Shown here: positions 1-64,000 of the stretch, in pieces
How positions within the stretch are numbered: the stretch's first letter is position 1
Layout: every line of letters begins with the position of its first letter
Source of the DNA: an uncultured Dehalococcoidia bacterium
GTDB taxonomy: Bacteria; Chloroflexota; Dehalococcoidia; Lucifugimonadales; CATOSD01
Length of the DNA stretch: 64,000 bases
Reading direction: 5' to 3'
Assembly (NCBI GenBank): GCA_951812395.1
Contig: CATOSD010000001.1
Location: 1,211,108 to 1,275,107 of the forward strand
The notes under the pieces: generated by a model
The model's database searches: none
Told to the model about the DNA's origin: nothing
Seen by the model: only the letters and a program-made list of their open reading frames with translations
Made by a program: the position numbers and the translations under genes

Positions 1-58
1 ATAGAGCCAGGGGGCGCAGCGTGTACAGCCGCAGCCAAGACGGAAAGGAGAACCCGAC

Positions 59-370
59 ATGGCCGGATACATATACCTGGTCCAGATGGACATCCCCCCG
101 GAACTCGAAGACGACTTCAACCGCATCTACGACACCCAGCACGTGCCCAACATCCTCACCGTCCCCGGCGTTGGCTCGTGCACGCGCTACCGCGTGGAGT
201 CGGGGGACGTGGAGGGTGTGGCGCGATACGCCGCCGTCTACGAAATAGACTCGCCCGACCTGCCCACCACCGACGTGTGGAAGGCCGCGTCGGACAAGGG
301 CGACTGGATTACGCATATTCGTCCCCACGCAACCAACCGCACGCGCGTCGTGTACAAGCGCATTGCGTAG
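59..370 (+). CDS. small alpha+beta barrel protein (EthD/DUF4286-like), function unknown
   Basis: 103-aa ORF with AGGAG-type RBS (aaaggagaacccgacATG). The sequence YIYLVQMDIPPELEDDFNRIYDTQHVPNIL resembles the small stress/monooxygenase-like barrel families. Family assignment is from memory only. Confidence 0.5.
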   Translation: MAGYIYLVQMDIPPELEDDFNRIYDTQHVPNILTVPGVGSCTRYRVESGDVEGVARYAAVYEIDSPDLPTTDVWKAASDKGDWITHIRPHATNRTRVVYKRIA

Positions 371-442
371 TGGCCAGTTATCAGTTTTCGGCAATCAGCT
401 GTCAGGTCTGGGTGGCTACTAACCACTGACCACTGGCCACTA
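368..442 (+). other. structured intergenic inverted repeat (11-bp perfect arms tagtggccagt / actggccacta with nested stems)
   Basis: Arms at 368-378 and 432-442. Inner stems are gtcag/ctgac and gtgg/ccac. It overlaps the TAG stop of the upstream ORF and has no U-tract. Confidence 0.5.
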
Positions 443-460
443 TTCCCCAAGGAGAACATC

Positions 461-1318
461 ATGGATCTCACCAGCAGGCGCGAGCGCTTCAGAGAAATCC
501 TCGAGGGCGACGAGTGCGTGCACCCCGCGTCGGTGTTCGACCCCATATCGGCGCGCATAGCCGAAGACCTGGGCTTCGACGTGGGCATGTTCGCGGGCTC
601 GATCGGCGCGGCGACCGTCATCGGCGCGCCCGATCTGATCACGCTGACCCTGACCGAGTTCGCCCAGCAGGCGTACCGCATATGCCGCGCCGGCTCGATC
701 AGCCTGATGGTGGACGCCGACCACGGCTACGGCAACGCCCTGAACGTGAGGCGAACCGTGGAGGAGCTGGAGAGCGCCGGCATCGCCGCGCTCACGATCG
801 AGGACACGCTGCTGCCCCTGCCTTTCGGCGGCGAAGGCGGGCTGATCTCGCTCGAGGAGGGCGTGGGCAAGATGAGGGCCGCGCTGTCGGGGCGGCAGGA
901 CGCCAGCCTGGTGGTGGCGGGCCGCACCAGCGCGCTGCGCCTGGCGGACGTGAACGAGACGGTGCGCCGCGTCAGCGCGTACGAGCGGGCTGGCGTGGAC
1001 GCCATCTTCCTGGCGGGAGCGCAGACGCTGGAGGAACTGCGGGCCGTTCGCTCCGGCACGTCCCTGCCTCTACTCCTGGGTGGCACCACGCCGGAATTGT
1101 CGGACCGCTCTGTGCTCGCCGAAAACGGCGTGCGCGTGGCCCTGCAGGGGCATCTGCCGTTCCAGGCCGCAGTGAAGGCGGTGTACGAAACGCTGCGTGC
1201 GCTGCGGGAGGGCGCCGAGCCGGAGGCGCTGGCGGCGAGCGCGACGTCGCCGGAGTTGATGGCGAGCGCGACGCGGCAGGCCGACCACGACGGCTGGATC
1301 GAGGAGTTTTTGGGCTAA
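461..1318 (+). CDS. isocitrate lyase/PEP mutase superfamily enzyme (oxaloacetate decarboxylase / methylisocitrate lyase-like)
   Basis: 285 aa. N-terminal FRE.L......P.VFD..SARIAE..GF and the MVDADHGYGNALNV motif are typical of the PEP mutase/ICL family. Confidence 0.8.
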   Translation: MDLTSRRERFREILEGDECVHPASVFDPISARIAEDLGFDVGMFAGSIGAATVIGAPDLITLTLTEFAQQAYRICRAGSISLMVDADHGYGNALNVRRTVEELESAGIAALTIEDTLLPLPFGGEGGLISLEEGVGKMRAALSGRQDASLVVAGRTSALRLADVNETVRRVSAYERAGVDAIFLAGAQTLEELRAVRSGTSLPLLLGGTTPELSDRSVLAENGVRVALQGHLPFQAAVKAVYETLRALREGAEPEALAASATSPELMASATRQADHDGWIEEFLG

Positions 1319-1460
1319 GGCCGGCGGCCCGGCAGCCGGATTCACGTCGTGCCCGGTCGCGCGGCAGCGCGCTTTCCGACTCTGAACAGGGCCGTCTTCT
1401 ACAACCCTTTCGCCCCGGTTTACGGCTCTCTGCGGCACCCATTCCGGGTTCGGGCGGCAG

Positions 1461-1469
1461 CGAGTGGGT
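1461..1469 (+). promoter_or_regulatory. extended -10 promoter element TGCTATAAT upstream of prs
   Basis: tgcTATAAT lies about 155 nt upstream of the prs ATG. There is no clear -35. Confidence 0.4.
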
Positions 1470-1625
1470 ATGCTATAATGCGGCTGTAGCGGCGGGGTGG
1501 CTGCGGCCGCCAAGCGTCGTCCGCTCCGCCCGAGCAACCGCAAATTTCATACGCGGCGGCGCTGTTTTCGCCAGCCCAAAAGCGCGGGGCGCGTTCTGCT
1601 GTGCCCCTCTTTTCGAGGAAGTGAA

Positions 1626-2579
1626 ATGCCCGCGTTCGACGAACTGAAAGTGTTCACCGGAAAGGCTCACCCCAAGCTGGCACAGGACATCTGCTCTTAC
1701 CTGGGCATAGGCCTTGGTGTCTGCGAAGTGTTCAAGTTCAAGAACGACAACACCTTCGTGAGAGTCCGGGAGAACATCAGGGGCCGGGACGTCTTTCTGG
1801 TCCAACCGATAGCGGCGCCGGTCAACGACAACATCATGGAGCTGCTTATCATGATCGACGCCGCCAAGCGGGCGTCGGCCGAGCGCATTACCGCAGTGAT
1901 TCCCTACTACGCCTACGGGCGCAGCGACAAGAAGGACCAGCCGCGCGTGCCCATCACGGCCCGCCTGGTGGCCAACCTCATCGAGGTCGCCGGGGCCGAC
2001 AGGGTGCTAACGGTGGACTTTCACGCCGGCCAGATCCAGGGCTTCTTCAACATACCCGTGGACGAGCTTACCGCCATTCCCATGCTCTCGCGGCCCTTCG
2101 CAAGCCGGAACGGCGACAACCTGGTTGTCGCGGCGACCGACACGGGCGGCACGCGCAGGGCGCGGGACACGGCGAACATCCTGAACACGCCCATCGCGAT
2201 CGCCGAGAAGCAGCGGGTGGCGAACGCCGACAGCATCATGGAGTCGATCATCATAGGCGAGGTGAGCGACAGGGACGCCCTGGTGGTGGATGATGAGATA
2301 AGCACCGGCGGCACGATGGTTTCGACGATGAACGTGCTGCGGGAATTCGGCGCAAACGACATCTACTGCGCCGTAACGCACGGCGTGCTGTGCGGAGACG
2401 CGCCGGCGATCATGGCCGAGAGCGGCGCGAAGGAGTTCTTCGTCACCGACACCCTGCCGATACCCGAGTGCAAGAGGACAGACGCCATGCGGGTGATGTC
2501 GGTGGCGCCGCTGCTCGGCGAGGCCATTCACCGCATCCACAACGGCCTGTCCGTGGGCGCGCTGTTCGACGAGGTGTAG
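1626..2579 (+). CDS. prs: ribose-phosphate pyrophosphokinase
   Basis: The ORF is open from 1497, but the conserved N-terminus starts at ATG 1626 (MPAFDELKVFTGKAHPKLAQDI). It also has the motifs RSDKKDQPRVPITARLVA and DDEISTGGT. Confidence 0.93.
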   Translation: MPAFDELKVFTGKAHPKLAQDICSYLGIGLGVCEVFKFKNDNTFVRVRENIRGRDVFLVQPIAAPVNDNIMELLIMIDAAKRASAERITAVIPYYAYGRSDKKDQPRVPITARLVANLIEVAGADRVLTVDFHAGQIQGFFNIPVDELTAIPMLSRPFASRNGDNLVVAATDTGGTRRARDTANILNTPIAIAEKQRVANADSIMESIIIGEVSDRDALVVDDEISTGGTMVSTMNVLREFGANDIYCAVTHGVLCGDAPAIMAESGAKEFFVTDTLPIPECKRTDAMRVMSVAPLLGEAIHRIHNGLSVGALFDEV

Positions 2580-2612
2580 CCCCCGCGCGCCAGAGGAAAG
2601 AGACGGCGCATT

Positions 2613-5263
<2,651 letters not shown>

Positions 5264-5267
<4 letters not shown>

Positions 5268-7024
5268 ACAATCAGCGCATTGCGGAGGTGTTCGACGACA
5301 TAGCGGGCCTTCTGGAAATCAAGGGCGAGAAGGTATTCACCGTCCGCGCGTACCAGCGCGCCGCACGGACCATATCTCGGCTGCCCACCGAACTGGAGAC
5401 CATGCTCAGCGACGGCGAGGACCTACGACAGATTCCGGGAATCGGAAAGGCAATCTCCGACAAGATCGGCGAGCTTGTGGATACAAACCGCATGAGGTTC
5501 TACGACAACCTCAAGTCCGAGTTCCCCGACGGTATGCTGGACTTGCTGAGCGTTCCCGGACTGGGCCCGAAGACGATTTCCAGGGTATGGAAAGAGCTTG
5601 GCGTCACGTCGGTTGTAGAGCTGGAGCAGGCCGCGTCCGACGGACGGCTGGCGTCGTTGCCCCGGCTGGGCCAGAAGACGGCCGACAACATACTGCGCAG
5701 CATCCAGTTCGCCCGGACGCAGGACCAGCGCACGCCCATCGCCGACGCTCTGCCCGCCGCGGAGCGACTCGTCGCCGCGCTGCTCGAACGCAACACCGCC
5801 ATCCTGGCGCTTGCGCCCGCGGGCAGCCTGCGCCGGTTCGAGGAGACCATCGGCGACCTGGACCTGGTGTGCGCTACCCACGACGCGGAAAGCGTTCTGG
5901 CCGATTTCGTCGCGCTGCCTGGAGTGGCCGAGGTGCTCGGGCACGGCGGCACGAAGGCGTCCGTGCTGCTCGACGACGGGCTTCAGGTCGACTTCAGGGC
6001 TGTGCCGCCTCGGCAGTACGGCTCGCTGATCCAGTACTTCACCGGCTCCAAGCAGCACAACATCCTGCTCAGGGAGCACGCCAACCGGCTGGGTCTGTCC
6101 CTCAACGAGTACGGCATTTCCGATGCCAAGACGGGCGAGTTGGAGGAGTTCGACGACGAAGAGAGCTTGTACCGACGTCTAGGCCTTCAGTACGTGCCGC
6201 CGGAACTGCGTATGGGCGAATCCGAGGTGGTCCTGGCCCGTGAGGGCGCCATACCCGCGCTGGTGCAGGTGGGCGACCTGAGGGGCGACCTGCACGTCCA
6301 CACCGACTGGAGCGATGGGCGCGACCCGATCGAGGTCATGGTGGTGGCGGCCCGAGAGTGCGGCCACGAGTACGTTGCCATCACGGACCACTCGGCCGGA
6401 CTCGGCGTGGCGAACGGGCTGAGCCCAGGGCGGCTCGCCAGCCACAACGCGCGGCTGAAGGAGGTGGAGCGCGACGCGGGGGGCATCGCGGTGCTGCGCG
6501 GCTCCGAGGTGGACATTCGCGCCGACGGCAGCATGGACTATCCAGACTGCGCCCTGGCGGAGCTTGACTGGGTCGTCGCGTCCGTGCACTCGGCGATGAA
6601 CCAGCAGCCCGACGTGATGACCGAACGCATAGTGAGCGCGATTCGCAATCCCCACGTCACCGCCATCGGTCACCTGACCACGCGGCTCATCGGGCGCCGC
6701 CAGCCCATAGAGGCGGACTTTGACACGATATTCCGGGCGGCGGCGGACACAGGCACCGTGCTCGAGATCAACGCCTCGCTCGAGCGGCTCGACCTCAAGG
6801 ACGTGCACGTCCGCAGGGCTCGGGAGCTTGGCGTGACGTTCGTAATCGACAGCGACGCCCACACCGCCGAGCACCTGGACAACCTGAGATTCGGCGCCGC
6901 CGTGGCCCGACGCGGCTGGTGCCGGGCGGAAGACGTGCTCAACACGCTGCCCGCCTATGAACTGCTCGCCCTGCTGCGGCTGCCCAAGCCCGAGCGCGCC
7001 GGGGCGCTGAGGGCCCGTAGGTGA
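5264..7024 (+). CDS. polX: family X DNA polymerase with C-terminal PHP phosphoesterase domain
   Basis: ATG 5264 overlaps the secA stop (ATGA). The N-terminal HhH region is IPGIGKAISDKI and VPGLGPKT. The PHP domain has DLHVHTDWSDG and TDHS. Confidence 0.9.
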
Positions 7025-7719
7025 GCCAACAGGCGGTCCAGACTGTCGGATCGGAAGAAATCGCGGCGCGGTTGCGCCGCGCAGTGCTCGACGGAGAGGA
7101 CTGGCCCATAGCCGTGCTCGACGCCATGGCCGCCTGGACCGCGCCCGTGGAGCAGTTTCGGGGCGCGCGCCACACCTACTTCATCGCGGGCGAGGCGTTC
7201 GACTGGCTTACGCTGGCGCAGCGCCTGAGTGTCGAGCTGTCGGGCCTGGCGCCCGATGACGAGGTGGAGCGATTGTTATTCAGCGGCAGGCTGCCGGCGC
7301 GGATCGACGAGAGCGTGTTTCGCGACGTCCTGGGTGTCGAGAAGATCCGGGGCATTCTCAACTACTTCTACGGCGTAACGGTTGAAGAGGCGCTGCTGTA
7401 CGCAGTGGAGCGCGAAATCCAGAAGCGGCTGTTGAGCAACGGCGTCCAGTTTAACGGCGATCTGTCCGAGCGGGCGTTCCTGCGGCTGTATCGGCGCAGC
7501 GAGGCGGAGCTGCTATGGCTGTTCAGGGAAGAGATGGGCTATCCGCAGCGCACCTCGATCTCCTTCAGCCACTACAAGGAGTTCACCTACTGGCTGTTCA
7601 AGTATCGTGTCCGTAACTCGGACAAGGCCAAGACCGCCAGCGACACCCGCAAGGGACTCGAGCAGCTTGAAGAGATGACCGCCGCCCATCGCGTGGCGCG
7701 CTCGCTCGCGGTCCGCTAG
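7021..7719 (+). CDS. hypothetical protein translationally coupled to PolX
   Basis: 232-aa ORF starting at a GTG that overlaps the polX TGA (GTGA). I recognise no family. Confidence 0.6.
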
Positions 7720-7747
7720 GCCAGACGCTGCGAGTGTTGACGCTGGG

Positions 7748-7805
7748 GTGACCGTCCGCCACGCCACCCCCATCCTAACCTTCCCCCTGCGAGGGGGAAG
7801 GGACT
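7748..7805 (+). repeat. family-1 REP-like hairpin repeat (ccccatcctaaccttccccctgcgagggggaagg)
   Basis: Intergenic. Perfect hairpin ccttccccc-tgcga-gggggaagg preceded by the conserved catcctaacc flank. Confidence 0.85.
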
Positions 7806-7821
7806 TTGAAAGGGCCATGCT

Positions 7822-9876
7822 ATGCCTAATCGCCTGATCGACGAGACAAGCCCATACCTTCTTCAGCACGCTAACAACCCCGTCGACTGGTATCCATGGG
7901 GCCCGGAGGCGCTCGAACGGGCCAGTGCGGAAGACAAGCCCATTCTGCTCAGCGTCGGCTACTCGGCCTGCCACTGGTGCCACGTTATGGAGCGCGAGTC
8001 GTTCGAGGACCTTTCCATCGCCGCGATAATGAACCAGTCCTTCGTTTGCATCAAGGTGGACCGGGAGGAGAGGCCCGACATCGACTCAATCTTCATGACG
8101 GCGGTGCAGGCGCTCAGCGGCCAAGGCGGCTGGCCGATGACGGTGTTCCTCACGCCCGACTGCAAGCCATTCTACGGCGGCACCTACTTTCCGCCCGACG
8201 ACCGCCACGGAATGCCCGGCTTCCCCAGGGTGCTGGCCGCCATGGCAGCCGCATACCGCGAAAGACGCGGCGACGTGATTCGCGCCACCACGCAGCTAGT
8301 GAGCCGGATGCAACAGCTCACTCAGAGCGTGCGGAGCCTGGACCCGCTCACCGACGAGGTGTTACGTCAGGCCTATCTGGGCATCGCCGGTCAGGTGGAC
8401 GACCGCTTTGGCGGCGTGGGTACGCAGCCCAAGTTCCCGCAGCCGATGACATTCGAGTTTCTGCTGCGCCACCACATCCGCACGGGAGACCCGCAGTGCC
8501 TCGAGCTGGTGGAGCTGACCCTGGACAGCATGGCCCACGGCGGGATCTACGACCACGTCGGCGGCGGCTTCCATCGTTATTCCACGGACGCCTTCTGGCT
8601 GGTGCCTCACTTCGAGAAGATGCTCTATGACAACGCACTGCTCGCGAAGCTGTACCTGCACGCCTTCCAGGTGACTGGAAGCCCGCTCTATCGGCGCGTC
8701 GTCGAGGAGACGCTGGACTACGTGCTGCGAGAGATGAGCGGTCCGGAAGGCGGTTTCTACTCCGCACAGGACGCGGACAGCGAGGGCGTGGAAGGCAAGT
8801 TTTACGTGTGGACGCCCGAGGAGCTGATCGACGCACTGGGAGAGGACGACGCCCGACTGTTCGCCCGCTGCTACGGAGCCACTCCGGAAGGCAACTTCGA
8901 AGGAGCCAACATCCTGCATCTCGCCGTGAACCCCGCCGCAGTGGCGAGCCAGGCCGGCGTCAGCGAGGAGGCGTTCGACGAGTTCCTGCGTGGAGCGAAG
9001 ACGCGAGTCCTGGAGGTCCGCTCCGGGCGAGTGGCCCCCGAACTGGACAACAAGGTGCTCACGGCCTGGAACGGGCTCACGATGCGGGCGCTGGCCGAGG
9101 CCGCCGGCGTGCTGGGTCGCCCCGACTACGCGGAGGCCGCCGCGCGCAACGCCGACTTCGTGCTGCGCTCGCTGCGCCGGGACGGCCGGCTGTTGCGGAC
9201 CTACCGGCGCGACCCGGCGACCGGTGAGGTCCGGGCTAAACTAAACGGCTACCTGGAAGACTACTCGTTCCTGATAGACGGTCTGATCGCGCTGCATGAG
9301 GTCACCCTGGAGGAACGGTGGCTGACGGCGGCGATAGAGCTAGGTAACGACATGGTCGAGCTTTTCTGGGAGGAGGCGTCGGGCCAGTTTTACGACACAG
9401 GGACGGACCACGAGGAGCTTATAGTGAGACCCAGCGACTCGTCTGACAACGCCGCGCCGTGCGGCAACTCGATGGCGGCGGACGTGCTGCTGCGGCTGGC
9501 CGTCATCACGGGCGATGGCGACCTTGAGCGGCGGGCCGTGACCGCGCTGCGCTCCACCCGCGAGCTGATGGCCCGCTTCCCCTCTGCGGCCGGCCACTGG
9601 CTGTGCGCCCTGGACTTCTACCTGTCCACGCCCAAGGAAATTGCCATACTGGGCGGCGCCGAGGACGCCGACACGCGGGCGCTGCTTGCCCAGGTGTACG
9701 CCAGGGCCCTGCCCAACCGTGTGCTGGTGGGCGGCGCCGAGGACGCCGCTGACATCCCGCTGCTGCGTGACAGGCAGCGCATCGACGGACGCGCCACCGC
9801 CTACGTGTGCCGCAGCTACGTGTGCAACCTGCCGGTCAACGAGCCGGCGGTGCTGGCGAGGCAGCTAGCGGAGTAG
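7822..9876 (+). CDS. thioredoxin-domain protein, DUF255/YyaL family (N-acylglucosamine 2-epimerase-like C-terminus)
   Basis: 684 aa. Motifs: [46 protein letters not shown]. Confidence 0.9.
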
Positions 9877-9951
9877 GACGAGGGCCGGCGTGATCCAATA
9901 CCTGGCAATTGGCAGTGCCCGATTCATGCGCCGGACCTGGAGCAAACAAAC

Positions 9952-10317
9952 ATGGCATCCGACACCCGCGTCGAGTATTGTAACGCTGCAGGCCGTGATT
10001 TCCTGCAGAGGGCGTGGGCGTATCTGGCCGATGGCGACCTGCTGCAGGCGTCAGAGAAGGGCTGGGGCGCCGCGGCCCAGATGGTAAAGGCCGCTGCAGG
10101 GACCCGCGGCTGGAGGCACCAGGATCACCGTAGCTTGTACGAGGCCGTAGATCGCCTTGCCAGAGGGACCGGAGACGCTAGCATTAGAACAGGATCTAGC
10201 GAGGCAGGAGCGCTGCATACCAACTTCTACGAGGGTTGGCTGCCCCTAGAGGCCGTCGAACACAGCCTGTCCCAGGTCGCCGAGCTGGTGGACAAACTGG
10301 CGGCGCTCAGGGGCTGA
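9952..10317 (+). CDS. four-helix PaREP1/HEPN-like protein
   Basis: 121 aa. The pattern FL.RA..YL..GDL.QASEKGWGAAAQ.VKA ... ALHTNFYEG resembles the PaREP1 family as I remember it. RBS is weak. Confidence 0.45.
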   Translation: MASDTRVEYCNAAGRDFLQRAWAYLADGDLLQASEKGWGAAAQMVKAAAGTRGWRHQDHRSLYEAVDRLARGTGDASIRTGSSEAGALHTNFYEGWLPLEAVEHSLSQVAELVDKLAALRG

Positions 10318-10536
10318 CTATTGGCCCATGTCGCCGACTTCGAGATACAACCCGGGCGGCAGTTCGCGCCCGCGTTCTTCGTACAGTTCGACCGCTGTGA
10401 TGAGAACGTGATTTGCGTTCTCCGGCACCGACTCAAACGAGTCTCCCTCCGCCACGAACTCCGGTAGCAACGTAGAAGTTACCGTGAACCCTTCTTCCGG
10501 TTGGGGTGAGAGCGTGGACGGAAGGCTGGCTATCAT
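10318..10536 (-). CDS. HicB-like (UPF0150) antitoxin-fold small protein
   Basis: The last 72 aa of a longer ORF, starting at ATG 10536. GFTVTSTLLPEFVAEGDSFESVPENANHVLITAVELYEERG matches the HicB/UPF0150 pattern (PdLPG..seGdT.EEA..na.eAi.l.le). Upstream the reading frame runs into a repeat element. Confidence 0.5.
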   Translation of the reverse strand: MIASLPSTLSPQPEEGFTVTSTLLPEFVAEGDSFESVPENANHVLITAVELYEERGRELPPGLYLEVGDMGQ

Positions 10537-10542
10537 TGGCGG

Positions 10543-10580
10543 GCACCCCCGTCCTAACCTTCCCCCTCGCAGGGGGAAGG
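10543..10580 (+). repeat. family-1 REP-like hairpin repeat
   Basis: cacccccgtcctaaccttccccctcgcagggggaagg, lying between the Mo-hydroxylase stop and the HicB-like start. Confidence 0.85.
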
Positions 10581-10595
10581 TGTTCTTGGTACTGG

Positions 10596-12851
10596 TTACT
10601 CCCCAGCCTCGGCGATCGCCTTGGACACGGCGCCAGGGTTCATCGGCAGGTTGGACATGCGGACGCCCGTCGCGTTGTGGACGGCGTTGGCTATTGCGGC
10701 CAGTGGCGGCACGATGTTGGCCTCGCCCACGCCACGCACTCCGTAGGGATGGCCGGGATTGAAGACTTCCACAATCACGCTCTCGATCATTGGCAGGTCG
10801 AGCGAGGTGGGCATCCGGTAGTCCAGCAGGCTGGAGTTCGCCATGGCGCCCTCGTCGTTCAGGTAGTACTCCTCGTTGATCGCCCATCCCACGCCCTGCG
10901 CGGTGCCGCCCTGGATCTGGCCCTCCACATAGCTTGGGTGAATCGCGAACCCCACGTCCTGGAACGCGGTAACTCGCAGAATGTCTATCTTTCCGGTGTC
11001 GGGGTCGACTTCGACGTCGATGATGTTTGCCGCGTAGGAGCCGCCTGACCCGCCCGGGTTCATGTTGGCGCGTCCGACCACGGGGCCGCCCGTCTGCGGC
11101 AGCACGCCAGCGACCTCCTCGAACGTCATGCTCAGCTCGGGGTCGGACGCGTGGCGCAGCGCGCCGTCCGCGTACTCCACCTGGTCGGGGGTCGTCTCCC
11201 AGAGTAGGGCTGCGCGCTCGATTAGCTGGCGCTTGACGTCGTTTGCGGCCTCGTAGGCTGCCCAGCCGGTCTTGAACGCTACGCCGCTGCCGCCGGTGTT
11301 GGACGTGTAGCCGATGGTGTCGGTGTCGGCGACCTGCGGGATCACGTTCTCGACCGGGATTCCGAGCACCTCGGCAAACTGCTGCGCCACCGCCGTGCGC
11401 GTGCCTCCGATGTCAACCGAGCCTTCGACCAGGCTGACGTTACCGTTCGAGAGTACGTTGGCCACCACGCAGGACATTCCGGTGTTGTTGCGGCAGAAGC
11501 CCATGCTGACGCCGCGCCCGCGGTTGGGGCCTTCGAGGGGCGTGTTGTAGTGCGGGTGGGCCTTGATGGCCTCCATAACCTCCTGGGCGCCGATGCGAAG
11601 GTTCATCACGCCGTCTGCACGGCGCGTGCCCTCTCTGGCCGCGTTCTGCAGGCGCAGGTCGACTGCGTCCATGCCCAGGCTTTCGGCCAACTCGTCCACG
11701 ACGCACTCGACAGCGAAGGCGACTATGGGCGCGCCGGGGGCGCGGTACGGCGACGTCTTCGGCTTGTTGTCGACCACGTCGTAGGAGTCTATCTGGACGT
11801 TTTCGATGTTGTAGGGCGCGAAGATGGCGGCGTTGGCGCCGGACAGCGGCGCGCCGGGATATGCGCCCGCCTCGAATGCGTAGTAGGCGTGCGCGGCCGT
11901 GATGCGGCCGTCGGTGGTTGCGCCGATCTTGATGCGCAGGTGCGCCCCTGAGGTGGGGCCGGTGGCCTCCATGACCTCGGCGCGGCTCATCGTAATCTTG
12001 ACGGGGTGGCCGCTCTTCTTCGAGAGCGTTGCCGCCACCGGCTCAAGGTAGGGGTTCAGCTTTCCTCCGAACCCGCCGCCAATCTCCATCGGAACTACTT
12101 TGATGTCTGAGACGGGTACGCCCAGCACCTTGGCGGTGCTGTCCCGAACGCCGAAGTGGCCCTGGCTGCTGCACCAGATCGTAAGCCTGTCGTTGGGTGC
12201 CCACCAGGCGGTGGCGTTCTGCGGCTCGATGTAACCCTGGTGGACGGTCTTGGTGCGGAACTCGCGCTCCAGCACCACGTCGGCCTGTGCGAAGCCGGCG
12301 TCCGGGTTACCGAACCTGTGCTGCTCGAAGCCCGCGATGTTGCGTCCCTCTGTGGAGTCGCCGCCGGGTGTGGGCCGATTCTCCCAGTGCTCGTGGAGAA
12401 CGGGCGCCCCTTCCCGCATAGCGTCCTCGACATTGGTGACCGCGGGCAGAGGCTCGTAATCGACGTCTATCAGCGCCAGCGCCTCTTCGGCGACGTGCGG
12501 GCTGCTCGCGGCCACGGCCGCCACAGGGTGGCCCTTGTAGAACACCTTGCCCTTGGCCAGGATGTTCTCGCTGATCGGTGAGCCGAGCACCGCCATCTGG
12601 GGCGTCGGGGGCGTGGGCGCCAGGTCTGCGGACGTAACCACCGCCAGGACTTCGGGGTGGGCCTCGGCTCTGCTGGTGTCTATGGACTTGATGCGGGCGT
12701 GGGAGTGCGGGCTGCGAAGCACCTTGCCGTGCAGCAGACCGGGCAGCCGCATGTCGGCGCCGTAGAGCGCCCTGCCCGTAACCTTGTCGACACCGTCGTG
12801 CCTGATGGGACGGGTGCCGACTACTTTATACTCTCTCGTTTCGGTGGCCAT
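10596..12851 (-). CDS. xanthine dehydrogenase/aldehyde oxidase/CoxL-family molybdopterin-binding large subunit
   Basis: 751 aa. N-terminal VVGTRPIRHDGVDKVTGRALYGADM and LHGKVLRSPHSHARIKSID. C-terminal GVGE...PP.AAIANAV. Confidence 0.9.
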   Translation of the reverse strand: MATETREYKVVGTRPIRHDGVDKVTGRALYGADMRLPGLLHGKVLRSPHSHARIKSIDTSRAEAHPEVLAVVTSADLAPTPPTPQMAVLGSPISENILAKGKVFYKGHPVAAVAASSPHVAEEALALIDVDYEPLPAVTNVEDAMREGAPVLHEHWENRPTPGGDSTEGRNIAGFEQHRFGNPDAGFAQADVVLEREFRTKTVHQGYIEPQNATAWWAPNDRLTIWCSSQGHFGVRDSTAKVLGVPVSDIKVVPMEIGGGFGGKLNPYLEPVAATLSKKSGHPVKITMSRAEVMEATGPTSGAHLRIKIGATTDGRITAAHAYYAFEAGAYPGAPLSGANAAIFAPYNIENVQIDSYDVVDNKPKTSPYRAPGAPIVAFAVECVVDELAESLGMDAVDLRLQNAAREGTRRADGVMNLRIGAQEVMEAIKAHPHYNTPLEGPNRGRGVSMGFCRNNTGMSCVVANVLSNGNVSLVEGSVDIGGTRTAVAQQFAEVLGIPVENVIPQVADTDTIGYTSNTGGSGVAFKTGWAAYEAANDVKRQLIERAALLWETTPDQVEYADGALRHASDPELSMTFEEVAGVLPQTGGPVVGRANMNPGGSGGSYAANIIDVEVDPDTGKIDILRVTAFQDVGFAIHPSYVEGQIQGGTAQGVGWAINEEYYLNDEGAMANSSLLDYRMPTSLDLPMIESVIVEVFNPGHPYGVRGVGEANIVPPLAAIANAVHNATGVRMSNLPMNPGAVSKAIAEAGE

Positions 12852-12945
12852 GTCTACTCCTTAGACGTGATGGATTCGTGGTCCGGGGCGGCGACGCGAG
12901 GCCGTTAAAGGCGCGTGGGCGCCGCGAAGCAATCTTATCATACCC

Positions 12946-13002
12946 GTCACCCCCATCCTAACGTTCCCCCTTCGAGGGGGATGGGGATTTAGGTGGGGAA
13001 GG
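12946..13002 (+). repeat. family-1 REP-like hairpin repeat (variant)
   Basis: gtcacccccatcctaacgttcccccttcgagggggatgggg, abutting the ggt stop codon. Confidence 0.8.
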
Positions 13003-13003
13003 C

Positions 13004-14746
13004 CTACACGCCGTAATCGACGTCCTGGCGGGCGGGGCCGCCGGAGATGCCGACGGGAGCGCCGTCGGCGCGCCAGCACGCCGCGCCTTGGATGAGGCCG
13101 GCGGCGTGGTCGAACATCACGCCGTTCATGCCGCCCGCCACGCGGGCCACCACGCTCACGTCGTGGCCCTTTGCCGCGAGCGCCTCACCGGTGGCAGCGG
13201 ACACGCCCTCCTCGACCTCCACCTGCTGCCCCTGCGTCCAGATTCGTGGCGCCTCAACCGCTTCCTGGAGGGTCATGCCGTGGTCAATGACGTTCACGAT
13301 GGCCTGGAGCACGGACGCGAAGATGCGGGCGCCGCCGGGGGCGCCCAGGGCGAACAGCGGGCGCCCGTCCTGAAGCACGACGGTGGGCGACATGCTGGAG
13401 AGCATTCGCTTGCCCGGCGCGATCGAGTTGGCGGTGCCCGGGTGGGGGTCGAATATGTACATGTTGTTGTTCAGCAGCATTCCGGTGCCGGGCACGGTCA
13501 CTTTGGAGCCGAACGCCTCGTGAATGGTCTGCGTCATGGAGACGACGTTGCCGTCGCCGTCGGCCACTGTGAAGTGCGTGGTGTTGTTGGACTCCCCGAG
13601 CACCGCCGTAACCTCGCCCGGGGCGTAGGGGCGGGCGCGGTCCAGGTCGATTTCCGCCCTTCTGCGGTCGGCGTAACTTTTGGACGTGAGCCACTCGACG
13701 GGCACCTCTACGAAATCGGGATCGCCGAGGTACTCGAACCGGTCCGCAAATGCTATTTTGAGCACCTCTGCCAGTATGTGCGCGGACTGGCCGGCGCCAA
13801 AGCCCATCGCACCCACGTCGAACCCTTCCAGGATATTGAGAGCCTGGACTATGTGAACGCCGCCGGAACTGGTGGGACCCACCGCCACTATGTCCCGTCC
13901 GCGATAGTTGCCCCGCACCGGCTGGCGGTACTTGAGCTCGTAGCCGCGCAGGTCTTCCAGCGTGATGATGCCGCCGTTCGTGCGCATGTCCTCGGCGACG
14001 GTGCGACCGAGTTCGCCGCCGTACAGCTCGTCCGCGCCGTTCTCGGCTATGCGCCGCAGCGTGTGGGCGTAGTCCCTGCGCAGGATGGTCTGGCCCACGG
14101 CGGGAGGCTCGCCGTGGGGGAGGAACACCTCTTTCGTGGCGGGGAAACGCGCCAGATCTTCCTGGTTGTCGGCGATGATTTTCACCAGGTAGGCGCTCGC
14201 CGGAAAACCCCTGTCGGCGTAGCGAATGGCCGGCTGGATAACGGTGTCGAGGTCGAGCCTGCCGTATCTCTCCACGAGGTGGCACCAGCACTTGAGATTG
14301 CCGGGCACGCCCACCGCCAGGTATCCGAGGCGGTTCTTGCGTCCGGCGGCCTCCAGGTAGTCGGGCCAGGTGTTTGATACCGGCTCGTACATGCGATCGG
14401 TCGCCGCGGCGGGTGCGACGGCGTAGTTGTCTATGGTTATGGACTCGCCGGAGGATGCGTCGTGGTAATTCACCATGCCGGCGCCGAAGATGCCGACCAT
14501 CATCGGCTCTACCACGGTGAGGGCGAACGCGGTTGCCACGGCGGCGTCCACGGCGTTGCCGCCCATAGACAGAATCTCCGCGCCCGCGGCCGAGGCCATG
14601 GGGTGGTTGGAAGACACCATGCCGCGGGAACCGGCGGCGGCCCGTTTAAGTGGGACGAATGGACTGCCTGCACGCTCGCGCCAGCCGTTGTTCACGTGGA
14701 CACCTCGTATGTGGAGTATTGTGTGCCGATTGTACCATACGGGCAT
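13004..14746 (-). CDS. ggt: gamma-glutamyltranspeptidase
   Basis: 580-aa ORF. Motifs: GGNAVDAAVA, TTHFTVADGDGN (autoprocessing Thr), SSMSPT. The true start may be the internal ATG at 14620 (MVSSNHPMAS). No signal peptide is visible. Confidence 0.9.
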   Translation of the reverse strand: MPVWYNRHTILHIRGVHVNNGWRERAGSPFVPLKRAAAGSRGMVSSNHPMASAAGAEILSMGGNAVDAAVATAFALTVVEPMMVGIFGAGMVNYHDASSGESITIDNYAVAPAAATDRMYEPVSNTWPDYLEAAGRKNRLGYLAVGVPGNLKCWCHLVERYGRLDLDTVIQPAIRYADRGFPASAYLVKIIADNQEDLARFPATKEVFLPHGEPPAVGQTILRRDYAHTLRRIAENGADELYGGELGRTVAEDMRTNGGIITLEDLRGYELKYRQPVRGNYRGRDIVAVGPTSSGGVHIVQALNILEGFDVGAMGFGAGQSAHILAEVLKIAFADRFEYLGDPDFVEVPVEWLTSKSYADRRRAEIDLDRARPYAPGEVTAVLGESNNTTHFTVADGDGNVVSMTQTIHEAFGSKVTVPGTGMLLNNNMYIFDPHPGTANSIAPGKRMLSSMSPTVVLQDGRPLFALGAPGGARIFASVLQAIVNVIDHGMTLQEAVEAPRIWTQGQQVEVEEGVSAATGEALAAKGHDVSVVARVAGGMNGVMFDHAAGLIQGAACWRADGAPVGISGGPARQDVDYGV

Positions 14747-14763
14747 TTATCTCAAAGTTCATC

Positions 14764-14793
14764 TTGACACATTTCACGATACTGATTTATTCT
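14764..14793 (+). promoter_or_regulatory. candidate sigma70-type promoter for the His-rich ORF (TTGACA-N18-TATTCT)
   Basis: Lies in an AT-rich 100-bp intergenic stretch. The -35 is perfect and the -10 matches 4 of 6. Confidence 0.4.
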
Positions 14794-14844
14794 GAGATTT
14801 AGGGATTAAATCATCACATGCTTTTTGTTTGAAGGAGGATCTCC

Positions 14845-15051
14845 ATGCCGCACGACCAGCACGAATGTGACGCGCACGAGCACCACGGCGGACCGGGCCA
14901 CGTTCACGATCCCCACGAGTGCGACGACCATGAGCACCACGGGCACGACCACGACCAGCACGAGTGTGACGAGCACGAGCACCACGGCGAGCCCGGGCAC
15001 GTCCACGACCCCCACGAGTGCGACGACCACGAGCACCACGGGCACTCCTAA
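14845..15051 (+). CDS. His/Cys/Asp-rich small metal-binding protein (internally duplicated)
   Basis: 68 aa with 24 His and 4 Cys, all Cys in HECD motifs. A 31-aa unit is repeated twice, at 14854-14946 and 14953-15045. Strong RBS gaAGGAGGatctccATG. It sits upstream of a CDF transporter. Confidence 0.75.
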   Translation: MPHDQHECDAHEHHGGPGHVHDPHECDDHEHHGHDHDQHECDEHEHHGEPGHVHDPHECDDHEHHGHS

Positions 15052-15070
15052 CTCTACCTAGCGTCGGCGG

Positions 15071-15100
15071 GTTGAGAGCGTGCTTCGGCACCTTCTCAAC
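15071..15100 (+). other. stable hairpin with UUCG tetraloop downstream of the His-rich ORF
   Basis: gttgaga-gc-gtgc-ttcg-gcac-ct-tctcaac. No trailing U-tract, so it is not a canonical intrinsic terminator. Confidence 0.5.
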
Positions 15101-15122
15101 TCGCTTCACAATTCCTCCGCAA

Positions 15123-15171
15123 CCCTTGGGATTTGCACGTCTTGCACCCTATTGCGTGGAAATCCAAAGGG
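15123..15171 (+). promoter_or_regulatory. 12-bp imperfect inverted repeat enclosing TTGCAC direct repeats, upstream of the CDF gene
   Basis: Arms are cccttgggattt and aaatccaaaggg, with one mismatch. The loop holds TTGCAC-N3-TTGCAC-N4-TTGCGT. Candidate operator or RNA structure. Confidence 0.35.
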
Positions 15172-15389
15172 TGTGCACGTGTCCGGGCAGTCGTCGGCAA
15201 GGGCTTCGCCAGTAGGCCCATTCCGCCACCTTCCCTAGTGATACCTCCATCGAGGGGCAGAAAGTGAGACTGGACAGGATGCTAAATGTCAGGCGCTCCC
15301 TCCAGGAATTGCTATCGTCCCTGAGGCCCACTCCGGCCCTACGCATGAGCGCGGCAGGCCCCGTTCGAATTGGTTCCAACCACCTCTAC

Positions 15390-16571
15390 ATGGCATCCTC
15401 CGGTAGGCAGGAAGGACACGGTCACAACGGCCACAGCGACCATGACGACCATGGTCATAATGGGCATAGCGGCCAGGATCGCAACGGCCATACCGGCCAC
15501 GACCATAACGGACATGCCGCTCACGACGACCACGGTGACCATGAGGGCCACGACCACGACGGAGATGATGACCACGAGGGCCACGACCACGGCGGGCACG
15601 ACCACAGCGGGCACGATCACCAAGACGAGCTGAGATTCGCCAGCCGGAGAAGCCTGGTCATCGGCCTTGTGCTTATCTCGACCTATATGTTCGTCGAGAT
15701 TGTCGGCGGCGTGCTGTCCGGCAGCCTGGCGTTGCTGGCGGACGCCGGTCACATGGCGACCGACGGGGCGGCCATCGCGCTCGCTCTGCTGGCCATGTGG
15801 CTTGCCGACAAAGGCCCCACGGCAGAGCGCACGTTCGGCTTCTACCGCACCGAGATTCTGGCCGCGCTTTTCAACGCCGTCAGCCTGTGGGTCGTCGCCG
15901 GCTACATCCTCTTCGAGGCCTACCACCGCTTTGTAGACGTGCCGCACATCGAGGGCGTGCTGATGATGGTGGTCGGCGTCGGCGGCCTTGTAATCAACAT
16001 CATCACTGCCTGGGTGCTGCACGGCGCATCCCAGCACAGCCTGAACGTGGAAGGCGCGTTCCAGCACGTCCTCGGCGACCTGCTCGGCTCGGTCGCGGTG
16101 GTCGTCTCCGGCATATTCATTCTCACGCTGGAATGGTACATAGTCGATCCCATTCTAAGCGTGTTGATAGCGCTGTTCATCGTCTACAACACGCGCCACC
16201 TGGTTCGCAAGATTGCGGTAGTGCTGGTGGAAGGCACGCCCCCGCACATCGACCTATACGAGCTGTTCGACAGCCTGGAGGACGTGGAGGGCGTCACCAT
16301 CGTACACGACCTGCACGTGTGGACGATTTCGTCGGGCTACGACGCGCTGAGCACGCATGTGCTGGTGGACCGTAACTACCACGGCGGCTTCGACGCACTG
16401 CTGGACGCGCTGCGAGAGGTGATCAAGGGCGAGTACGGCATTACTCACGTTACCGTGCAGATGGAGTACTCGACCACGGAGTGCGACGAGGCCCACCCGC
16501 CGTGGAGCCTGCTCACCGAGAAGCGGCTGGCCCGCGCCGAGAGGCTGCTGGGGCCGGATGCCGCGGGCTGA
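15390..16571 (+). CDS. cation diffusion facilitator (CzcD/ZitB-type) transporter with long His-rich N-terminal tail
   Basis: The conserved TM core begins at LVIGLVLISTYMFVEIVGGVLSGSLALLADAGHM. About 80 N-terminal residues are GH/DH repeats. ATG 15390 was chosen as start; the ORF is open from 15264. Confidence 0.9.
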   Translation: MASSGRQEGHGHNGHSDHDDHGHNGHSGQDRNGHTGHDHNGHAAHDDHGDHEGHDHDGDDDHEGHDHGGHDHSGHDHQDELRFASRRSLVIGLVLISTYMFVEIVGGVLSGSLALLADAGHMATDGAAIALALLAMWLADKGPTAERTFGFYRTEILAALFNAVSLWVVAGYILFEAYHRFVDVPHIEGVLMMVVGVGGLVINIITAWVLHGASQHSLNVEGAFQHVLGDLLGSVAVVVSGIFILTLEWYIVDPILSVLIALFIVYNTRHLVRKIAVVLVEGTPPHIDLYELFDSLEDVEGVTIVHDLHVWTISSGYDALSTHVLVDRNYHGGFDALLDALREVIKGEYGITHVTVQMEYSTTECDEAHPPWSLLTEKRLARAERLLGPDAAG

Positions 16572-16576
16572 TTGGG

Positions 16577-17608
16577 TCAGCCCGGCTGCGCCTCCGACTC
16601 GCCGTAGTAGCGAGCCAGTTCGTCTCTGTCAAATTCCGGCAGCGGCGCCGTCCCCGACGGCGTTCGCATCGTCAGCACCTCCACCGACGGCGTAACCCGG
16701 CCGATCTCCCATGCGGGGATGTCCTCGACGTCCAGCGCCTCGATGAGCGGCGCGGCGTCTTCGGCCGCGACGGTCGCCAGCAGCGCGCCGGACGCAATCA
16801 GCCCCAGCGGGTCCAGCCCCAGAGCGTCGCAGAAGGCGCGGCAGGCAGGCAGAACGGGAACCGCCGCCAGGTCCAGCTCCAGCCCCACGTCCGCGGCCGC
16901 GGCAAGCTCGCGCAGCGCCGTGGCCAGCCCTCCCTCGGTCGGGTCGTGCATCGCGTGGACCGGAGCCGCCCTTCGGGCGACCTCCGCGTCCTTTCGGACG
17001 CTGATGCCCGGTGAGAAGAGCAGCCCCTTCGCATCCTCGACCATCTCCGGCGACACGCCCGCCGCGACCAACTCGGCCCTGGCCTCGCGCGCCAGTATGG
17101 ACGTGCCCTCGATAGCGATGCCCTTGGTGAGCACCACGCTGTCGCCCGGACGAGCGCCCGACGTGAGCACCACCTCGTCTTTGGCGACCTCACCGAGCAG
17201 CGCTCCAACCGCGATGGGCCGGGGCAGGTCGTAAGTCACCTCGGTGTGTCCGCCGACGAGAGCTATGCCGTGCAAACGGCAGGCGTCTAGCAGTTCGTCG
17301 AATATGTGCCGAACCGCGTCCTCGGACACGCCATCCGGCAGCAGCAGCGTCGCCATCAGCCAGCGCGGGGTGGCGCCCATCACGGCGAGGTCGTTCGTGT
17401 TGACCTGCACCAGGTACCAGCCGATGAGGTCTGTAGCGAAGGTTATCGGGTCGGACTTGGCCACCAGGTAGCGGTCGCCGATGTCGACAAGCGCGGCGTC
17501 CTCTCCGGGGCGCGCGCCCAGCACCACGTTCGGGTCGACGAGGTCGATCCTGCCGAGCAGTTCCTCCAAGAAGTCCAGGGGTAGCTTACCCGCGAGCATT
17601 TCGCGCAC
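16577..17608 (-). CDS. AIR synthase-related (PurM/HypE-like) protein
   Basis: 343 aa. GEDAALVDIGDRYLVAKSDPITF and VNTNDLAVMGATP match the HypE/ThiL/PurM fold. There is no C-terminal Cys motif as in HypE, and no N-terminal Cys/Sec loop as in SelD. Confidence 0.75.
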   Translation of the reverse strand: MREMLAGKLPLDFLEELLGRIDLVDPNVVLGARPGEDAALVDIGDRYLVAKSDPITFATDLIGWYLVQVNTNDLAVMGATPRWLMATLLLPDGVSEDAVRHIFDELLDACRLHGIALVGGHTEVTYDLPRPIAVGALLGEVAKDEVVLTSGARPGDSVVLTKGIAIEGTSILAREARAELVAAGVSPEMVEDAKGLLFSPGISVRKDAEVARRAAPVHAMHDPTEGGLATALRELAAAADVGLELDLAAVPVLPACRAFCDALGLDPLGLIASGALLATVAAEDAAPLIEALDVEDIPAWEIGRVTPSVEVLTMRTPSGTAPLPEFDRDELARYYGESEAQPG

Positions 17609-17636
17609 CTCACGTGTGTTCCGGGAACGCCGCCGA

Positions 17637-17645
17637 TGCTATCAT
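17637..17645 (+). promoter_or_regulatory. extended -10 (TGcTATCAT) 6 nt upstream of the HAD ATG; leaderless-type arrangement
   Basis: TATCAT at 17640-17645 and ATG at 17652. Confidence 0.45.
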
Positions 17646-17651
17646 AGCGCG

Positions 17652-18377
17652 ATGATGATTGGCGCGGTTTTCTTCGATCTGTACGGTACCCTCGTGGGGT
17701 TCAGTCCCTCTCGATTCGAAATCCAGTCCACGGCCTGCGCGGACTTTGACATCAGCGTGACGCCGGAGGGTATTCTAAGGGGCTACAGGCTGGCCGACGC
17801 CTTCATGGCGGAGCAGAACCGGGTCAGGCCGCTGCGGTCGCTGAGCGACGCCGAACGCGAGGCTTTCTTCGCCAAATACGAGCAGCGAGTGCTGAAGGGC
17901 GCGGGCGCCGAGGTGACGGTGGAGCGGGCGGGCGAGGTCTGGCGGCGCGTCCGGCAGGTGCCCTACGGCATGGCGCTGTTCGACGACGTGGCCCCGACTC
18001 TGGAGACGCTCAGGTCGCGCGGGCTGATGCTGGGCGTGGTGAGCAACATGAACCGGGCCAGTGCTGAGATACTGGCGGATTTCGGACTGGTGGGGCTGGT
18101 GGACTTCGCGGTCACGTCCATCGAGGTCCAGTCGGAGAAGCCGCACGCCCCCATCTTCCTCGAGGCTCTGCGCAGGGCCAACGCGAGGCCGGGAGAGACC
18201 GTGCACGTCGGCGACCAGCTCGAGTCCGACGTGGAGGGCGCGCGCAGCGTGGGCATCACGCCGGTGCTGCTCGACCGCGACGGCAACCATCCCGGGGTGA
18301 CGCACTGCCACCGCATCGAAACGCTGCCCGAACTCCCTGCACTGCTGGAGTCACTTGCCAGCGAAGGCAAGTCTTGA
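17652..18377 (+). CDS. HAD-superfamily hydrolase
   Basis: Start MMIGAVFFDLYGTLV carries the DxYGT motif I. Also SNMN and VHVGDQLESDVEGA (motif IV). Confidence 0.85.
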   Translation: MMIGAVFFDLYGTLVGFSPSRFEIQSTACADFDISVTPEGILRGYRLADAFMAEQNRVRPLRSLSDAEREAFFAKYEQRVLKGAGAEVTVERAGEVWRRVRQVPYGMALFDDVAPTLETLRSRGLMLGVVSNMNRASAEILADFGLVGLVDFAVTSIEVQSEKPHAPIFLEALRRANARPGETVHVGDQLESDVEGARSVGITPVLLDRDGNHPGVTHCHRIETLPELPALLESLASEGKS

Positions 18378-18389
18378 ATTTACTCCTCA

Positions 18390-19571
18390 TTATACGTCGA
18401 CTTCCCTCAGAGCATTCGCCACTTCCTTACCCTTGTTCTGGAGAAACTCCTCCATCTTCTCATCTATCTTCTGGCGGATCTCTTCTTCATCGAGCTCATC
18501 GTAATCCTTCTTGGATAGCCAAGGAATTGAGAAGAAAGTGTGCCACTTCGACGACAACTTGGGCTTTGGCCGGCCGAATACTCTAGGCACGCTCCTTGCC
18601 TTAATGTACACCTTCTGCCGCAACTCCTGATTGCCTGGCCCTAAAATCACCTTGAGCCTGAGCCCGAAGTTTTCTCGATTTTCCAACTCACAAAGTACTA
18701 TCCGTTTGCTACTAGTCCATCCCGAACCCTCGTGAGGGAGGGAGTCCATGCAATGGGGTAAGAAGCGTATACAAGTCTTGCTGCTGTCGTCCGCAATCAG
18801 GTCGTCCCTTGAAGCGATGTAACCTTCTGTAATCTGGCGCACCTCGGCCGCGCGGTCCGGCCTGTTTTCGAAGATAAGGTCCAAGGCCTTACGGTGGTTC
18901 TTGTAGAGCCTGCGACAAAGCTCTTGGATTTCCGACTCTTCCAAAATGTACCTCCGCACCATGTCAATGTACTGCTGCACGAACAACCTAACATCGTCAT
19001 TGAGTTGGCTTTTGCGTCTTTCAAGGGCGTGTTCGACTATGCAGACCAGGTCTCTGTGACTCAGGCGGACATAGTTTTCGTCCGATGGGGGCTCACCAGA
19101 GACGGTCAGGAAGACAAACGCCTTCTTGTACTGACCAAAGGTTCCTTCGACGAATTCTCGGTATCGCTGAAGCTGATTGGCATGTTCGCCAGCGTCCACT
19201 TTGTTTTCAATGGCGCAAACGAAGAGATTGTCTTCATCTACGATTAACAGGTCGATGTTGCGCCATTCGCTGCGGACCTCCGCTCGGCCAAGGTTCCAGC
19301 CATCCAGATCGAACAGCGAAGGGAAGTCGTCGTGGTGGACCTCACCATCTTTGATTACCTTCAGGAGCAACTGGCGCAGCCAGTAATCGCCGAGGCCATG
19401 AGTCTCAGATGGGTCCAACAACCAACGGATGAAGGCGGAATGGCGAAGCTCCTGGCGAACGATATCTAGAGACGCAAACAGGTTGAATCGGTCAAGAGTT
19501 GCTTCTAGCTGTTCCAGGTCTGGGTTGTCATCAACAAAAGCCTTCAGCTCTTCAATATCGTTTCCGCTCAA
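18390..19571 (-). CDS. PD-(D/E)XK nuclease family protein (PDDEXK_4-like)
   Basis: 393 aa. N-terminal FNLFASLDIVRQELRHSAFIRWLLDPSETHGLGDYWL. Catalytic-type IDLLIVDEDNLFVCAIENKVDAGE (D...ExK). The DNA is visibly lower in GC than its flanks. Confidence 0.8.
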   Translation of the reverse strand: MSGNDIEELKAFVDDNPDLEQLEATLDRFNLFASLDIVRQELRHSAFIRWLLDPSETHGLGDYWLRQLLLKVIKDGEVHHDDFPSLFDLDGWNLGRAEVRSEWRNIDLLIVDEDNLFVCAIENKVDAGEHANQLQRYREFVEGTFGQYKKAFVFLTVSGEPPSDENYVRLSHRDLVCIVEHALERRKSQLNDDVRLFVQQYIDMVRRYILEESEIQELCRRLYKNHRKALDLIFENRPDRAAEVRQITEGYIASRDDLIADDSSKTCIRFLPHCMDSLPHEGSGWTSSKRIVLCELENRENFGLRLKVILGPGNQELRQKVYIKARSVPRVFGRPKPKLSSKWHTFFSIPWLSKKDYDELDEEEIRQKIDEKMEEFLQNKGKEVANALREVDV

Positions 19572-19621
19572 AACACCCCTCAGTCTTTTCGCCTATCCGC
19601 AGTGAAACAGTGGACAGCATT

Positions 19622-22600
19622 CTAGTGCACGGAGGCCAGCTCAGATACCACCCGCGCGCGGAACTTGGCGAGCCGGCCTAGGGCCTCGGCGAGAGCAGAC
19701 TCCCAGCCGGACGCGGCGCCGTCCACCCTCATGCGTAGCTGGGTGTCGCCCACCTCGACCGCGCGACCCACGGCGCGTTGGAGCGCGGGCCTCGCGCCAC
19801 CCACGCTGTCTTTCAGTTGGATGACGATCCGGTCGTCCTGGCGCGTGATGGCTACGACGCTGGCGTCGCGGGCGCTGAGCCTGAGCCGGGTCGCGTAGAG
19901 CAGGTTCTGGGCCTGCCAGGGGACCGGGCCGAACCGGTCTCTCAGTTCGTCCTCGACCTCGTCCACGTCCTCGAGCTTGGACAGGGCGGCCAGCCTGTGG
20001 TACAGGTCGATGCGCGCGGGCAGGTGCTCCACGTACTCCTCCGGCAGACTCACTGGTATGCCCAGGTCCAGCTTCGGGCCCTGCGCCGGCGGTTGGGCGG
20101 TGGCGAAAGGCCCGGACTCGCGTCCGATCTGCTCCGCTTCCGCGTCGCCGCTGCCGTTCCGTCCCGCGCCGCCCCCGGCGCGAAGCTCCTCGACGGCGTT
20201 GGATAGCAGCTGCGTGTACAGGTTGAAGCCGACGGCGTGGATGTGTCCGCTCTGCTCGGCGCCCAGGATGTTTCCAGCGCCCCTGATTTCGAGGTCCTTC
20301 ATGGCGATGCGGAACCCCGCGCTAAGCTCGGACGCCGCCAGCATAGCCCGCAGCCGCTTGTCCGCCGCCTCCGTGAGGCTGCGCGCTTTCGGCACGAGCA
20401 GGTAGGAGTACGCGCGGCGTGAGCCTCGGCCCACCCGGCCGCGAAGCTGGTAGAGCTGGGCCAGTCCGAACGCGTCGGCGCGATTGATTATCAGCGTGTT
20501 GACGTTCTGGATGTCGAGGCCCGACTCGATGATCGTCGTGCACACCAGCACGTCCGTCTTGCCCTCAGCGAAGTCCAGCATTGTGTTCTCTAGCTGGCCC
20601 TCGGCCATCTGCCCGTGGGCGACCCCGACCTCGGCCTCGGGCACGAGCCGCCGGATGTAGCCGGCCATGTAGTCGATGTTGTAAACACGGTTGTGCAGGA
20701 AGTAGACCTGTCCCTGCCGGTCTAATTCGCGGAGTATCGCCTCGCGCACCAGGTCCTCGCTGAACTCAGAAACGTAGGTCTTGATGGGCAGGCGCTCCTC
20801 GGGCGGCGTCTCGATGGTGCTCATGTCGCGCACGCCGGCCAGGGACATGTGGAGCGTCCGCGGTATGGGCGTGGCCGTCATGGTGAGCACGTCCACCTGC
20901 TCGCGCATCTGCTTCAGCCGCTCCTTGTGGGCCACGCCAAAGCGCTGCTCCTCGTCCACGACCACCAGCCCCAGGTTCTTGAAGCTCACGTCCTTCTGCA
21001 GCAGGCGGTGCGTACCAACGCAGATGTCCACCTCGCCCTCGACCAGCCGGCGCACGATGTCGCGCTGCTCGCGGTCGGTGCGGAACCGGCTGAGCGCCTC
21101 GATCCTTACCGGGTAGGCGCCCAGGCGCTGGGTGAACGTCATGTAGTGCTGTTGGGCCAGCACGGTCGTCGGCACCAGGATGGCGACCTGCATACCCTCC
21201 ATCACCGCCTTGAACGCTGCACGCAGCGCGATCTCCGTCTTGCCGTAGCCGACGTCGCCGCATATGAGCCTGTCCATGGGCTTGGCCGACTCCATGTCGG
21301 ACTTGACCTCGGAGATAGTGGATAGCTGGTCGGGCGTCTCCTCGAATGGGAATGACTCCTCCAGTTCGGCCTGCCAATGGGAGTCCGGGGCGAAGGCGTA
21401 GCCCTCCGACAGCTCCCGCGACGCGTACAGCGACAGCAGCTCGGAGGCCATCTCCCGTGTGGAGCGCTCAGCCCGCGCCTTGGCGCGCCGCCACTCCTGC
21501 GTGCCGAGGCGCGTGAGCGATGGCGGGCGGTCGAGCGGGGCCACATACGGGCCCACGCGGTCGAGATGCTCCATGGGCACGTACAGCTTGTCGCCCTGGG
21601 CGTACTGGAGCGTGAGGAATTCGCCTTCCTGGCCGCGCGGCCCCTTGCCGGCGCCGACGAATCTGCCGATGCCGTGCTCCACGTGTACCACGTAGTCGCC
21701 CGGGGACAGCTCGGACAGGAAGGCCGCCCGCCGCATCGTGTTGCGCCTGGCGGAGCTTCGGCGCTTGGCGACGCCGAAAACCTCGGTGTCGCTGAACACC
21801 ACTAGCTCGCCCGTCGGGGTGGAAAGGGTGAAGCCCTCCTGAAGCCCCGCGCCTTCCGCCTGGAGCACGCTTACCTTGCCGGGCGGCGTGTCGACGTCGA
21901 GGTTCGCGCCGACCTCCGCGTCCACTCCGTACCCGTCGAGTATCTCGCCCAGCCGCCTCGAGTGGGACGTGACGGCGACCACGCGCCGGTCGTTGGCGGC
22001 GAAGTCGTCCACGTCCTCGACAAAAGACTCGAGCTTGCCGTAGTAGGATGGCGCCTCTCCGAACGGCAGAACGTGCGAGGCTGCCTCGTCGCGCTCGCCT
22101 GCGGCGGACGGCTCCACGTCGAGCCGCCTATCGAATCGGTCCATCCGCTCCTCTACCTCGCGCCACGCAAAGTGGGACGACGGGAACAGCCGCGGTAGTT
22201 CGCCCCGCCCTTCCTTCGCCTCGCGCAGGTGCTCGGTGCGCTCCTCCACGTCCCACGCGGCGCCGGCGACGCGGGCGGGGCGCACCAGCACCAGCACGCT
22301 GTCGTCGGGCAGGTAGTCGAACAGAGAGCCGTGATTGAAGAAGCCTGCGTAGAATTCAAGCTCCTCCACGTCGTAGCCGTCCAGAAGCGCGTTGAATTCG
22401 TCCTGGAGCCGCTCGGCGGACGCCGAGGCGCAGTTGGAGACGTCGACGCGGCCCAGACGCGCGTCGAGCAGCTCGCGGGGTGTAAGGGAGGGCAGGGTCT
22501 CGCGCGCCGGTATGATGCCGACTCTCTCGACAGCGCGGGTGGAGCGCTGGGTGGCCGGATCGAACTCGCGGATAGTGTCGATCTCGTTGCCCCACAGCTC

Positions 22601-23197
22601 GATGCGGGCCGGGGCCTCCGCGCCGATGGGGAAGACGTCGATGATGCCGCCGCGGCGGCTGAACTGGCCCGGACCGACGACGGAGCTTTCGAAGCGGTAG
22701 CCGATGCGGCTCCACAGGTCCAGCGTCTCGTCGAGGTCCACGCTCTCGCCCTTCCGGATGTCGTGGCTGCTCTGCGAGAAGCTGCTCGTGTCCAGCGTCT
22801 TCTGCGTCGCCGCGGAGGCGGAGGCGATCACCGCGGGCGGGCGGGAGCCGTTTCCGGCGGTGTGGAGCGCCGCGAGGACGGCAAGACGCTGCTGGATGGC
22901 GCCGTCGTCCGAGGCCAGGCGCTCGAACGGCAGCGTCTCGGTCTCCGGGAAGTGAAGCGCGCAGGAATCGCCGCCCCACAACTGCATCTGGTCGTACAGC
23001 TGGCGCGCGTGCTCGGGAAGCGGCGCGACGACCACCATGGGCGCATCAAGTTCGCACCAGAGCTGGGCGAGCGCGAACGCTGCGGACTGTTCCGGTACGA
23101 TCACCTTGTCGTGGGTGTTGGGCTGCCGGAGCGAATCGCGCAGTTTCGCGAACTGCGGCGTGTCTCCAAGCAGCCGCCCCAGCGAGCTAAGCTTCAT
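19622..23197 (-). CDS. mfd: transcription-repair coupling factor
   Basis: 1191 aa. RNAP-interacting motif GDYVVHVEHGIGRF. Helicase motifs GDVGYGKTE, DEEQRFGV, TATPIPRTL. A TRG region is present. Confidence 0.97.
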   Translation of the reverse strand: MKLSSLGRLLGDTPQFAKLRDSLRQPNTHDKVIVPEQSAAFALAQLWCELDAPMVVVAPLPEHARQLYDQMQLWGGDSCALHFPETETLPFERLASDDGAIQQRLAVLAALHTAGNGSRPPAVIASASAATQKTLDTSSFSQSSHDIRKGESVDLDETLDLWSRIGYRFESSVVGPGQFSRRGGIIDVFPIGAEAPARIELWGNEIDTIREFDPATQRSTRAVERVGIIPARETLPSLTPRELLDARLGRVDVSNCASASAERLQDEFNALLDGYDVEELEFYAGFFNHGSLFDYLPDDSVLVLVRPARVAGAAWDVEERTEHLREAKEGRGELPRLFPSSHFAWREVEERMDRFDRRLDVEPSAAGERDEAASHVLPFGEAPSYYGKLESFVEDVDDFAANDRRVVAVTSHSRRLGEILDGYGVDAEVGANLDVDTPPGKVSVLQAEGAGLQEGFTLSTPTGELVVFSDTEVFGVAKRRSSARRNTMRRAAFLSELSPGDYVVHVEHGIGRFVGAGKGPRGQEGEFLTLQYAQGDKLYVPMEHLDRVGPYVAPLDRPPSLTRLGTQEWRRAKARAERSTREMASELLSLYASRELSEGYAFAPDSHWQAELEESFPFEETPDQLSTISEVKSDMESAKPMDRLICGDVGYGKTEIALRAAFKAVMEGMQVAILVPTTVLAQQHYMTFTQRLGAYPVRIEALSRFRTDREQRDIVRRLVEGEVDICVGTHRLLQKDVSFKNLGLVVVDEEQRFGVAHKERLKQMREQVDVLTMTATPIPRTLHMSLAGVRDMSTIETPPEERLPIKTYVSEFSEDLVREAILRELDRQGQVYFLHNRVYNIDYMAGYIRRLVPEAEVGVAHGQMAEGQLENTMLDFAEGKTDVLVCTTIIESGLDIQNVNTLIINRADAFGLAQLYQLRGRVGRGSRRAYSYLLVPKARSLTEAADKRLRAMLAASELSAGFRIAMKDLEIRGAGNILGAEQSGHIHAVGFNLYTQLLSNAVEELRAGGGAGRNGSGDAEAEQIGRESGPFATAQPPAQGPKLDLGIPVSLPEEYVEHLPARIDLYHRLAALSKLEDVDEVEDELRDRFGPVPWQAQNLLYATRLRLSARDASVVAITRQDDRIVIQLKDSVGGARPALQRAVGRAVEVGDTQLRMRVDGAASGWESALAEALGRLAKFRARVVSELASVH

Positions 23198-23328
23198 TTG
23201 TCGCCGTCACTGCGGCCTCCTCGCGCCCTGTCACGGCGCCGGTTTTTCAGCACACGCCAAGCCGCCGGCCCGGCAGGCCCGGACCGGCTCGCTTTTGTGT
23301 TTCTTCTCGCCCCTGTCTTGACGCCGAG

Positions 23329-23413
23329 TGCCGAAGGTCGGAGTCGAACCGACACGGGATTTAACTCCCAACGGTTTTTGAGACCGCCGCGTCTACCATT
23401 CCGCCACTTCGGC
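23329..23413 (-). tRNA. tRNA-Leu (anticodon CAA)
   Basis: Reverse complement reads GCCGAAGTGGCGGAATGGTAGACGC...GGT-CTCAAAA-ACC... with a long variable arm, T-arm GTCGGTTCGACTCCGAC and acceptor CTTCGGCA. Folded by eye. CCA is not encoded. Confidence 0.88.
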
Positions 23414-23488
23414 GCGACTCGGGCGAGGCCCGGCTGAGCCGGGCCCGTATATTATCCGCTAGTGGGGGCAGCCGGTCAATTGGGGTGG

Positions 23489-23537
23489 CGATGCGGAATG
23501 ACCGCATTAGATTCCTCGGCTGCGCTCGGAATGACAC
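23489..23537. repeat. family-2 small repeat (cggaatgac...attcctcggctgcgctcggaatgac)
   Basis: Matches the motif gtcattcc-agcg-a-gc-gaggaat also seen at 30919 and 57293. Confidence 0.6.
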
Positions 23538-23655
23538 GGTGGGGCGCCGGTTGGGATGGCACACCTGGGCGTCGGCTCGGATGGCACACGTGGGCCCCGG
23601 CTGGGATGGCACACCTGGCGCCGGCTCGAATGGCACACCTGGCGCCGGCTGGGGA
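23528..23655. repeat. tandem array, 5 copies of a 25-bp unit (consensus GGATGGCACACCTGGCGCCGGCTCG)
   Basis: Unit starts at 23530, 23555, 23580, 23605 and 23630. There are no unique spacers. Confidence 0.85.
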
Positions 23656-23675
23656 TCGCCGGGCGTTTCTGCTCC

Positions 23676-23843
23676 TCACATGTCGATTTTCTTTTCGCCG
23701 GACAGGTAGGCTTCCGGCTCCCTCTGGAAGGCCCGGTTGCAGCCCGGGCCGCAGAAGTAATACGTGACGCCCTCGTACTCCCAGGTGCCGCCGTTGGGCC
23801 GTTTCGTGTCCACCTGCATGTGGCAGACGGGATCGGTCGCCAT
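23676..23843 (-). CDS. YHS-domain (TRASH-type) metal-binding protein
   Basis: MATDPVCHMQVD....YEGVTYYFCGPGCNRAF.REP is the classic YHS pattern. It lies immediately downstream of copA. Confidence 0.85.
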   Translation of the reverse strand: MATDPVCHMQVDTKRPNGGTWEYEGVTYYFCGPGCNRAFQREPEAYLSGEKKIDM

Positions 23844-23897
23844 CAAATCTTCGCCACGCCTGCTGAAAAAAGGTATACGCAAAGTCGCCGCCTCCGC

Positions 23898-26369
<2,472 letters not shown>

Positions 26370-26493
26370 CGGGGTACCTCTGGAAACTCCGAAGCGCTAC
26401 ACCCGCCCACGACTACGAGCAGGCCTATCGACATGATAAGCGCGGGCCAATCCGCCGGTCAACGCATGGGCGCGGAAGGAGCGCTCCCTTAAT

Positions 26494-26531
26494 CCCCTCT
26501 CCCCACTGCGGGAGAGGGTTAGGGCGAGGGC
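26494..26531 (-). repeat. family-1b REP-like hairpin repeat (ctctcccc-actgc-gggagag + ggttagggcgaggg)
   Basis: Lies between the YceI-like gene end and the copA start. Confidence 0.7.
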
Positions 26532-26541
26532 CGTGGAGGAA

Positions 26542-27360
26542 TCACGGCGTCACAGTCGCCAGGAATTCGATCTCCAGCCGTATCTCGTCGTCCAGGCTCA
26601 GGATGAAAGCCAGCCTGGGCTTGCTCATCTCGAAGTAGTCGAACGTGAATACCGCCACTGCCTGGCCTGTAATCTCAGGTCCGAACTGCGCCGTGACGTC
26701 CCACTTCACCACTTTGGTCACGTCCCGCACGGTGAAGTCGCCTATCAGCACAAAAGTGGCCTCGCCGCTTTCCGGCAGCGGCCAAGGCAGGTCGACGACC
26801 TCGTTCACCACCAGTGTCGCCTCGGGGTAGGCGCCCGTCTGCAGCGAGTTGCCGCGCAGGTAGTTGTCGCGACGGTCCGAGTCGCTCACCAGCGTGGACA
26901 CGTCCACCACGAGGCTGGAATGCTCGGGCACCACTTTGCCGTCCGCGTCGAAGACGATGCTGCCGGATACGTTCGAAGTCTCGCCGATGGCATCGTTGGG
27001 CAGATCGCGGTTGGCGAGCTGCTCGCCGATGACGTAGCGGGCCAGCGTCCCGTCGCCGATGGTGATGGTCACCTGGCCGTCGCCGCCCATCGCGCCGGGC
27101 TGCGTTGGTTCAGGCGTCCGGTCCTGGGCGGGGGCAAGCTCGTTGGCGCTTGGAGTGTCCGGCGGTATAGCGGGCTGTTCGGCCACCGCGGTTGGCGGGA
27201 CCGTTGGCGTCGGCGGCTGTTGGGCTGGGGCAGCCCCCGTAGCGGTAGGAGGCCTCGGCGGCGCGGCGTCCTCGTCCGTGTCAGTGGAGGAGCCGCAGGC
27301 GACCGCGGAAAGCAGCGCCAATGCGCCGACGAGGACGGCAGCAACAAAGAGCAGTCTCAT
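26542..27360 (-). CDS. YceI-like domain lipoprotein with Pro-rich linker
   Basis: Signal plus lipobox (LLSAVACGSS). A Pro/Ala/Thr-rich linker is followed by a YceI-like beta-barrel segment (FVLIGDFTVRDVTKVVKWDVTAQF). Confidence 0.75.
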   Translation of the reverse strand: MRLLFVAAVLVGALALLSAVACGSSTDTDEDAAPPRPPTATGAAPAQQPPTPTVPPTAVAEQPAIPPDTPSANELAPAQDRTPEPTQPGAMGGDGQVTITIGDGTLARYVIGEQLANRDLPNDAIGETSNVSGSIVFDADGKVVPEHSSLVVDVSTLVSDSDRRDNYLRGNSLQTGAYPEATLVVNEVVDLPWPLPESGEATFVLIGDFTVRDVTKVVKWDVTAQFGPEITGQAVAVFTFDYFEMSKPRLAFILSLDDEIRLEIEFLATVTP

Positions 27361-27373
27361 GCGAGCAAACGCC

Positions 27374-27853
27374 CTACTGGACGTTGATGATGCCCACCAT
27401 CCCGTTCAGCTCGTGCGGGATGCAGATGAGGTCGAAGGCGCCCGCCTCGTCGAACGTGTAGGTGACCGTCACTACTTCTTCGACGTCTACGTCTACGTCG
27501 ACGCTCGTGCCGTCGATGGTGAAGGTGTGGTACACCGCTTCGGAGGTGAGCGTGAATGTCACCGTCTCGCCGACCGAGAAGCTGAAGTCCGCAGGCTCGT
27601 ACGAGTAGGGGCCTCTGCCGTCGCTGTCCAGCAGGTCGACAGTGACGGGGGTGCCTCCGCCTGGCCCATTTGGCCCTGGTGTGGGTGTGGCCAAGTCTTC
27701 AGCAGCAATGGGCGCTGGAGGCGGTGGGGGAGGCGAAACCCTCTCATCCGTTACTGCCATGGTGGCTGCCATCGGCGTCTCGCTGCCGCACGCGGCAATC
27801 GCGAGCATGAGCAGACCCAGAATCGGCGCTGAGAGGACCAATCTCTTAAGCAC
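27374..27853 (-). CDS. cupredoxin (plastocyanin/azurin-like) lipoprotein
   Basis: Lipobox LAIAACGSE. Type-1 Cu ligand pattern: H (VYHTF) and C-x-P-H-x4-M (CIPHELNGM). Confidence 0.8.
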   Translation of the reverse strand: MLKRLVLSAPILGLLMLAIAACGSETPMAATMAVTDERVSPPPPPPAPIAAEDLATPTPGPNGPGGGTPVTVDLLDSDGRGPYSYEPADFSFSVGETVTFTLTSEAVYHTFTIDGTSVDVDVDVEEVVTVTYTFDEAGAFDLICIPHELNGMVGIINVQ

Positions 27854-27976
27854 TTCGCCTCCGGTAACAGCGAAAATCGGCCTCGAGTGCAGGTTGGCCT
27901 AGCCTGGCACAGGCATTAGTTACTTATTTCACAGAGCTTATCATCTCGCGCCAGGCAAGTCAATTCAGAGTCTGTG

Positions 27977-28625
27977 TCAGATTACCAGGCGCCCCCAAAA
28001 GCCATCTCCCTTGCCAAAACCTGCCCCGGAGCCCAACTCTGAACCTACGACCATCGCCTTGACGCTGTGGAGCCAATGTCCCCCTGCTAACGCCCCAACG
28101 TACCCCCCTGCCGCTCCCCCTCGCCCAAACCCGACCCCTTCGCTACCCGGCACCCCGAAAGAAACCGTCACCTTCCCGCGCCGCCCGTGTTCTGGCCCTA
28201 CCCCACACAAGTCCTGCGCTCGCCAAACCACGCCCCCAGGTCTGCGCAATTTCTCCCCACCGTTCCGGCCAAATCCCGCAATCTCGCCCGTTACTGTTCA
28301 GACTTCGTGAGTGTCACGAGCCCCTCCCTACTTTTCGCCACGCCCTCTTGCAATAGCCGCACATACGTGCTAACCTCGTCCAGGCGAAGGACAGACCCCG
28401 CGGCCCGGAATCCCTACACGCAATCGGGATTATTCCACAGGCATTCGTAGGGGCGTCGATAACTGGCCTCCGGTCACCGGCCACCGACCCCCCTGTCCTA
28501 GTCTGTCACGCGGCGCGACACTTGTGCTCAGATATCCCGCGCTCGGCATTACAGATTCGCGCAGGAACGCCGGCACTCCCAGCTAAGAACACAACACAAT
28601 GTCGCAGAAACAAACAGAATTCGCT
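27977..28625 (+). repeat. large dispersed non-coding element, copy A
   Basis: Collinear blocks are shared with the reverse complement of 47873-48420. Examples: aaaccgtcacNNtcccgcgcc, caatttctccccacc, gcacatNcgtgct, gaccccgcggcNcggaa, accggccaccg, ctgtcacgcggcgNgacactt, cattacaga, aatgtcgcagaaacNaacaga. No conserved ORF. Confidence 0.8.
28358..28386 (+). promoter_or_regulatory. promoter-like module TTGCAA-N17-TAACCT with GCAC-ATAC-GTGC palindrome filling the 3' end of the spacer
   Basis: The same geometry recurs at 48153-48181 (minus strand), 57365-57393 and 34748-34776. Confidence 0.5.
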
Positions 28626-28698
28626 TTCCCTCTTTCGCTGGGACAGCAGTTGGGGGGCGCCGAATAAACTGAAACACGATCGTCAATTCAAACGGCGC

Positions 28699-28727
28699 TT
28701 GACACGGCTGTTCTGCCTTGGTACACT
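28699..28727 (+). promoter_or_regulatory. lexA promoter candidate TTGACA-N17-TACACT
   Basis: Near-consensus hexamers with a 17-nt spacer, 54 nt upstream of the lexA ATG. Confidence 0.6.
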
Positions 28728-28731
28728 TTGC

Positions 28732-28745
28732 CGAACATTTGGTCA
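28732..28745 (+). promoter_or_regulatory. candidate SOS box CGAACATTTGGTCA just downstream of the lexA -10
   Basis: Matches 11 of 14 positions of the Gram-positive/Dehalococcoides-type consensus CGAACRNRYGTTYC, as I remember it. Confidence 0.3.
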
Positions 28746-28780
28746 AGTTACGTATTGTACGTGCGCAATGGGGGTGACAC

Positions 28781-29428
28781 ATGGCAAAAGGCAGAGTTTC
28801 CGCGAGGCAACAGCGGATTCTGGAATTCATCCGCGACTTTCTGGTCGAGCACCACTACCCGCCAACCGTCCGAGACATCCAGACGGGCTGCGAGGTCAGC
28901 TCCACCTCGGTGGTCGACTACAACCTCAAGATTCTGCATCGCGAGGGTTACCTGAAACGCTACGCCGGTGTGTCCCGTGGAATCGAGCTGACGGACGGCT
29001 GGAGCGGCATACCCGGCCCCGAAATCCTACGCGTTCCGGTTCTCGGCAGCATCGCCGCGGGCGACCCGCTTCCCACGTTCGCCTCGGACATTCCCACCGA
29101 CGACGACTACGAGAACGTCGAGATCCCCCCGTCGCTCACCAATGGCAGGTCGGACGTCTACGCTCTCAGGGTAAAGGGCACCTCGATGATCGATGCCCTC
29201 GTCGCGGACGGCGACCTGGTGCTGCTCGAGCCGGTGGGGCAGCCAGAAAACGGCGACATGGTGGCGGCGTGGCTCTTGAACGACGAAGAGGTCACGCTGA
29301 AGCGTTTCTACCTGTATGGCGACACGGTCAGGCTGCAACCCGAGAACGAGACCATGGCGCCAATCGACCTGCCGGCGGACCAGGTGGCCGTCCGCGGTCG
29401 CGTCATCGGAGTGTTCCGCACGCTGTAG
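28781..29428 (+). CDS. lexA: LexA repressor
   Basis: 215 aa. Winged-helix N-terminus (RQQRILEFIRDFLVEHHYPPTVRDIQ). Cleavage site region VLGSIAAGDP. Ser/Lys peptidase motifs VKGTSM and VTLKRF. Confidence 0.95.
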   Translation: MAKGRVSARQQRILEFIRDFLVEHHYPPTVRDIQTGCEVSSTSVVDYNLKILHREGYLKRYAGVSRGIELTDGWSGIPGPEILRVPVLGSIAAGDPLPTFASDIPTDDDYENVEIPPSLTNGRSDVYALRVKGTSMIDALVADGDLVLLEPVGQPENGDMVAAWLLNDEEVTLKRFYLYGDTVRLQPENETMAPIDLPADQVAVRGRVIGVFRTL

Positions 29429-29495
29429 GCCCCGTTTGGGCTTTACGCCGTACGAACAAATTATCTGGGCGGCCGGTCCTGAGGGGCCGGCCGGA

Positions 29496-30625
29496 CTACC
29501 CATCGCTTTGCTGTGGCGCGGGTTCAGGCTTCGTGGATTCAGGCGCGGTTTCGGTCTCGGCCGAGGAGCCACCCCCGTTGCCGCCCCACTCGTTGTAGAA
29601 GTAGACGAACACGTCCCGCGCGGCCGCGACGAGCGGCACCGCGACTATCACACCCCACAGCCCGGCGATCTCGCTCGCGAGCACCAGTGTGGCCATGATG
29701 ATCGCGGGGTTTAGGCGGACGGCGCTCCCTTGTATACGAGGCGCGATCAGGTTGTTCTCGATCAACTGGACCGCCACATAGACGAGGGCGACTCCGATGA
29801 CTTTCTCAGGCGAACTCGCGAGTGCGACGAGCAGGCCGGGCACTGCTCCCAAAAGAGGGCCGATTATCGGAATCAGGCCGAACAGTCCGGCCACCAGACC
29901 CAGGACAGCGGCGAATTCGATCCCGAGAATGGTCAATCCCACAAAGATTAGCAGGCCGACGATGGTGGCGCTCGGAAGCTGGGCGCGCGCGTACGAGCCC
30001 ACGACCTCATTGACTAGGAGTACTACGTTTCTGGTGTGCATGCGCCCGGTAGGGGGCAACATCGTGTATAGGCCGCCGACCACCTTTTCGCGGTCTTTGA
30101 GCGCGTAGAACAGGAAGAACGGCACCACGGCAAGACTGATGACAAGCGTCACCGCGTTGGATACCCTACTGATCGTACGTTCGATGACGCCCCGCGCGGC
30201 GTCCGCGAGCACGTTTCCACCACCGGCGACCGCCTCTCCGAGCTGAGTCCGCACTTCCTCTGGGATGCGCTCGGTGATTTCGTGGGACCAGCTTTCGATC
30301 GTGATCCTGGAACGCTCGTACAACTCAGGGAAGGTCCTGGCCAGTTCTTCAGCCTCGTGGAACAGCGGCGGTATCGTCAGATACAGGACTCCGGCGACAA
30401 ACCCGCGAAGGCGAGGTAAGTCGCGAGAATCGAGACGATGCGGGCCGCGCCGGGCGCACGGTGGCGGCCCGGCATCCGCTCCTCCAGGAAGACAACCGCC
30501 GGGTAGAGGAGCTGTGCCAGCACTATGCTGATGACAAACGGGAACAGCGCCCCCCGCGCTGCGCAAAGCAGGCCGGACACCACGAGCATCGCGACGGCCA
30601 CGAGGCCCGCCCGACGCCATCTCAC
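29496..30625 (-). pseudogene. AI-2E family (PerM/YhhT, UPF0118) transporter interrupted by a frameshift
   Basis: The N-terminal TM segments (WRRAGLVAVAMLVVSG...FPFVISIVLAQLLYPAVVFLE...ILATYLAFAG) are in the frame of ORF 30377-30874. The rest (FVAGVLYLTIPPLF... to the end) is in the frame of ORF 29496-30629. The switch is near 30380-30415, at a ggg/ttt run. Confidence 0.7.
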
Positions 30626-30770
30626 CCACGTCTGGATGGCGACGCTATGTCGCTCCGGCTCCGACCGCTCTCGGTCCGTCAACTGCCACGCTCCAAGTGG
30701 ATATCTGTAACACGGGCATTTCGGCGCACGTACTCCGTCACCCGTTTCGCTCGCCGTGTTTCCCCGTTTC

Positions 30771-30796
30771 GAAAGCGCGCTAAGAAAGCGCGCTAA
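30771..30796. repeat. perfect tandem duplication 2 x 13 bp (gaaagcgcgctaa)
   Basis: Seen directly. Each unit contains the palindrome agcgcgct. Confidence 0.9.
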
Positions 30797-30918
30797 AGGG
30801 GTAACGGCGACAGGTGTCCACACCAGTAGCCTCTCATGCCTGCCGCGGTTGGTCCGGGGTGGTTCTAGACCCACCCAGTTTCTTGTGGTTATCTGTTACT
30901 TACGGCGTTTTCCTCCAT

Positions 30919-30978
30919 GTCATGCTGAGCGCAGTCGTGGCATCTCAGACCCTTCGATTACGCTCAGGGTGACATGAT
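30919..30978. repeat. family-2 small repeat (gtcatgctgagcgcagtcgtggcatc...cgctcagggtgacatg)
   Basis: Resembles the widespread element that translates as ..SEAK/ERS..LRMT-like strings. Intergenic, upstream of hppA. Confidence 0.55.
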
Positions 30979-31108
30979 GGGACAATGGGAAGATCCTACC
31001 GACCGGCCGCCTTTGCTTGACCTCGCGTTCGCCGCTATGTTAGCTTTTTTGCGGAGCGACGCCTGAACACGCTCGACCCCATGTCTTCCCAAACGCAGGG
31101 GAGATTTT

Positions 31109-33166
31109 TTGTGGAGGCCGGCCTTGATAATTCTCTACCTCGCAATCGCTGCGGGAGTTGTCGCGCTGATTTTCGCGCTGCTGCTGACCCTCAACATCCT
31201 TCGCCAGGACGAGGGTGACGAGACGGTGCGGTTCATAGGCAAGGCCATACAGGACGGGGCGAGAGCCTTTCTGACGCGCGAGTACACCGTGCTGGCCGTG
31301 TTCGTGGTCATCGTATTCGTCATACTCGCCGCATTTATAGACTACGACGTGCTCGGCCGGGAGGACGGCGGAGGCGTTTCAGGCCTTCCTTCCACTGCGA
31401 TCGCGTACCTTGCGGGCGCCTTCGGCTCTGCACTGGCCGGATACATCGGCATGAGCATCGCGGTGAGAGCTAACACGCGCACCACTGTAAAGGCGATGAT
31501 CGGCCTCAATCCCGCGCTGAGGGTCGCCTTCAACAGCGGCTCGGTGATGGGCATATCGGTCGTGGGCATCGGCCTTATTGGCATCGCCGCCGCGTACTGG
31601 ATATTCCAGGACGCCAACATAATCGCAGGCTTCGGCTTCGGCGCGTCGTCCATCGCGCTTTTCGCCAGGGTGGGCGGCGGAATCTACACCAAGGCCGCGG
31701 ACGTTGGCGCCGACCTGGTGGGCAAGATCGAGCAGGGCATTCCCGAGGACGATCCGCGCAACCCCGCGACCGTCGCCGACAACGTGGGCGACAACGTGGG
31801 CGACGTTGCCGGCATGGGAGCCGACCTGTTCGAGTCCTACGTCGGCTCTATCATCGCGACCATCACCCTTGCCGCCGTGGGGGCGGTCGCGCTCGGCATG
31901 GCCGAGCCGTCGGGCTTCGACTCGGACCTGTTCCTGCTGCCGTTGCTCATCGCCGCCATCGGCATATTCGCCTCCATAATCGGCACCTTCCTGGTGCGCA
32001 CCGGCGAGGGTGCGAGCATGGGCCGGCTGCTGTGGGCGCTTCGCACCGGCATATTCACGTCTGGGGCGCTCGTGCTGGTGGGCACCGCGATAGCGCTGAC
32101 CATGCTGGACATGAGCTTCGACCTGTTCTGGGTCGTTCTGGTCGGTTTGGTGGCGGGCCAGATAATCGGCACCGCCTCCGAAACCTTTACCTCATACGAA
32201 TTCGGCTTCACCCGCGACATTGCCAAGCAGTCCGAAACCGGTCCTGCCACCGTCATCATCGCCGGCCTCGGCTTGGGTATGCTGAGCACCGTGGCGCCCG
32301 GCTTGGTCGTGGTTGTGGCGATGTGGCTCTCCTACGAGTTGGCCGACACCTACGGGGTGGCGCTCGCCGCCGTCGGTATGCTCTCCACGCTCGGCATCAC
32401 CCTTGCGACCGACGCCTACGGCCCGGTCGCCGACAACGCGGGCGGAATCGCGGAGCAGGCGGGGCTCGATCCCGAGGTGCGCGAGCGCACAGACGCGCTG
32501 GACTCGCTCGGCAACACGACGGCGGCCACGGGCAAGGGTTTCGCCATCGGCTCGGCGGTGCTCACCGCCCTCGCGCTGATGGCAGCCTACTCGCAGGTGA
32601 CCGGCATTGACTCGTTCGACCTGCTGGACATCAAAGTGCTGATGGGACTTATCGTCGGAGCGATGCTGCCGTTCCTGTTCGCCGCGCTCACCATGCAGGC
32701 CGTGGGCCGCGCTGCGAACGCGATGGTGCAGGAGGTACGCCGCCAGTTCCGCGAGATAGCCGGGCTTATGGAGGGCACCGCAAACGCGGACTACGCGCGA
32801 GCGGTGGACATCAGCACCAGGGGCGCGATGAGGGAGATGGTGCTGCCGGGGCTCCTGGCGATAATCGCCCCCGTCGTGGTGGGCTTGATCCTGGGCGCGG
32901 CGGCGTTGGGCGGAATGCTCATAGGAGCCATCGCCACGGGCTTCCTGCTCGCTATCATGATGGCCAACGCGGGCGGCGCGTGGGACAACGCCAAGAAGTA
33001 CATCGAGGCCGGCAACCTGGGAGGCAAGGGCTCCGACGCCCACGCGGCCGCGGTGGTCGGCGACACGGTGGGCGATCCGTTCAAGGACACCTCCGGACCT
33101 GCCCTCAACATTCTAATCAAGCTCATGTCCATAGTCGCGCTGGTGTTCGCACCGCTTTTCCTCTAG
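31109..33166 (+). CDS. hppA: membrane-bound proton/sodium-translocating pyrophosphatase
   Basis: 685 aa, GTG start. Motifs: GGGIYTKAADVGADLVGK, DNVGDNVGD, GDTVGDPFKDTSGP. Confidence 0.95.
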   Translation: MWRPALIILYLAIAAGVVALIFALLLTLNILRQDEGDETVRFIGKAIQDGARAFLTREYTVLAVFVVIVFVILAAFIDYDVLGREDGGGVSGLPSTAIAYLAGAFGSALAGYIGMSIAVRANTRTTVKAMIGLNPALRVAFNSGSVMGISVVGIGLIGIAAAYWIFQDANIIAGFGFGASSIALFARVGGGIYTKAADVGADLVGKIEQGIPEDDPRNPATVADNVGDNVGDVAGMGADLFESYVGSIIATITLAAVGAVALGMAEPSGFDSDLFLLPLLIAAIGIFASIIGTFLVRTGEGASMGRLLWALRTGIFTSGALVLVGTAIALTMLDMSFDLFWVVLVGLVAGQIIGTASETFTSYEFGFTRDIAKQSETGPATVIIAGLGLGMLSTVAPGLVVVVAMWLSYELADTYGVALAAVGMLSTLGITLATDAYGPVADNAGGIAEQAGLDPEVRERTDALDSLGNTTAATGKGFAIGSAVLTALALMAAYSQVTGIDSFDLLDIKVLMGLIVGAMLPFLFAALTMQAVGRAANAMVQEVRRQFREIAGLMEGTANADYARAVDISTRGAMREMVLPGLLAIIAPVVVGLILGAAALGGMLIGAIATGFLLAIMMANAGGAWDNAKKYIEAGNLGGKGSDAHAAAVVGDTVGDPFKDTSGPALNILIKLMSIVALVFAPLFL

Positions 33167-33218
33167 AGGCTCGCCGGCATCCGATGCCGGCGTCCGGACG
33201 GAGGCGAATGCGCCGTCA

Positions 33219-33304
33219 AGCCCAGGTGGCGGAATGGAAGACGCGGCGGACTTAAAATCCGCTTCCCTAACAGGAGTGGGGGTTCGAATCCCTTCCTGGG
33301 CACC
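33219..33304 (+). tRNA. tRNA-Leu (anticodon TAA), CCA encoded
   Basis: GCCCAGGTGGCGGAATGGAAGACGC, anticodon arm GCGGA-CTTAAAA-TCCGC, long variable arm, T-arm GGGGGTTCGAATCCC, then CCTGGGCACCA. Confidence 0.9.
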
Positions 33305-33311
33305 AACTCGA

Positions 33312-33354
33312 AAAGACGAAACGCCCCGCGCCAAACAGCCGGGGCGTTTCGTCT
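33312..33354. terminator. bidirectional hairpin terminator between tRNA-Leu/hppA and dnaN
   Basis: 15-bp perfect stem aagacgaaacgcccc / ggggcgtttcgtctt with a 13-nt loop, flanked by aaa on one side and t/c-rich (tcttct) sequence on the other. Confidence 0.7.
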
Positions 33355-33389
33355 TCTGCAGGCTGGTAAGGAAGGTCAGGACAGGCCCG

Positions 33390-34547
33390 CTACCACTGTA
33401 CGAACATCGGCATGACCACGTGCACGTAGTCGTCCGTGGACTCCGCCCCGTCCTTGTGGAGCACGGGGCGTATCACGCCGGGACTGGAGGGGGTCGTAGT
33501 CTCCAGGGCCACCTTGCCTTCCTCCAAGACGTCCAGAACGTCGACCAGGTACTTGCTGTTGAAGGCAATCTTGGCCTCGTCACCCTCGACCTGGCCGTCG
33601 ATCTCGCCCTGGTTTTCTCCGAGCTCCTCTGCCCTGGACGAGATGGAGATGCGCCCCATGTCCGAGTCTTCGGACGGCTCGGAGATCTGCAGCCTCACGA
33701 TCCCGCTTCCGTCCCTGGCGAATATGGACGTAGACTTGGTGGCCTGCGAGAACTGGTTCAGGTCCACGACCACGCGCGTGCCCCAGGTCTCGGGGATGAG
33801 CTGACCGTAGTTAGGGAAGGTGCCCTGGATGAGCTGCGAGGTCAGCTCCACATTCTCAAACTTGAACAGCGCCTGGCTCCTCGCCGTGGTGACGGTGAAC
33901 TCGACCTGTTCCTGCTGGCTGCCGATAAGCCGGCTGACTTCCTGCATCGCTCTGCTCGGTATTATGAAGTCGAGCTCGCCGTCCAGCGGTTCTGCTAGCT
34001 TACCCTTGTACACGGCGAGCCGGAATCCGTCCGCCGCGGCGAAAGTGAAGCCGTCCCCTGCGGCCTCGACCTTGATTCCCGTCAGCACGGGGCGGGAGTC
34101 TTCCGTAGCCGCGGCGAACTCCACGTGGCTGATGGCCTTTCTCAACACGTCCGCCTCAATCCTGCACACCACGCCGTCCTCTACGGAGGGTATGGGCGGG
34201 AAATCCTCGGCGTCCGTACCGTTGATGTTGGCCTCGAATCGCGCACACCGGAAGCTCAGCCCCTTCGGCTGCTCCATCGCGTCCACGTCCACACGCTCGT
34301 TGGGAAGCGAGTTGACGAAGTCGGTCAGGAGGCGGGCGGGAATGGTGATGGCCCCTTCGTCCTCAACCTGGGCGCCAACCCACGTGCTGATGGCGATCTG
34401 CAGGTTCGTTGCAGAGAGCTTAAGCCTCGACCTGTCGGTGGACAGCAACACGTGTTGGGTGATCGGCAAGGTGGTGCGGGTGGCCACTGCTCTGCCCACG
34501 ACGCCAAGCCCCCGGCTGAGATTCTCTTGAAGGCACGTAAGCCTCAT
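33390..34547 (-). CDS. dnaN: DNA polymerase III beta sliding clamp
   Basis: 385 aa. MRLTCLQENLSRGLGVVGRAV..R.TLPI..HVLL and the three-domain length are typical. Confidence 0.95.
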   Translation of the reverse strand: MRLTCLQENLSRGLGVVGRAVATRTTLPITQHVLLSTDRSRLKLSATNLQIAISTWVGAQVEDEGAITIPARLLTDFVNSLPNERVDVDAMEQPKGLSFRCARFEANINGTDAEDFPPIPSVEDGVVCRIEADVLRKAISHVEFAAATEDSRPVLTGIKVEAAGDGFTFAAADGFRLAVYKGKLAEPLDGELDFIIPSRAMQEVSRLIGSQQEQVEFTVTTARSQALFKFENVELTSQLIQGTFPNYGQLIPETWGTRVVVDLNQFSQATKSTSIFARDGSGIVRLQISEPSEDSDMGRISISSRAEELGENQGEIDGQVEGDEAKIAFNSKYLVDVLDVLEEGKVALETTTPSSPGVIRPVLHKDGAESTDDYVHVVMPMFVQW

Positions 34548-34747
34548 TCCTCGAAACCTCCGTTTGAGTGCGAAACAGTATAGTTTTGCACCACCGTACA
34601 GTCAACAAGCCGGTCAATAGGGAAGATGTGTCAAGTTACTAGGTGCGCGAGAAATCTCCTTCCCGTGCGAGCCGGAATCCGGGAGGGCCAGGGCCTCCCT
34701 GTGTTGTACGCCTGGTAGTCTGAGGCAGGCCAACTCTCAATCCCCCA

Positions 34748-34776
34748 TTGACACTCCAGCACATGCGTGCTGCTCT
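34748..34776 (+). promoter_or_regulatory. promoter-like module TTGACA-N17-TGCTCT with GCAC-ATGC-GTGC palindrome
   Basis: Same -35, 5 nt, 12-nt palindrome, hexamer geometry as at 28358. The -10 is poor. Confidence 0.35.
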
Positions 34777-35143
34777 TCTCCACATGCCAGCCACAACCAC
34801 CGTATCCGCCGCCCGTTTCCTCCGGGCCGTCGCCGCGTCGCTCGCCCGAACTACCCGACTTTCGACCAAGGGAGTCCCGTCTAACACCAACTCCAAAACC
34901 TCTCATGACCGCCTTGTACGCTCTCAAATTGCTCTCAACCGGGCGTCCCAAGCGATGAGTCTCAAGTACGAATCCTGCAAAACGAACCGAAGTTAGACAC
35001 CTTTACCGAAAATTCCCATTCGGCAGCCGTCATCTCCTGCCGATAAACGCGTGTGATTGAGCGGCTATCCCCGGCGGCGCCCGTTGACCCAAGTCATCCG
35101 CCTACCCTACCATCGACTCACGTTTGGGACGAGGAGGCAACGG

Positions 35144-36037
35144 TTGAAAGATGGCGATTCCCTACCGGACGACGTGCCGGACAACATCAAAGAGTTCATT
35201 CGCCGAATTAGCAGGGGCGACTTCCCGGACGAACTGCCGGCGAATCTATCTGACTATTTCTCCTCGATCGCCATGCTCAGTTCTTCGGGCATGGGTGCGC
35301 CGCCGGCCATGTCGCGCGAACCCGATGGCGTTGAGTTGCTGAAAGGCGTCGCCCCCGCCGAATGGGTAGCCGAACGGCTCTGGAGAAGCGCACCGCATAA
35401 GGGACTATTGGTGGGGTCGTTAATCCCGGAGGGATTCGAAGCCTACGCGCGCATATTCCACCCGGCCAGTTACCAGTCGGACGACAGGGAGTGGCACAGG
35501 GTGAGTTGGGCCACCGTGGCGGATTGGTACGGCAAGGTCGTCCATCCCCAAATGACCTTTCCCCGACTGGTAAACCTGGACTGGCTCGAACATCCCTCGT
35601 GGGGTTCGCTCCCAGAGATGGGCACTCTGCCCGAAGTGGAATGTAAGCCCCTGCTGGACGTTCTCAGGGAGTTCACCACCACGCCCGAAAGTTGCTACTT
35701 CGCCGTCTGGGAAGGCTATGGCGGTTTCGACGAACGCGTTGGCAAGGGAGTGGCCAAGCTGGCGTCCCCGTTTCTCGACAGGAAATACTATATCTTCCAC
35801 GGCCCCTTGGACAGCGTCATGTCGTTCTGCCAGTGGGAATTCTTCCTCCAGGCTCCCAACATCTGGTGGCCGGAAGACCGCGCCTGGTGCGTGGCCACCG
35901 AGATAGACGACCTCGAAACCTTCGTCGGCGGCAGCGCGGCCTGCATAGAGCGCGTGCTCGCCCACCCGGAACTGGAGGCGTTGCCAATCGCCCTCGACGC
36001 GCGCGTGGACGCCTTCGGGGATACGGTTAACGGGTAG
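35144..36037 (+). CDS. hypothetical protein
   Basis: TTG start 6 nt after GAGGAGG. The ORF is open from 35057. Conserved-looking C-terminal block APNIWWPEDRAWCVATEIDDLETFVGGS. I cannot name a family with confidence. Confidence 0.6.
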   Translation: MKDGDSLPDDVPDNIKEFIRRISRGDFPDELPANLSDYFSSIAMLSSSGMGAPPAMSREPDGVELLKGVAPAEWVAERLWRSAPHKGLLVGSLIPEGFEAYARIFHPASYQSDDREWHRVSWATVADWYGKVVHPQMTFPRLVNLDWLEHPSWGSLPEMGTLPEVECKPLLDVLREFTTTPESCYFAVWEGYGGFDERVGKGVAKLASPFLDRKYYIFHGPLDSVMSFCQWEFFLQAPNIWWPEDRAWCVATEIDDLETFVGGSAACIERVLAHPELEALPIALDARVDAFGDTVNG

Positions 36038-36059
36038 GGCAGGGCGAGCAAACGCCCAA

Positions 36060-36077
36060 GGCGGCTCGCGAGCCGCC
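36060..36077. terminator. perfect 18-nt palindrome ggcggctcg/cgagccgcc between convergent genes
   Basis: Seen directly. No clear U-tract. Confidence 0.45.
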
Positions 36078-36100
36078 GATGCACGGGAACTGCGGGTCCC

Positions 36101-37960
36101 TCAGCCCTCCCTGCCGATGGGCAGCACCACGCACGAGGCGCGCTCCGCGTCGTGGTAGATGGTCTGGTGCGCCACCACGCTGCGCTGCTCCACGCCCAGC
36201 GGGCCGCCCGTGTTAGGGTTCGCGTCGAAGCGTGGCCAGTTGCTGCTGCTCACGTCCAGGCGTATGCGGTGCCCCGCCTTGAACACATTGGACGTGGGAT
36301 AAAGCTGGAAGACAAGCTCGTAAGCCTCGCCAGGCTCCATAAGCTCCGGCGTCTCCCAGCCGTTGCGGTAGCGCGCGCGGATGATCGAGTCCGTCAGGTT
36401 GATCGCCAACCCGTCGGGGTGATCGGAGCCGGGCGGATAGACGTCCAGCAGCTTGGCGGTGAAGTCGGTGTCCGGCGCGGATGACGACGCCCACAGCCGC
36501 ACCTCGATAGGCCCGGTGACCTCCACCGGGCGCTCAAGCGGCTCCGTCTGGAACGTCAACACATCCTGGCGGGCATTCAGCGGCAGCGTGTCGTCGCAAC
36601 CGAAGAAGTCCGCGCGGCCCCGCTGGTCGAAAGCCCCCGCCTTCATGATCGTTTCGGCAGCCGAGATGCCGCCGCCGATCGTGGGTACAGGGTTGGCCGG
36701 GTCGAACGTGTAGCGGCTCGGGGCGACCTCCACGTCCTCAGGACTGGCCGGCGAAAGCGTCCCGCCGGCCCTCAGGTAGTAAGGCGTGAAGCTTGTGTCG
36801 GGCACCGGCCAGTCGGCCTCGTCGCGCCAGTAGCCGCCGTGGTTAATCAGGCCCGCGTATTCTTCATTCGCGCCGGGCGACCCGAGGATGTCCCGCGCGC
36901 CGTCGCCGGTGCCCATCGTGAATATTCGCACCGGGGCCCAGTCCGCCGCGGAGGACCGAAGCCCCTTGAGGTGGTGGTCGTAAAACGCAAGCCGCAGGTC
37001 GTTGTAGTGGATCTGCGCGTCCGGCCCGAAATCCAGGTCCCCGGAGTGGGTGACCTCGTACTGGCCGTGCGTCCACGGCCCCATCAGCAGATGATGGGAC
37101 GAATTCTTCATCTTGCTCAGCGCGGCGTAGCTCGCGCAGGTGTTTCGGGCGTAAGAGTCGTACCAGCCGCCCAGGTAGAGTGTGGGCACGTCGGCGTGCT
37201 CTTCGTAGTACTCATCCGGCGCGTAGCCCCGCTCCCGCCAGTAGTCGGAGTACTCGCCGTGCGTCAGCAGGTCGATGGCCCAGCGCTCGTAGGACGGCAG
37301 CCGCCGCAGGATGGTCGTGCCCTCCTTCAGGGGGAAGCTCCTGACGTGGTCGGGAAGCCGCTGAGTGTACTCGCGGATGAGCGCCGCCTTGAGCGACGGG
37401 TCGGCGTCCGCCTCCCGGCTCGTGACAGCCATGCGGAAGGCGTAGATGAGAAAACGCTGCTCCAATGCGCCGTTCTGGCGCATGGAACTGTGGTAATAGT
37501 TGGACGCCCCCACTGCGACCACCATTGCAGACAGATGCGGCGGGTCGAGCGTCGCCAGCGCGGCCTGGTCGCTGCCTGCGTAGGAGTCGCCCATAGTGCC
37601 AATCTTACCGTCGCACCAGGGTTGGGACGCGATCCACTCCACTGCGTCGAAGCCGTCCGGGGCCTCTTTCGCGAAGGCGTAGAATTCGCCCTCCGAATCG
37701 AAGCGGCCCCGTACGTCCTGGATTACGCACACGTACCCGCGGCGTGCGAAATAGTGGCCCTTGTTGGCCTGGCGCGGCGCCGTCTTGCCGTAGGGCGTGC
37801 GCTCCAGCACGACCGGGAAGGCGCCTTCCGCCCTCTGTCCGCCAAGCGCCGGATAGTACACGTCCGCCGCCAGGGACACGCCGTCGCGAGTCCGCATCGT
37901 CACGTTGCGCTCGGCTATCGAGTCGTATTGCTGTATCGAGCCATCGTATGTAGTATTCAT
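36101..37960 (-). CDS. CocE/NonD family alpha/beta hydrolase (X-Pro dipeptidyl-peptidase S15-like)
   Basis: 619 aa. RDGV.LAADVYYP, PVVLERTPYGK, nucleophile elbow GDSYAG and the C-terminal beta-sandwich domain. Confidence 0.85.
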   Translation of the reverse strand: MNTTYDGSIQQYDSIAERNVTMRTRDGVSLAADVYYPALGGQRAEGAFPVVLERTPYGKTAPRQANKGHYFARRGYVCVIQDVRGRFDSEGEFYAFAKEAPDGFDAVEWIASQPWCDGKIGTMGDSYAGSDQAALATLDPPHLSAMVVAVGASNYYHSSMRQNGALEQRFLIYAFRMAVTSREADADPSLKAALIREYTQRLPDHVRSFPLKEGTTILRRLPSYERWAIDLLTHGEYSDYWRERGYAPDEYYEEHADVPTLYLGGWYDSYARNTCASYAALSKMKNSSHHLLMGPWTHGQYEVTHSGDLDFGPDAQIHYNDLRLAFYDHHLKGLRSSAADWAPVRIFTMGTGDGARDILGSPGANEEYAGLINHGGYWRDEADWPVPDTSFTPYYLRAGGTLSPASPEDVEVAPSRYTFDPANPVPTIGGGISAAETIMKAGAFDQRGRADFFGCDDTLPLNARQDVLTFQTEPLERPVEVTGPIEVRLWASSSAPDTDFTAKLLDVYPPGSDHPDGLAINLTDSIIRARYRNGWETPELMEPGEAYELVFQLYPTSNVFKAGHRIRLDVSSSNWPRFDANPNTGGPLGVEQRSVVAHQTIYHDAERASCVVLPIGREG

Positions 37961-38043
37961 GGGTGCAACTCTCCTAGTGCAGTGGACGGGTGAACCCCGT
38001 AGTCAGCGGTTCATGGCGCTGTGGTGCTGCAAATGTGGAGTGT

Positions 38044-38088
38044 AGTCCCTTCCCACTTGATGGGGGAAGGCTAGGTTGGGGGTGACGG
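38044..38088 (-). repeat. family-1 REP-like hairpin repeat (reverse orientation)
   Basis: agtcccttccc-acttgat-gggggaagg-ctaggttgggggtgacgg. Confidence 0.8.
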
Positions 38089-38183
38089 CCCCCTGTCCAA
38101 GACCACGTTTGTTCTTGACGCCAACCCCCTCTTGAACTCGCGTGCCAGATTGCGGCCAGCACACCCATCAGAACGGGTTGAAT

Positions 38184-38636
38184 TTACTGGTCCGGCTTCC
38201 TCCCGTACGTCCTGGCCGGCGTGCCGGGGTTGAGCGAGAAATGGGTGTGGGTCGCCAGCCACACGCCGACGCGACACTCCAGCGTGACGGTCGCCCTGCC
38301 CGGCCTGAAGAACGCCTCGCCGTCCTCGTGGAAGCCGGTGGACGTCCACGTGGCGACGCCCCAGGCATGGTTCGCGTCCCCGCCCGAACGCACGCTGTCG
38401 AGCTCTATCCGGAACTCCGCTATGTTCGGCCAGATGCCCTCCCATTGGTTGCGGCGCAGCGGGCCCAGCCCGGTTACGACGTCGGCCCTGGTGCCGAACG
38501 ACACGACGTCCGGCGCGAAGATCGCCTCCGCGGAGTCGTAATCCACGGCGGCGCAGCAGCGCCCCAGCTCGGCGAACCAGGCGCGCGCTGCGGCGGCGGG
38601 GTCGGTTGCTGTGATGGGGTGTCCGGCGTCGGACAT
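38184..38636 (-). CDS. SnoaL-like / NTF2-fold (DUF4440-like) protein
   Basis: 150 aa from ATG 38636, with GGAGG RBS. The pattern W...........D.......F..D....G......G.......W is typical of the NTF2-like fold. Low-specificity call. Confidence 0.6.
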   Translation of the reverse strand: MSDAGHPITATDPAAAARAWFAELGRCCAAVDYDSAEAIFAPDVVSFGTRADVVTGLGPLRRNQWEGIWPNIAEFRIELDSVRSGGDANHAWGVATWTSTGFHEDGEAFFRPGRATVTLECRVGVWLATHTHFSLNPGTPARTYGRKPDQ

Positions 38637-38767
38637 CGTCTGAGGCCTCCACTTGGCATGGGCGCAGCGGCATAGCCGGCCGCCGGCCACATGGTACACT
38701 ATTGCGCGTGACGCGGCCAACGGAGCCTCGCCAACAGGAGCCGCGACCCTTGCCCAACCTCGCCGAC

Positions 38768-39985
38768 ATGCTGAACACTGCGCTCTCTCCCGAGCAGGCG
38801 CAACTGCTGTCACACGTCGCCGTCGAGTCGGCGCGGCTGGGCGCTCGCGTGTACCTTGTGGGCGGCGCGATTCGGGACGCGCTGTTGGGCCGGCCGGTGG
38901 CGGATCTGGACGTCACGGCGTCCGGCGGCCCGCGCTTCGGGTTCGCGCTGGCGGACGCTCTAGGCGGCGAGGTCGTGTCGTCGTCAGAGTTCGGCACGCA
39001 CGAGCTTCGGGCGGACGGCGTCGCGTTCGACCTGGCGATGGCGCGCACCGAGAGCTACGCCGAGCCGGGCGCGCTGCCGAGCGTGAGGCCGGGTAGCATC
39101 CGCGAGGACCTGGCCAGGAGGGATTTTACTATCAACGCCATGGCCGTGGAGATACTCGCCGACTCGTGGGGAGACCTGCAGGACGAGTTCGGCGGCGTCG
39201 AGGACCTACGTCTCGGCCTAGTGCGCACGCTGCACGGCGGCAGCTTCCGCGACGACGCCACGCGCATAGTCCGAGCGGCTCGATACGCTGGCCGCTACGC
39301 CTTCCAGCTGGACGACGACACGGCGCGGCTGCTGGCGCGAGACCTGCGACACCTGGACGCCATATCGGGCGACCGGGTGCGCCATGAACTTGAGAAGGTA
39401 TTCGACGAGCCGCGCGCAGCCGCCATCCTGCGCCTGCTGCGAGACTGGGGCGCTCTGCGGGCCATCCACTCGTCGCTGCGCGCCGACGACGCCACGCTCG
39501 CGCTCATCGACGACCTGGCGAGCGAACCGGAGCGCGGCGGACGGGCCGTGACGCTGTCGCTGTTCGTGTCGTCGCTCCCCGCAGAGGCGGCGCCGGCGCT
39601 GGAACGCAGGCTGAACATGGGCGCGGACTGGGCGCGGGTGGTGCGCGACACCATTGCTTTGCGGGATGTGCCGGGCCGGCTGCGACGCCCCGGCCTGCTT
39701 CCCAGCGAGGCGGATGACCTGCTGCGCGACTACGATGAGCACACGCTACGCGCCGCCGCTCTTGCGGGCGAAGACATGGCTGCGGACTGGGTGCGCCGCT
39801 ACCTGAACGAGCTGCGCCACGTCCGCCCGCTGCTGGACGGCAACGACCTTCTGGTCCTTGGCGTAGAGAGAGGACCTTCAGTGGGCGAGTTGCTCCGAGA
39901 GCTCAGGCGCGCGCGGCAGGACGGCCACCTCCGCACCCGCGACGACGAGGTGGCTTACGTGCGGGGACGGCTGGGCGTGAACTAA
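38768..39985 (+). CDS. CCA-adding enzyme / poly(A) polymerase family nucleotidyltransferase
   Basis: YLVGGAIRDALLGRPVADLDV matches the GGxVRDxLLGxxxxDxD motif. Also ERD.TINAMA-like RRDFTINAMA. Confidence 0.85.
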   Translation: MLNTALSPEQAQLLSHVAVESARLGARVYLVGGAIRDALLGRPVADLDVTASGGPRFGFALADALGGEVVSSSEFGTHELRADGVAFDLAMARTESYAEPGALPSVRPGSIREDLARRDFTINAMAVEILADSWGDLQDEFGGVEDLRLGLVRTLHGGSFRDDATRIVRAARYAGRYAFQLDDDTARLLARDLRHLDAISGDRVRHELEKVFDEPRAAAILRLLRDWGALRAIHSSLRADDATLALIDDLASEPERGGRAVTLSLFVSSLPAEAAPALERRLNMGADWARVVRDTIALRDVPGRLRRPGLLPSEADDLLRDYDEHTLRAAALAGEDMAADWVRRYLNELRHVRPLLDGNDLLVLGVERGPSVGELLRELRRARQDGHLRTRDDEVAYVRGRLGVN

Positions 39986-39990
39986 CGCCC

Positions 39991-41418
39991 CTACCCCACC
40001 GCCACACCGGCGCCGAGGCCCGGCTCGGTCATCGAGCTTGGGTCGAGTATCTCGTCCAACTCCTCGCCACTGAGGCTCGTCGCCTCGATGGCGACCTCCT
40101 TCACCGTCCTGCCGGTGGCCTGCGCCTCCTTGGCTATCGCGGCGGAGGCGTCGTAGCCCACGTGCGGCACAAGCGACGTAACGATGGCGAGACCGCGCTC
40201 GACCATCTCCGGGCCGCGCTGTGTCGCCTGCAGGCCGCTCACGCACTGCTCGGCCAGGTTGTCGGCCGCGGCCGACAGCAGGTCTATCGACTGCAGCAGG
40301 TTGTACGCGGCGACCGGCATCATGACGTTGATCTCGAAGTTGCCGGACTGCCCGGCCACGGCAATAGCAGCGTCGTTGCCAATCACCTGCGCGGCGACCT
40401 GGCACACCGACTCGGGTATCACGGGGTTGACCTTGCCCGGCATGATGGAGCTGCCGGGCTGCACCTCCGGCAGATCGATCTCGCCGAGACCGGCGCGGGG
40501 GCCGGAGCCCAACCAGCGGATATCGTTGCAGATCTTCATCAGGCTGACGGCGATCGTCTTCAGCGCGCCGCTCGCCGCCACCACGCCGTCAAGCGTGCTC
40601 TGCGCCTGGAAGTGACCGTCCGCGTCGGTCTCCGTCACCGCGACGCCGAGCATCTCGGTCAGCTTCTCGCACACCCGCGCGGCGAACTCGGGATGGGTGT
40701 TTATGCCGGTGCCCACGGCGGTGCCGCCCAGCGCGACCTCGGACAGCTCCGCCCGCGCGTGGTCGAGCCTGCGGAGGGAGCGCTCCATCTGCGCCGCGTA
40801 GCCCTGGAACTCCTGGCCAAGCCGCACTGGTGTGGCGTCCTGCAGGTGGGTCCTGCCGGTTTTGATGATCGGCATGAACTCCTCGGCCTTGCGCTCGAAC
40901 TCCCGTTGGAGTTTGGCGATGGCCGGGGCGAGGTCGTCCTCGATGGCCTTGAGCGCCGAAATGTGGATGGCCGTGGGGATGACGTCGTTAGACGACTGGC
41001 CTATGTTCACGTGGTCGTTGGGGTGTACGGGACTGCGGGAGCCGATCTCGCCACCAAGCAACTCGATCGCCCGGTTGGAGATCACCTCGTTGGCGTTCAT
41101 GTTAGTCGACGTGCCGGAGCCGGTCTGGAAGATGTCGACCACGAACTGGTCGTCCAGGCCGCCGTCGGCCACCTCTTGTGCCGCGCTCGCGATGGCGTCG
41201 GCCAGGCCGCCGTCCAGCAGCTCCAGCTCGCGGTTCACCTGTGCGGCGGCGAGCTTGATCTGGGCCACGGCCCGGATGAAGGACCTCGGAAACCGAAGGT
41301 CGCTGATGGGGAAGTTAAGCACCGCGCGCATCGTGTTCGCGCCGTAGTAGGCGTCCGCGGGCACGTCAAACTCGCCCATGGAGTCGCGTTCTTTTCGAAA
41401 GTTGGTCTGTTCCGCCAA
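39991..41418 (-). CDS. class II fumarase/aspartase family lyase (aspartate ammonia-lyase-like)
   Basis: 475 aa. ERDSMGEFDVPADAYYGANTMRA and the signature GSSIMPGKVNPVIPE. The PVIPE variant resembles aspartase more than FumC, from memory. Confidence 0.88.
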   Translation of the reverse strand: MAEQTNFRKERDSMGEFDVPADAYYGANTMRAVLNFPISDLRFPRSFIRAVAQIKLAAAQVNRELELLDGGLADAIASAAQEVADGGLDDQFVVDIFQTGSGTSTNMNANEVISNRAIELLGGEIGSRSPVHPNDHVNIGQSSNDVIPTAIHISALKAIEDDLAPAIAKLQREFERKAEEFMPIIKTGRTHLQDATPVRLGQEFQGYAAQMERSLRRLDHARAELSEVALGGTAVGTGINTHPEFAARVCEKLTEMLGVAVTETDADGHFQAQSTLDGVVAASGALKTIAVSLMKICNDIRWLGSGPRAGLGEIDLPEVQPGSSIMPGKVNPVIPESVCQVAAQVIGNDAAIAVAGQSGNFEINVMMPVAAYNLLQSIDLLSAAADNLAEQCVSGLQATQRGPEMVERGLAIVTSLVPHVGYDASAAIAKEAQATGRTVKEVAIEATSLSGEELDEILDPSSMTEPGLGAGVAVG

Positions 41419-41446
41419 GTGTCGCTCCTGTTCTCTAAATCTCGCT

Positions 41447-42097
41447 CTAGCCGGAAATCCCCAGTTCCTCAGCCACGAACGCCGCCACTAGTTCGCCCAC
41501 ATCCGCCTCGCTGCCCAGCATGTTGTGGGCCGCGCCCGCGATTTCGGCGTACCGAGCGGGCTGCCGCATATCGTCCAGGGCGCTCTGCAGGCCCACGGGG
41601 GGAGAAATGCGGTCGTTCTGGCCAGTGGCGAACAGCTTGGGACGCTTGTCTGAGGCTATCCGCGAGTCTCTGACGGCGGCGATGGGGGGCGCCACGAACG
41701 CCAGGCAGCGAGCAACGCCACACCGTCGCAGCCCGCCGAGCACGACGGACGCGCCGAATGAATAGCCGGCGACGGCCACCCGCTTGCCATCCAGACCTGG
41801 CCATCTCCGGGCGACCTTCAGCGCCGCCTCCAGGTCGCGCTGCTCTCCCCTGCCGTTGCTGAACTCGCCCTCGCTGTCCCCCACTCCGCGAAAGTTGAAA
41901 CGCAGCGTCGCGAGCCCCCGGCTGTCGGCGGCCCGGCAGATCGCAGTCACCACGGCGTTCTCCATGTCACCGCCGAGCACCGGGTGAGGGTGGCACACCA
42001 CCAGCGTGGGCAACTCTCCCCCTATGCCCTGCGGCGAGGTGAGCACGCCCTCCAGGCTGAGGCCCTGACTGCGGAACCCAATTGCGGTCTGACGCAT
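41447..42097 (-). CDS. alpha/beta hydrolase (COG2945-like)
   Basis: CHPHPVLGGDMENAVV, LRFNFRGVGDSEG, nucleophile GYSFGA. Confidence 0.8.
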   Translation of the reverse strand: MRQTAIGFRSQGLSLEGVLTSPQGIGGELPTLVVCHPHPVLGGDMENAVVTAICRAADSRGLATLRFNFRGVGDSEGEFSNGRGEQRDLEAALKVARRWPGLDGKRVAVAGYSFGASVVLGGLRRCGVARCLAFVAPPIAAVRDSRIASDKRPKLFATGQNDRISPPVGLQSALDDMRQPARYAEIAGAAHNMLGSEADVGELVAAFVAEELGISG

Positions 42098-42115
42098 TCG
42101 CGGGAAGCCCCCCGG

Positions 42116-42895
42116 CTAGATTCCGCCCACGTCGCCTGGCGTGCGGTCGCCGAGCCACCGCGCCATGAACGCCGCCGTGAGATCCCCTATCTCCGGCTCG
42201 TGGCCTCCGAAGAAGTGGTCCGTGCCGTACTGCACGTGCACCTGCTTAGGCTCCATGAACCTTCTCGACAGAAAGCGGAAATGCTCGACCGGGAAGTCGT
42301 GGTCGAACTCGCCGCACACGAGCAGCTTGGGCTGAAGCAGTTCGTTGACGCCCAGCGCGGTGTAGGCGCTCATGGGGCAGGCTATCGACGCCACCGCCTG
42401 TATCGTGCCGCTCAACCTGCTGGCCTCCAGCGCGATCCACGCGCCGAACGAGTAGCCCGCCACGCCCACTCGGGTCGTCTCGACGCGGTCGTGCAAGGCA
42501 AGGTAGTCTACCGCGGCCATGGCGTCGTCTACCTCTCCCACGCCCTGGGAGAACGACCCATCGCGCCCGCCGACGCCGCGGAAGTTGAAGCGCAGGACCG
42601 CTATGCCGGCCGCGCGTAGGCTACCGGCCATCGCGGTGACGACGGAGTTGTGCATGTTGCCGCCGTAGCGCGGGTGGGGGTGGCAGAGCACCACGCCGGA
42701 GAACTTATCCCGCTCTTCGGCGGGCAGGTGCAACGCCCCTTCGAGCGTCACGCTGGAGCCGCCGAACGTCACCGGCTGAGAGTCTGGCCCTGTGGGTGGA
42801 TTTGGCATATCTGAGATCGGCTCGCGTAAGGCCGGCGCATTGCGTCCGGCCGGGAAGTGTCCGCTCATGTTATGAGAGGCTATGGCGTTTGGCAA
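42116..42895 (-). CDS. alpha/beta hydrolase (COG2945-like), tandem paralog
   Basis: CHPHPRYGGNMHNSVV, LRFNFRGVGGRDG, GYSFGA. The start may be the internal ATG at 42808. Confidence 0.8.
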   Translation of the reverse strand: MPNAIASHNMSGHFPAGRNAPALREPISDMPNPPTGPDSQPVTFGGSSVTLEGALHLPAEERDKFSGVVLCHPHPRYGGNMHNSVVTAMAGSLRAAGIAVLRFNFRGVGGRDGSFSQGVGEVDDAMAAVDYLALHDRVETTRVGVAGYSFGAWIALEASRLSGTIQAVASIACPMSAYTALGVNELLQPKLLVCGEFDHDFPVEHFRFLSRRFMEPKQVHVQYGTDHFFGGHEPEIGDLTAAFMARWLGDRTPGDVGGI

Positions 42896-42974
42896 GCTGT
42901 GTGCTAGAATCTATCCAGCCTTGAAGTCAATGCCGCCAGCCGGTGTTGGCCCCCGTCCCCACGAAGGAGGAAGC

Positions 42975-44015
42975 TTGCGAATCGTAGACTTGCGCAGCGA
43001 CACCGTAACCCACCCCACGCCGGAGATGCGCCGGGCCATGGCAGAGGCCGAGGTCGGCGACGACGTCTATGGCGAAGACCCCACGCTCAACCGCCTGGAG
43101 GCGATGGCCGCGGAACGGCTGGGCAAAGAGGCCGGCATGTTCGTCGCGAGCGGCACCATGGGCAACCTCGTGTCGACCCTCACGCACGCGCAGCGCGGAG
43201 ACGACATCATCCTGGGGGACAAGTCCCACATCTTCCGCAGCGAGGCGGGAGGCGCGTCCGCGCTGGGCGGTATCTCCTTCCACACAATCCCCAACGACAG
43301 CAGGGGTATGCTGGACCCCGACCAGGTGGAGGCGGCGATTCGTCCCAACGACGTCCACTTCCCGCGCACCGCGATGATCGCGCTGGAGAACACCCACAAC
43401 GCGTGCGGCGGCGCAACCCTGACGCCGGAGGACACTCGCACTATCGCCGAGGTCGCCCACCGGCATGAGATCCCGTTGCACATTGACGGTGCGCGCATCT
43501 TCAACGCAGCCGTCAGTTTGGAGACGCCGGTGTCCGAGCTGGTCAAGGACGCGGAAAGCGTGACCTTCTGCCTGTCGAAGGGACTGAGCGTCCCCATCGG
43601 ATCCGTAGTGTGCGGCAGCAACGAGTTCATTGAGCGGGCGCGCAGGTGGTGCAAGATGGTCGGCGGCAGCATGAGGCAGGTCGGCATCATCGCCGCCGCG
43701 GGCATAGTGGCTCTCGACAGCATGGTCGAGCGCATGGCCGAAGACCACGCCAACGCCCGCAGGCTGGCGCAGGGCCTGGCCCAGATACCGGGCATCTCCA
43801 TCAATCCCGACGCGCTGCCCACGAACCTCGTCTTCTTCGAGGTCGAACGCGGCGATCCGGCCGAGCTGGCCCGCAGGATCAACGAGCGGGGCGTGAAAGG
43901 CGGCTCTCCGGCGCGCAGGTGGAGGTTCGTTACCCACTACGGCATCACCGCCGAGGACGTGGACTACGCGCTGGACGTGGTGGAATCGACCTTCCGGGAG
44001 TATGCTCCGGCGTAG
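42975..44015 (+). CDS. ltaE: low-specificity L-threonine aldolase
   Basis: TTG start 4 nt after [45 protein letters not shown] and the PLP lysine context CLSKGL. Confidence 0.88.
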
Positions 44016-44147
44016 CTGCGTGGCGGGGTCACGCCCCACACAGCCGTATTCTGTTTTGCCCGACGGGCATCTTCTACCGGGGGTGGGTCTTGTACCCGCC
44101 CCTTCAGTCATCACACCTATTTCACACACCGCTTTGCGCCGTTTGCC

Positions 44148-45380
44148 ATGATTCTTCTCGTTCGCAACTCCAAGTTCCGACTGCTCTGGGTCGCCGGCCT
44201 GTTCAGCGACGTGGCCATCACGCTGTACATCCTGGCGCACGGCTGGTTGGCCCTGCAGGTCACCGACTCGGCGTTCTGGGTGGGCGCGACCGCCGGAATG
44301 GCCGGGCTGGGCATGATGCTGTGCGCCGGTTTCGCGGGAGTGATGGCCGACAGGCTGGACCGCCGCGTGCTGTTCATCGTCTCCCAGGCGGCGCAGGCGG
44401 CCATTTTCGCCGGCGTCGCGGTGCTGGTGTTCACCGACCGCATCGAGCTTTGGCAGATACTGGCGACGGCGCTCGCGGACGGCATCCTCATGGCCGTCAA
44501 GCTGCCGGCGCGCATGACGCTGGTGCTGGACGTTGCGGGCCGCGAGAACCTGCTCAAGGCGAACGCTGCCAACTTCGTCGCCATGACCATCGCCGGCATC
44601 ACCGTGCCGCTGCTGGCCGGCCCGGTCGTGGACACGTTCGGCATCGGCTGGATTTATGCCGTCATGGTCGGAGCGCTTGCGTTGTCCGGCGTGTTGATGG
44701 TGTTTCTGCGCGGCTTCGGGACTTCGGGTCGGAAGCGGGAAACCTCTCCGCTTGCCGACCTGAAGGAGGGCGTTCGCTTCACGCTGGGCACGCCCCAGAT
44801 TCGCATCCTCATCCTGATGATGCTGTCGTCTGAGGTGTTCGGATGGTCCCACGAGACGATGCTGCCGGTTATGGCGGGCAAGGTTCTGGACGTCGGGCCC
44901 ACGGGGCTGGGTTACATGTTCTCGGCGGGCAGCGCCGGCGCGCTCATTTCGTCGCTCACGCTGTCGGCGCTCGGCGAGGGGCGCAGCGCGGGCCGGCTGC
45001 TGGTGTTCGGGTACATGGGCTTCGGCGCGTTCCTGATGCTGTTCGCGGCGTCGTCCTGGCTGCCGCTCTCGCTTGTGCTGCTGCTGGCGGCCTACGGATC
45101 GGGCGTTCTCTACGAGGCTACGCTGATCACTGTGCTGCAGCGGGCGGTGCCCCACGACATGCGTGGTCGCGTGCTGAGCATTCAGTCGTTCACCTGGGGC
45201 ATGACAGGGTTCTCCGGATTCTACACCGGAAGCATAGCCACCCTGCTGAGCGCCCCCGTAGCGATAGCCATAGGCGGCTCGGTGCTGGCGTTGAACGGAC
45301 TGCGGGTGTCGCGGCGGGTAATCCGCTTGTACTCCATCGCCACTGCCCAGACCGAGCCTGCCCAGGCGGACACTCCCTAA
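44148..45380 (+). CDS. MFS transporter (EntS/DUF894-like)
   Basis: 410 aa, about 12 TM segments. N-terminal RNSKFRLLWVAGLFSDVA and GVMADRLDRR. Confidence 0.85.
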   Translation: MILLVRNSKFRLLWVAGLFSDVAITLYILAHGWLALQVTDSAFWVGATAGMAGLGMMLCAGFAGVMADRLDRRVLFIVSQAAQAAIFAGVAVLVFTDRIELWQILATALADGILMAVKLPARMTLVLDVAGRENLLKANAANFVAMTIAGITVPLLAGPVVDTFGIGWIYAVMVGALALSGVLMVFLRGFGTSGRKRETSPLADLKEGVRFTLGTPQIRILILMMLSSEVFGWSHETMLPVMAGKVLDVGPTGLGYMFSAGSAGALISSLTLSALGEGRSAGRLLVFGYMGFGAFLMLFAASSWLPLSLVLLLAAYGSGVLYEATLITVLQRAVPHDMRGRVLSIQSFTWGMTGFSGFYTGSIATLLSAPVAIAIGGSVLALNGLRVSRRVIRLYSIATAQTEPAQADTP

Positions 45381-45422
45381 GTCCCTTCCCCTAGCATGGG
45401 GAAGGCCAGGATGGGCGTGAGG
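45381..45422 (-). repeat. family-1 REP-like hairpin repeat (reverse orientation)
   Basis: gtcccttcccc-tagca-tggggaagg-ccaggatgggcgtgagg, starting right after the MFS stop codon. Confidence 0.8.
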
Positions 45423-45428
45423 CACCCC

Positions 45429-45773
45429 CTATGCTACGAACCAGTCCTTCGCCGCGGCCTCGTCCGGCCACAGGAAGTCGAACCCCGCCTTCAGCGCCAT
45501 CTGCTTGTCCAGGTCCTCGCGGTCGCCAATGTGGACGTAGGCGTCGGCCTGGAACTTGGTTTTGACCTCGGCGAGCATGTGCTTGGGAGACACGAAGTCG
45601 GCCTCGATCTTGTATTCGTCCCACATGGCCCGCTGCCTGCTGGGTGGACGGTCCGAGCAGCTCCCAATCAGGAAGCCCTTTTGCTTGGTGATCCGCACCA
45701 TCTCCATGGTGAGCGGCCCGGGCGGGTCGCCCACCTCCAGCGTTCCGTCGATGTCGTAACTGATGAGTATCAA
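45429..45773 (-). CDS. small HAD-like phosphatase-fold protein
   Basis: 114 aa. ISYDIDGTL (DxDxT motif), GSCSDR, HIGDRE.D. Confidence 0.6.
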   Translation of the reverse strand: MILISYDIDGTLEVGDPPGPLTMEMVRITKQKGFLIGSCSDRPPSRQRAMWDEYKIEADFVSPKHMLAEVKTKFQADAYVHIGDREDLDKQMALKAGFDFLWPDEAAAKDWFVA

Positions 45774-45802
45774 GGCTGGCTATACCTCTTCGTAACCGTG
45801 GT

Positions 45803-47134
45803 CTAGTCCGGCGTTGAGCTCCACACGGTGAAGTTGCCGCCGAACGGCATGGGTCCGCCGGACACGGCGACCTCTGGCTTCACGCCGGTCACCTGTCTCT
45901 CGCCGGCGCGTCCCTGGATCTGCTGAATGGAGTCGGTGTGCATCCAGAAGCGGCTGCGGCCGCCGCCGATGTTGCCGCCGCTGGGCATGATCGGGTCCGG
46001 GCCCTCGATGCTGATGTCGCCCTGGTAGAAGTCCAGCGCGTCGCCCTGCTTCATGCCGCGGTAGCCGATTCCCTCGATGTGGAACTGGTGGAACTGCACG
46101 AAGCCGTCGTACATGTTCTCGAACGATAGGTTGTCCGCGGTGATGCCGGCGGCCTCCAGTATCTTCCTGCCGGTGCTTGCGCACTCAGCCTCGACCTCGG
46201 CCAGCGTGGGCGTGAGGCTGCGGGTGGCGCCGCGGCTGGAGGCGTGGCCGAGTATGTAGACCGGCTTCTGCCGCATGTCCTGGGCGCGCTCGGCGGTGGT
46301 GAACAGGTACGCGGCCGTGCACATTATGGGTATGTCGTTGTCGAACAGGTTGGCGGGCTTGGCGATCCAGCGCGCGCTAAGGTAGTCCTCCGGCGGCAGC
46401 GGCTCGGGGCGGTGCTGCGCCCAGTAGCCTTCGGGGAACATCAGGCCGTTGCGGCGGGAGTTCTCCATGAACGGCGCGAGCATGTCGTGGTGCTTGCCGT
46501 ACTTGCGGCAGTACTCGGCGAACTGCAGCGCCGTGCCGTAGCATCCGGGCGGTCCCCAGATGGAGCGTCCGGCTCCGATGGCGAAGGAGCCGGGCACTTC
46601 GTTTGCGCCGCTGATGCCGCCGTGGTTGTACCGACCCTCCAGGTTGTGCCAGCCCTTGACCACCAGGCACGTCTTGGCGAGTCCGTCGCCGATGGCCTGC
46701 GCCGCGACAGTCAGGGCCGCGGACATGCAGCCGGGGGCGTGCACCTTGTACTTGACGTTGGTCAGTTCCAGCATATTGATTTCGAGCCAGTCGGCGCTGA
46801 GCTGGCCGAGTCCGTCCAGCGGGTCGTCGGTCTGGTTGTAGGCGCCGATCACGTCCTGCGGGATGGGCGTGTCCTCAGGCCAGTGGGCGCCCGTGGTGGT
46901 GACCGGCACAATCACCAAGCCGTCGACGTCGGCGGGGTCTACGCCCGCGTCCGCCATCGCCCGGCGCATCGACAGGATGGCGCCGGCGCCGACGGTGGTG
47001 TCCGGCTTGCCGTCCCAGCGGCGCGAGGTGGGCGAGTGGCCTATGCCCACTGCCGCGACTTTGCCCCTGTGCTCCCAGACGCCCAGTCCCTCGACGGACC
47101 TATACATGGATTCCGGCGCGTATTGAGTAGTCAT
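45803..47134 (-). CDS. thiolase-like (SCP-x/lipid-transfer-type) protein
   Basis: 443 aa. Fold-level match to thiolase-like enzymes that pair with DUF35 proteins. A DUF35 gene lies upstream on the same strand. Confidence 0.8.
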   Translation of the reverse strand: MTTQYAPESMYRSVEGLGVWEHRGKVAAVGIGHSPTSRRWDGKPDTTVGAGAILSMRRAMADAGVDPADVDGLVIVPVTTTGAHWPEDTPIPQDVIGAYNQTDDPLDGLGQLSADWLEINMLELTNVKYKVHAPGCMSAALTVAAQAIGDGLAKTCLVVKGWHNLEGRYNHGGISGANEVPGSFAIGAGRSIWGPPGCYGTALQFAEYCRKYGKHHDMLAPFMENSRRNGLMFPEGYWAQHRPEPLPPEDYLSARWIAKPANLFDNDIPIMCTAAYLFTTAERAQDMRQKPVYILGHASSRGATRSLTPTLAEVEAECASTGRKILEAAGITADNLSFENMYDGFVQFHQFHIEGIGYRGMKQGDALDFYQGDISIEGPDPIMPSGGNIGGGRSRFWMHTDSIQQIQGRAGERQVTGVKPEVAVSGGPMPFGGNFTVWSSTPD

Positions 47135-47170
47135 TTCTGTCGCCCCCTAACTCCTGTGTTTACACTTGGG

Positions 47171-47213
47171 CCTCCTCTCCCTTGATGGGAGAGGGTTGAG
47201 GTGAGGGTGAAGG
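47171..47213 (-). repeat. family-1b REP-like hairpin repeat
   Basis: cctctccc-ttgat-gggagagg-gttgaggtgagggtgaagg. Confidence 0.75.
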
Positions 47214-47233
47214 TGTCTTGCCGGTGCGCGGCT

Positions 47234-47313
47234 GTCACCCCCATCCTAACCTTCCCCCTGCGAGGGGGAAGGGACTTTCGAATCCTGACCTTCCCCTGCG
47301 AGGGGGAAGGGAC
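47234..47313 (+). repeat. family-1 REP-like repeat, two tandem hairpins
   Basis: gtcacccccatcctaaccttccccctgcgagggggaagggac, then ctgaccttcccctgcgagggggaagggac. Confidence 0.9.
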
Positions 47314-47330
47314 TATTGGAAAAAACCCCC

Positions 47331-47741
47331 TTAGCCGGGGACCTTCCATTCCGGCACGAGTTGGCCGTTGGCGGTTTCCTCGAACACCACCTCGACAGCC
47401 GCGCCTACCGGCACGTCGTCGACCGGCACCCCCGGCAGGTGGGAGTACATCTGAATGCCCTGGTCCTCGTCCAGCATCACCACGGCCAGGTTGAACGGCT
47501 GGTCCTCCTGGAGCGAGGCTATCGGGCAGTCGTACACCACGCAGTAGTTGTAGATGGTGCCCTTGCCGCTCATCTGCTTCCACTCCAGTCCGTCGGACGA
47601 GCCGCACTGCGAGCAGGACGGCAGCGGCGGGTTCTGCAGCCGGTCGCACACGCTGCAGTTCTGGATGACGAGGCGCTGCTCGTTGGCCGCGTCCCAGAAA
47701 GGCTTGGTAAGTTCGTCGGGTATCACGCCCTGTTTCACCAT
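47331..47741 (-). CDS. DUF35 OB-fold/zinc-ribbon acyl-CoA-associated protein
   Basis: Start MVKQGV with GGAGG RBS. Zn ribbon C.VCDR....P...CS.CGS followed by an OB fold. Typical partner of the thiolase-like gene. Confidence 0.85.
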   Translation of the reverse strand: MVKQGVIPDELTKPFWDAANEQRLVIQNCSVCDRLQNPPLPSCSQCGSSDGLEWKQMSGKGTIYNYCVVYDCPIASLQEDQPFNLAVVMLDEDQGIQMYSHLPGVPVDDVPVGAAVEVVFEETANGQLVPEWKVPG

Positions 47742-48152
47742 GTTGGTCGGACCTCCATTGTGGTTGCGACAGATGATAGTACAAAGCGCGCGCGATTCCA
47801 ACCGGCGGGCCTAGCGCGCTGCCCGCACCGCCATCTCGTTGCCTCACATCGTGATCCCTTCGAATGCGTCGGGGCGAAATCTGTTAGTTTCTGCGACATT
47901 CTGTTGTATTCGTAGCTGGGGGCGCCGGCGGTTCTGCGCAACTCTGTAATGCTGGCGTGGGCAATTCGGGGCAGAAGTGTCACGCCGCGTGACAGAGTGG
48001 GACAGGGGCCGGTGGCCGGTTTTCGACGCCACAGGGCACCCACAAGGGACGCCCGTACGGATGCCTGGGGCATTGTCCCTATTGGGGGTAGGGTTTCCGC
48101 GCCGCGGGGTCGGTCCCTCGGGCGGGTTTGAAGCCCGCACCTAACATGAGCG

Positions 48153-48181
48153 ATAATAGCACGGATGTGCGTGCAATACAA
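48153..48181 (-). promoter_or_regulatory. promoter-like module TTGTAT-N17-TATTAT with GCAC-ATCC-GTGC palindrome (minus strand)
   Basis: Points toward the DUF35/thiolase operon. Same geometry as at 28358. Confidence 0.5.
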
Positions 48182-48388
48182 GACAGATGGCGAGATTGCC
48201 GTCTGAAGCCGGATTGGTGGGGAGAAATTGAGCAGGCGCGGGGATGAGATTGGGCGTTCGTGGGGTTCGGATGGAGCACGGCCGGGGCACGGGTGGCGCG
48301 GGAGAGTGACGGTTTTTTTGGAGTACGAGGGGCGAATGGGGTCGGGCGTGGGCCAGAGGGCGCGTTCGGGGGGCATGGCTCTACGCGC

Positions 48389-48417
48389 TTGCCATCCCCC
48401 ACAACCCCCACTAGAAT
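48389..48417 (+). promoter_or_regulatory. TTGCCA-N17-TAGAAT promoter, 6 nt upstream of ATG 48424 (leaderless-type)
   Basis: Hexamers and spacing seen directly. No Shine-Dalgarno is possible in the 6 nt. Confidence 0.6.
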
Positions 48418-48423
48418 CCGCCA

Positions 48424-49782
48424 ATGAGCTCGCTTTCCAAATCCGGCCTTCCGCGTTGGCCGTCCTGGGCGGGCGGCAGCGACTTCCAGGGCCGCGCCGG
48501 GTCCGCCATCACGCACCCCGCGACCGTCGCGGCGCTGGGCGTGCTGTTGCTGAACGACCTGCTGTTCAAGTCGCTGTGGCCCCACTGGTGGCTCACCGGC
48601 AAGCTCAGCGACCTCGCGTGGGTGGTGTTCGCGCTTCCACTGCTGGCGTTCCTGCTTTCGTTCGCCGCGCGGCGGAACGTCCGCGCCTGCCGCCTGGCGT
48701 TCGTCGCAGCCTACGTTGGTCTGCCGCTCCTCTACGCCGCGTTCAACACGTTCGAGCCGGTGCACGACGTGATCATGCGCGGCATCTCGCTCGCGGGCGG
48801 CGCCGCCGGCTCCCCTCGGGACGCGACAGACTCGCTGGTCATCCCGCTCGCGTGGGGTGCGGCGCTGTGGGTATGGCGGAGGGAGGTGCCCGCTGCGGGC
48901 GCGATGCGGCTGCGGTGGGCGGTGCTGGTGGCGGGGGTGGCGGCGCTGGCGAGCGTGGCGACGAGCGAAAGTGGGCCAGTCTATGGTGTGCAGAGGATCG
49001 GCGTTTCTCATGACGGACTGGTTGTCGCCGACGTCGACTACGGTGGATTCTGGAGCCTGGACGGCGGCTTGACCTGGAACCCTATTGAACACCAACTTGG
49101 TGATATTGCTTGGGGAGATCAAGATGTGGAAACGCCCAGGGGCCGCTACATACTCGATGGGCCGCGTGTGCTGCGGGTCAGTGCCGACGGCGCCAAGGAA
49201 GAGGTCGTCTACTCCGCCGAGTACCTGAAACAGGACGGTAACGTCTGGGTCCAAACGGTCTCTACTGAGAGTCTCGGACGGCGAAGTATCGGAACCCAAC
49301 CGGTGGCGATGGTCTACGACGAACGGAGCGGCAATCTTGCGCTGGCAATGGGTATCCAGGGTGTGGTGGTCGGAACGCCAGATGGCCAATGGGTCCCCAG
49401 AACCGTAGCGCAATTCAAACCTACTGACTTCTCGCTCGAGACGAAGACACGGCTTTTGCTATTTGACTTCGATTTCCACACCTCAGTACTGATACTTGCC
49501 TTGGCGATGACAGGAGCAGCCTTCATAGCCTCCCAGCATAGGCGACAAGATTTGCTGAGGAGCGTACTCATTGCTCCCATCGCAGGAATTGCGGCAATGT
49601 TTATGGTGGGCACTCTTTTCTTGCTTCCTCTATATCTAGCACTCTTTGTTCCGCCGGTATCTAACGTACCTCAGACCGTCATAGTGCTCCTGGTGGTTCC
49701 ACTCGGATCGGGCTTCGTCATAGGCTCGGAAGCGCGACGAAGCGAATTTTGGAACATCGGCGTGATGGAGTTGGAATACTAG
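48424..49782 (+). CDS. multi-TM protein with central Asp-box (BNR) region, paralog 1 (N-terminal part of a split gene?)
   Basis: 452 aa. The first ~168 aa are nearly identical to the ORF at 50767. Asp-box SLDGGLTW at 49054-49077. The C-terminus has TM helices. Confidence 0.7.
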   Translation: MSSLSKSGLPRWPSWAGGSDFQGRAGSAITHPATVAALGVLLLNDLLFKSLWPHWWLTGKLSDLAWVVFALPLLAFLLSFAARRNVRACRLAFVAAYVGLPLLYAAFNTFEPVHDVIMRGISLAGGAAGSPRDATDSLVIPLAWGAALWVWRREVPAAGAMRLRWAVLVAGVAALASVATSESGPVYGVQRIGVSHDGLVVADVDYGGFWSLDGGLTWNPIEHQLGDIAWGDQDVETPRGRYILDGPRVLRVSADGAKEEVVYSAEYLKQDGNVWVQTVSTESLGRRSIGTQPVAMVYDERSGNLALAMGIQGVVVGTPDGQWVPRTVAQFKPTDFSLETKTRLLLFDFDFHTSVLILALAMTGAAFIASQHRRQDLLRSVLIAPIAGIAAMFMVGTLFLLPLYLALFVPPVSNVPQTVIVLLVVPLGSGFVIGSEARRSEFWNIGVMELEY

Positions 49783-49790
49783 CCATATCA

Positions 49791-50657
49791 ATGTCAGGCC
49801 TCTCAACTGCTTCTTTTGTTGTCTCATACGACGAAGGTAGCGGGTATCTTCGAGGTATGTTCCATCCACTCGATTCGGACCAAGTTTTGCCTTGGGTGTT
49901 GGCAGTAGCCTCCCTTGCCGTCTCTTGGCCGCTGCTATTGCGCCATTGGGTTGTGGTTGTTGCGTCCATCGTAGGGATGACAACCCTTGTAGTGATCGCA
50001 TTCTTACTGTGGCTTCACTTAGGCGTCAGTAACGAACTGACTCAGTTCTCGGCCATCGCCTTGAGCGGCGTGATAGCCATCCTGCTTGCCGTGCACCTAA
50101 GTCGTCGAACGCGGTTCGAGGGGAACCCATGTTGGGCCTGTGGGAAACCCACGATCGCTCTCTACACTGGATGCCCCAACTGCGGCGCTCTATTGATGGG
50201 CAGCGAAAAGGATCATCCGATGTCTTCACCTCTTGGCGCGTCAGTACAGGGGCGTTGCGCCAGTCTGGGACCTCGAATTCTTGCAGGTATGATGGACCTT
50301 TCGATTGTACTCATCGTGGTAGGGATCGGGTCTTTCATTGTGTGGTTCCTCGACTCGGGCATTTACCATATATTCGATCTCATCTCACATATTCTCTTCC
50401 TGTTGGCGTTTAGCCTCCTCTACAATCCGATTCCGGTGGGCAGATTCGCCGCCACCCCCGGCAAGCGCGCGCTCAAGCTCCGCGTGGTCAGGTCCAATGG
50501 CTCACGCGTCGGCTATCGACGTGCGCTCGTGCGAGAGCTCGCCAAGTTCGGCCCTCTACTGACGGTCAACGCAGTTGTGATGGCCTTCCGCTCCGACCGC
50601 CGCGGCCTACACGACCTGCTCGCGGACACCGTCGTGGTGCGGCTCGATGGTCAATAG
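49791..50657 (+). CDS. TM + zinc-ribbon + RDD-domain membrane protein (possible C-terminal part of paralog 1)
   Basis: The ORF is open from 49749; ATG 49791 lies 8 nt after the upstream stop. The N-terminal half aligns with the C-terminal 130 aa of paralog 2, including the ribbon CWACG...CPNCGA. The C-terminus has RDD-family features (RF...PGKRAL.L.VV, GLHDLLADTVVV). Confidence 0.7.
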   Translation: MSGLSTASFVVSYDEGSGYLRGMFHPLDSDQVLPWVLAVASLAVSWPLLLRHWVVVVASIVGMTTLVVIAFLLWLHLGVSNELTQFSAIALSGVIAILLAVHLSRRTRFEGNPCWACGKPTIALYTGCPNCGALLMGSEKDHPMSSPLGASVQGRCASLGPRILAGMMDLSIVLIVVGIGSFIVWFLDSGIYHIFDLISHILFLLAFSLLYNPIPVGRFAATPGKRALKLRVVRSNGSRVGYRRALVRELAKFGPLLTVNAVVMAFRSDRRGLHDLLADTVVVRLDGQ

Positions 50658-50731
50658 CCAAGTGTCGGGTTGTCAGTCTCCTCTCCCTCGAGAGCGAGTT
50701 GAGTCAGAATGGGGGTGAAGAGCCCCCACGC

Positions 50732-50760
50732 TTGCCATCCGCCGCACACGCGCCTAGAAT
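50732..50760 (+). promoter_or_regulatory. TTGCCA-N17-TAGAAT promoter, 6 nt upstream of ATG 50767 (leaderless-type)
   Basis: Duplicate of the 48389 promoter. Confidence 0.6.
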
Positions 50761-50766
50761 CCGCCA

Positions 50767-52518
50767 ATGAGCTCGCTTTCCAAATCCGGCCTTCCGCGTT
50801 GGCCGTCCTGGGTGGGCGGCGGCGACTTCCGGCGCCGCGCGGAGTCCGCGCTGACGCATCCCGCCACCGTCGCGGCGCTGGGCGTGCTGTTGCTGAACGA
50901 CCTGCTGTTCAAGGCGCTGTGGCCCCACTCGTGGCTTACCGGCAAGCTCAGCGACCTCGCCTGGCTGATACTCGCACTGCCGCTGCTTGCGTTCCTGCTC
51001 TCGTTTGCCGCCCGCGGCAGCCTCCGTGCTCGCAGGTTGGCGTTCCTGGTCGCCTACGCGGGGTTGCCGCTCCTCTACGCCGCGTTCAACACGTTCGACC
51101 CGGTGCACGACCTGATCATGCGCGGCATCTCCCTCGCGGGCGGCGCCGCCGGTTCCCCTCGCGACGCCACGGACTCCCTCGTCATCCCGCTCGCGTGGGC
51201 CGCGGCGCTGTGGGTGTGGCGGCGGGAGGTGCCCGCTGCGGGCGCGATGCGGCTGCGGTGGGCGGTGCTGGTGATGTGCTTTGCTGCGCTTGCGATAGGG
51301 TCGTCGTGTGAGAGAGAGCCGCTGTATGGGGTCAAGAGAATCGGCGTTTCCGGCGATGGAGCAATTGTCGTAGAGGCCGAATACGGCCCGTTCAAAAGCG
51401 TAGATGGCGGCATGACATGGAACACGAGTGAGGGGCTGTCAGGACCAGTTCATTGGGGCGGCGGAAGCGCGGATACTCCGTGGGGTCGTTTCGTGATCGA
51501 CGGCCCGCGTGTGGTCAGCGTAGGCGACGACCGAGTTGTCTACTCGACAGAGTACCTAGCAAGGGACGGCAACTTGTGGGTACAGAAGGTGTCGACTGAA
51601 AGGTTGAATTCGACGAGAGAGATTTCCCTCACTCCGAGAGGAATCGCATTTGACGACCAAAGTGGCAACTTGGTGCTGGCCCTGGGAATACAGGGAGTCG
51701 TGGTTGGGGCAGCCGACGGGGAGTGGCGGGCCATCGCCGTAGGCCCATTTGAACCGACCGAGTTTTCGTTAACTGGTAAGACGCTACTGCTGGTGACTGA
51801 TCTCAAGTTTTGGACGGCGACTTTGGCTCTAGCACTCTCCATGACTGGGGTCGGACTCATAGCATCCCGGTACCCGTGGCGGGTCTTACGGTGGTCGGTT
51901 CCTACCGCGCTGCTGTCAACAATCATGGCTATAGTGCTTTTGGTCAACATAGTCACGGGACCGAGGAATTCAATAGGAGACACCTTTGGCCTGCTCATCG
52001 CGCTATGTGTGCCCTTTGGTCCAATCGTGGTAGCCATTGCAGTCGACTCGACGCCCCGATACGGAAACATCCGGGCCCTGGCATCAATCAACGTTGCCGT
52101 TTTCCCACTTCTGGCCTCTGTAGTACTACTCTTCGCTTTCGGCTATTCAGACGACGAGCGCGGCGGAATCTCCGATCTCCTCATTTATGCTGTTTCGATA
52201 CTGGCCTATTTCCTAGTGGTTGTGTCGCTGTTGGTGTCCTGGGATCGGCTCAGGCGCTGGCCTCTGGTTATAGCGTCAGTTGCTGGCATGACGGTGCTCG
52301 TCACTCTAGTGTTCATGTTGTGGTTGCACCTGAGCGTCGATGAAATTGTGACCAAGTCCGCTACGGTCGCGCTATGCGGAGTCGCAGCTGGCATTCTTGC
52401 CGGATACATAGGTCACACAACTCCGGTGGAAGTGGGGTCATGCTCAACCTGCGGAAGTTTCGTTTTGGCTTCAGAAAGGCAGTGTAACGATTGCGGAGCG
52501 TTGCAAACTCAAGACTGA
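50767..52518 (+). CDS. multi-TM protein with central Asp-box region and C-terminal zinc ribbon, paralog 2
   Basis: 583 aa. Asp-box SVDGGMTW. C-terminal ribbon CSTCGSFVLASERQCNDCGA. Confidence 0.75.
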   Translation: MSSLSKSGLPRWPSWVGGGDFRRRAESALTHPATVAALGVLLLNDLLFKALWPHSWLTGKLSDLAWLILALPLLAFLLSFAARGSLRARRLAFLVAYAGLPLLYAAFNTFDPVHDLIMRGISLAGGAAGSPRDATDSLVIPLAWAAALWVWRREVPAAGAMRLRWAVLVMCFAALAIGSSCEREPLYGVKRIGVSGDGAIVVEAEYGPFKSVDGGMTWNTSEGLSGPVHWGGGSADTPWGRFVIDGPRVVSVGDDRVVYSTEYLARDGNLWVQKVSTERLNSTREISLTPRGIAFDDQSGNLVLALGIQGVVVGAADGEWRAIAVGPFEPTEFSLTGKTLLLVTDLKFWTATLALALSMTGVGLIASRYPWRVLRWSVPTALLSTIMAIVLLVNIVTGPRNSIGDTFGLLIALCVPFGPIVVAIAVDSTPRYGNIRALASINVAVFPLLASVVLLFAFGYSDDERGGISDLLIYAVSILAYFLVVVSLLVSWDRLRRWPLVIASVAGMTVLVTLVFMLWLHLSVDEIVTKSATVALCGVAAGILAGYIGHTTPVEVGSCSTCGSFVLASERQCNDCGALQTQD

Positions 52519-52577
52519 GGACTTCTGCTCTGACCCGCAGGCGTCCGAACGTTCGCTCGCCAGGCTATATCCCCATC

Positions 52578-53942
52578 CTATCCCTCTACCTGAGGCAATG
52601 GGGACTGGTCGGCGCCGCCCTTCCCCTCCCCCCACCAACGCCGCATCCGCTGCGCCACTTCGCGCTCGTAGCCCTGGTCGCTCGCGTCGTAGTAGCGGCG
52701 ACCCGCCAGGCTGTCCGGCAGGTTCTGCGTCGGGGTGAAGTGTCCCTCGTACTCGTGGGCGTAGCGGTAGCCCTTGCCGTAGCCCATGTCCTTCATCAGG
52801 CCCGTCACCGCGTTGCGCAGGTGCAGCGGCACAGGCTCGTTGCGAGTCTCGCGCACGTCCGCCATGGCGCGCTCGATGGCCGAGTAGGCGGCGTTGCTCT
52901 TGGGCGCCGTCGCCAGGTAAACCGTCGCCTCCGCGAGCGGGATGCGCGCCTCGGGCATGCCGATGAAGTGCACCGCCTGCTGCGCCGCCACCGCCACCGT
53001 CAGCGCCATGGGCGCCGCCATGCCTATGTCCTCGGCCGCCAGCACGACAAGCCGCCGCGCCACGAAGAGCGGGTCCTCACCCGCCTCCAGCATCCGCGCC
53101 AGCCAGTACACCGCCGCGTCCGGGTCGGACGCCCGTACCGACTTGATGAACGCCGAGATTGTGTCGTAGTGAAGGTCGCCCGCCTTGTCGTGGCGCAGCG
53201 AGCGGCGCTGCATCGCCTCCTCGACCACCGATTGCGTCACGAGCCGCGCGCCGTCCGCGTCCGGGGGCGTGGCGGACACCGCGAGCTCCAGCGCGTTGAG
53301 CGCCGAGCGCGCGTCGCCGTTGGCCAGGTTCACCAGGGCGGCCAGCCCCTCGTCGTCGAGCGCGGCGTTCAGCCCGCCGAGTCCACGCTCGCGGTCCGTC
53401 AGGGCTGACGCGACGATGCCGGCCACCTCGTCGTCGGTGAGGGACTCGAGCGCGAACACCCGCGCCCTCGAAAGCAGAGGCGACACGACCTCGAACGACG
53501 GATTCTCCGTGGTGGCGCCGATGAGGGCGAAGGTGCCGTCCTCGACGTAGGGAAGGATGACGTCCTGCTGCGCCTTGTTGAAGCGGTGAATCTCGTCCAC
53601 GAACAGCAGCGTGCGCTCGCCGTGCGCGCCCAGCCGCTCCCTGGCCTCCGCGGCAATGCGCCGCAGGTCGGCCACGCCCGACGCCACGCCGCTGACGCGC
53701 TCGAAGTGGCTCCTGGTCTGGCCGGCTATCAGCGTGGCCAGCGTGGTCTTGCCGGCGCCGGGCGGCCCCCACAGGATGACGGACGGGAGCCGGTCGGCCT
53801 CGATGCTGCGGCGGAGCACCGACTCGGGGCCGACGACGTGACTTTGCCCCACGAACTCGTCGAACGTGCGGGGACGCATCCGCGCGGCCAGCGGGGCGCC
53901 GGTAGCGAGTTCGCGCTTTGCTCTGTCCTCGAACAGCGTCAA
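52578..53942 (-). CDS. rarA: replication-associated recombination protein A (AAA+ ATPase)
   Basis: 454 aa. PLAARMRPRTFDEFVGQ, Walker A GPPGAGKTT, LFVDEIHRFNKAQQD, C-terminal MgsA domain YLARML. Confidence 0.93.
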   Translation of the reverse strand: MTLFEDRAKRELATGAPLAARMRPRTFDEFVGQSHVVGPESVLRRSIEADRLPSVILWGPPGAGKTTLATLIAGQTRSHFERVSGVASGVADLRRIAAEARERLGAHGERTLLFVDEIHRFNKAQQDVILPYVEDGTFALIGATTENPSFEVVSPLLSRARVFALESLTDDEVAGIVASALTDRERGLGGLNAALDDEGLAALVNLANGDARSALNALELAVSATPPDADGARLVTQSVVEEAMQRRSLRHDKAGDLHYDTISAFIKSVRASDPDAAVYWLARMLEAGEDPLFVARRLVVLAAEDIGMAAPMALTVAVAAQQAVHFIGMPEARIPLAEATVYLATAPKSNAAYSAIERAMADVRETRNEPVPLHLRNAVTGLMKDMGYGKGYRYAHEYEGHFTPTQNLPDSLAGRRYYDASDQGYEREVAQRMRRWWGEGKGGADQSPLPQVEG

Positions 53943-53980
53943 ACCTTCTGCCTCACAAGTCCCTTGCCCCTCGCTCGATA

Positions 53981-54024
53981 GTCCCTTCCCCCTTGCAGGG
54001 GAAGGTTAGGATGGGGGTGACGGT
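53981..54024 (-). repeat. family-1 REP-like hairpin repeat (reverse orientation)
   Basis: agtcccttccccc-ttgca-ggggaagg-ttaggatgggggtgacgg. Confidence 0.85.
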
Positions 54025-54030
54025 CGCTCC

Positions 54031-54720
54031 CTAGTTGCTGCGGTTGGTGGGCAGGAACGGGAGCAGGATGCTGGCTAGCGACTGGACGTTGCGTGTCTGA
54101 ATCCACACGTTGCCGTTGCCGCGGAACTTCATCACCAGACCCTCGCCGCCGGCAATCAGCGAGCGGATTCCGCCCACCTTGTCCACGGAGTACTCCACGT
54201 CGTCCGAGAACGCCACGAGGTGGCCGGTGTCGATCACAAGCTCCTTGCCCGGCTGCACGCGCACCTGCTTGATCGCGCCGTACGAGGTCACGTACACCGT
54301 GCCGGAGCCGCCCTTGGAGAAGGCCCGCAGGAAGAAGATGCTTTCTCCGCTGAACATGCCCCTGAGTCCCTGGAACTGCGTGTCGGTCTCCACGTTGTCG
54401 GTGGATGCCATGTAGGACGTGCCCTGGATGAACAGGCTTTTGCCCGGGTCCAAGTGGAACGAAGCGATGTCCCCCGGTGTGGACGGCGCGAGACTCACCC
54501 AGCCACCGCCGCGCTGGGCGGTGAAGCTGTTGACGAAGAACGACTCGCCGCCGAGCATTCTCTTCAGGCCGCCCATTATGCTGCCGGAGCCCATGCCCGT
54601 GGTCATGTCCACGCCCTCCTGGGCCACCATCGCGCCCGGTTCGGCCTTGATGACCTCGCCCGGGTCGAGCTCCAGTGTCAGCAGTGTGTAGCTTGGGTCG
54701 TATTCTATGGTAGGTCTCAC
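54031..54720 (-). CDS. TIGR00266/AIM24 (DUF124) family protein
   Basis: 229 aa. L.L.L.PGE.I.AE.GAMV at the N-terminus, and the later GEG.....F.G.G.VW.Q pattern. Confidence 0.8.
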   Translation of the reverse strand: MRPTIEYDPSYTLLTLELDPGEVIKAEPGAMVAQEGVDMTTGMGSGSIMGGLKRMLGGESFFVNSFTAQRGGGWVSLAPSTPGDIASFHLDPGKSLFIQGTSYMASTDNVETDTQFQGLRGMFSGESIFFLRAFSKGGSGTVYVTSYGAIKQVRVQPGKELVIDTGHLVAFSDDVEYSVDKVGGIRSLIAGGEGLVMKFRGNGNVWIQTRNVQSLASILLPFLPTNRSN

Positions 54721-54799
54721 GATGCACTCTCCTGTTCATCGATCTCTGGTATGTTCCAACTACAATTGCGTTCGTAACCTCGGCCTCGGTGGGCCTCGA

Positions 54800-56206
54800 T
54801 TAGTTCCCCAGCGCCCCCACCAGTCCGGCGAGCAGGGCGTCGTCCTCGTCCTCCAGCACCGTGCGCGGGTCCAGCAGCAGCGCGTCGCGCTCCACACGCC
54901 CGATCACCGGCGGGTCCGCCGCGCGCAGACGCTCGGCCAGTCGCGCGGCGTCAACGCCGGACACTGACAGCGCCCACGTCGGCAGGGTTTCGCCTGGCAG
55001 ACTGCCGCCGCCGATGGCGGACGTCGACTCGAGGACCCGCGCGTCGCCCGGCTTGCCGGCCAGCGCGCGCCTCCACCGCTCAGCCCTGGCGCGGATGTCG
55101 TCCGGCTTCGCGCCGATCATGCACCACACCGGCACTTCGCGCTCGGCCTCGCCCTTGACGTAGTGGAGCAGCGTCGAGTTCAGCGCCGCCATGCTCAGCT
55201 TGTCGATGCGCACCGCACGCGCCAGCGGATGGCGAGACACGATGTCCAACATACGACGGCTGCCGGCGATGATGCCCGCCTGTGGCCCGCCCAGCAGCTT
55301 GTCGCCGGAGAAGAACATCACGTCCACGCCCGCAGCGGCGCTCTCCTGCGGCATCGGTTCGTGCGCCAGGCCGAACGGCTTGGTGTCCAGCAGGCAGCCG
55401 CTGCCCAGGTCGTGGAGCACGGGAACGCCACGCCTGCGGCCTATCTGCGCAAGCTCGGCTATGCCGGGCGAGTGGGTAAATCCCATCACGCGGAAGTTGC
55501 TCGCGTGGACAAGCAGCAGCGCGCCGGTGTCGTCGCCGATGGCGTCCTCAAAGTCGCGTGCGTAGGTGCGGTTGGTGGTGCCGACCTCGACGAGCTCCGC
55601 GCCGCTCTGCCTCAGCACGTCGGGAATGCGGAAGCCGCCGCCGATCTCCACGGCCTCGCCGCGCGAAACTATCACCTGCTTGCCGGCCGCGATGGCTGCC
55701 AGACCCAGCAGCACGGCGGAGGCGTTGTTGTTCACGACCGTCGCCGCCTCTGTGCCGGTCAGCTCGCAGATGTGACGCGCGACCGCCGCCTGACGGGAGC
55801 CGCGCCGTCCGGTGGCAAGGTCCAGCTCCAGGTCGCCAAAGCCCGCGGCGGCCTCTCGCACCGCGTCCGCCGCCGCGGCGCTGAGTGGCGCGCGCCCCAG
55901 GTTGGTGTGGAGTACCACGCCCGTGGCGTTGATCACGCGGCGGGGCCAGGTAGCGAATCGCGACCGTGCCTGCGCCGAGACCTCGCCCGCCAGTTCGTCG
56001 AGACCGGGAGCGTCGTCGCCGTTCTCCGCGATGCGCCGCCTTGCGACGGCGAGCCGGTCCCTCACCAACTCCAACACCGCGCGCCGCGAGTAGGCTCGCG
56101 ACAGCGCATCCACGCGCGTGTCGCTCATCACCCGGTCGACGCTCGGCAGCGCCCTGAATCGCGATGCCATCCTCATCCCCCGTGCGAAAGTGTCGCACAC
56201 CTCCAA
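54800..56206 (-). CDS. selA: L-seryl-tRNA(Sec) selenium transferase
   Basis: 468-aa ORF. VINATGVVLHTNLGRAPLS, VVNNNASAVLL, VSRGEAVEIGGGFRIPDV, FSGDKLLGGPQAGII. The start could be ATG 56176 or 56170. Confidence 0.9.
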   Translation of the reverse strand: MEVCDTFARGMRMASRFRALPSVDRVMSDTRVDALSRAYSRRAVLELVRDRLAVARRRIAENGDDAPGLDELAGEVSAQARSRFATWPRRVINATGVVLHTNLGRAPLSAAAADAVREAAAGFGDLELDLATGRRGSRQAAVARHICELTGTEAATVVNNNASAVLLGLAAIAAGKQVIVSRGEAVEIGGGFRIPDVLRQSGAELVEVGTTNRTYARDFEDAIGDDTGALLLVHASNFRVMGFTHSPGIAELAQIGRRRGVPVLHDLGSGCLLDTKPFGLAHEPMPQESAAAGVDVMFFSGDKLLGGPQAGIIAGSRRMLDIVSRHPLARAVRIDKLSMAALNSTLLHYVKGEAEREVPVWCMIGAKPDDIRARAERWRRALAGKPGDARVLESTSAIGGGSLPGETLPTWALSVSGVDAARLAERLRAADPPVIGRVERDALLLDPRTVLEDEDDALLAGLVGALGN

Positions 56207-56388
56207 TTATACCCCACCGCCTGATGTCGATATTGGCGCCTTGGCTGCGCAATTCAGAAACAAAGAGTCCCTTAGTCGGCCAGAGTCGGCCAGCGGTCTG
56301 ACGCTCGCCGTTGACAAACTTCCCCATTGCCGAAAGAATCGAGTACCAACACCCTTACCGACATCATGACGAAAGAGGCTCCCTCGAC

Positions 56389-57219
56389 ATGCTGCGAAAC
56401 ACCTTCCTGCACCTGCCCGGCGTCGGCTACAAGTATGAGCGGCTGCTGTGGGAGTCGGGCGTGCTGACGTGGGAGGACTTTCTGAGCGCGCCGTCGCTGC
56501 CGTCCGCGCTGGACGGACGCAGAGACCGGCTGAGGCGGCTGGTCGAAGAGTCGGTCGCCCGCCAGGAAACGGGAAACGCGGCCTACTTCGCGAGAGCGCT
56601 GCCGCCCCGCGAGGTGTGGCGGCTGTACGCGGACTACCGTAACAGCGCGGCGTTTCTGGACATTGAGACGACCGGACTTTCGCCTTACTCAAGCTACCTG
56701 ACGCTGGTGGGCATACTGGACCGTGACGGCTACCGCGGATTCGTGCGCGACGATAACCTGCTCGATTTGCGAGAGGCGTTGGAGCAATACGACCTGGTGG
56801 TCACGTACAACGGCGCGAGCTTCGATCTGCCCTACGTGGAGCACACGTTCGGCAGCGTGTTCAGGCACGTCGCGCACCTGGACCTGATGTATCCGCTGCG
56901 CCGGCTCGGCTACGGCGGAGGACTGAAGCACATAGAGGCTCGGCTGGGCGTGGGGCGTCCGTCGGAGCTGAGCGGGCTGAGTGGATACGACGCGGTGCGT
57001 ATGTGGCGCATGTGGACGATGGGCAGCGCCGGCGCGCTCGATACGCTGGTGCGCTACAACGCCGAGGACGTGGCGTCGCTGCCCGCGCTGGCCGACCTGG
57101 TGTACAACAGATCTGCCGAGAAGCTCTGGCCGGACCTTCCACGGGTCGAACCGTCCCCACGCCACGACATCGACCTGCCATACGACCCGGCCATAGTGGC
57201 GGCGCTGACCCGGGCCTGA
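56389..57219 (+). CDS. RNase H-like fold exonuclease (YprB/RNase_H_2-like) with N-terminal HhH-like segment
   Basis: LHLPGVGYKYERLLWESGV, then FLDIETTGLSP...VTYNGASFDLPY (exonuclease motifs I and II). Confidence 0.7.
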   Translation: MLRNTFLHLPGVGYKYERLLWESGVLTWEDFLSAPSLPSALDGRRDRLRRLVEESVARQETGNAAYFARALPPREVWRLYADYRNSAAFLDIETTGLSPYSSYLTLVGILDRDGYRGFVRDDNLLDLREALEQYDLVVTYNGASFDLPYVEHTFGSVFRHVAHLDLMYPLRRLGYGGGLKHIEARLGVGRPSELSGLSGYDAVRMWRMWTMGSAGALDTLVRYNAEDVASLPALADLVYNRSAEKLWPDLPRVEPSPRHDIDLPYDPAIVAALTRA

Positions 57220-57229
57220 GAGCATGACC

Positions 57230-57450
57230 CAAGCCCTTAACTCCCAACTGAGCACACCCCCTACACCCATTTCGAGCGGAGCGCTCTCTCTCGTCATTCC
57301 TAGCGAAGCCGAGGAATACGAAGCGTCCGTCGGCAAGGCCTCCTTCCCTTTCTCGACAACCCTCTTGATTTCTACGCACATCCGTGCGATTCTCCCCATG
57401 ACGAGGGACTGACCCCCTATCCGGCGAGCACGGACGGCCAGGTACGAGGC
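57230..57450 (+). repeat. diverged partial copy (copy C) of the large dispersed element, with a family-2 repeat inserted at 57293-57323
   Basis: cctccttccctttctcgacaaccctcttgatttctacgcacatccgtgcgattctcc...gagggactgacccc parallels copies A and B around the promoter-palindrome module. Confidence 0.5.
57365..57393 (+). promoter_or_regulatory. promoter-like module TTGATT-N17-GATTCT with CGCAC-ATCC-GTGCG palindrome
   Basis: Same geometry as at 28358. The -10 is weak. It points toward comM. Confidence 0.4.
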
Positions 57451-57634
57451 ACATGCGCACTGTGTCATTCTTGGGCGGTTATGGTGCTTTCATAGCTGAG
57501 TCTGTGTATGGAGGCGTGCCAGACCGTAGCAGCCATGCAGCCTTCCCAGCTATGGAATGGCACAGAAAGACCCAGGATGACACACATTTCGGCCAATTCG
57601 CCGACGGTTCGCCCCATCATCGCCCTCACAGAGC

Positions 57635-57663
57635 TTGACGGCGTGTTCCGAACGTACTAGAAT
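57635..57663 (+). promoter_or_regulatory. comM promoter candidate TTGACG-N17-TAGAAT
   Basis: Hexamers and 17-nt spacer seen directly, 33 nt upstream of the ATG. Confidence 0.55.
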
Positions 57664-57696
57664 AGGCGTGCTAATCCTGTTTTCGGAGTCCAGCCA

Positions 57697-59235
57697 ATGC
57701 TCGCCAAGTGCAAGACCTGCGCCGTCGTCGGCCTGAACGGCCTGATAGTCGAAGTCGAGGTAGATATCCTCCCCGGCCTGCCTGCGTTCAACATCGTCGG
57801 CCTGCCCGACGCCGCCGTGAAGGAGGCCAGCGAGCGGGTGCGCTCGGCCATCCGCAACGCCGGCTGCGAGTTCCCCATGCGCCGCATCACAGTCAATCTC
57901 GCGCCCGCCGACCACCGCAAGGCCGGCCCCGCCTACGACCTGCCCATCGCCGTCGCGCTGCTCGTCAGCTCCGGCCAGATCGAGGACGTCCCCAGATCAT
58001 CCATATTCTTGGGAGAGTTGTCCCTCGACGGGACGCTCCGCCACACCAATGGCATACTGCCGATGGTGGCCGTCGCGCGCGAAGAGGGCATGCAGCGCGT
58101 GTTCGTGCCGGCCCCCGACGCCAACGAGGCCGCCTTGGTGGACGGTGTGGAGACCATCCCGGTCTCCTCGCTGGGGCAACTGCTTCACCACCTGAACGGT
58201 GGTCCCAGAATCTCACCCGCGGCGAGCGACATCGCCGCCGACACCAACGGCTTTGTGTCCGCGGACGACTGCCGTGGAGGTGTGGACATCGCCGACATTC
58301 GCGGCCAGGAGCACGCCAAGCGCGCCATCGAGGTCGCCGCGGCGGGCGGGCATAACCTGCTCATGAGCGGTCCGCCCGGAAGCGGCAAGACGCTGCTCGC
58401 GCGCAGCCTGCCATCCATCCTCCCCAGGCTGACCCAGGACGAGGCGCTGGAGGTCACCAAGATATTCAGTATCAGCGGGCTGCTCCCCTCGTCGTCCCCG
58501 CTCATCAACCGGCGCCCCTTCCGGTCGCCGCACTATACCATCTCCAACGCGGGACTCGTGGGCGGCGGCCGCATCCCCAGGCCCGGCGAGATTACGCTGA
58601 GCCACCGGGGCGTGCTGTTCCTCGACGAGCTGCCGGAGTTCGGGCACACGGTTCTGGAGGTGTTGCGCCAGCCCATCGAAGACAAGGTGGTTACCATCAG
58701 CCGCGCCCAGGGCACCGTAACCTTCCCCGCAAACTTCATGCTCGTGGCTGCCATGAACCCCTGCCCTTGCGGATTCGCCGGAGACCCAGGCAAACAGTGC
58801 GTCTGCTCCCCAAGCCAGGTCACCCGCTACTCCAAGCGGATCAGCGGCCCGCTGATGGACAGGATTGACCTGTTCGTCGAAGTGCCCAGGGTCGAATACG
58901 AGAAGCTCACCAGGCCGCCCGAGACGGACACTTCGGCCCGGACGCGCGATCGGATCGAGGCGGCGCGCCTGGTGCAGGCCAGGCGTTTCGAGGGCACGGG
59001 GCTGATCACCAACTCCGAGATGGGGCCGGTCGAGGTGTGGGAGTACTGCAAGGTGGACGACGCGGCCGCCGGCCTGCTGCGCATGGCGACCAGCAGACTG
59101 CACCTGTCGGCGAGGGCGTTCCACCGCGTCCTCAAGCTCGCCAGGACCATCGCCGACCTCGGCGGCGCCGAAAACGTTGAGGCGCCGCACCTCGCCGAGG
59201 CGCTCCAGTACCGCCCCGCCGAGCAGACCGCGTAG
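57697..59235 (+). CDS. comM: YifB/ComM family Mg-chelatase-like ATPase
   Basis: 512 aa. N-terminal Lon-like domain (VEVEVDI.PGLPAFNIVGLPD), Walker A GPPGSGKT, FLDELPEF. Confidence 0.93.
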   Translation: MLAKCKTCAVVGLNGLIVEVEVDILPGLPAFNIVGLPDAAVKEASERVRSAIRNAGCEFPMRRITVNLAPADHRKAGPAYDLPIAVALLVSSGQIEDVPRSSIFLGELSLDGTLRHTNGILPMVAVAREEGMQRVFVPAPDANEAALVDGVETIPVSSLGQLLHHLNGGPRISPAASDIAADTNGFVSADDCRGGVDIADIRGQEHAKRAIEVAAAGGHNLLMSGPPGSGKTLLARSLPSILPRLTQDEALEVTKIFSISGLLPSSSPLINRRPFRSPHYTISNAGLVGGGRIPRPGEITLSHRGVLFLDELPEFGHTVLEVLRQPIEDKVVTISRAQGTVTFPANFMLVAAMNPCPCGFAGDPGKQCVCSPSQVTRYSKRISGPLMDRIDLFVEVPRVEYEKLTRPPETDTSARTRDRIEAARLVQARRFEGTGLITNSEMGPVEVWEYCKVDDAAAGLLRMATSRLHLSARAFHRVLKLARTIADLGGAENVEAPHLAEALQYRPAEQTA

Positions 59236-59240
59236 CGGAC

Positions 59241-59264
59241 GGCGAGTGGACCGGTCCACTCGCC
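59241..59264. terminator. perfect 24-nt palindrome ggcgagtggacc/ggtccactcgcc just after the comM stop
   Basis: Seen directly. It is followed by a degenerate family-1b repeat at 59259-59292. Confidence 0.5.
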
Positions 59265-59627
59265 ATCGGGGAGAGGGCCAGGGTGAGGTTGGATGCCCAT
59301 GTGCAACACGCACCCGTGTTTGAGTTAGAATGGACGCTGCATTCTACATTGACCCAGAGACAGGTTTGCCACATGTTTTGTTGCACGATGTATCCGATGT
59401 ATCTCAGCACGAAACGGTCACCGAGGATGAGGCCGCCTTCGAGGACTCTACACAAACAGCGATGGCGAATCCTAACGAACTCGTGCCGACGGTACGCGCA
59501 TTGCCTGCTGACTTCGCAAAGTGGGGTCAGGAGGAATTGTTGACAGCCCAAAGCCTCAACGCTATTCTCACACTCACACTATCGAGGCTCGTCAACACGC
59601 TGCCCAATTGCACACCAGGGGGAAACT

Positions 59628-60494
59628 ATGCCGCACGACTACATCGAGGTTGCCGACGTTGGCAACGTGATGGTCATCACCATGGACGACCCGACGACCA
59701 GGAACGCCATCGGCGGAGAAATGTCCGCCGAGATCAACTCCGAGCTCGACCGGCTGGAGGCGGACCCTAACCTGCGGGCCGTCGTACTCACCGGCCGCGA
59801 CCCGTCCTTCTGCTCAGGCGCCAACGTCAAGCGCATGGACCAGTCTGTCCAGGAGCGCAGCAAGGTCGCCGAAGAGCCCATCCCCACCGACTTGACCGCC
59901 TGGGATTACCTGGAGCACCAGTGGGCCCAGCAGGATGAACCTTCGGATGAAGAGGGCGCGGAAAACATCCGCTTCCTCCCGCTGAGGCTGCACGACCTGC
60001 AGAAGCCGTCTATCGCAGCCGTGAACGGCTACGCCATGGGGCTTGGCCTCGGCATCGCGCTGTCCTGCGACATCCGGCTGCTGTCGGAGAACGCCCGGCT
60101 CTCCGAGACGTTTATCCGGCGCGGGCTGATTCCCGCCGACGGCTCCTGCTGGCAGCTACCCCGCATGGTCGGTCTGGGCAACACGTTCCTCATGCAGTAC
60201 ACAGGCGACGTGCTCGACTCTGCGGAGGCCCTGCGGCTCGGGCTGGCGAGCAAGGTGGTGTCCCACGACGATCTGATGGAGACCACCATGGAGCTGGCCC
60301 AGCGCATAGCCGACGGCCCGACCTACTCCATGGCCCTCATCAAGAAGCTGGTGCAGAAGTCGCTCTACATCGACCTCGAGGAGAGCTTGCGGCTTGCCGG
60401 CCCCGCGCAGGAGATAAGCCGCCGCACCGAGGACCACAAGGAGGGCGTGCGCGCGTTCGTGGAGAAGCGCCGACCCGCCTACACCGGTCGATAG
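59628..60494 (+). CDS. enoyl-CoA hydratase/isomerase (crotonase) family protein
   Basis: 288 aa. ITMDDPTTRNAI, VLTGRDPSFCSGANV, AAVNGYAMGLGLGIALSCDIR. Confidence 0.9.
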   Translation: MPHDYIEVADVGNVMVITMDDPTTRNAIGGEMSAEINSELDRLEADPNLRAVVLTGRDPSFCSGANVKRMDQSVQERSKVAEEPIPTDLTAWDYLEHQWAQQDEPSDEEGAENIRFLPLRLHDLQKPSIAAVNGYAMGLGLGIALSCDIRLLSENARLSETFIRRGLIPADGSCWQLPRMVGLGNTFLMQYTGDVLDSAEALRLGLASKVVSHDDLMETTMELAQRIADGPTYSMALIKKLVQKSLYIDLEESLRLAGPAQEISRRTEDHKEGVRAFVEKRRPAYTGR

Positions 60495-60522
60495 GCGCTA
60501 CGACCGGAAGACGGCGAATCGC

Positions 60523-61722
60523 ATGGAGATGGACAAGCACCTCCTCGGCGGCATCACGGCCCTGGACCTCAGCGAAGGCGTGTCCGGGCCATACTGCGCT
60601 AAGCTGCTGGCCGGCATGGGAGCGGAGGTCATCAAGGTCGAGGCGCCGGGAGTCGGCGAGGCGTCCCGACGCGAAGGCCCCTTCTTTGGCGACGTGCCTC
60701 ACCCGGAGGGTAGCGCGCTCCATCTCTACCTCAACACCGGCAAGAAGAGCGTGACGCTGGACCTGGACTCCGAGCGGGGCGCCGACGCGCTGCGCCGCTT
60801 GGCCCAGTCCTCCGACGTGCTGATCGAGAGCGCCGCGCCCGGCCGCATGGAGGGCCTGGGACTGGGCTACGACGCGCTGGCCGCGAGCAATCCCGGCCTG
60901 GTGTACGTCTCCATAACCCCGTTCGGCCAGACCGGCCTGTATCGCGACTACCAGGGTAGCGACATCGTTGCGCAGGCTATGGGCGCCCTGATGCACACGG
61001 TCGGCCTGCCCGACCGCGAGCCGCTGAAGATAGGCGGCAGCGTCGTACTCTACGCCGTAGGCACCGCGGCGTTCTCCGGCGCGATGCTGGCGCTGTACGC
61101 GCGCGACTTCACGGGCGAGGGCCAGCACGTCGACGTGTCGGCCATGGAAGCCATCACTGTCGCCCAGATACACGCCTCCATCCACCACCAGTTCGGGCGC
61201 ATTCCCGCGAGAAGGGAAAGCGCCCTGGTGCGCACCACCGACGGATGGGTCAGCCCTGGCCTGGAGATCGGCGTGAAAGAGGACATCTGGGCCAAGGTTT
61301 GCGATCTGATGGGCGTGCCTGAGCTGGCGGACGACCCCGCATTCAGCACGCGAGAGGCGCGCCGCGAGCACCAGCAGGACGTGCTGGCCATCGTCGGCGA
61401 GTGGGCCGCCGCGCAGGCCAAGGAGGATATCTACCATACGCTCCAGGGCATGCGCACAATCGCGGGCTACGTGGCGGACGTGAAGGACCTGCTGGATTCC
61501 GGCCAGCTAAACGCGCGAGACTTCTTCCAGAACATCGAGCATCCCCACGTGGGAACCGCAACCTACCCTGGCGAGCCCATCCGCGTGAGCGGCCACGCCT
61601 GGCGCCACGAGCGCGCCCCGCTGCTGGGCGAGCACAACGGCGAGATACTGGGCGGCCGCCTCGGCCTCAGCAAGGCCGAGATTGCGGAGACGGTGGACTC
61701 GGACAGGCGAGACCATGAATGA
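60523..61722 (+). CDS. family III CoA-transferase (CaiB/BaiF)
   Basis: 399 aa. LDLSEGVSGPYCAKLLAGMGAEVIKVE, and YVSITPFGQTG with GSDIVAQAMGG-like. Confidence 0.9.
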   Translation: MEMDKHLLGGITALDLSEGVSGPYCAKLLAGMGAEVIKVEAPGVGEASRREGPFFGDVPHPEGSALHLYLNTGKKSVTLDLDSERGADALRRLAQSSDVLIESAAPGRMEGLGLGYDALAASNPGLVYVSITPFGQTGLYRDYQGSDIVAQAMGALMHTVGLPDREPLKIGGSVVLYAVGTAAFSGAMLALYARDFTGEGQHVDVSAMEAITVAQIHASIHHQFGRIPARRESALVRTTDGWVSPGLEIGVKEDIWAKVCDLMGVPELADDPAFSTREARREHQQDVLAIVGEWAAAQAKEDIYHTLQGMRTIAGYVADVKDLLDSGQLNARDFFQNIEHPHVGTATYPGEPIRVSGHAWRHERAPLLGEHNGEILGGRLGLSKAEIAETVDSDRRDHE

Positions 61723-62986
61723 TCTGCCCTTGAAAGGCCTTCGCATACTCGACCTGACCCAGATCGCCGTGGGCCCCTATGCGACCATGCTGCTAGGCTT
61801 CATGGGCGCGCAGGTTGTCAAGGTTGAGTCCTGTACGCGGATGGACACCAGCCGCGGCTTCGCCCGGCCCTCGACGACCGGCGCGTACAACCTTTATCCC
61901 GGTGGCGTCCCCGGAGAGCGCCCGTGGAATCGCTCCGCGCACCACGTTCACCGCAACGTGAATAAGCTGGATGTGACTCTGGACCTGGCGACACAAGAGG
62001 GCAAGGAGCTCCTGCTGAAGCTCGCCGCCGTCTGCGACGTGCTCGTCGAGAATTTCCGCGCGTCGGTCATGGACCGGCTGGGCCTGGGCTACGACGCCGT
62101 ATCGCGGGCCAATCCGCAGCTAGTCTATGCCAAGATCAGTAGCCAGGGCGCGAGCGGTCCGGAGATGGACTACGGCTCGCTCGGATCAACTCTGGAGCAG
62201 ACCGCCGGCCTCGCCTCCATCACCGGTTACGAGGGAGGTCAGCCACTTATGTCCAACGAGACGTTCCCCGACCCGGTAGTAGGCGTCCTGACCGTGGGCG
62301 CGCTCATGGCCGCACTGAGGGCGCGCCTCCGAACCGGCAAGGGCGCGTTCATCGACCTGTCGCAGCGTGAGGTCACAGTCGGCATGATGGGCGAGGCGTT
62401 CCTGGACTACGCCATGAACGGCCGGGTGGCCGGACTAACCGGCAATCGCCATCCCGTTCACGCGCCCCAGGGCGTCTACCCCTGCGTAGGCGACGACTCG
62501 TGGGTCGCGGTGAGCGTGAGGTCGGACGACGAGTGGCGGGGGCTGTGCGACGCCATGCGCCGGCCCGACTTGGCCCGCGACGCGCGGCTGGCGGCGGCCG
62601 CCGGCCGGCGCGAACACCACGCCGAGATAGACGAGGCCATTGCCGCGTGGACTCGCGAACGCGGCCACTACCAGGCCATGCACCTGCTTCAGGCTCGCGG
62701 CGTGCCGGCTGGCGCGGTGCTCAAGGGCGGGGAGACGATTGTCGACCCGCACCTGGAGGCGAGAGGCTTCTGGGACACCGTCGACCACCCCGAGGCCGGC
62801 GAGTACAGGCAGGTGACCACGCCTTGGCGAATGTCGAAGAGCCGACGCATCCACGCGGCGCCCGCGCCCGGCCTTGGCGAGCACAACACGTTCGTGCTGG
62901 GCGATCTGCTTGGGCTGCCGGCATCGGAGCTGGACGCGCTGGAGCGCCAGGGTATCATTGGCACGCGGCCGGTGGGCGCCGACTGA
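61715..62986 (+). CDS. family III CoA-transferase (CaiB/BaiF), second paralog
   Basis: Start MNDLPLKGLRILDLTQIAVGPYATMLLGFMGAQVVKVE. It overlaps the upstream gene by 8 nt. Confidence 0.9.
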   Translation: MNDLPLKGLRILDLTQIAVGPYATMLLGFMGAQVVKVESCTRMDTSRGFARPSTTGAYNLYPGGVPGERPWNRSAHHVHRNVNKLDVTLDLATQEGKELLLKLAAVCDVLVENFRASVMDRLGLGYDAVSRANPQLVYAKISSQGASGPEMDYGSLGSTLEQTAGLASITGYEGGQPLMSNETFPDPVVGVLTVGALMAALRARLRTGKGAFIDLSQREVTVGMMGEAFLDYAMNGRVAGLTGNRHPVHAPQGVYPCVGDDSWVAVSVRSDDEWRGLCDAMRRPDLARDARLAAAAGRREHHAEIDEAIAAWTRERGHYQAMHLLQARGVPAGAVLKGGETIVDPHLEARGFWDTVDHPEAGEYRQVTTPWRMSKSRRIHAAPAPGLGEHNTFVLGDLLGLPASELDALERQGIIGTRPVGAD

Positions 62987-63039
62987 CCCACGCGGCTGCC
63001 GTTCACACAAAGCACCCAATACACCCAGGGAGGTATACG

Positions 63040-63885
63040 ATGGGCCCCAAACTGGTTGACTACCTGTTGTATGAGCCGGAGGACACCGGAATTCTGTGGA
63101 TCAAGTTCAATCGCCCGGAGAGGCTGAACGCGCTGATTGGCTCGGCTGAGGTCAACGGCACCGTGGCAAAGGTGGGCGAGTACATGCGCGCGGGCGACGA
63201 CGACCCCAACGTCAAGGTGATCGTGCTGACGGGCGTTGGCCGCGGCTTCTGCTCCGGCGCGGACATGCGCGGCGACACCCCGGACGAGTTGAAAGGCCCC
63301 AAGTTCTCCGGCGACTACGGGCCGGACGGGCCGGACGCCACTCGCGAGCACTTCTACCACGGCTTCACCAAGCTGCACCGCGACATCTCGCTCATCCGCA
63401 AGCCCACGATCGCCATGATCAACGGCCCCGCCGTCGGCTCCGGCATGGATATGGCTCTCCACTGCGACATACGGTTGGGCTGCGAAACCACTCGCTTCAT
63501 CGGCTACCACCAGCTTGGCCAGATCGTCGAGAACGGCGGGTCCTACTACCTGCCGAAGATGGCCGGATTGGGCCGGGCCTTGGAGTTCGCCTACACGGGC
63601 CAGGTGGACGCCAAGCGAGCCTTCGAGTGGGGTCTGCTGAACTACCTGGTGCCGTCCGAGGAACTGGAGCAGACCACCCGCGAGCTGTGCGACCGCATTA
63701 TGCGAGTGCCGCCGCTGGTGCAGTGGATAAGCAAGCGCATCATGCGCACCGCGATGGACACCACCATCGAGAACACCATGGTGCTGACCTCGAACGCGGG
63801 CGGCATTCTGGGAGGCTCGGACGATGCCCAGGAGGCGCGCCGCGCCTTCCTCGAGAAGCGCAGCCCCGTTTTCCACGGCCGCTAG
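63040..63885 (+). CDS. enoyl-CoA hydratase/isomerase (crotonase) family protein
   Basis: ILWIKFNRPERLNAL, VLTGVGRGFCSGADM, AMINGPAVGSGMDMALHCDIR. Confidence 0.9.
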   Translation: MGPKLVDYLLYEPEDTGILWIKFNRPERLNALIGSAEVNGTVAKVGEYMRAGDDDPNVKVIVLTGVGRGFCSGADMRGDTPDELKGPKFSGDYGPDGPDATREHFYHGFTKLHRDISLIRKPTIAMINGPAVGSGMDMALHCDIRLGCETTRFIGYHQLGQIVENGGSYYLPKMAGLGRALEFAYTGQVDAKRAFEWGLLNYLVPSEELEQTTRELCDRIMRVPPLVQWISKRIMRTAMDTTIENTMVLTSNAGGILGGSDDAQEARRAFLEKRSPVFHGR

Positions 63886-63968
63886 GCGCTAAACGAGCAG
63901 CAACCGCCGGCGCCGGCTATATCAGACGGAACCAATAAATCATCGCTATGAGTCAAAAGGAGAGACCA

Positions 63969-64000
63969 ATGATTTACGAAATGCGTACCTATGACCTCAA
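63969..64000 (+). CDS. partial ORF at window edge, NIPSNAP-like N-terminus
   Basis: AGGAG RBS then MIYEMRTYDL, which resembles the usual MIYELRTY start of NIPSNAP proteins. Only 10 codons are visible. Confidence 0.4.
   Translation, partial: MIYEMRTYDL

Follow-up and report, generated by a model that had tools for sequence, protein, structure and literature searches.

The window, a 64,000-nt stretch of DNA from an uncultured Dehalococcoidia bacterium, carries at 14845-15051 on the + strand a gene for a small His-rich protein. Judged from its sequence and that of its neighbours, the protein probably serves in the cytoplasm as a disordered, metallothionein-like buffer or donor of Zn(II), in partnership with a His-tailed CDF exporter. 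It belongs to a family of HECD-repeat proteins that appears to be unannotated and unrelated in sequence to BmtA/SmtA, Hpn and SmbP, and that would represent a kind of protein already known. The traits that distinguish the family are a strictly conserved modular unit, an unusual set of ligands in which His predominates and each unit has a single Cys, and the association with a His-tailed CDF.

The open reading frame (ORF) begins with ATG and encodes 68 residues, with the stop codon within its coordinates. The translation given in the original prediction was exact, and a recount returned the same 24 His and 4 Cys, the same two 31-aa repeats differing at 2 residues, and the same four motifs. Besides these ligands the protein contains 11 Asp, 10 Glu, 7 Gly and 5 Pro, only four aliphatic residues, and neither Lys nor Arg. 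The repeats have a period of 99 nt, each comprises two HECDxHEHH motifs, and they differ at 9 nt, of which 7 lie at third and 2 at second codon positions. When the window was scanned with a degenerate 27-nt pattern for HECDxHEHH, the following four matches were found, all within the ORF, against 0.00 expected from shuffles.

14860..14886, + strand: HECDxHEHH unit 1
14914..14940, + strand: HECDxHEHH unit 2
14959..14985, + strand: HECDxHEHH unit 3
15013..15039, + strand: HECDxHEHH unit 4

Each H-x-H-D-x-H-E-C-D-x-H-E-H-H unit offers as potential ligands about 7 His, a single Cys and 4 carboxylates. The longest run of His is two residues, and the Cys residues occur singly, within HECD. The N-terminus, MPHDQHECD, has no hydrophobic segment and no signal peptide. 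As it lacks Lys and Arg and has almost no hydrophobic residues, the 68-aa chain cannot fold on its own. AlphaFold2, run with a 26-sequence alignment, returned a mean pLDDT of 51, a pTM of 0.10 and no secondary structure, which is not surprising for a chain that has no hydrophobic core and would fold only around metal.

The pattern of codon change indicates that the + strand ORF is a real protein-coding gene. In comparisons with the orthologues in relatives L008, L021 and L022, the ratios of synonymous to nonsynonymous codon changes were 15:3, 14:5 and 18:6 in the + frame, whereas for the same pairs the two open antisense frames gave 0:18-2:22 and 2:16-3:21. The counts, like the third-position skew between the two repeats, favour the + frame only, in agreement with the view taken in the original prediction that this ORF, and not the one opposite, is the gene. 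Across 83 non-redundant loci, the core residues H, E, C, D, H, E, H, H are identical in 408-411 of 411 units, and each of them is written with an alternative codon in 10-22% of these units. The start codon is ATG in 81/83 family genes, and 75/83 have an RBS-like 5-mer ahead of it. It is conceivable that the ORF is no gene but a by-product of a DNA-level repeat, or that the true gene lies on the opposite strand, and we assign this a probability close to nil. Antisense frames of 79 and 111 aa are indeed open in the window and in 77/83 and 71/83 relatives, respectively, the exact 68-aa sequence is absent from a collection of 15 billion proteins, and gene callers usually miss the ORF. However, the antisense frames are open because the complements of His, Glu, Asp and Cys codons form no stops, the ATG and RBS are conserved on the + strand, and ratios of 0:18 and 2:16 antisense against 15:3 in the + frame refute both a non-gene and an opposite-strand gene. 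Gene conversion between the two halves was also considered and set aside. Orthologous halves, 6-9 nt apart, are at least as close to each other as the paralogous halves are (9 nt). The internal duplication is therefore older than these species, and conversion need not be invoked.

Family sequences are present in probable RNA data of related strains, which constitutes weak evidence of expression. Contigs from three runs guessed to be RNA matched the ORF at 90-97%, with the flanks unmatched; they are short, come from related strains, and derive from the host organism whose runs also contain the window sequence and from a second organism. One of these runs also contained a contig that matches the L044 CDF at 98%, L044 being a relative. 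A comparison of the RNA-run contigs with L044 at 95% recovered the CDF contig and no HECD contig.

Homologues, which the original prediction had proposed to look for, were found in 278 species genomes when the DNA of a single genome for each GTDB species was scanned. Taxonomy rests on the 80 loci listed out of the 278 genomes with relatives. Among these 80 loci, 76 are labelled Chloroflexota (Dehalococcoidia, Tepidiformaceae, SAR202 and one Anaerolineaceae), one is unclassified and at least two, L027 and L055, are from Acidimicrobiia (L055 from Ca. Spongiisociaceae). In the Acidimicrobiia MAGs L027 and L055 (L060 being unclassified) the family gene is found together with its CDF, and its occurrence there reflects either horizontal transfer, perhaps among sponge symbionts, or a binning error. 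The window sequence itself was found in runs labelled 'sponge metagenome' and in runs of one host organism, and many hosts of the family are apparently sponge symbionts.

At the protein level, a word-indexed search of 5.8 billion proteins returned 25 small proteins of 37-103 aa, and an exhaustive profile search of 1.84 billion representatives returned 33 clusters, all of 31-133 aa. In these 33 representative clusters the HECD unit always occurs in stand-alone small proteins and never as a domain of a larger one; two apparent fusions, P0054 (419 aa) and P0070 (396 aa), proved to be unrelated proteins placed in clusters. Family members are annotated at source only as 'hypothetical protein', and, with relatives in 278 genomes at the DNA level, gene callers evidently miss the family. 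The unit had been described as belonging to no nameable family, and searches with the 68-aa peptide bear this out, with 0 Pfam families at E <= 0.01, no match in NCBIfam and 0 matches among PDB sequences at E <= 10. Literature searches for the motif, for His-rich Dehalococcoidia proteins, and for sponge symbionts with zinc and CDF yielded nothing relevant.

Family proteins contain 2, 3, 4, 5, 6, 7, 8 or 10 units, those with 10 units reaching 167 aa. The unit consensus is H-V-H-D-x-H-E-C-D-x-H-E-H-H-[A/G], and units are connected by G-(D)-E-P-G linkers or joined directly. One Cys is present per 14-residue unit (411 units). The first unit begins 3-15 residues into the protein, and there is no leader or follower region. 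The number of units is even in 78/83 proteins, which suggests that the working module is a pair of units. In L042 two family genes lie in tandem (4615-4842 and 4989-5219, encoding 75 and 76 aa), with znuACB before them and a convergent CDF after them.

The sequences flanking the window gene contain candidate control elements, as follows.

14764..14793, + strand: promoter-like TTGACA-18 nt-TATTCT, 10/12 matches, a candidate from sequence
14783..14813, no strand assigned: inverted repeat TGATTTATTC / GATTAAATCA, 90% complementary, spanning the -10 element and the likely transcription start
14833..14838, + strand: RBS AGGAGG, 6 nt before the ATG
15065..15106, + strand: GC-rich stem-loop 14 nt past the stop codon, without a U-tract, terminator-like or a 3'-end stabiliser

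The strong RBS and separate promoter that had been claimed for the gene are thus both represented, the latter by a promoter-like sequence. The spacing of the -35, -10 and RBS elements is preserved in the close relatives L008, L021, L022 and L025. The inverted repeat, a candidate operator, is not conserved in L008-type relatives. An alignment fold of five close relatives predicts 16 pairs in the 3' hairpin, 6 of them with compensatory changes. In 57/83 loci the folding of the 80 nt that follow the stop codon has z < -2, compared with 4/83 control windows, and this signal is alike in loci where the CDF is co-directional and where it is convergent. The family gene thus appears to be transcribed separately and not in an operon with the CDF, though in the window read-through into the CDF is possible. 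A permissive Rfam scan of 13500-17500 found no riboswitch, and so no czcD/NiCo element, the only match being a chance one to a miRNA (E 0.51).

Upstream regions of the family genes are enriched in TCTCAA (31/83, expected 5.1) and GATAC/GTATC (47/83, expected 18). A 13-bp 5-3-5 dyad, GAKAY-N3-[ACG]TMTC, with GATACATTGTATC and GAGACTGCATCTC as examples, was distributed as follows, and a strict form of the dyad gave similar results.

Upstream regions of family genes: 19/83
Upstream regions of znuA in the same loci: 6/7
Upstream regions of CDF genes: 1/59
Random 200-nt windows: 0.83/83

The core of the dyad, GATA-N5-TATC, we take to be Fur-box-like. At znuA it falls downstream of the promoter and ahead of the start codon. 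In the family genes it is found next to the -35 element or a short way upstream of it, sometimes in 2-3 copies. The form GATAY-N3-RTATC and its variant GAGAY-N3-ATCTC occur in about a quarter of family-gene promoters and in znuA promoters. Sites were noted at L010:4870-4935, about 125-161 nt before the family gene in L044, L046, L048 and L061, and upstream of znuA in L041, L042, L058, L062, L065 and L039. The dyad could be the Zur box of these Chloroflexota, and its sharing with znuA suggests that part of the family is controlled by a zinc sensor. It is not a common feature of the CDF promoters, so co-regulation of the family gene with the pump is unsupported. The window's own family-gene promoter does not contain the Zur-like dyad. 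The sole exact GATAYNNNRTATC in the window (58461-58473) falls inside a 512-aa ORF (57697-59235) and was taken as a chance occurrence.

A dyad placed next to or ahead of the -35 element is compatible with repression and activation alike. If the genes were repressed by Zur, the protein would be made in zinc starvation, which would fit storage or a chaperone role better than detoxification. In Synechococcus WH8102, Zur activates the metallothionein gene bmtA and represses znuABC (PMC9337993). The bmtA promoter of that strain has znuA-like Zur boxes (PMC9337993), which parallels the dyad common to the family and znuA promoters. In S. coelicolor, Zur activates zitB (PMC11077047), a second precedent for a single Zur that represses znuABC and switches on a zinc sink or exporter. 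Upstream of the family gene in L030 there are two direct copies of TCTGTGAAC-N3/4-T(G/A)TTTGG (4803-4825 and 4873-4895), which resemble TGAACA..TGTTCA operators of the ArsR/SmtB type. Different lineages may use different zinc sensors.

To define the gene neighbourhood, ORFs were called in all the loci and then clustered; the resulting counts come from related genomes and are phylogenetically non-independent. The only widely conserved neighbour of the family gene is a CDF gene, placed as follows.

CDF at the 3' side, co-directional: 34/83 loci
CDF at the 3' side, convergent: 34/83 loci
CDF 4 kb upstream of the family gene: 1/83 loci
CDF absent within 5 kb: 14/83 loci

The co-occurrence with CDF genes that the original prediction had proposed to check thus holds on the 3' side in 68/83 loci. 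Adjacency that survives inversion points to a functional link rather than to co-transcription. The loci without a CDF include both of the non-redundant 2-unit loci looked at. In the window, the neighbouring features are these.

15279..16571, + strand: CDF exporter, ZitB/CzcD-like (Pfam, NCBIfam, HD-HD motifs)
15390..15629, + strand: cytoplasmic tail at the N-terminus of the CDF, rich in His, Asp and Gly and devoid of Cys (23 His in 80 aa)

The CDF is the next gene downstream, as had been stated, but not immediately so, since a gap of 212-227 nt containing the conserved hairpin intervenes. Its ORF opens at GTG 15264, a codon that is GCG in two relatives, and the conserved ATG at 15279 is the likelier start. 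A block just 5' of the gene, CCTCCATCGAGGGGCAGAAAGTGAGACTGGACAGGATG in 15240-15281, is conserved in L008, L021, L022 and L025; CCTCC could pair with GAGGGG ahead of the CDF, and this may form a candidate regulatory hairpin in the 5'-UTR.

The predicted exporter matches Cation_efflux (PF01545, 6.4e-44) and ZT_dimer (PF16916, 6.2e-12) and passes the TIGR01297 CDF model with 271.9 bits (cutoff 82.35). Its best equivalog is ZitB, at 249.9 bits, with DmeF at 105.7; as the ZitB score is below the equivalog cutoff of 408, the protein is called ZitB/CzcD-like and not ZitB. An HD-HD site in TM2 and TM5 marks Zn-selective CDFs. In the window CDF this site is formed by GHMATD (TM2) and QHVLGD (TM5), and equivalents are found in 55/62 neighbouring CDFs. 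A low-complexity His/Asp/Gly tail of 80 or more residues, strongly His-rich and Cys-free, is present at the N-terminus of 57/59 neighbouring CDFs, with a median of 34% His over the 80 residues ahead of TM1.

Other genes of zinc metabolism accompany the family less frequently. Genes for ZnuA, an ABC-3 permease and an ABC ATPase lie within 5 kb of the family gene in about 14-16 of the 83 loci, and the ZnuA encoded there has a His/acid-rich loop. Fur-family genes (PF01475) occur within 5 kb in 4 loci.

L030:3983-4360, - strand: Fur-family gene
L057:881-1246: Fur-family gene
L027:1163-1585: Fur-family gene
L060:146-562: Fur-family gene

In L030 these genes form a compact island, znuB-znuA-fur followed by the divergent family gene and CDF. 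The 64-kb window yielded no Fur-family gene, and none of the conserved neighbours is a nickel or cobalt gene (urease, hydrogenase, NikR, RcnR). A set of anti-sigma/STAS/RsbU-type genes and a Peripla_BP_6 gene were rejected as partners of the family, being lineage-specific synteny in 8-19 loci.

Taken with composition, this neighbourhood permits a conditional scheme for the function of the protein. Each chain would bind several divalent metal ions, most likely Zn(II). Paired units, joined by the G-(D)-E-P-G turn, might for example supply one Cys2His2-type site per pair together with weaker His/carboxylate sites, and the number of units would set the binding capacity. The chain would then buffer cytosolic zinc or act as a sink for it in the manner of a metallothionein, and might pass it on to the His-rich tail that the neighbouring ZitB/CzcD-type CDF bears at its N-terminus. 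With its own promoter and its own hairpin, the protein could be set to a level independent of that of the pump, and a zinc sensor would control those family members whose promoter carries the znuA-type Fur/Zur-like dyad. Zn, Ni, Co and Cd had all been put forward as the metal. The ZitB-like HD-HD CDF, ZnuABC, the Fur-family genes and the Zur-like dyad favour Zn, and the other three are less favoured.

The predicted protein shares several properties with the bacterial metallothioneins BmtA and SmtA, being small (~55-70 aa), cytoplasmic and with little structure without metal, and encoded by a stand-alone gene. Sequestration of several Zn(II) by Cys and His would be a further likeness, expected for the HECD family by analogy, and a metal-sensor operator may be another. 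As to zinc-sensor control, the dyad is found in 19/83 family promoters, the window's not among them, and L030 has the repeats that resemble ArsR/SmtB operators. SmtA has mostly Cys with 2-3 His, and the metallothionein cluster uses about 9 Cys and 2 His for 4 Zn. In contrast, the HECD protein has the reverse ligand set, 24 His to 4 Cys, and no Cys-dominated cluster. It shows no sequence similarity to BmtA/SmtA (Pfam Metallothio_Pro) in Pfam or among PDB sequences, and its family differs further in the modular build from 2-10 tandem units and in the link with a CDF gene.

Hpn and Hpn-like of Helicobacter pylori are small cytoplasmic proteins with about 35-47% His and few Cys, and serve as a metal store or buffer against excess metal. 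Hpn contains stretches of poly-His as well as Cys-Cys pairs, its metal is Ni (and Bi), and it is known only from Helicobacter. The HECD protein is likewise very His-rich, small and cytoplasmic with few Cys, but its family has a strict 14-residue unit with a single Cys, Zn-type neighbours, and hosts among the Chloroflexota and Acidimicrobiia. Poly-His runs, Cys-Cys pairs, a library match to Hpn and a nickel gene context are all absent from it. SmbP of Nitrosomonas europaea is also small and His-rich, with short tandem repeats, and binds many divalent or Cu ions; it is periplasmic with a signal peptide, helical and Cys-free, and its structure has been solved. The HECD protein, unlike SmbP, has no signal peptide and one Cys per unit, and has no match among PDB sequences at E <= 10. 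The likeness to Hpn and SmbP drawn in the original prediction thus stands as a functional analogy and fails as homology, there being no sequence match. Low-complexity His/Asp segments are also known from the cytoplasmic tails and loops of CDF/ZnT transporters, where they are thought to collect Zn. These are borne by the transporter and Cys-free, whereas HECD units are never fused to a larger protein and are far more strictly conserved. MntS of E. coli is a small stand-alone protein, neither His-rich nor repetitive, that is tied to the Mn exporter MntP, separately regulated, and proposed to restrain it. It and the HECD protein are both small and tied to a metal exporter, and have no sequence relation.

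Two other readings keep the protein in metal homeostasis. One would have it store or detoxify Ni(II) or Co(II) (or Cd) as Hpn does, with the neighbouring CDF exporting those metals. A ligand set of His with few Cys is indeed of the Hpn type, CDFs of the CzcD group often carry Co or Cd besides Zn, and the ZitB score of the window CDF, 249.9 against a cutoff of 408, does not fix its specificity. We nevertheless regard this as unlikely, as the CDF has the HD-HD site and a much higher score for ZitB than for the Co/Ni exporter DmeF, the family is accompanied by a ZnuA with a His/acid-rich loop, by Fur-family genes and by the znuA-type dyad, and genes for urease, hydrogenase, NikR or RcnR are not among its conserved neighbours. 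The protein could instead be a small regulator that gates or inhibits the CDF, for example through a metal-bridged His tail, as is proposed for the pair MntS and MntP. Its tight adjacency to a single transporter regardless of orientation (68/83), the richness of both partners in His, and the separate promoter motifs and terminator-like hairpin, which would allow their ratio to be tuned, are all compatible with such a role. The variation from 2 to 10 units, however, fits capacity, that is stoichiometric binding, better than a specific protein-protein interface, and the CDF is missing in 14/83 loci; gating therefore seems quite improbable.

The two remaining readings give the ORF a different role altogether and both have very little in their favour. 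As a cis-acting leader peptide or attenuator, its His codons and the terminator hairpin would control read-through into the CDF, an arrangement that recalls the his-operon leader, and the window does present 24 His codons, a strong hairpin 14 nt later and then a CDF on the same strand. Both the ORF and the hairpin nevertheless persist where the CDF is convergent (34/83) or absent (14/83), co-direction being confined to 34/83 loci, so that the convergent loci largely refute attenuation. Nor would a codon-sensing leader need Cys, Glu and Asp to be as invariant as His, or extend to 167 aa with 10 units. The near-identical tandem repeats of variable number also resemble the cores of a multi-core RiPP precursor, which would be processed and exported as a metallophore. 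This has scarcely any likelihood either, as the loci have no conserved genes for modifying enzymes, proteases or peptide exporters next to the ORF, the CDF being the only widely conserved neighbour, and as the first unit starts 3-15 residues from the N-terminus with no room for a leader and with no follower.

The reading of the protein as a zinc buffer or donor bears on two gaps. Cytosolic zinc buffering in bacteria is, to our knowledge, poorly understood outside the metallothioneins of cyanobacteria and pseudomonads, and we know of no protein that delivers metal to CDF exporters. A near-invariant 9-residue motif (411 units), its occurrence in 278 genomes and its link to a Zn-type CDF make the family a clean, short and synthesisable candidate for such a buffer or donor. 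As the gene is unannotated and mostly uncalled, it is missing from inventories of metal homeostasis in Dehalococcoidia/SAR202-type and sponge-symbiont genomes. The HECD unit could also serve as a compact genetically encoded metal-binding tag. More speculatively, and only as a tentative suggestion, HECD proteins might be the first case of a cytosolic zinc partner dedicated to a CDF, a His-based 'metallothionein' tuned by its unit number (2-10) and set by Zur that feeds the tail of the pump, with which sponge-associated Chloroflexota and Acidimicrobiia would bank or shed zinc in a metal-accumulating host.

Several further observations concern the genes around the family locus. In the CDF-less loci L001/L002, L059 and L071, the family gene is flanked by a HAD hydrolase gene on one side and by thiS-thiE(-thiG) on the other. 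Beyond the window CDF, at 16577-17608 (- strand) and 17646-18374 (+ strand), are a homologous HAD hydrolase gene and an AIR-synthase-related (ThiL/HypE-like) gene; the HAD/thi context may be a remnant of synteny that was interrupted by insertion of the CDF. Further along, at 18390-19571 (- strand), is a 393-aa ORF with a TTG start, rich in Lys and Glu and unlike its neighbours in composition. On the other side of the family gene, the listed start of the GGT ORF (window 14688-14746, - strand) is the ATG at 14746, and conservation starts near an internal GTG (...VNNGW). Translation probably begins some 16 codons further in, and the divergent intergenic region would then be wider.

Follow-up and report, generated by a model that had tools for sequence, protein, structure and literature searches.

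What is the long sequence that separates the divergent cupredoxin and lexA promoters in this uncultured Dehalococcoidia genome, and what could it mean for the genes beside it? An earlier note described it as one copy (copy A) of a large dispersed non-coding element, with a second copy (copy B) in reverse orientation elsewhere in the window, by which we mean the whole 64-kb stretch that was analyzed, and offered three readings: a structured RNA that is transcribed, a long leader, and a promoter cassette that is mobile. We conclude, with a probability of about 0.78, that copy A is a 714-bp MITE-like, non-autonomous element of the DDE type (cut/paste or copy/paste) with a captured terS-like promoter and leader as cargo, from a family whose copies lie near host promoters and are aimed into co-oriented genes.

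A dispersed repeat without coding capacity

The repeat is real and far beyond chance. In blastn, 28103-28624 (plus strand) and 48373-47874 (minus strand) agree at 70% of 535 aligned nt (E=1e-53), MAFFT reproduces the shared blocks that had been read by eye, and an inverted-repeat finder returns arms of 154, 131 and 73 nt. Homology ends at about 48373, short of the position 48420 to which copy B had been drawn. The claim that the region holds no credible ORF also stands: a home-made GC3-based caller, which misses some known genes when checked on the window, makes no gene call in 27854-28780, and any shared reading frame is broken by an insertion of about 52 nt that is private to copy A (about 28289-28341). 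With frames broken by indels between copies and only a 22-codon ORF left, a protein-coding element was rejected.

Copy A is bounded by inverted repeats and a target-site duplication

A 20-copy alignment sets the ends of copy A at 27968 and 28681 (plus strand), wider than the 27977-28625 proposed before, and nhmmer matches from related genomes span 27965-28685 of the window. The element is 61% GC, with a C-rich top strand. Terminal inverted repeats (TIRs), which the earlier note had not seen, are present and 29 bp long. The left TIR (GAGTCTGTGTCAGATTACCAGGCGCCCCC, 27968-27996, plus strand) agrees with the family consensus GAGCCTGTTTCAGATTACCAGGTGCGCCC at 25/29 positions and the right TIR (28653-28681, minus strand; GGGGGCGCCGAATAAACTGAAACACGATC on the plus strand) at 21/29 once reverse-complemented, and the two are complementary to each other at 21/29. 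A perfect 9-bp target-site duplication (TSD), GTCAATTCA, flanks the element on the left (27959-27967) and on the right (28682-28690). Behind the left TIR, the left arm (27997-28145, plus strand) is restricted to TIR-bearing copies; in an alignment of 23 copies, those without the left TIR begin abruptly at the equivalent of about 28146 (CCCCGAAAAAACCGTCAC...).

The same locus is empty in two related genomes, L092 and L094, whose LexA proteins are 90% and 86% identical to the one here. The empty intergenic region measures 206 bp, versus 927 bp in the window, and a single GTCAATTC(A/G) lies exactly at the junction. Reciprocally, an element of another genome (L012) lies in a region syntenic with window positions 10538-14872, where the window has none. 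Both 29-bp TIRs are found in 17 copies at unrelated loci, with element lengths of 658-786 bp, and 7 of the 17 have perfect or near-perfect TSDs. These include GTCAATTCA, CAGGGGAGC, CGCGGGCGC, TAGCAGTTG/TAGCAGTCG and CCGTCTGTA/CCGTCTATA, as well as CGGCGCCAA/CGGCGCCCA in L058 and CGGCGCCAA/CGGCGCCGA in its orthologue L076. The flanks of different copies are unrelated to each other.

Together, the TIRs, the TSD and the empty sites identify copy A as a MITE-like non-autonomous transposon and overturn the view that it belongs to no IS or MITE class. It has the TIRs, the TSD with insertion polymorphism, the lack of a transposase gene and the several copies per genome of a MITE, but neither the small size nor the AT-richness (714 bp, family 658-786 bp; 61% GC), typical MITEs being usually <500 bp and AT-rich (PMC10969869). 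Because of this size and GC content, copy A is better called MITE-like, or MIC-like (see below), than a textbook MITE. Nor is it an autonomous IS, since no transposase ORF lies between its TIRs, and its transposition would be catalyzed in trans by a transposase. In 91 loci scanned for an autonomous partner, paired TIRs never lie further than 920 bp from each other. An 18-mer of the TIR gave 14 matches in JGI metagenome contigs, all attributable to chance, the best of them (L103) within a coding sequence on a contig of 40% GC, and IMG/VR viral contigs scanned with the TIR and with the promoter module gave 0 matches. In most copies of the family at least one of the two TIRs is missing; these copies, and the TSD-less copy C described below, indicate that TIR-mediated transposition does not account for every copy.

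The cargo matches the 5′ region of terS-like genes

The interior of the element is the captured 5′ regulatory region of an orphan gene resembling a terminase small subunit (terS). Its parts are an upstream region, a σ70-type promoter, a leader some 200-250 nt long and, at the start of the gene, a Shine-Dalgarno sequence with first codons arranged in 10-bp units. The upstream region (28146-28347, plus strand), delimited in the alignment of 23 copies, is common to some terS-like gene loci, including L011, where the gene is intact. It is followed by a promoter-like module (28348-28376, plus strand), in which the −35 hexamer TTGCAA (28348-28353) is separated by a 17-nt spacer, containing the palindrome GCACATACGTGC (28359-28370), from a −10 hexamer TAACCT (28371-28376) preceded by TGn. 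The leader (28385-28598, plus strand), which consists of a box GGACAGACCCC (28390-28399), a variable hairpin and conserved blocks, corresponds by homology to the 5′ UTR that precedes intact terS-like genes. The segment at 28580-28667 (plus strand) holds a degenerate Shine-Dalgarno sequence, an ATG at 28599-28601, three tandem 10-bp units, ACACAACACA, ATGTCGCAGA and AACAAACAGA, at 28589-28618, and the residual 22-codon ORF. In intact loci the corresponding ATG starts a protein of 131-136 aa, and the 3′ conserved block is the Shine-Dalgarno sequence and ATG of this protein, intact in 10 related loci. The roughly 250 nt of conserved sequence previously remarked on downstream of the module are thus the 5′ leader, Shine-Dalgarno sequence and start codon of a terS-like gene.

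The protein matches the PHROG terS family phrog_2538 (E=5.6e-10) and, below the family cut-off, Pfam HTH_Tnp_1_2 (E=1.2e-5); a PDB search with its profile returned only uninformative HEAT/alphaRep-like matches to the C-terminal helix pair. Its viral relatives in IMG/VR contigs are genuine terS genes that adjoin TerL and portal genes. The chromosomal loci consist of an orphan terS-like gene and a 100-aa ORF2 without a family match, with no TerL, portal or capsid gene beside them. A prophage packaging module at the intact loci was rejected on the grounds of the host-gene neighbors, for example an FGGY kinase, and of the family-less ORF2. A pairing of the two genes as IS66 TnpA/TnpB-like was likewise rejected, with only a sub-threshold NCBIfam match (E=0.0096) and no TnpB or TnpC.

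The architecture of the module, with a −35 hexamer, a TGn-extended TAnnnT −10 hexamer and a GCAC-N4-GTGC palindrome in the spacer (σ70-type), is alike in all retrieved copies. The family was searched with the exact module pattern, so ascertainment accounts for part of this conservation; among copies found independently of the pattern, 3/4 have intact palindrome arms. The pattern retrieved 83 stretches from about 12 MAGs, all Dehalococcoidia, a single genome having as many as about 27, and the family is, as far as sampled, confined to one clade of uncultured Dehalococcoidia. A generic promoter scanner does not call the module of copy A, because its weak −10 hexamer matches at only 3/6 positions. 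A scan for terminator-like sites between the module and lexA found none. The internal promoter, if active, would read out through the terminator-less right end, and lexA, uvrA, nrdR, fur, relA, ftsH, dxs and rpsF would each acquire one more promoter upstream. Through the operator-like palindrome, all family promoters could furthermore come under one regulator. The palindrome is unlikely to be the LexA box of this lineage, as the lexA promoter has GAAC-N4-GGTC at 28733-28744, read from sequence.

Orientation of the copies and their distance to host promoters

Copy A was inserted beside a pre-existing lexA promoter (TTGACA-17-TACACT, TG-extended; 28699-28727, plus strand; promoter scan), which is present in the empty L092 and L094, and the −35 hexamer of this promoter starts 17 nt past the right terminus. 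In gene calls of the GC3-based caller, 52/54 orphan copies have a next gene, at most 700 nt away, that is co-oriented with them; counted by independent gene clusters the figure is 35/37, with 2 exceptions. In the surviving copies the internal promoter is aimed into a co-oriented host gene from its 5′ end. This orientation, together with the TSD, the empty sites and the terS-like leader, bears out the mobile promoter cassette or long leader among the options raised earlier.

The distance to the host promoter is similarly constrained. The best promoter match starts 16 or 17 nt from the right terminus at 10/19 independent sites (binomial P=1.6e-9), and 2000 shuffles placed a maximum of 6 sites at these offsets. 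TTGACA matching at 5/6 positions or better occurs at offset 16/17 in 10/33 independent flanks, versus 5 at all other offsets scanned together. This spacing is the outcome of target choice or of selection for spacing. A literature search found no report of a fixed 16-17 nt spacing to −35 in bacterial MITEs or transposons, and gave nothing specific on promoter-targeting bacterial IS. It is conceivable, if unlikely on present evidence, that the putative transposase of the family selects its targets via promoters, by the −35 hexamer or by bound σ70 or RNA polymerase, with the terminus placed 16-17 bp upstream, so that dozens of genes for housekeeping and DNA repair have received a single regulatory module and form a regulon. 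Were this so, the module, with its palindrome promoter and iteron-like 10-bp repeats, would stand at lexA, uvrA, nrdR, comM/yifB, fur, relA, ftsH and dxs, and promoter targeting by the family would parallel, in bacteria, that of Ty3/Tf1.

Alternative explanations

A structured non-coding RNA gene, or a riboswitch-like cis-regulatory leader of about 250 nt kept for its fold, would agree with the alternation of conserved blocks with variable segments and indels, and with the leader of about 190-260 nt maintained before intact terS-like genes. The folding results are mixed. The leader of copy B folds better than its shuffles (z=−2.46) and that of copy A does not (z=−0.40), and a variable local hairpin, different in sequence from copy to copy, reaches z<−1 in 22/34 distinct copies (mean z=−1.5). 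The stem that the earlier note saw as covarying survives as such a hairpin, but its covariation does not: RNAalifold on 38 leaders (306 columns) gave −9.6 kcal/mol and 19 pairs with 0 compensatory changes, in an alignment that is not structure-aware and from which a weak structure could escape. Rfam at the gathering score reports only two tRNAs elsewhere in the window and, at E<=10, no match in 27900-28800. The blank in Rfam and the lack of covariation leave a structured RNA gene unsupported. Furthermore, the middle of the leader is swapped wholesale between families, even at orthologous loci (L019 versus L011), the best-conserved block is the one with the Shine-Dalgarno sequence and start codon, and upstream of the promoter homology runs on for 180-390 nt, as far as the TIR. 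We consider an RNA fold as the reason for conservation improbable, and likewise the transcribed structured RNA among the earlier proposals. A slightly lower probability still attaches to dispersed recognition sites for a TerS-like protein (pac-like sites or operators), in which helically phased 10-bp units would bind the protein for packaging initiation or titration. In lambda (cosB R sites), SPP1 and P22, such sites lie within terS or beside it, and the gene that adjoins the units in intact loci is homologous to phage small terminases. Tandem ATGnnnCAGA units occur three times over in about 70 copies, with a within-copy identity of 6.6/10 versus 3.0 when shuffled, and their cores vary in concert within a copy (GGAACA in all three units of L011, GACCCA in L036, GTGCAA in L009 and GGGGCA in L086). 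However, the units are least regular in the TIR-bearing family to which both copies A and B belong, the 64-kb window holds no terS-like gene, the chromosomal terS-like genes lack packaging and capsid neighbors, and the orientation bias would be left unexplained. Highly improbable as a general account is the ordinary copying of an intergenic region, by segmental duplication or by gene conversion, without any mobile element. It could accommodate the missing TSD of copy C, the missing TIRs of copy B, next to which a duplicated block begins at 48386, 13 nt past 48373, and the many copies without a left TIR, and it may hold for some TIR-less copies. For copy A it is refuted by the alignment of filled and empty sites, the site being precisely empty in two genomes and the element having TIRs and a perfect TSD, and the 17 copies with both TIRs at unrelated loci, together with the unrelated flanks, count against it elsewhere.

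More weight, as a minor yet real possibility, is due to a selfish and functionally inert MITE whose internal promoter brings the host no benefit, and for which orientation bias and spacing would result from a transposase preference combined with purifying selection against antisense firing into neighboring genes. TTGACA at offset 16 is found on either side of the element (10/19 right flanks, 6/14 left), so that insertion may be orientation-neutral and the bias may arise afterwards. The downstream genes are functionally heterogeneous and retain their own promoters, and copies A and B show decay at their ends. On the other hand, selection against antisense firing itself requires an active internal promoter, the bias is very strong (35 versus 2), and the module, leader and start region are still recognizable in the old copy B and in its counterparts L054 and L046 despite decay of the TIRs.

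Comparison with known elements

Promoter-carrying MITEs are already known. Correia elements (CREE/NEMIS, Neisseria), MITEAba12, BrickBuilt and QMITE1 are bacterial MITEs that bear promoters; such elements lie mostly just upstream of genes, their σ70-like promoters can drive neighbors, and a Correia element has been shown to drive uvrB (PMC10969869). The present family has in common with Correia-type MITEs that it is non-autonomous, with TIRs, target duplications, many intergenic copies and σ70-like promoters. At 658-786 bp it is 4-6 times the length of Correia elements (about 100-200 bp), and no sequence relationship to them is expected. Unlike them, it is GC-rich with a 9-bp TSD, its interior is a captured terS-like 5′ region instead of IS-end remnants, and its termini are fixed 16-17 nt from a −35 hexamer. 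A literature search on Dehalococcoidia MITEs gave nothing specific. The family also recalls the putative mobile promoters (PMPs), which were defined by similarity between −150 and −50 alone, with no known means of movement, and which were proposed as a route of regulatory rewiring (Matus-Garcia, Nijveen and van Passel, 2012; PMC3575422). As with PMPs, about 70-90% identical upstream sequence precedes unrelated genes of one genome; here, in contrast, both a vehicle (TIRs, TSD, empty sites) and the gene that donated the promoter are identified.

Mobile insertion cassettes (MICs, an ISfinder term) are TIR-bounded, lack a transposase, are larger than classical MITEs and, in the described cases, carry whole passenger ORFs. 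The family resembles them in being TIR-bounded and transposase-less with passenger sequence unrelated to transposition, and differs in that its passenger is limited to a regulatory region and the truncated start of a gene. Ty3 and Tf1 are LTR retrotransposons, tethered by contacts between integrase and transcription factors, that insert at Pol III start sites and at Pol II promoters, respectively. The likeness to them is one of working, not of membership: the insertions lie a fixed short distance upstream of a site of the transcription machinery and spare coding sequence, whereas here recognition of TTGACA, recognition of RNA polymerase or σ, and post-insertion selection are all candidate causes. 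The donor gene finally brings to mind lambda cosB and SPP1 pac, as it is homologous to terS and has helically phased direct repeats at its start; unlike in these phages, the chromosomal terS-like genes are orphans accompanied by the 100-aa ORF2, without TerL or portal genes, and any role in packaging is putative.

What is unusual in this family is that its promoter has a traceable donor, an orphan phage-terminase-like gene from whose 5′ region it came, that the copies are nearly always aimed into a host gene, and that the distance between their ends and host −35 hexamers is fixed at 16-17 bp. Should this spacing be due to target choice, this would be a transposon that colonizes compact genomes while sparing genes and rewires transcription, including that of the SOS repressor gene lexA. 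In Dehalococcoidia MAGs, the family moreover accounts for many "conserved intergenic" sequences, a large class that would otherwise be mistaken for non-coding RNAs.

Other copies in the window

The window holds four copies of the family. Copy B (47874-48373, minus strand; delimited by blastn) has no recognizable TIRs. Its promoter module, TTGTAT-17-TATTAT, lies at 48181-48153 with the palindrome at 48170-48159, and its ATG remnant at 47899-47897, all on the minus strand; a ChsH2/DUF35-type gene (Pfam) lies downstream. The extra hairpin that had been noted in copy B, GCGGG-cttcaaa-CCCGC (48138-48122, minus strand), is real, and is a sub-family insertion present in about 11 other copies as well. 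Copy B is syntenic with L054 and L046, and in L046 the right TIR is intact, 16 nt from the same host promoter as at copy B. Copy B is older and is conserved between orthologous loci, but for its ends, which have decayed. Separately, a block at 48386-48685 is duplicated at 50729-51028 (87%) and starts 13 nt past the end of copy B homology at 48373.

Copy C is a minimal-leader member within a 425-bp insertion (57210-57634, plus strand), with its module at 57365-57393, the palindrome at 57376-57387 and a 3′ motif that ends at about 57585. It abuts the −35 hexamer (TTGACG) of a YifB/ComM-like gene. Comparison with the empty site in L111, where the intergenic region is 58 bp long, shows no TSD, and copy C is an insertion nonetheless. 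The fourth copy is a diverged promoter module with TTGACA at 34748-34753 and GCACATGCGTGC at 34759-34770. It lies 16 nt past a mini-MITE of about 107 bp (34625-34731, plus strand; 34625-34776 with the module), which was read from sequence and has ends that resemble the left and right TIRs.

The repeat is a mobile element with terminal inverted repeats

The collinearity noticed earlier between 27977-28625 and the reverse complement of 47873-48420 is borne out by blastn, which aligns 28103-28624 with 48373-47874 (70% identity over 535 nt, E=1e-53), and the shared blocks listed in the earlier note were recovered both by MAFFT and by a repeat finder (arms I1-I3). Homology to copy A, the family member upstream of lexA, runs in many loci retrieved from other genomes from ~27965 to ~28685 (nhmmer). 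Alignment of the 20 best copies reveals target-site duplications (TSDs) of 9 bp and, contrary to the earlier impression that terminal inverted repeats (TIRs) were lacking, TIRs of 29 bp (GAGCCTGTTTCAGATTACyAGGTGCGCCC ... GGGGGCACCwGGTAATCTGAAACAGGCTC). Copy A occupies 27968-28681 (714 bp, 61% GC); its TIRs are 27968-27996 and 28653-28681, and a perfect TSD, GTCAATTCA, flanks it at 27959-27967 and 28682-28690. Both TIRs are present in 17 copies, 658-786 bp in length, 7 of which have a TSD that is perfect or has one mismatch. In agreement with the absence of a credible ORF, a GC3-based gene caller that recovers most neighbouring genes calls no gene in the copy A region.

As an empty-site test for copy A, we took two loci whose LexA proteins share 90% and 86% identity with that of the window. 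Both share the ATPase-YceI-cupredoxin / lexA / AI-2E synteny of the window, and their cupredoxin/lexA intergenic region measures 206 bp, versus 927 bp in the window; in the alignment, a single GTCAATTC(A/G) occupies the precise position of GTCAATTCA[714 bp]GTCAATTCA in the window. The copy A locus is a classical filled-versus-empty site. The reciprocal case is provided by the element of locus L012 (TSD CAGGGGAGC). It lies in DNA that matches window 10538-14872 at 84-87% identity, and the window is without an element there. A candidate cupredoxin promoter (TTGACT-17-TAAGCT) lies on the minus strand at 27935-27963; since its -35 overlaps the duplicated target GTCAATTCA, copy A appears to have inserted between a divergent pair of -35 hexamers set back to back. 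Searches of the retrieved loci, JGI metagenome contigs and IMG/VR turned up no autonomous transposon.

Family members in related genomes and in the window

The core common to copies A and B and to a third, partial copy in the window (copy C, below) was made into a pattern and one genome per GTDB species was scanned, yielding 83 stretches. Every one comes from a 'Dehalococcoidia bacterium' MAG, and a single 4.1-Mb genome holds as many as ~27. All copies have the layout cTTGAAnnnnnc-GCACATCCGTGC-TAcCCT, then GGGACCGACCCCGC, in which the promoter-like module consists of a -35, a GCAC-N4-GTGC palindrome within a 17-nt spacer and a -10; its apparent conservation is biased by the pattern-based retrieval, the copies found independently of the pattern numbering only four. 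Some 210-320 nt downstream of the core, about 75 of 86 copies carry a further motif, CAGCTAgGA...ACAGAATG...CAGAA...ACAG. A shorter sub-family has neither the TIRs nor the upstream region.

Copy B, on the minus strand at 47874-48373, has syntenic counterparts in L054, where identity across the element is 81%, and in L046, where the right TIR is intact and lies 16 nt from the same host promoter as that of copy B; this synteny indicates an old insertion predating these species. A 300-nt direct repeat (48386-48685 versus 50729-51028, 87% identity) begins 13 nt past the end of copy B homology at 48373, and the duplication at 48386 presumably removed the left end of copy B. Each copy of the repeat takes in 40 nt upstream of a membrane-protein gene and the N-terminal part of its coding sequence; the two genes (48424-49782 and 50767-52518) are paralogues without a Pfam match.

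Copy C, partial (57339-57416), has in common with A and B only the module and the GAGGGACTGACCCC box. It is a minimal leader form, with the module at 57365-57393 and the 3' motif ending at ~57585, and lies inside a 425-bp insertion (57210-57634) relative to a 58-bp empty intergenic region in L111, a comparison in which no TSD is seen; its right end abuts the -35 (TTGACG) of a YifB/ComM-like gene. A mini-MITE of ~107 bp (34625-34731) comprises little beyond degenerate left and right TIRs and is followed after 16 nt by a fourth, strongly diverged family promoter, TTGACA-ctcca-GCACATGCGTGC-TGCTCT (TTGACA at 34748, GCACATGCGTGC at 34759-34770), so that the two together span 34625-34776. Traces of the family leader continue up to ~35020; nhmmer did not detect this region.

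The conserved leader derives from a terS-like gene

For the element, with its ~250 nt of conserved sequence after the promoter, the earlier note had offered three options: a transcribed structured RNA, a long leader or a mobile promoter cassette. The evidence for a structured RNA is weak. The sole Rfam matches in the window are two tRNAs located elsewhere, with no match for 27900-28800 when the threshold is relaxed to E<=10, and RNAalifold on 38 leaders (306 columns) gives -9.6 kcal/mol and 19 pairs without compensatory change. Folding of the copy A leader is at shuffle level (z=-0.40), and that of copy B is moderately better than shuffles (z=-2.46). The stem thought to covary is a local hairpin of varying sequence, retained in most copies (mean z=-1.5). 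About 11 copies share the extra hairpin of copy B, which is inserted directly after the -10 and marks a sub-family.

Past the 3' motif, some loci in the alignment of the shorter sub-family run on into an open reading frame. The ATG within '...ACAGAATG...' is the start of a 131-136 aa helix-turn-helix protein, intact in ten loci, and because these loci continue into that gene, the conserved 250 nt correspond to its 5' UTR, Shine-Dalgarno (SD) sequence and first codons. The protein matches PHROG families of phage terminase small subunits, TerS (phrog_2538, E=5.6e-10), and matches Pfam HTH_Tnp_1_2 below threshold; it belongs to a small, unnamed family of 64 clusters. Next comes ORF2 (100 aa; no family match), which overlaps the gene at a TAG/GTG. 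The IMG/VR relatives are genuine terS genes, succeeded by terL and portal. In Dehalococcoidia chromosomes the neighbours are host genes, such as that for an FGGY kinase, so these loci are orphan terS-like operons. Homology among paralogues extends from ~150 nt upstream of the promoter through the end of ORF2, and the mid-leader can differ even between orthologous loci (L019 versus L011). Copies A, B and C are truncated derivatives of the terS-like locus, of which no intact gene is present in the window. The element is real and well defined, and is mobile DNA rather than an RNA gene.

Three tandem 10-bp units, consensus ATGnnnCAGA, make up the SD/ATG region (28589-28618 in the window; in related loci, for example, L011 3810-3845, L036, L009 and L086), with a within-copy identity of 6.6/10 versus 3.0 in shuffles. 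Their variable core differs between paralogues and alters in concert within several of them (GGAACA x3, GACCCA x3, GTGCAA x3, GGGGCA x3), in an iteron-like manner. The units resemble binding sites in helical phase, to which the TerS-like protein itself may bind, and a rival reading built on such putative sites has a low probability; the same units run across the SD and the start codon, so that an ATG occurs in each of the three frames.

Orientation and spacing relative to host promoters

For orphan copies, the first gene met within 700 nt downstream has the direction of the internal promoter in 52 of 54 cases (GC3 caller); once orthologous sites are collapsed, this amounts to 35 independent co-oriented gene clusters versus 2 exceptions. 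Genes of many kinds are involved: dxs, uvrA, ftsH, nrdR, a RelA/SpoT HD-domain protein, fur, a 5'-3' exonuclease, rpsF, lpd and an RNB-domain RNase, while those of the window are lexA, a ChsH2/DUF35-type gene and a YifB/ComM-like ATPase. Between the copy A module and lexA there is no terminator-like site. We infer that the internal promoter is probably active; the -10 of copy A is weak and its module is not called by a generic promoter scanner.

Unexpectedly, although the copies share no homology just outside the right terminus, a sigma70-like promoter begins 16-17 nt from this terminus time and again. An example is the lexA promoter (TTGACA-17-TACACT, 28699-28727), which is called by the scanner and pre-exists in the empty sites. 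The best promoter match falls at offset 16 or 17 in 10 of 19 independent right flanks (binomial P=1.6e-9; at most 6 in 2000 shuffles), where the mean promoter score also peaks sharply. Outward from the left terminus there is likewise a peak at offset 16 (6/14 flanks); in L057 the promoter concerned belongs to a divergent tRNA gene. Matches to TTGACA of at least 5/6 in 33 independent flanks number 8 at offset 16, 2 at offset 17 and 5 at all other scanned offsets. These peaks put the integration site at a distance of the 9-bp TSD plus 7-8 bp from a -35 hexamer lying to one side or the other. Two more cases show this spacing: the mini-MITE, 16 nt from the fourth family promoter, and loci L036, L052 and L062, in which family promoters are preceded at 16-17 nt by TIR-like ends. 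The spacing could reflect either target recognition, of sequence or of polymerase, or selection for spacing; promoter-proximal targeting would be a testable and potentially novel property.

Just downstream of the lexA -10, GAACATTTGGTC (28733-28744) differs by a single mismatch from the Gram-positive-type SOS box GAAC-N4-GTTC and is conserved in the genomes with an empty site. The LexA box of this lineage is thereby suggested to differ from the GCAC-N4-GTGC palindrome of the element promoter.

Comparison with known elements and other repeats

Mobile promoters are an established concept, and promoter-bearing MITEs include Correia, MITEAba12, BrickBuilt and QMITE1 (PMC10969869, PMC3575422). The present family has the TIRs, TSD, multiple copies, insertion polymorphism and absence of transposase of a MITE, but not the usual small size and AT-richness. 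Unlike known elements, it carries an identifiable captured gene 5' region, its orientation towards host genes is near-absolute and its distance to -35 hexamers is fixed. Literature searches found no description of the family or of such -35 spacing.

The window holds other repeats. A REP-like palindromic family (…CACCCCCATCCTAACCTTCCCCCTgcgAGGGGGAAGGGACT…) occurs between genes in both orientations (7762-7807, 10544-10586, 12944-12990, 38044-38090, 45380-45420, 47228-47316 and 53975-54027); its unit is also inserted in leaders of one element sub-family in other genomes, and a MITE in L012 landed inside one such repeat. Several family copies have beside them another short palindrome, GTCATTCC(t/g)AGCG(a/t)AGCCGAGGAATc (57295-57322; also in L033, L037, L042 and L048). 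Imperfect tandem/direct repeats, CAC/GAC/CAT-rich with periods of ~24-48 nt (families D2 and D3), are present at 14841-15633, and 4-5 tandem copies of a 25-nt unit (GGCGCCGGyTsGgATGGCACACcTGG) lie at 23514-23642, ~100 nt from the tRNA gene at 23329-23413.

Follow-up and report, generated by a model that had tools for sequence, protein, structure and literature searches.

The Neisseria REP2 element, like the similar IR sequences of Borrelia, is a dispersed repeat that carries a promoter, a ribosome-binding site (RBS), an ATG and internal stem-loops; it lies immediately upstream of many unrelated genes and can place them under common control (PMC3184786). The Correia element (CREE) is non-autonomous, has inverted ends and target duplications, sits in intergenic DNA 5' of genes and carries promoters (PMC3184786, PMC2229807). 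Promoter reuse has also been described in the form of putative mobile promoters, i.e., highly similar promoter regions that precede non-homologous genes within and between genomes (PMC3575422). The cassette that we describe here, from a 64,000-nucleotide stretch of an uncultured Dehalococcoidia genome (the window) and its relatives, joins this kind of promoter-carrying dispersed repeat, such as REP2 and the Correia elements.

Like REP2, the cassette is a dispersed repeat with a predicted promoter, an RBS and an ATG, found upstream of many unrelated genes. However, it has no sequence relationship to REP2, is longer (about 300-700 bp), and derives from an identifiable gene for a small-terminase-like HTH protein. 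Unlike REP2, one cassette subfamily is bounded by inverted ends and target duplications, and co-regulation by the cassette is a conjecture. This subfamily is a MITE that resembles the Correia element in being non-autonomous, in its inverted ends and duplications, and in bearing a putative promoter 5' of genes. Correia promoters, however, lie at or near the element ends, whereas the MITE has an internal 445-bp host fragment that spans promoter, leader and ATG, and a 9-bp duplication. Because this host fragment was captured, the MITE is chimeric. The similar promoter region before non-homologous genes also recalls the putative mobile promoters, but here we can name the vehicle (the MITE) and the source gene and point to an operator-like dyad.

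The window contains four modules in which TTGNNN, 5 nt, GCACATNCGTGC and a hexamer follow one another, and all four have the sequences exactly as quoted in the original prediction. These are copy 1, TTGCAA tagcc GCACATACGTGC TAACCT (28348-28376, plus strand); copy 2, TTGTAT tgcac GCACATCCGTGC TATTAT (48181-48153, minus strand); copy 3, TTGATT tctac GCACATCCGTGC GATTCT (57365-57393, plus strand); and copy 4, TTGACA ctcca GCACATGCGTGC TGCTCT (34748-34776, plus strand). The start at 28358 first given for copy 1 was a 10-nt slip: a sequence check and the family position matrix place its -35-like TTGCAA at 28348-28353, the dyad 12-mer GCACATACGTGC, whose TGC supplies the TGn of an extended -10, at 28359-28370, and the -10-like TAACCT at 28371-28376. 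The genes downstream are those that had been claimed, namely lexA (28781-29428), a minus-strand thiolase-type operon, comM (57697-59235) and an unannotated ORF (35057-36037). The loose palindrome GCAC-N4-GTGC is not enriched in the window (5 observed versus 3.4 expected, with at least 5 in 31 of 100 shuffles). TTG-N8-GCACATNCGTGC is enriched, with four exact matches and one 2-mismatch match versus 0.66 expected at up to 2 mismatches; none of 100 shuffles reached this count of 5, and the shared geometry lies far beyond chance. A fifth exact 12-mer (16351-16362, minus strand) is taken as chance since it is inside an ORF with no TTG upstream. The window copies score 7-8 of 12 against the sigma-70 consensus, a weak match, and a strict scan flagged none of them; in their surroundings, the consensus promoter scan flagged only the promoters belonging to lexA and comM.

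We consider the four modules likely to be copies of one dispersed promoter-leader cassette that belongs to a Dehalococcoidia clade (Chloroflexota). A scan of a genome collection for the 12-mer plus the leader motif found 86 loci, 79 of them from MAGs of Dehalococcoidia or Chloroflexi, and the maximum was 23 copies per genome; in uncultivated soil Dehalococcoidia, the cassette is present in about 10-25 copies per genome. The regions downstream are all linked by homology into one cluster. The caveat that the sites might share a mobile repeat was well placed, as they belong to dispersed copies of this cassette. Each cassette is ordered as -35 TTGAnn, 5 variable nt, the 12-mer (C)GCACATNCGTGC, -10 TAYYCT, CGAGGGACNGACCCCGC, leader (150-250 nt) and ATG, where the last TGC of the 12-mer would serve as an extended -10 and the conserved CGAGGGACNGACCCCGC is close to the predicted transcript start. 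Over the family, the consensus reads TTGAAA-17-TACCCT with a TGC ahead of the -10 (TG at -15/-14), and 66/66 unique copies keep this geometry; most of them were retrieved with a search pattern in which the 12-mer is fixed, such that unbiased evidence of its conservation comes from about 6 copies. When copies were found via the gene or an HMM and not the 12-mer, four out of five had an intact 12-mer and the fifth had one mismatch. Across the 66 copies there is hardly any variation in the TTGA of the -35, the C that precedes the 12-mer or TA..CT, and each position of the 5-nt spacer contains 0.06-0.5 bits.

In sister clades the geometry is retained, and the 12-mer reads GAACnnnnGTGC, GAACTCTTGTCC, GTACACCTGTAC or GTATATTTGTAC. 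The changes retain dyad symmetry (GAAC..GTGC, GTAC..GTAC), and the dyad-symmetric positions conserved across these clades are G1/C12, A3/T10 and C4/G9. Because the 12-mer is conserved beside 5 random nt and changes symmetrically in sister clades, it is probably an operator for a putative dimeric protein, and the dyad appears to be under purifying selection. The idea of a repressor operator set against the -10 thus gains support from the conservation pattern and the dyad symmetry. The flanking elements point to a sigma-70-type extended -10 promoter, whose activity we infer from its sequence. An ECF-sigma reading (TGAAAC...CGT) was rejected because its spacing is 11 nt instead of 16-17. The cassettes also have a strong orientation bias: 62 of 67 gene-less copies (93%) point the same way as the next gene (binomial p=1.4e-13), with fewer than 67 independent orientation events because some copies are orthologous loci in different MAGs. 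Gene orientation was taken from a codon-usage gene caller and checked against independent gene calls.

The native place of the cassette appears to be the promoter and leader (190-260 nt) of the small-terminase-like HTH gene. At ten loci the cassette continues into an HTH gene that is intact or nearly so (one of them runs off the end of its locus), and complete genes encode 131-136 aa. In about 85% of copies, the gene breaks off after a few to about 30 codons. The gene is the first of a small operon, with an overlapping gene of ~100 aa in 8/8 homologue sets checked by gene calls, and this partner has no significant match in PADLOC, Pfam or PHROGs. The HTH protein matches PHROG 2538, terminase small subunit (E=1.8e-10), and scores below threshold against Pfam PF13022. 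Its AlphaFold model (pLDDT 85.5) has 2ao9 and the PaP3 and NV1 small terminases as best Foldseek matches, with weak E-values of 5e-3 and above. Searches of PADLOC and of PDB sequences gave no match to the HTH protein. In all, we regard the protein as TerS-like in sequence or predicted fold.

Phage TerS genes, such as those of P22 and SPP1, contain pac sites within or close to their 5' region. The HTH gene is like them in its predicted TerS-like fold and in the direct repeats of about 11 nt that overlap its start. Unlike them, it has no large terminase or other phage gene apparent among the neighboring ORFs of the nine loci with a complete HTH gene, and no relative of the protein was found in viral contigs. 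At further HTH homologue loci, the neighbors annotated in gene calls are housekeeping or restriction-type. A 14-base promoter pattern gave 101 raw matching stretches in viral contigs, a count that comes without a chance estimate, and a metagenome scan with the HTH profile gave only distant relatives (25-45% identity), none of them with an upstream module. Because the start repeats covary with a complementary upstream segment, RNA pairing is favored over a pac-site role. This “anti-start” segment of the leader is complementary to the RBS and start-codon region, which holds three units of about 11 nt, and the two sides covary (GUCUC/GAGAC, GUUCC/GGAAC, GCCCC/GGGGC, GUGUC/GACAC). A targeted helix-length test gave a mean of 7.7 bp for own-copy pairings versus 6.7 bp for cross pairings (permutation p=0.0007); long-range duplex energies of the leaders were noisy.

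Inverted ends and target duplications have been demonstrated for class A cassettes only. The MITE subfamily measures 658-739 bp, with one element of 925 bp that contains a tandem array. Its 37-nt inverted-end consensus is GAGCCTGTTTCAGATTACCAGGCGCCCCCAACACCGT (the ends are also written GAGCCTGTTTCAGATTACC), and paired inverted ends occur in about 20 loci. Duplications of 9 bp flank the window copy (GTCAATTCA) and the elements at L012 (GCTCCCCTG) and L040 (ATTTTGTCA), and 8/9 positions agree at L059 and L061. The MITE contains no transposase gene, and its coding relic comprises the first 9 HTH codons only. What it has in common with intact-gene loci is only the segment that begins 150 nt before the module and ends at codon 9, which implies that this segment was captured. 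The IS ends visible next to two HTH loci (L222 and L238) differ from those of the MITE, and no autonomous transposon with these ends was found among the loci searched.

Copy 1 is carried by a 714-bp element (27968-28681, plus strand) that was delimited from the family ends, the ends in the window and its absence from orthologous lexA loci. The inverted ends (27968-28004 and 28645-28681) are degenerate, with 24/37 matches between the arms, and are flanked by the 9-bp target-site duplication GTCAATTCA at 27959-27967 and 28682-28690. Within the element are the start-proximal leader motif AGGACAGACCCC (family consensus CGAGGGACCGACCCCGC; 28388-28399, plus strand), the anti-start segment GCGACACTTGTG (28515-28526, plus strand), which is complementary to the start-codon region at 28595-28605, and the relic start of the HTH gene (28599-28667, plus strand). 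The relic consists of the ATG and 8 homologous codons (MSQKQTEFA), followed by unrelated sequence after codon 9 up to a stop, which makes a 22-codon mini-ORF. In relatives whose LexA is 86% and 90% identical, the lexA locus is syntenic with that of the window, with 205 bp between the genes and only one GTCAATTC[AG]; the element is missing from the orthologous loci L230, L231 and L232, and the target site is single-copy in L230 and L232. With its inverted ends, target duplication and empty site, and as a small multicopy sequence that has no transposase, the copy 1 element is a MITE. It appears to be a complete, lineage-specific insertion, 17 bp upstream of the -35 of lexA's own predicted promoter.

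That promoter, TTGACA-17-TACACT with TG present (28699-28727, plus strand), and a conserved Cheo-like box, GAACATTTGGTC (28733-28744, plus strand), both lie outside the cassette. The box, CGAACAT[TA][TA]G[GT]TC, is kept in the window and in L230-L235, and we conclude from this conservation that lexA probably has its own promoter and CGAACATTTGGTC box, separate from the cassette. Before gene starts, Cheo-like boxes were found only at lexA and at a few likely chance sites. The original prediction of a lineage-specific SOS operator, with the module as lexA promoter, is therefore not supported, since copy 1 is part of a MITE that is absent from the lexA locus of the closest relatives, and lexA keeps a promoter and box of its own.

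Copy 2 lies in a class A element with eroded ends (47845-48371, minus strand), in which a 24-nt hairpin is inserted after the -10, the leader motif is at 48117-48106 and the relic ATG at 47899. It is homologous to copy 1 across about 480 nt and appears to belong to the same class, its ends having decayed. Copy 3, a class C remnant with a short leader (57394-57606, plus strand), carries the motif GGGACTGACCCC (57405-57416) and an anti-start segment, ACTGTGTCATTCT (57459-57471), that has a 12-bp pairing with GGATGACACACA (57575-57586); it keeps a relic RBS and start repeats, which are followed by comM's own predicted promoter (57635-57663). In copy 4 the promoter module is intact and the leader motif is gone, and 34967-35029 has a faint similarity to the family RBS/start region (nhmmer E=0.046 in a 451-nt search), which suggests a strongly diverged copy that retains only the module. 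Copies 2-4 have no intact inverted ends, and the window has no intact HTH gene.

We propose that one cassette subfamily was captured inside a MITE (660-740 bp, 37-nt inverted ends, 9-bp duplication) and spread by transposition. Its sigma-70-type extended -10 promoter would fire toward the adjacent gene, a putative dimeric repressor would bind the dyad in the spacer and block RNA polymerase, and the leader may add translational control in the native HTH gene. A bolder conjecture, which we hold unlikely, is that this MITE-captured operator-promoter rewires a regulon, with the dyad bound by LexA or another stress-responsive dimeric repressor and the downstream genes placed under that signal. If so, the affected genes would include lexA (twice independently), uvrA, comM, dnaJ, ftsH, fur and relA, and only co-oriented insertions would have been kept by selection.

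Which protein might bind the dyad? It is tempting to name LexA, which would make the cassette a damage-inducible one whose spread in MITEs adds genes to the SOS regulon. The 12-mer variants GAAC/GTAC/GCAC-N4-GT.C have counterparts among known LexA boxes, with CGAAC-N4-GT.C as in B. subtilis and GTAC-N4-GTAC as in cyanobacteria (PMC3091678). In Gram-positive bacteria, cyanobacteria and Fibrobacter, LexA boxes are likewise 12-14 bp dyads with two 4-nt arms and a 4-nt center that overlap the core promoter, and their arm variants GAAC, GTAC and GCAC are all found in the cassette promoter family. GCNC-N4-GTGC resembles the Fibrobacter box, which was reportedly described by Mazon in 2004. The 12-mer lies between the -35 and the -10, as in many SOS promoters, and cassettes precede lexA in two lineages independently (the MITE of the window and, with GAACGCCCGTGC, L234) and also lie upstream of uvrA (L059/L080), comM and a 5'-3' exonuclease. 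SaPI islands, in which a terS-containing operon is under LexA control, offer a parallel. However, the candidate lexA operator of this clade is GAACATTTGGTC, which shares only 7/12 positions with GCACATCCGTGC; clades with GCAC 12-mers and clades with GAAC 12-mers have one and the same LexA recognition region, SSTSVVDYNLKIL; the native uvrA upstream region has neither box; and about 35/39 downstream gene families are unrelated to DNA repair. The original prediction counted a motif found only inside repeat copies as evidence against itself, and in 690 kb of Dehalococcoidia DNA from the fetched loci, the 12-mer is confined to cassettes apart from one intragenic match. The assignment of the 12-mer to LexA is not supported, and we think it improbable that the cassette is an SOS cassette. 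Autoregulation is similarly doubtful: here the HTH protein or its ~100-aa partner would bind the dyad at its own promoter and control gene-less copies in trans. The module lies natively directly upstream of the HTH gene, the protein is a predicted DNA binder with an oligomerization hairpin, and gene-less copies are many while intact genes are rare, at perhaps about one per genome, which fits a trans-acting regulator. However, the putative recognition helix (R.TLYRWL) hardly varies between clades that differ in their 12-mers, its N/T difference does not track operator type, and no intact HTH gene is present in the window. Furthermore, terminase small subunits form rings of 8-11 subunits, not dimers.

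Two other explanations are less likely still. A free-standing structured small RNA of about 250-300 nt could be the main product of each copy, with the module merely its promoter; we judge this to have a slim chance of being correct. The leader does contain covarying local hairpins as well as the covarying anti-start/start helix, and no terminator-like site or known family overlaps it. However, its conserved 3' part is the RBS and start of a protein gene, the element ends lack an intrinsic terminator, and the global consensus fold from RNAalifold is weak (-9.9 kcal/mol for 32 class A leaders). Rfam found only tRNAs in the window and 15 loci, with 0 matches at E<=10 in 27800-28800. That the modules are inert repeat relics, similar by recent common descent, is slimmer still. 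It would fit the homology between copies 1 and 2, the MITE as carrier and the weak promoter match of the window copies, but neutral positions beside the 12-mer are randomized while -35, dyad and -10 are kept, and copy 4 and several decayed copies keep the 12-mer after losing the leader motif. The co-orientation with the next gene and the dyad-symmetric conservation across clades likewise argue against inert relics.

Altogether, the tempting annotation of a lineage-specific LexA box and lexA promoter is removed and gives way to something that can be tested, a promoter-leader cassette carried by a MITE. The cassette can serve as a convenient marker of the clade, and CGAACATTTGGTC is a defined candidate lexA operator for the group. 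In the Chloroflexota, a phylum where transcription control is almost unknown, the cassette would be a clear natural case of a transposon that spreads a regulated promoter and thereby expands a regulon, provided that the promoter is active and a regulator binds the dyad.

We found all four proposed promoter modules in the window, with the sequences as quoted and the right geometry: a -35 element, 5 nt, a 12-mer dyad and an abutting -10 element. The first starts at 28348, not at 28358 as the original prediction had it. They lie upstream of lexA (copy 1; gene at 28781-29428), an operon with a thiolase-type gene (copy 2, minus strand; 45803-47134), comM (copy 3; 57697-59235) and an unannotated ORF (copy 4, with minus-strand dnaN, 33390-34547, on its other side), all as judged by Pfam scan. 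The bare GCAC-N4-GTGC palindrome is not enriched (5 in the window versus 3.4 expected). The full pattern TTG-N8-GCACATNCGTGC occurs exactly four times and, at up to two mismatches, five times against 0.66 expected, a count that none of 100 shuffles reached. A fifth 12-mer, at 16351, lies within an ORF and has no -35; it is treated as a presumed chance occurrence.

The original caveat that the sites belong to a mobile cassette proved right, as all copies form one repeat family. Copies 1 and 2 share ~480 nt of homology, and copy 3 has in common with them the stretch just upstream of the -35 and the downstream motif CGAGGGACNGACCCC. Copy 2 is a class A (MITE-borne) cassette with eroded ends, copy 3 is a short-leader copy, and in copy 4 the promoter module survives with no more than a faint remnant of the start region. 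No Rfam family matches the copies. With each species represented by one genome, a scan for GCACATNCGTGC-N14-44-GGACNGACCCC gave 86 loci. Dehalococcoidia or Chloroflexi MAGs account for 79 of these, and three genomes have 23, 15 and 12 loci. The sequences downstream of all these loci chain into a single homology cluster with a common 3' block, CAGCTAGGAG...ATG..., after which come three ~11-nt units. The DUF35/thiolase operon carries cassettes of two different subfamilies, one in the window and the other at loci L048/L055.

The 3' block is the RBS and start of a gene. Its ORF continues in ten loci (one cut by the locus end) and encodes a helix-turn-helix (HTH) protein of 131-136 aa where complete, beginning MxQxxTDFAENLTxRQLxALPHLL... 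PHROG 2538 (terminase small subunit) matches this protein at E=1.8e-10, and Pfam HTH_Tnp_1_2 does so below threshold. Its AlphaFold model (pLDDT 85.5) places a long helical hairpin after the HTH, and the top Foldseek matches, though weak, are to 2ao9 and to the small terminases of PaP3 and NV1. A protein search returned 149 relatives at E <= 1e-10; a search of viral contigs returned none. An overlapping ~100-aa gene lies 3' of the HTH gene in 8/8 homologue sets checked by gene calls. Among the ORFs beside nine complete HTH genes, judged without a family scan, no other phage gene was apparent, and annotated neighbours in further homologue loci with gene calls are housekeeping or restriction-type genes. 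The window contains no intact HTH gene. Upstream of the intact operon (L222-L228, L009, L044) is a variable region, where loci with gene calls often have Eco57I, DpnI_C/PLDc_2, DUF4365 or DUF1828 restriction-type genes or transposases; housekeeping genes lie downstream. This upstream region could be an island boundary or integration hot spot.

Alignment of 23 gene-less class A copies plus flanks revealed sharp boundaries, with ends that are mutually inverted repeats (consensus GAGCCTGTTTCAGATTACCAGGCGCCCCCAACACCGT). Both ends are present in ~20 loci, spaced 660-740 bp apart. Several of the elements sit between 9-bp duplications, GCTCCCCTG in L012 and ATTTTGTCA in L040, with 8/9 matches in L059 and L061. 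The copy 1 element spans 27968-28681 between perfect duplications, GTCAATTCA / GTCAATTCA. In the two closest relatives (LexA 86% and 90% identical), the gene order is the same (YceI, copper-binding protein, lexA, AI-2E transporter), the intergenic region at lexA is 205 bp versus 928 bp in the window, and a single target, GTCAATTC[AG], is present, which makes copy 1 a MITE insertion specific to this lineage. All that MITE and intact-gene loci have in common runs from 150 nt before the module to codon 9, so the MITE is a chimera, with 445 bp captured from the 5' region of the gene. In two different cassettes (L040:4336-5260; in L064, ~40 nt upstream of the module), MITE ends have inserted into one and the same target, ATTTTG.CA, ~20 nt before the -35; this site may be an insertion hot spot, and such insertions may show how the chimeric MITE arose. 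Within the L040 element, a 22-nt unit is repeated eight times in tandem. A second, independent association of cassette and lexA is seen in a relative whose LexA is 74% identical. There, a gene-less cassette of the variant GAACGCCCGTGC (L234:1150-1500) lies upstream of lexA, whose neighbours are different (dnaN, cupredoxin).

Between the MITE and its ATG, lexA has its own promoter (TTGACA-17-TACACT with TG present, 28699-28727) and a Cheo-like box, a candidate LexA operator, GAACATTTGGTC (28733-28744). Boxes of the B. subtilis type are also reported for Dehalococcoides. The box at lexA, as CGAACAT[TA][TA]G[GT]TC, is conserved at every lexA locus examined, to 70% LexA identity, and differs at one position from the B. 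subtilis-type CGAAC-N4-GTTCG (PMC3091678). comM likewise has its own promoter, TTGACG-17-TAGAAT (57635-57663). A second Cheo-like sequence, GCGAACGCGAGGTCAA (31019-31030), lies 90 nt upstream of an H+-pyrophosphatase gene (31109-33166) and may be due to chance.

Is the 12-mer conserved for its own sake? In 66 unique copies, the -35 is kept (T 66/66, T 60, G 60, A 60), as are the C preceding the 12-mer (63/66) and the -10 (T65 A64 .. C61 T66), and the five bases between -35 and 12-mer hold 0.06-0.5 bits each. Because the pattern scan fixed the 12-mer, its conservation was assessed on copies found by other routes. Gene-anchored loci (n=2) carry GCACATTCGTGC and GCACATCCGTGC, and HMM-anchored copies with a mutated leader motif (n=3) carry GCACATCCGTGC, GCACATGCGTGC and GCACAGCCGTGC. 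Distant HTH-gene homologues (47-54% identity) keep the geometry with GAACGTTCGTGC, GAACACCCGTGC, GAACGCGCGTGC, GAACTCTTGTCC, GTACACCTGTAC or GTATATTTGTAC. The positions conserved across clades, G1/C12, A3/T10 and C4/G9, form a dyad, and position 2/11 has changed symmetrically in two clades (C/G and T/A). These three observations favor reading the 12-mer as more than shared descent. The pattern is the one expected if a protein dimer binds the DNA; contacts with RNA polymerase would account for the terminal TGn (extended -10) alone. The genomes that supplied L054 and L076 also have a paralogous family member (L054:6518-6582, L076:6237-6301) with a different dyad, GTATATTTGTAC, and with an RBS and start region of its own, so two operator types may coexist in one genome.

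Which protein would bind the dyad? One hypothesis in the original prediction was a lineage-specific SOS or other repressor operator. It is true that the arm variants mirror known LexA-box types, and that cassettes lie upstream of lexA twice independently (window; L234) and of uvrA, comM and a 5'-3' exonuclease. However, the LexA recognition region is invariant among clades with different 12-mers, lexA's own box mismatches the 12-mer at 5/12 positions, and the native uvrA upstream region lacks such a box. In 690 kb of Dehalococcoidia DNA the 12-mer was never seen outside the cassette, apart from one intragenic match, and most of the 39 downstream gene families, among them DXS, RpsF, DnaJ, FtsH, AlaRS, Fur, RelA, Def, RNase R and transporters, have no link to repair. 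The reading of the modules as a lexA promoter with a LexA box is not supported. The other obvious candidate is the HTH protein itself, but its putative recognition helix fails to track operator type.

Several other repeats occur in the window. REP-like hairpins (CACCCCCATCCTAACCTTCCCCCTGCGAGGGGGAAGGGAC) lie in both orientations at 7765-7807, 10544-10586, 12948-12990, 38045-38085, 45380-45420, 47236-47316 and 53980-54020; in other genomes the same hairpin is inserted within cassette leaders (class B). A small hairpin repeat, GTCATTCCTAGCGAAGCCGAGGAATAC (57296-57325), lies just upstream of copy 3, and cassettes in L034, L037, L045 and L050 are flanked by hairpin-related GTCATTC.GAGC...GAAGAATC. 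Dense arrays of CACGA-type units (14851-15062 and 15527-15616; periods 9, 15 and 21 nt), His/Asp-rich if translated, lie in and beside ORF 15264-16571. Three to four tandem 25-nt units (23514-23613) lie ~100 nt from tRNA-Leu(CAA) (23328-23413). A 300-nt direct repeat of 87% identity (48386-48685 versus 50729-51028) covers the 5' parts of neighboring ORFs 48424-49782 and 50767-52518, paralogous genes with no Pfam match.

With genes called by codon usage (caller validated against independent calls), 62/67 gene-less copies are directed at the gene that follows (p=1.4e-13), usually at a distance of 300-520 nt; tandem gene contexts alone split 18 to 2. Such a bias in genomic placement would imply a directional activity, most simply transcription. 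A segment of the leader (consensus CCUGUCUCAUUUC) and the start-codon repeat unit complement each other and covary, which argues for probable translational masking of the native gene's start; copy 3 retains a 12-bp leader/start helix. The closest known kind of element is the promoter-carrying dispersed repeat, i.e., Neisseria REP2, Correia MITEs and "mobile promoters" (PMC3184786, PMC2229807, PMC3575422), of which REP2 places a promoter, an RBS and an ATG in front of genes that are co-regulated (PMC3184786). The cassette, with its identifiable donor gene and operator-like dyad, is a new family of promoter-carrying dispersed repeats in an unstudied lineage.

Follow-up and report, generated by a model that had tools for sequence, protein, structure and literature searches.

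A probable decayed copy of a MITE-like transposon with a predicted outward-reading promoter beside a DUF35/thiolase operon in a Dehalococcoidia bacterium

The locus considered here lies in a 64-kb window (the whole stretch of DNA that was analysed), between divergently transcribed genes. On its left, a gene for a ChsH2/DUF35-like OB-fold protein (minus strand, ATG at 47741) is followed by one for a thiolase-like protein, both recognised by Pfam; on its right are the genes of two paralogous membrane proteins, for which no Pfam match was found. The spacer holds a sequence element, copy B, and a family profile HMM built from 11 copies and comprising 668 positions recovers three copies in the 64 kb of the window (A, B and C). 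Copy A, matched by this profile of 11 family members with an E-value of 2e-172, is located between a cupredoxin-like lipoprotein gene (minus strand, start at 27853) and lexA (plus strand, ATG at 28781; both assigned by Pfam), and the placement of copies A and B in divergent promoter regions, already noted in the preliminary description, is accurate. The diverged copy C keeps a promoter module, TTGATT-N17-GATTCT (plus strand), aimed at a comM/yifB-like gene, and a weak trace of module 1 is detectable nearby at 57542-57593 (nhmmer E 0.059). Features and their coordinates are collected in Table 1. A further stretch, 34560-35150, considered as a fourth copy or mini-element, was discarded, its local score of 32 not being significant against a shuffled maximum of 35.

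Table 1. Coordinates of the element copies, their parts and the adjoining host promoters in the window
Feature	Position	Strand	Remarks
Copy A	27965..28681	-	full-length, 717 nt, both terminal repeats, perfect 9-bp duplication TGAATTGAC
Host promoter of DUF35 (ChsH2-like)/thiolase operon, TTGGAA-N17-TATCAT	47773..47801	-	outside the element; promoter scan
Copy B	47811..48374	+	decayed, immobilised; mutated left-repeat remnant from ~47811
Module 1, TCTGTTAGTTTCTGCGACATTCTGTTGTATTCGTAGCTGGG	47880..47920	+	three TCTG repeats, 10-nt period; most conserved block of the family
Palindrome/hairpin block, AAGTGTCACGCCGCGTGACAGA	47975..47996	+	conserved
Hypervariable middle segment	47997..48150	+	multiple alignment
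Predicted internal sigma70-type promoter module, TTGTAT-N17-TATTAT	48153..48181	-	-35 at 48181-48176, -10 at 48158-48153
Modules 3/3b, G-rich, GGTGGGGAGAAATTG...GGTGGCGCGGGAGAGTGACGGTTTTTTTGG	48216..48323	+	nearly fixed length, upstream of the internal promoter
Host promoter of membrane/Asp-box paralog 1, TTGCCA-N17-TAGAAT	48389..48417	+	6 nt before ATG at 48424; outside the element
Copy C, diverged remnant	57351..57424	-	nhmmer E 1.3e-8

Copies A and B have opposite orientations, as had been proposed, and this is borne out by the inverted arms shared by the two copies (28490-28643 with 47855-48008, and 28158-28288 with 48189-48319), by a pairwise nucleotide alignment with indels and by the profile matches. 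Given these long arms within one window and a column identity of 76%, the repeat is real and well above chance. The limits first assigned to copy B, 47873-48420, were off at both sides, the remnant extending over about 47811-48374. The nhmmer match itself covers 47842-48374 (E 1e-117, profile positions 27-537 of 668), and alignment with orthologous copies (L025/L027) reveals that the left terminal repeat of copy B has suffered a 16-nt deletion and substitutions; it is intact in the orthologues, which are situated on contigs of related strains (DUF35 protein 90% identical) that end inside the element. According to the family profile, copy B is also without its right ~130 nt, right terminal repeat included. 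With its left tip deleted and its right part lost, copy B is an immobilised fossil, unable to move. A more distant DUF35 locus without the element (L028), evaluated as an empty site for copy B, has a different synteny and proved unusable.

The sequence to the right of copy B requires a different attribution from the one given to it earlier. The promoter TTGCCA-N17-TAGAAT is present upstream of paralog 1, as stated, but it is not an end of the element, since copy B ceases to match copy A and the family profile at ~48374, before 48389. Nor is the repetition of this region upstream of paralog 2 limited to a terminal segment of ~60 nt: the repeated block begins at 48386 (corresponding to 50729) and reaches into the coding sequence, with 87% identity over 300 nt, i.e. 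it reflects a gene duplication, and the two proteins share 61% identity in total, with hardly any difference in their first ~180 residues. Taken together, the stop of the homology and the duplication running into the coding sequence identify the TTGCCA promoter as the membrane-protein gene's own; its distance from the ATG suggests a leaderless mRNA. No outward promoter conserved across the family was found at the right end, and the view of the element as bidirectional, with promoters at both ends, has to be given up, the right-hand promoter being host sequence duplicated together with the membrane-protein gene. The initial observation thus holds for the most part: the repeat, its inversion, the quoted motifs, the divergent setting and the minus-strand ORF stand, but the coordinates and the right-hand promoter as an element end do not.

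That the element is portable, as previously supposed, is strongly supported by its terminal repeats, by 9-bp target-site duplications and by empty counterparts of the occupied lexA locus. In four relatives with the same neighbouring genes and LexA proteins 86-90% identical (L020/L021/L023/L024), the spacer between the cupredoxin gene and lexA measures 205 nt, versus 927 nt in the window; the 9-mer GTCAATTCA occurs there once, 8 nt upstream of the lexA -35 box, and in the window it stands at both sides of the 717-nt element. Integration has taken place at different loci, with empty sites left in relatives, as shown at lexA. The terminal inverted repeats (5'-GAGCCTGTTTCAGATTACTTGGCGCC) are about 28-31 nt long (CCTGTTTCAGATTACTTGGCGCCCCCAA) and are found at both ends of copy A, L006, L009, L012, L013 and L014, being degenerate or missing in copy B; the ends of the element read 5'-GAGCCTGTTTCAG...CTGAAACAGGCTC-3' (also given as 5'-GAGCCTGTTTCAGATTAC...GTAATCTGAAACAGGCTC-3'). 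The 9-bp duplication is perfect (9/9) in copy A (TGAATTGAC) and in L012 (CGCCCGCGG) and imperfect (8/9) in L014 (GTGGCCGC[A/C]) and in L006/L009 (GC[T/G/C]GTGAGC), and L013 has both repeats without a duplication.

Terminal repeats, a constant 9-bp duplication, an empty site, the absence of a transposase gene and dispersed copies are the features of a miniature inverted-repeat element (MITE), a non-autonomous transposon of the DDE type. The elements, at 490-816 bp (493-816 bp in copies with both ends), exceed the usual MITE size of under about 300-500 bp, and the family is better called MITE-like or a large non-autonomous element. The duplication length and the 5'-GA/GG ends are compatible with IS256-like elements, which produce 8-9 bp duplications and have ends starting with G-G/A. 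A scan of JGI metagenomes with the repeat pattern for an autonomous partner with matching repeats yielded only 4 chance matches, one of them inside a dehydrogenase gene, and no partner element was found in the window or in the fetched loci.

Closed or near-closed MAG contigs with the family include CAXXGY010000001.1, CBDCJA010000002.1 and CBDHFB010000016.1. Beyond the window, a 21-mer taken from the block of highest conservation located the element at six loci in three Dehalococcoidia metagenome-assembled genomes (MAGs), at least four copies lying on one 2.99-Mb contig, in addition to the three dispersed copies in the 64-kb window; L001, L002 and L007, which came from the same genome scan, are chance matches. 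The spurious minus-strand ORF of copy B, used as a protein query, retrieved nine domain-less “proteins” (P0001-P0009) predicted from other copies, and the contigs behind them contributed six further copies from ENA metagenome assemblies. Across related copies, the family profile gives E-values of 1e-80 to 1e-193. The module-1 21-mer had 0 matches in JGI metagenome contigs; in IMG/VR, a module-1 16-mer returned 16 chance matches and the module-3b pattern 0, none fitting the family profile. In public runs holding the copy B locus, among them a sponge and a viral metagenome, the summed contig depth at 47810-48112 is ~10-20 times that of the unique flanks (runs X1, X2, X3, X8) and contigs break at the element, as is typical of a dispersed repeat. 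No sequence of the locus turned up in the RNA-labelled runs of the host organism. The element family is multi-copy in sponge-associated Dehalococcoidia.

The ORF on the minus strand, 47735-48424, does exist, spanning copy B with 229 codons, and gene callers have likewise predicted the P0001-P0009 “proteins” in other copies, which raises the question of a decayed protein-coding gene family. Several lines of evidence leave such a pseudogene origin, which had been kept open before, with a practically negligible probability. In the predicted “proteins” no Pfam domain is present, and their identity is only 45-55%, versus a DNA identity of 76% (A versus B) to 84% (module 1 region); most of the indels between A and B (10, 2, 2, 17, 13, 1 and 2 nt) have lengths not divisible by three; variable columns are distributed evenly among the codon phases (29/29/28 and 42/43/39); and none of the six frames is stop-free in all copies. 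The short peptide strings shared by the ORFs, offered earlier as a possible protein signal, follow from nucleotide identity, since indels break the frames and substitutions lack codon periodicity.

All copies share the same order of parts: left repeat, module 1, palindrome block, hypervariable stretch, promoter module, modules 3/3b and right repeat. At the start of module 1 (family form TCTGTTCGTTTCTGCGACATTCTGT..., with TCTG recurring every 10 nt), 13 copies agree in 19 of 25 columns, the overall figure for invariant columns being 49 of 136. The palindromic block (family form AAGTGTCGCGCCGCGTGGCAGA) begins 94-95 nt past the start of module 1 in eight copies (A, B, L003-L006, L008 and L009). 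The hypervariable stretch, about 50-250 nt, differs in both length and sequence among copies and often contains short tandem repeats, and another 0-160 nt separate modules 3/3b from the right terminal repeat. The inflexible spacing, together with the phasing of the TCTG repeats, points to constraint at the DNA level, i.e. to candidate protein-binding sites, and module 1 may represent a binding array for the transposase or for a regulator.

The same rigidity could be read as that of a structured non-coding RNA, with the conserved modules encoding a mobile ncRNA gene or a long structured leader and the repeats mattering as RNA. Two segments of about 125 nt and about 195 nt are almost free of indels across copies, the hairpin GTCGCG-CCG-CGTGGC accommodates G·U pairs when read on the forward strand, and a conserved promoter implies that some transcript matters. 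L011 adds a single compensatory C-G pair to this hairpin, too little to carry a conclusion. However, the forward strand, on which the G·U pairs fit, is without a recognisable promoter, and Rfam gave no match at gathering thresholds, where the whole window yielded only two tRNAs, or at E<=10, where copy B produced noise. RNAalifold on 11-13 copies returned weak energies and covariation near zero for both strands, with z-scores relative to column shuffles of -1.8/-1.3 for segment 1 (plus/minus strand) and +2.1/-0.9 for segment 3. An RNA function of the modules is, on this evidence, very unlikely.

The internal module, TTGTAT-N17-TATTAT, is present where it had been reported, and its direction, on the minus strand toward the DUF35/thiolase operon (48181-48153), is confirmed. 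All 14 copies retain TTGnnn-N17/18-TAnnnT on the reverse strand: the -35 box has the form TTG(A/C/T)(A)(A/T), the spacer is 17 nt (18 in L003), and in the -10 box T1, A2 and T6 are invariant and positions 3-5 vary. The spacer of every one of these 14 copies also contains the palindrome GCAC-N4-GTGC (48159-48170 in copy B), exact occurrences of which in the window are confined to copies A, B and C. As a signal of a wider host regulon the palindrome was rejected, its one-mismatch matches in the window numbering 12, versus 19.8 expected in shuffles. At the sequence level, the module is conserved in just the way expected of a functional sigma70-type promoter whose spacer contains an operator, although this pattern could be partly inherited from selected source elements and not maintained in place.

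In all 13 loci examined the module aims at the gene beside the left end, and no terminator-like sites were found in copies A or B on either strand. The internal module would be a working, probably repressor-controlled promoter, whose transcripts would read out through the left end and give the targeted gene a second, upstream promoter; in the window, the recipients would be the DUF35/thiolase operon (copy B), lexA (copy A) and the comM-like gene (copy C). To this extent, the earlier notion of a regulatory cassette is upheld by the 14 of 14 conserved modules and their uniform direction, as a prediction from sequence.

A rival account would see in the element nothing but a selfish transposon remnant, whose internal promoter is left over from a lost transposase gene and has no effect on the host, and whose proximity to promoters reflects only a preference for safe-haven targets. 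The layout (right end, about 200-350 nt, leftward promoter, variable junction, left subterminal block) is indeed that expected from internal deletion of an insertion sequence (IS) with a leftward transposase gene, and insertion just outside core promoters avoids damage. On the other hand, the -35 TTG, the 17/18-nt spacing and T1, A2 and T6 of the -10 box are kept in 14 diverged copies while the neighbouring -10 positions drift, which looks like selection still acting on promoter function in copies that have no transposase gene, and no terminator stands between the promoter and the host gene. A remnant without host effect is therefore considered unlikely.

The position of the element relative to host promoters follows a fixed register. 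Reading outward, all 8 independent insertions with an intact repeat beside a host promoter, the only 8 informative ones on which this claim is based, present the element end, the 9-bp duplication, 7 nt (8 in copy A) and a -35 box of the form TTGnnn, i.e. 16 nt (9 + 7, or 9 + 8 in A) from the element end to the host -35. Seven of them show the register at the left end: copy A, L004/L010, L006/L009, L011, L013, L014 and the copy B orthologue L025/L027, in which the promoter of the DUF35 operon sits 9+7 nt from the intact element end. In the eighth, L012, the arrangement 9+7+TTGACC is found at the right flank instead. In the seven left-flank cases the host TTGnnn is followed after 17-18 nt by a -10-like hexamer, which is TAnnnT in six and less clear in L011. 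Several of the targets can be recognised as genuine promoters: in the lexA promoter at copy A, a Cheo-like GAAC-N4-GGTC box comes after the -10, and the groES promoter targeted in L013 is followed by a CIRCE-like inverted repeat (both sites as read by eye), and the DUF35 promoter, TTGGAA-N17-TATCAT, was picked up by the promoter scan as well. With an estimated chance of about 0.04 per locus of a TTG at the register offset (±1, either side), eight hits in eight insertions are not due to chance. L005 and L008, whose left repeats are degenerate and not precisely placeable, have no TTG at the canonical offset.

Orientation is equally uniform, the gene reading away from the left end in 13 of 13 loci examined. 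The transposase would select promoter-proximal targets in a fixed register, perhaps because it takes a -35-like TTG for a pseudo-end; TTGGCG is also present in the terminal repeat of the element itself, at 18 nt from the tip. It is tempting to extend this to a promoter-seeking transposon that recognises sigma70 promoters via the -35 TTG as a pseudo-end or via promoter-bound RNA polymerase, lands in fixed orientation 16 bp upstream, and delivers an operator-controlled promoter with a phased protein-binding array, wiring lexA, groES, a comM-like gene and metabolic operons to a common regulator. This scenario is possible but rather doubtful.

The reading best supported, as far as sequence comparison can carry it, is that of a MITE-like transposon that sits in fixed register upstream of host promoters and has a single internal promoter, probably regulated and directed outward. 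With good probability, copy B has decayed from such a DNA transposon, non-autonomous, MITE-like and 0.5-0.8 kb in length, the promoter and register parts of the explanation included.

MITEs with sigma70-like promoters are an established phenomenon, with Correia, MITEAba12, BrickBuilt, QMITE1 and SonMITE_1 as examples, and the Correia elements of Neisseria (CREE/NEMIS) are multi-copy, are mostly located just upstream of genes and have promoters that can drive neighbours (PMC10969869). The Dehalococcoidia element resembles the latter in being non-autonomous, multi-copy and close to genes, with terminal inverted repeats and a predicted sigma70-like promoter. Correia elements measure about 100-155 bp, duplicate TA at the target and contain an IHF site. 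The Dehalococcoidia element differs from them in its length of 0.5-0.8 kb, the 9-bp duplication, the hypervariable stretch between modules, the palindrome in the promoter spacer and the 16-nt register. The abstract on the BrickBuilt MITE of Porphyromonas gingivalis describes an internal minisatellite, an invariably intergenic location, promoter elements and bidirectional promoter activity (PMC4596501). An internal tandem-repeat segment, an intergenic location and promoter elements, predicted ones in the present case, are, to judge from that abstract, common to both, whereas the present element has a single conserved promoter module and belongs to another phylum with another sequence, and a fixed register does not figure in the BrickBuilt abstract. 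For MITEAba12 of Acinetobacter baumannii, a non-autonomous IS-derived element, outward-facing promoter sequences and target-site duplications are discussed (PMC6382973; cited in PMC10969869). The Dehalococcoidia element, unlike MITEAba12, has no parent IS among the sequences searched and is several-fold larger. MITEAba12 measures about 113 bp, generates a 9-bp duplication and is linked to a known IS.

Two further comparisons concern distribution and targeting. Putative mobile promoters, reportedly proposed by Matus-Garcia, Nijveen and van Passel in 2012, are homologous upstream regions before unrelated genes; similarly, the same upstream sequence is found here before lexA, the DUF35 operon, the comM-like gene, groES, a ferredoxin gene and others, but with an identified vehicle (terminal repeats, duplications, empty site) and with the host gene keeping its own promoter downstream. 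Site- or feature-targeted transposons include Tn7, which inserts at attTn7 with a 5 bp duplication, and yeast Ty3, which inserts at Pol III start sites. The comparison with these is one of function alone: the element, too, integrates at a constant distance and in a constant orientation relative to a landmark, which spares genes. It differs in its landmark, a sigma70 -35 hexamer, in the 9-bp length of its duplication and in having no known targeting protein. Literature searches returned no account of the element family, nor of insertion at a set distance upstream of -35 boxes, and the register appears to be new.

If true, landing beside a -35 box in single-nucleotide register and in one orientation would constitute a new mode of target selection for bacterial transposons, and the element would offer uncultivated sponge symbionts a natural means of bringing unrelated genes under one regulatory input. 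In annotation, neither the “intergenic” blocks of 0.5-0.8 kb nor the ORFs predicted in them (P0001-P0009) are to be taken for genes, and the promoter beside the membrane-protein paralogs belongs to those genes. Element copies also break short-read assemblies at insertion sites.

The strongly diverged copy C, the third copy in the window of the MITE-like element, retains the promoter module on the + strand as TTGATT-N17-GATTCT, which points toward a comM/yifB-like gene of the Mg-chelatase family (57697-59235). A separate promoter of this gene's own is predicted at 57636-57664 (TTGACG-N17-TAGAAT). The lexA gene adjoining copy A is preceded, at 28699-28745, by TTGACA-N17-TACACT and then GAACATTTGGTC, which we take to be a LexA box of the Cheo type reported for Dehalococcoides, differing from it at one position. 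GAACATTTGGTC is kept at the lexA loci of two relatives in which this site is empty (L020 and L023).

Some copies of the element carry, between the left terminal repeat and the conserved block termed module 1, one to three tandem units of the 24-nt repeat CCCATTCGGCAAGCTCAGGGCATG. On its sequence, this interval is a second expandable site of the element, beside the central hypervariable region. About 13 nt from their tip, some terminal repeats also contain TGGTAATCT, which resembles an extended -10 motif and faces outward; since its TG is not conserved in most copies, it is not counted as a promoter.

Coordinates of repeats and associated features (window positions unless a locus outside the window is named)
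Feature	Position	Remark
Copy C of the element	57351-57424; 57542-57593
24-nt tandem repeat in element copies	L006 about 711-837; L009 about 878-956; L027 1-90
Terminal repeats with TGGTAATCT	27971-27998; L013; L015	right terminal repeat of copy A (27971-27998), L013 and L015
Terminal-repeat-like pair	34625-34646; 34709-34735	about 60 nt apart
REP-like hairpin repeat	7765-7807; 10544-10586; 12948-12990; 38045-38085; 45380-45420; 47236-47316; 53980-54020; L003 about 6400-6480
Tandem paralogous membrane proteins	48424-49782; 50767-52518	Asp-box-like motifs
tRNA genes with long variable arm (n=2)	23329-23413 (-); 33220-33302 (+)
25-nt tandem repeats (n=3)	23514-23613	about 100 nt from the tRNA gene at 23329-23413

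The terminal-repeat-like pair is possibly a mini-element. TTGACA-N17-TGCTCT lies 15 nt after it, and its spacer contains AGCACATGCGTGC, which nearly matches the palindrome in the promoter module of the element; the surrounding region taken whole (34622-34777) has no significant similarity to the family.

The REP-like hairpin repeat, CACCCCCATCCTAACCTTCCCCC-TGCGA-GGGGGAAGGGAC, is located at gene ends in either orientation, and one copy has been inserted into the element copy of L003. In sponge metagenome runs its summed depth reaches 5,000-13,000 against roughly 10-70 in the flanks, a hundreds-fold excess.

The tandem membrane-protein paralogs are nearly identical over their promoters and first ~180 codons but divergent beyond, with 61% identity overall, a pattern suggestive of gene conversion or a recent partial duplication. 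The -10 and the ATG are separated by 6 nt, suggesting leaderless mRNAs. Dense imperfect tandem repeats of CACGACCACGAGCACCACGGGCAC... occupy 14851-15616, and their frame-preserving spacings of 9, 15 and 21 nt suggest a repetitive coding region. The two long-variable-arm tRNA genes have a 47-nt inverted match in common.
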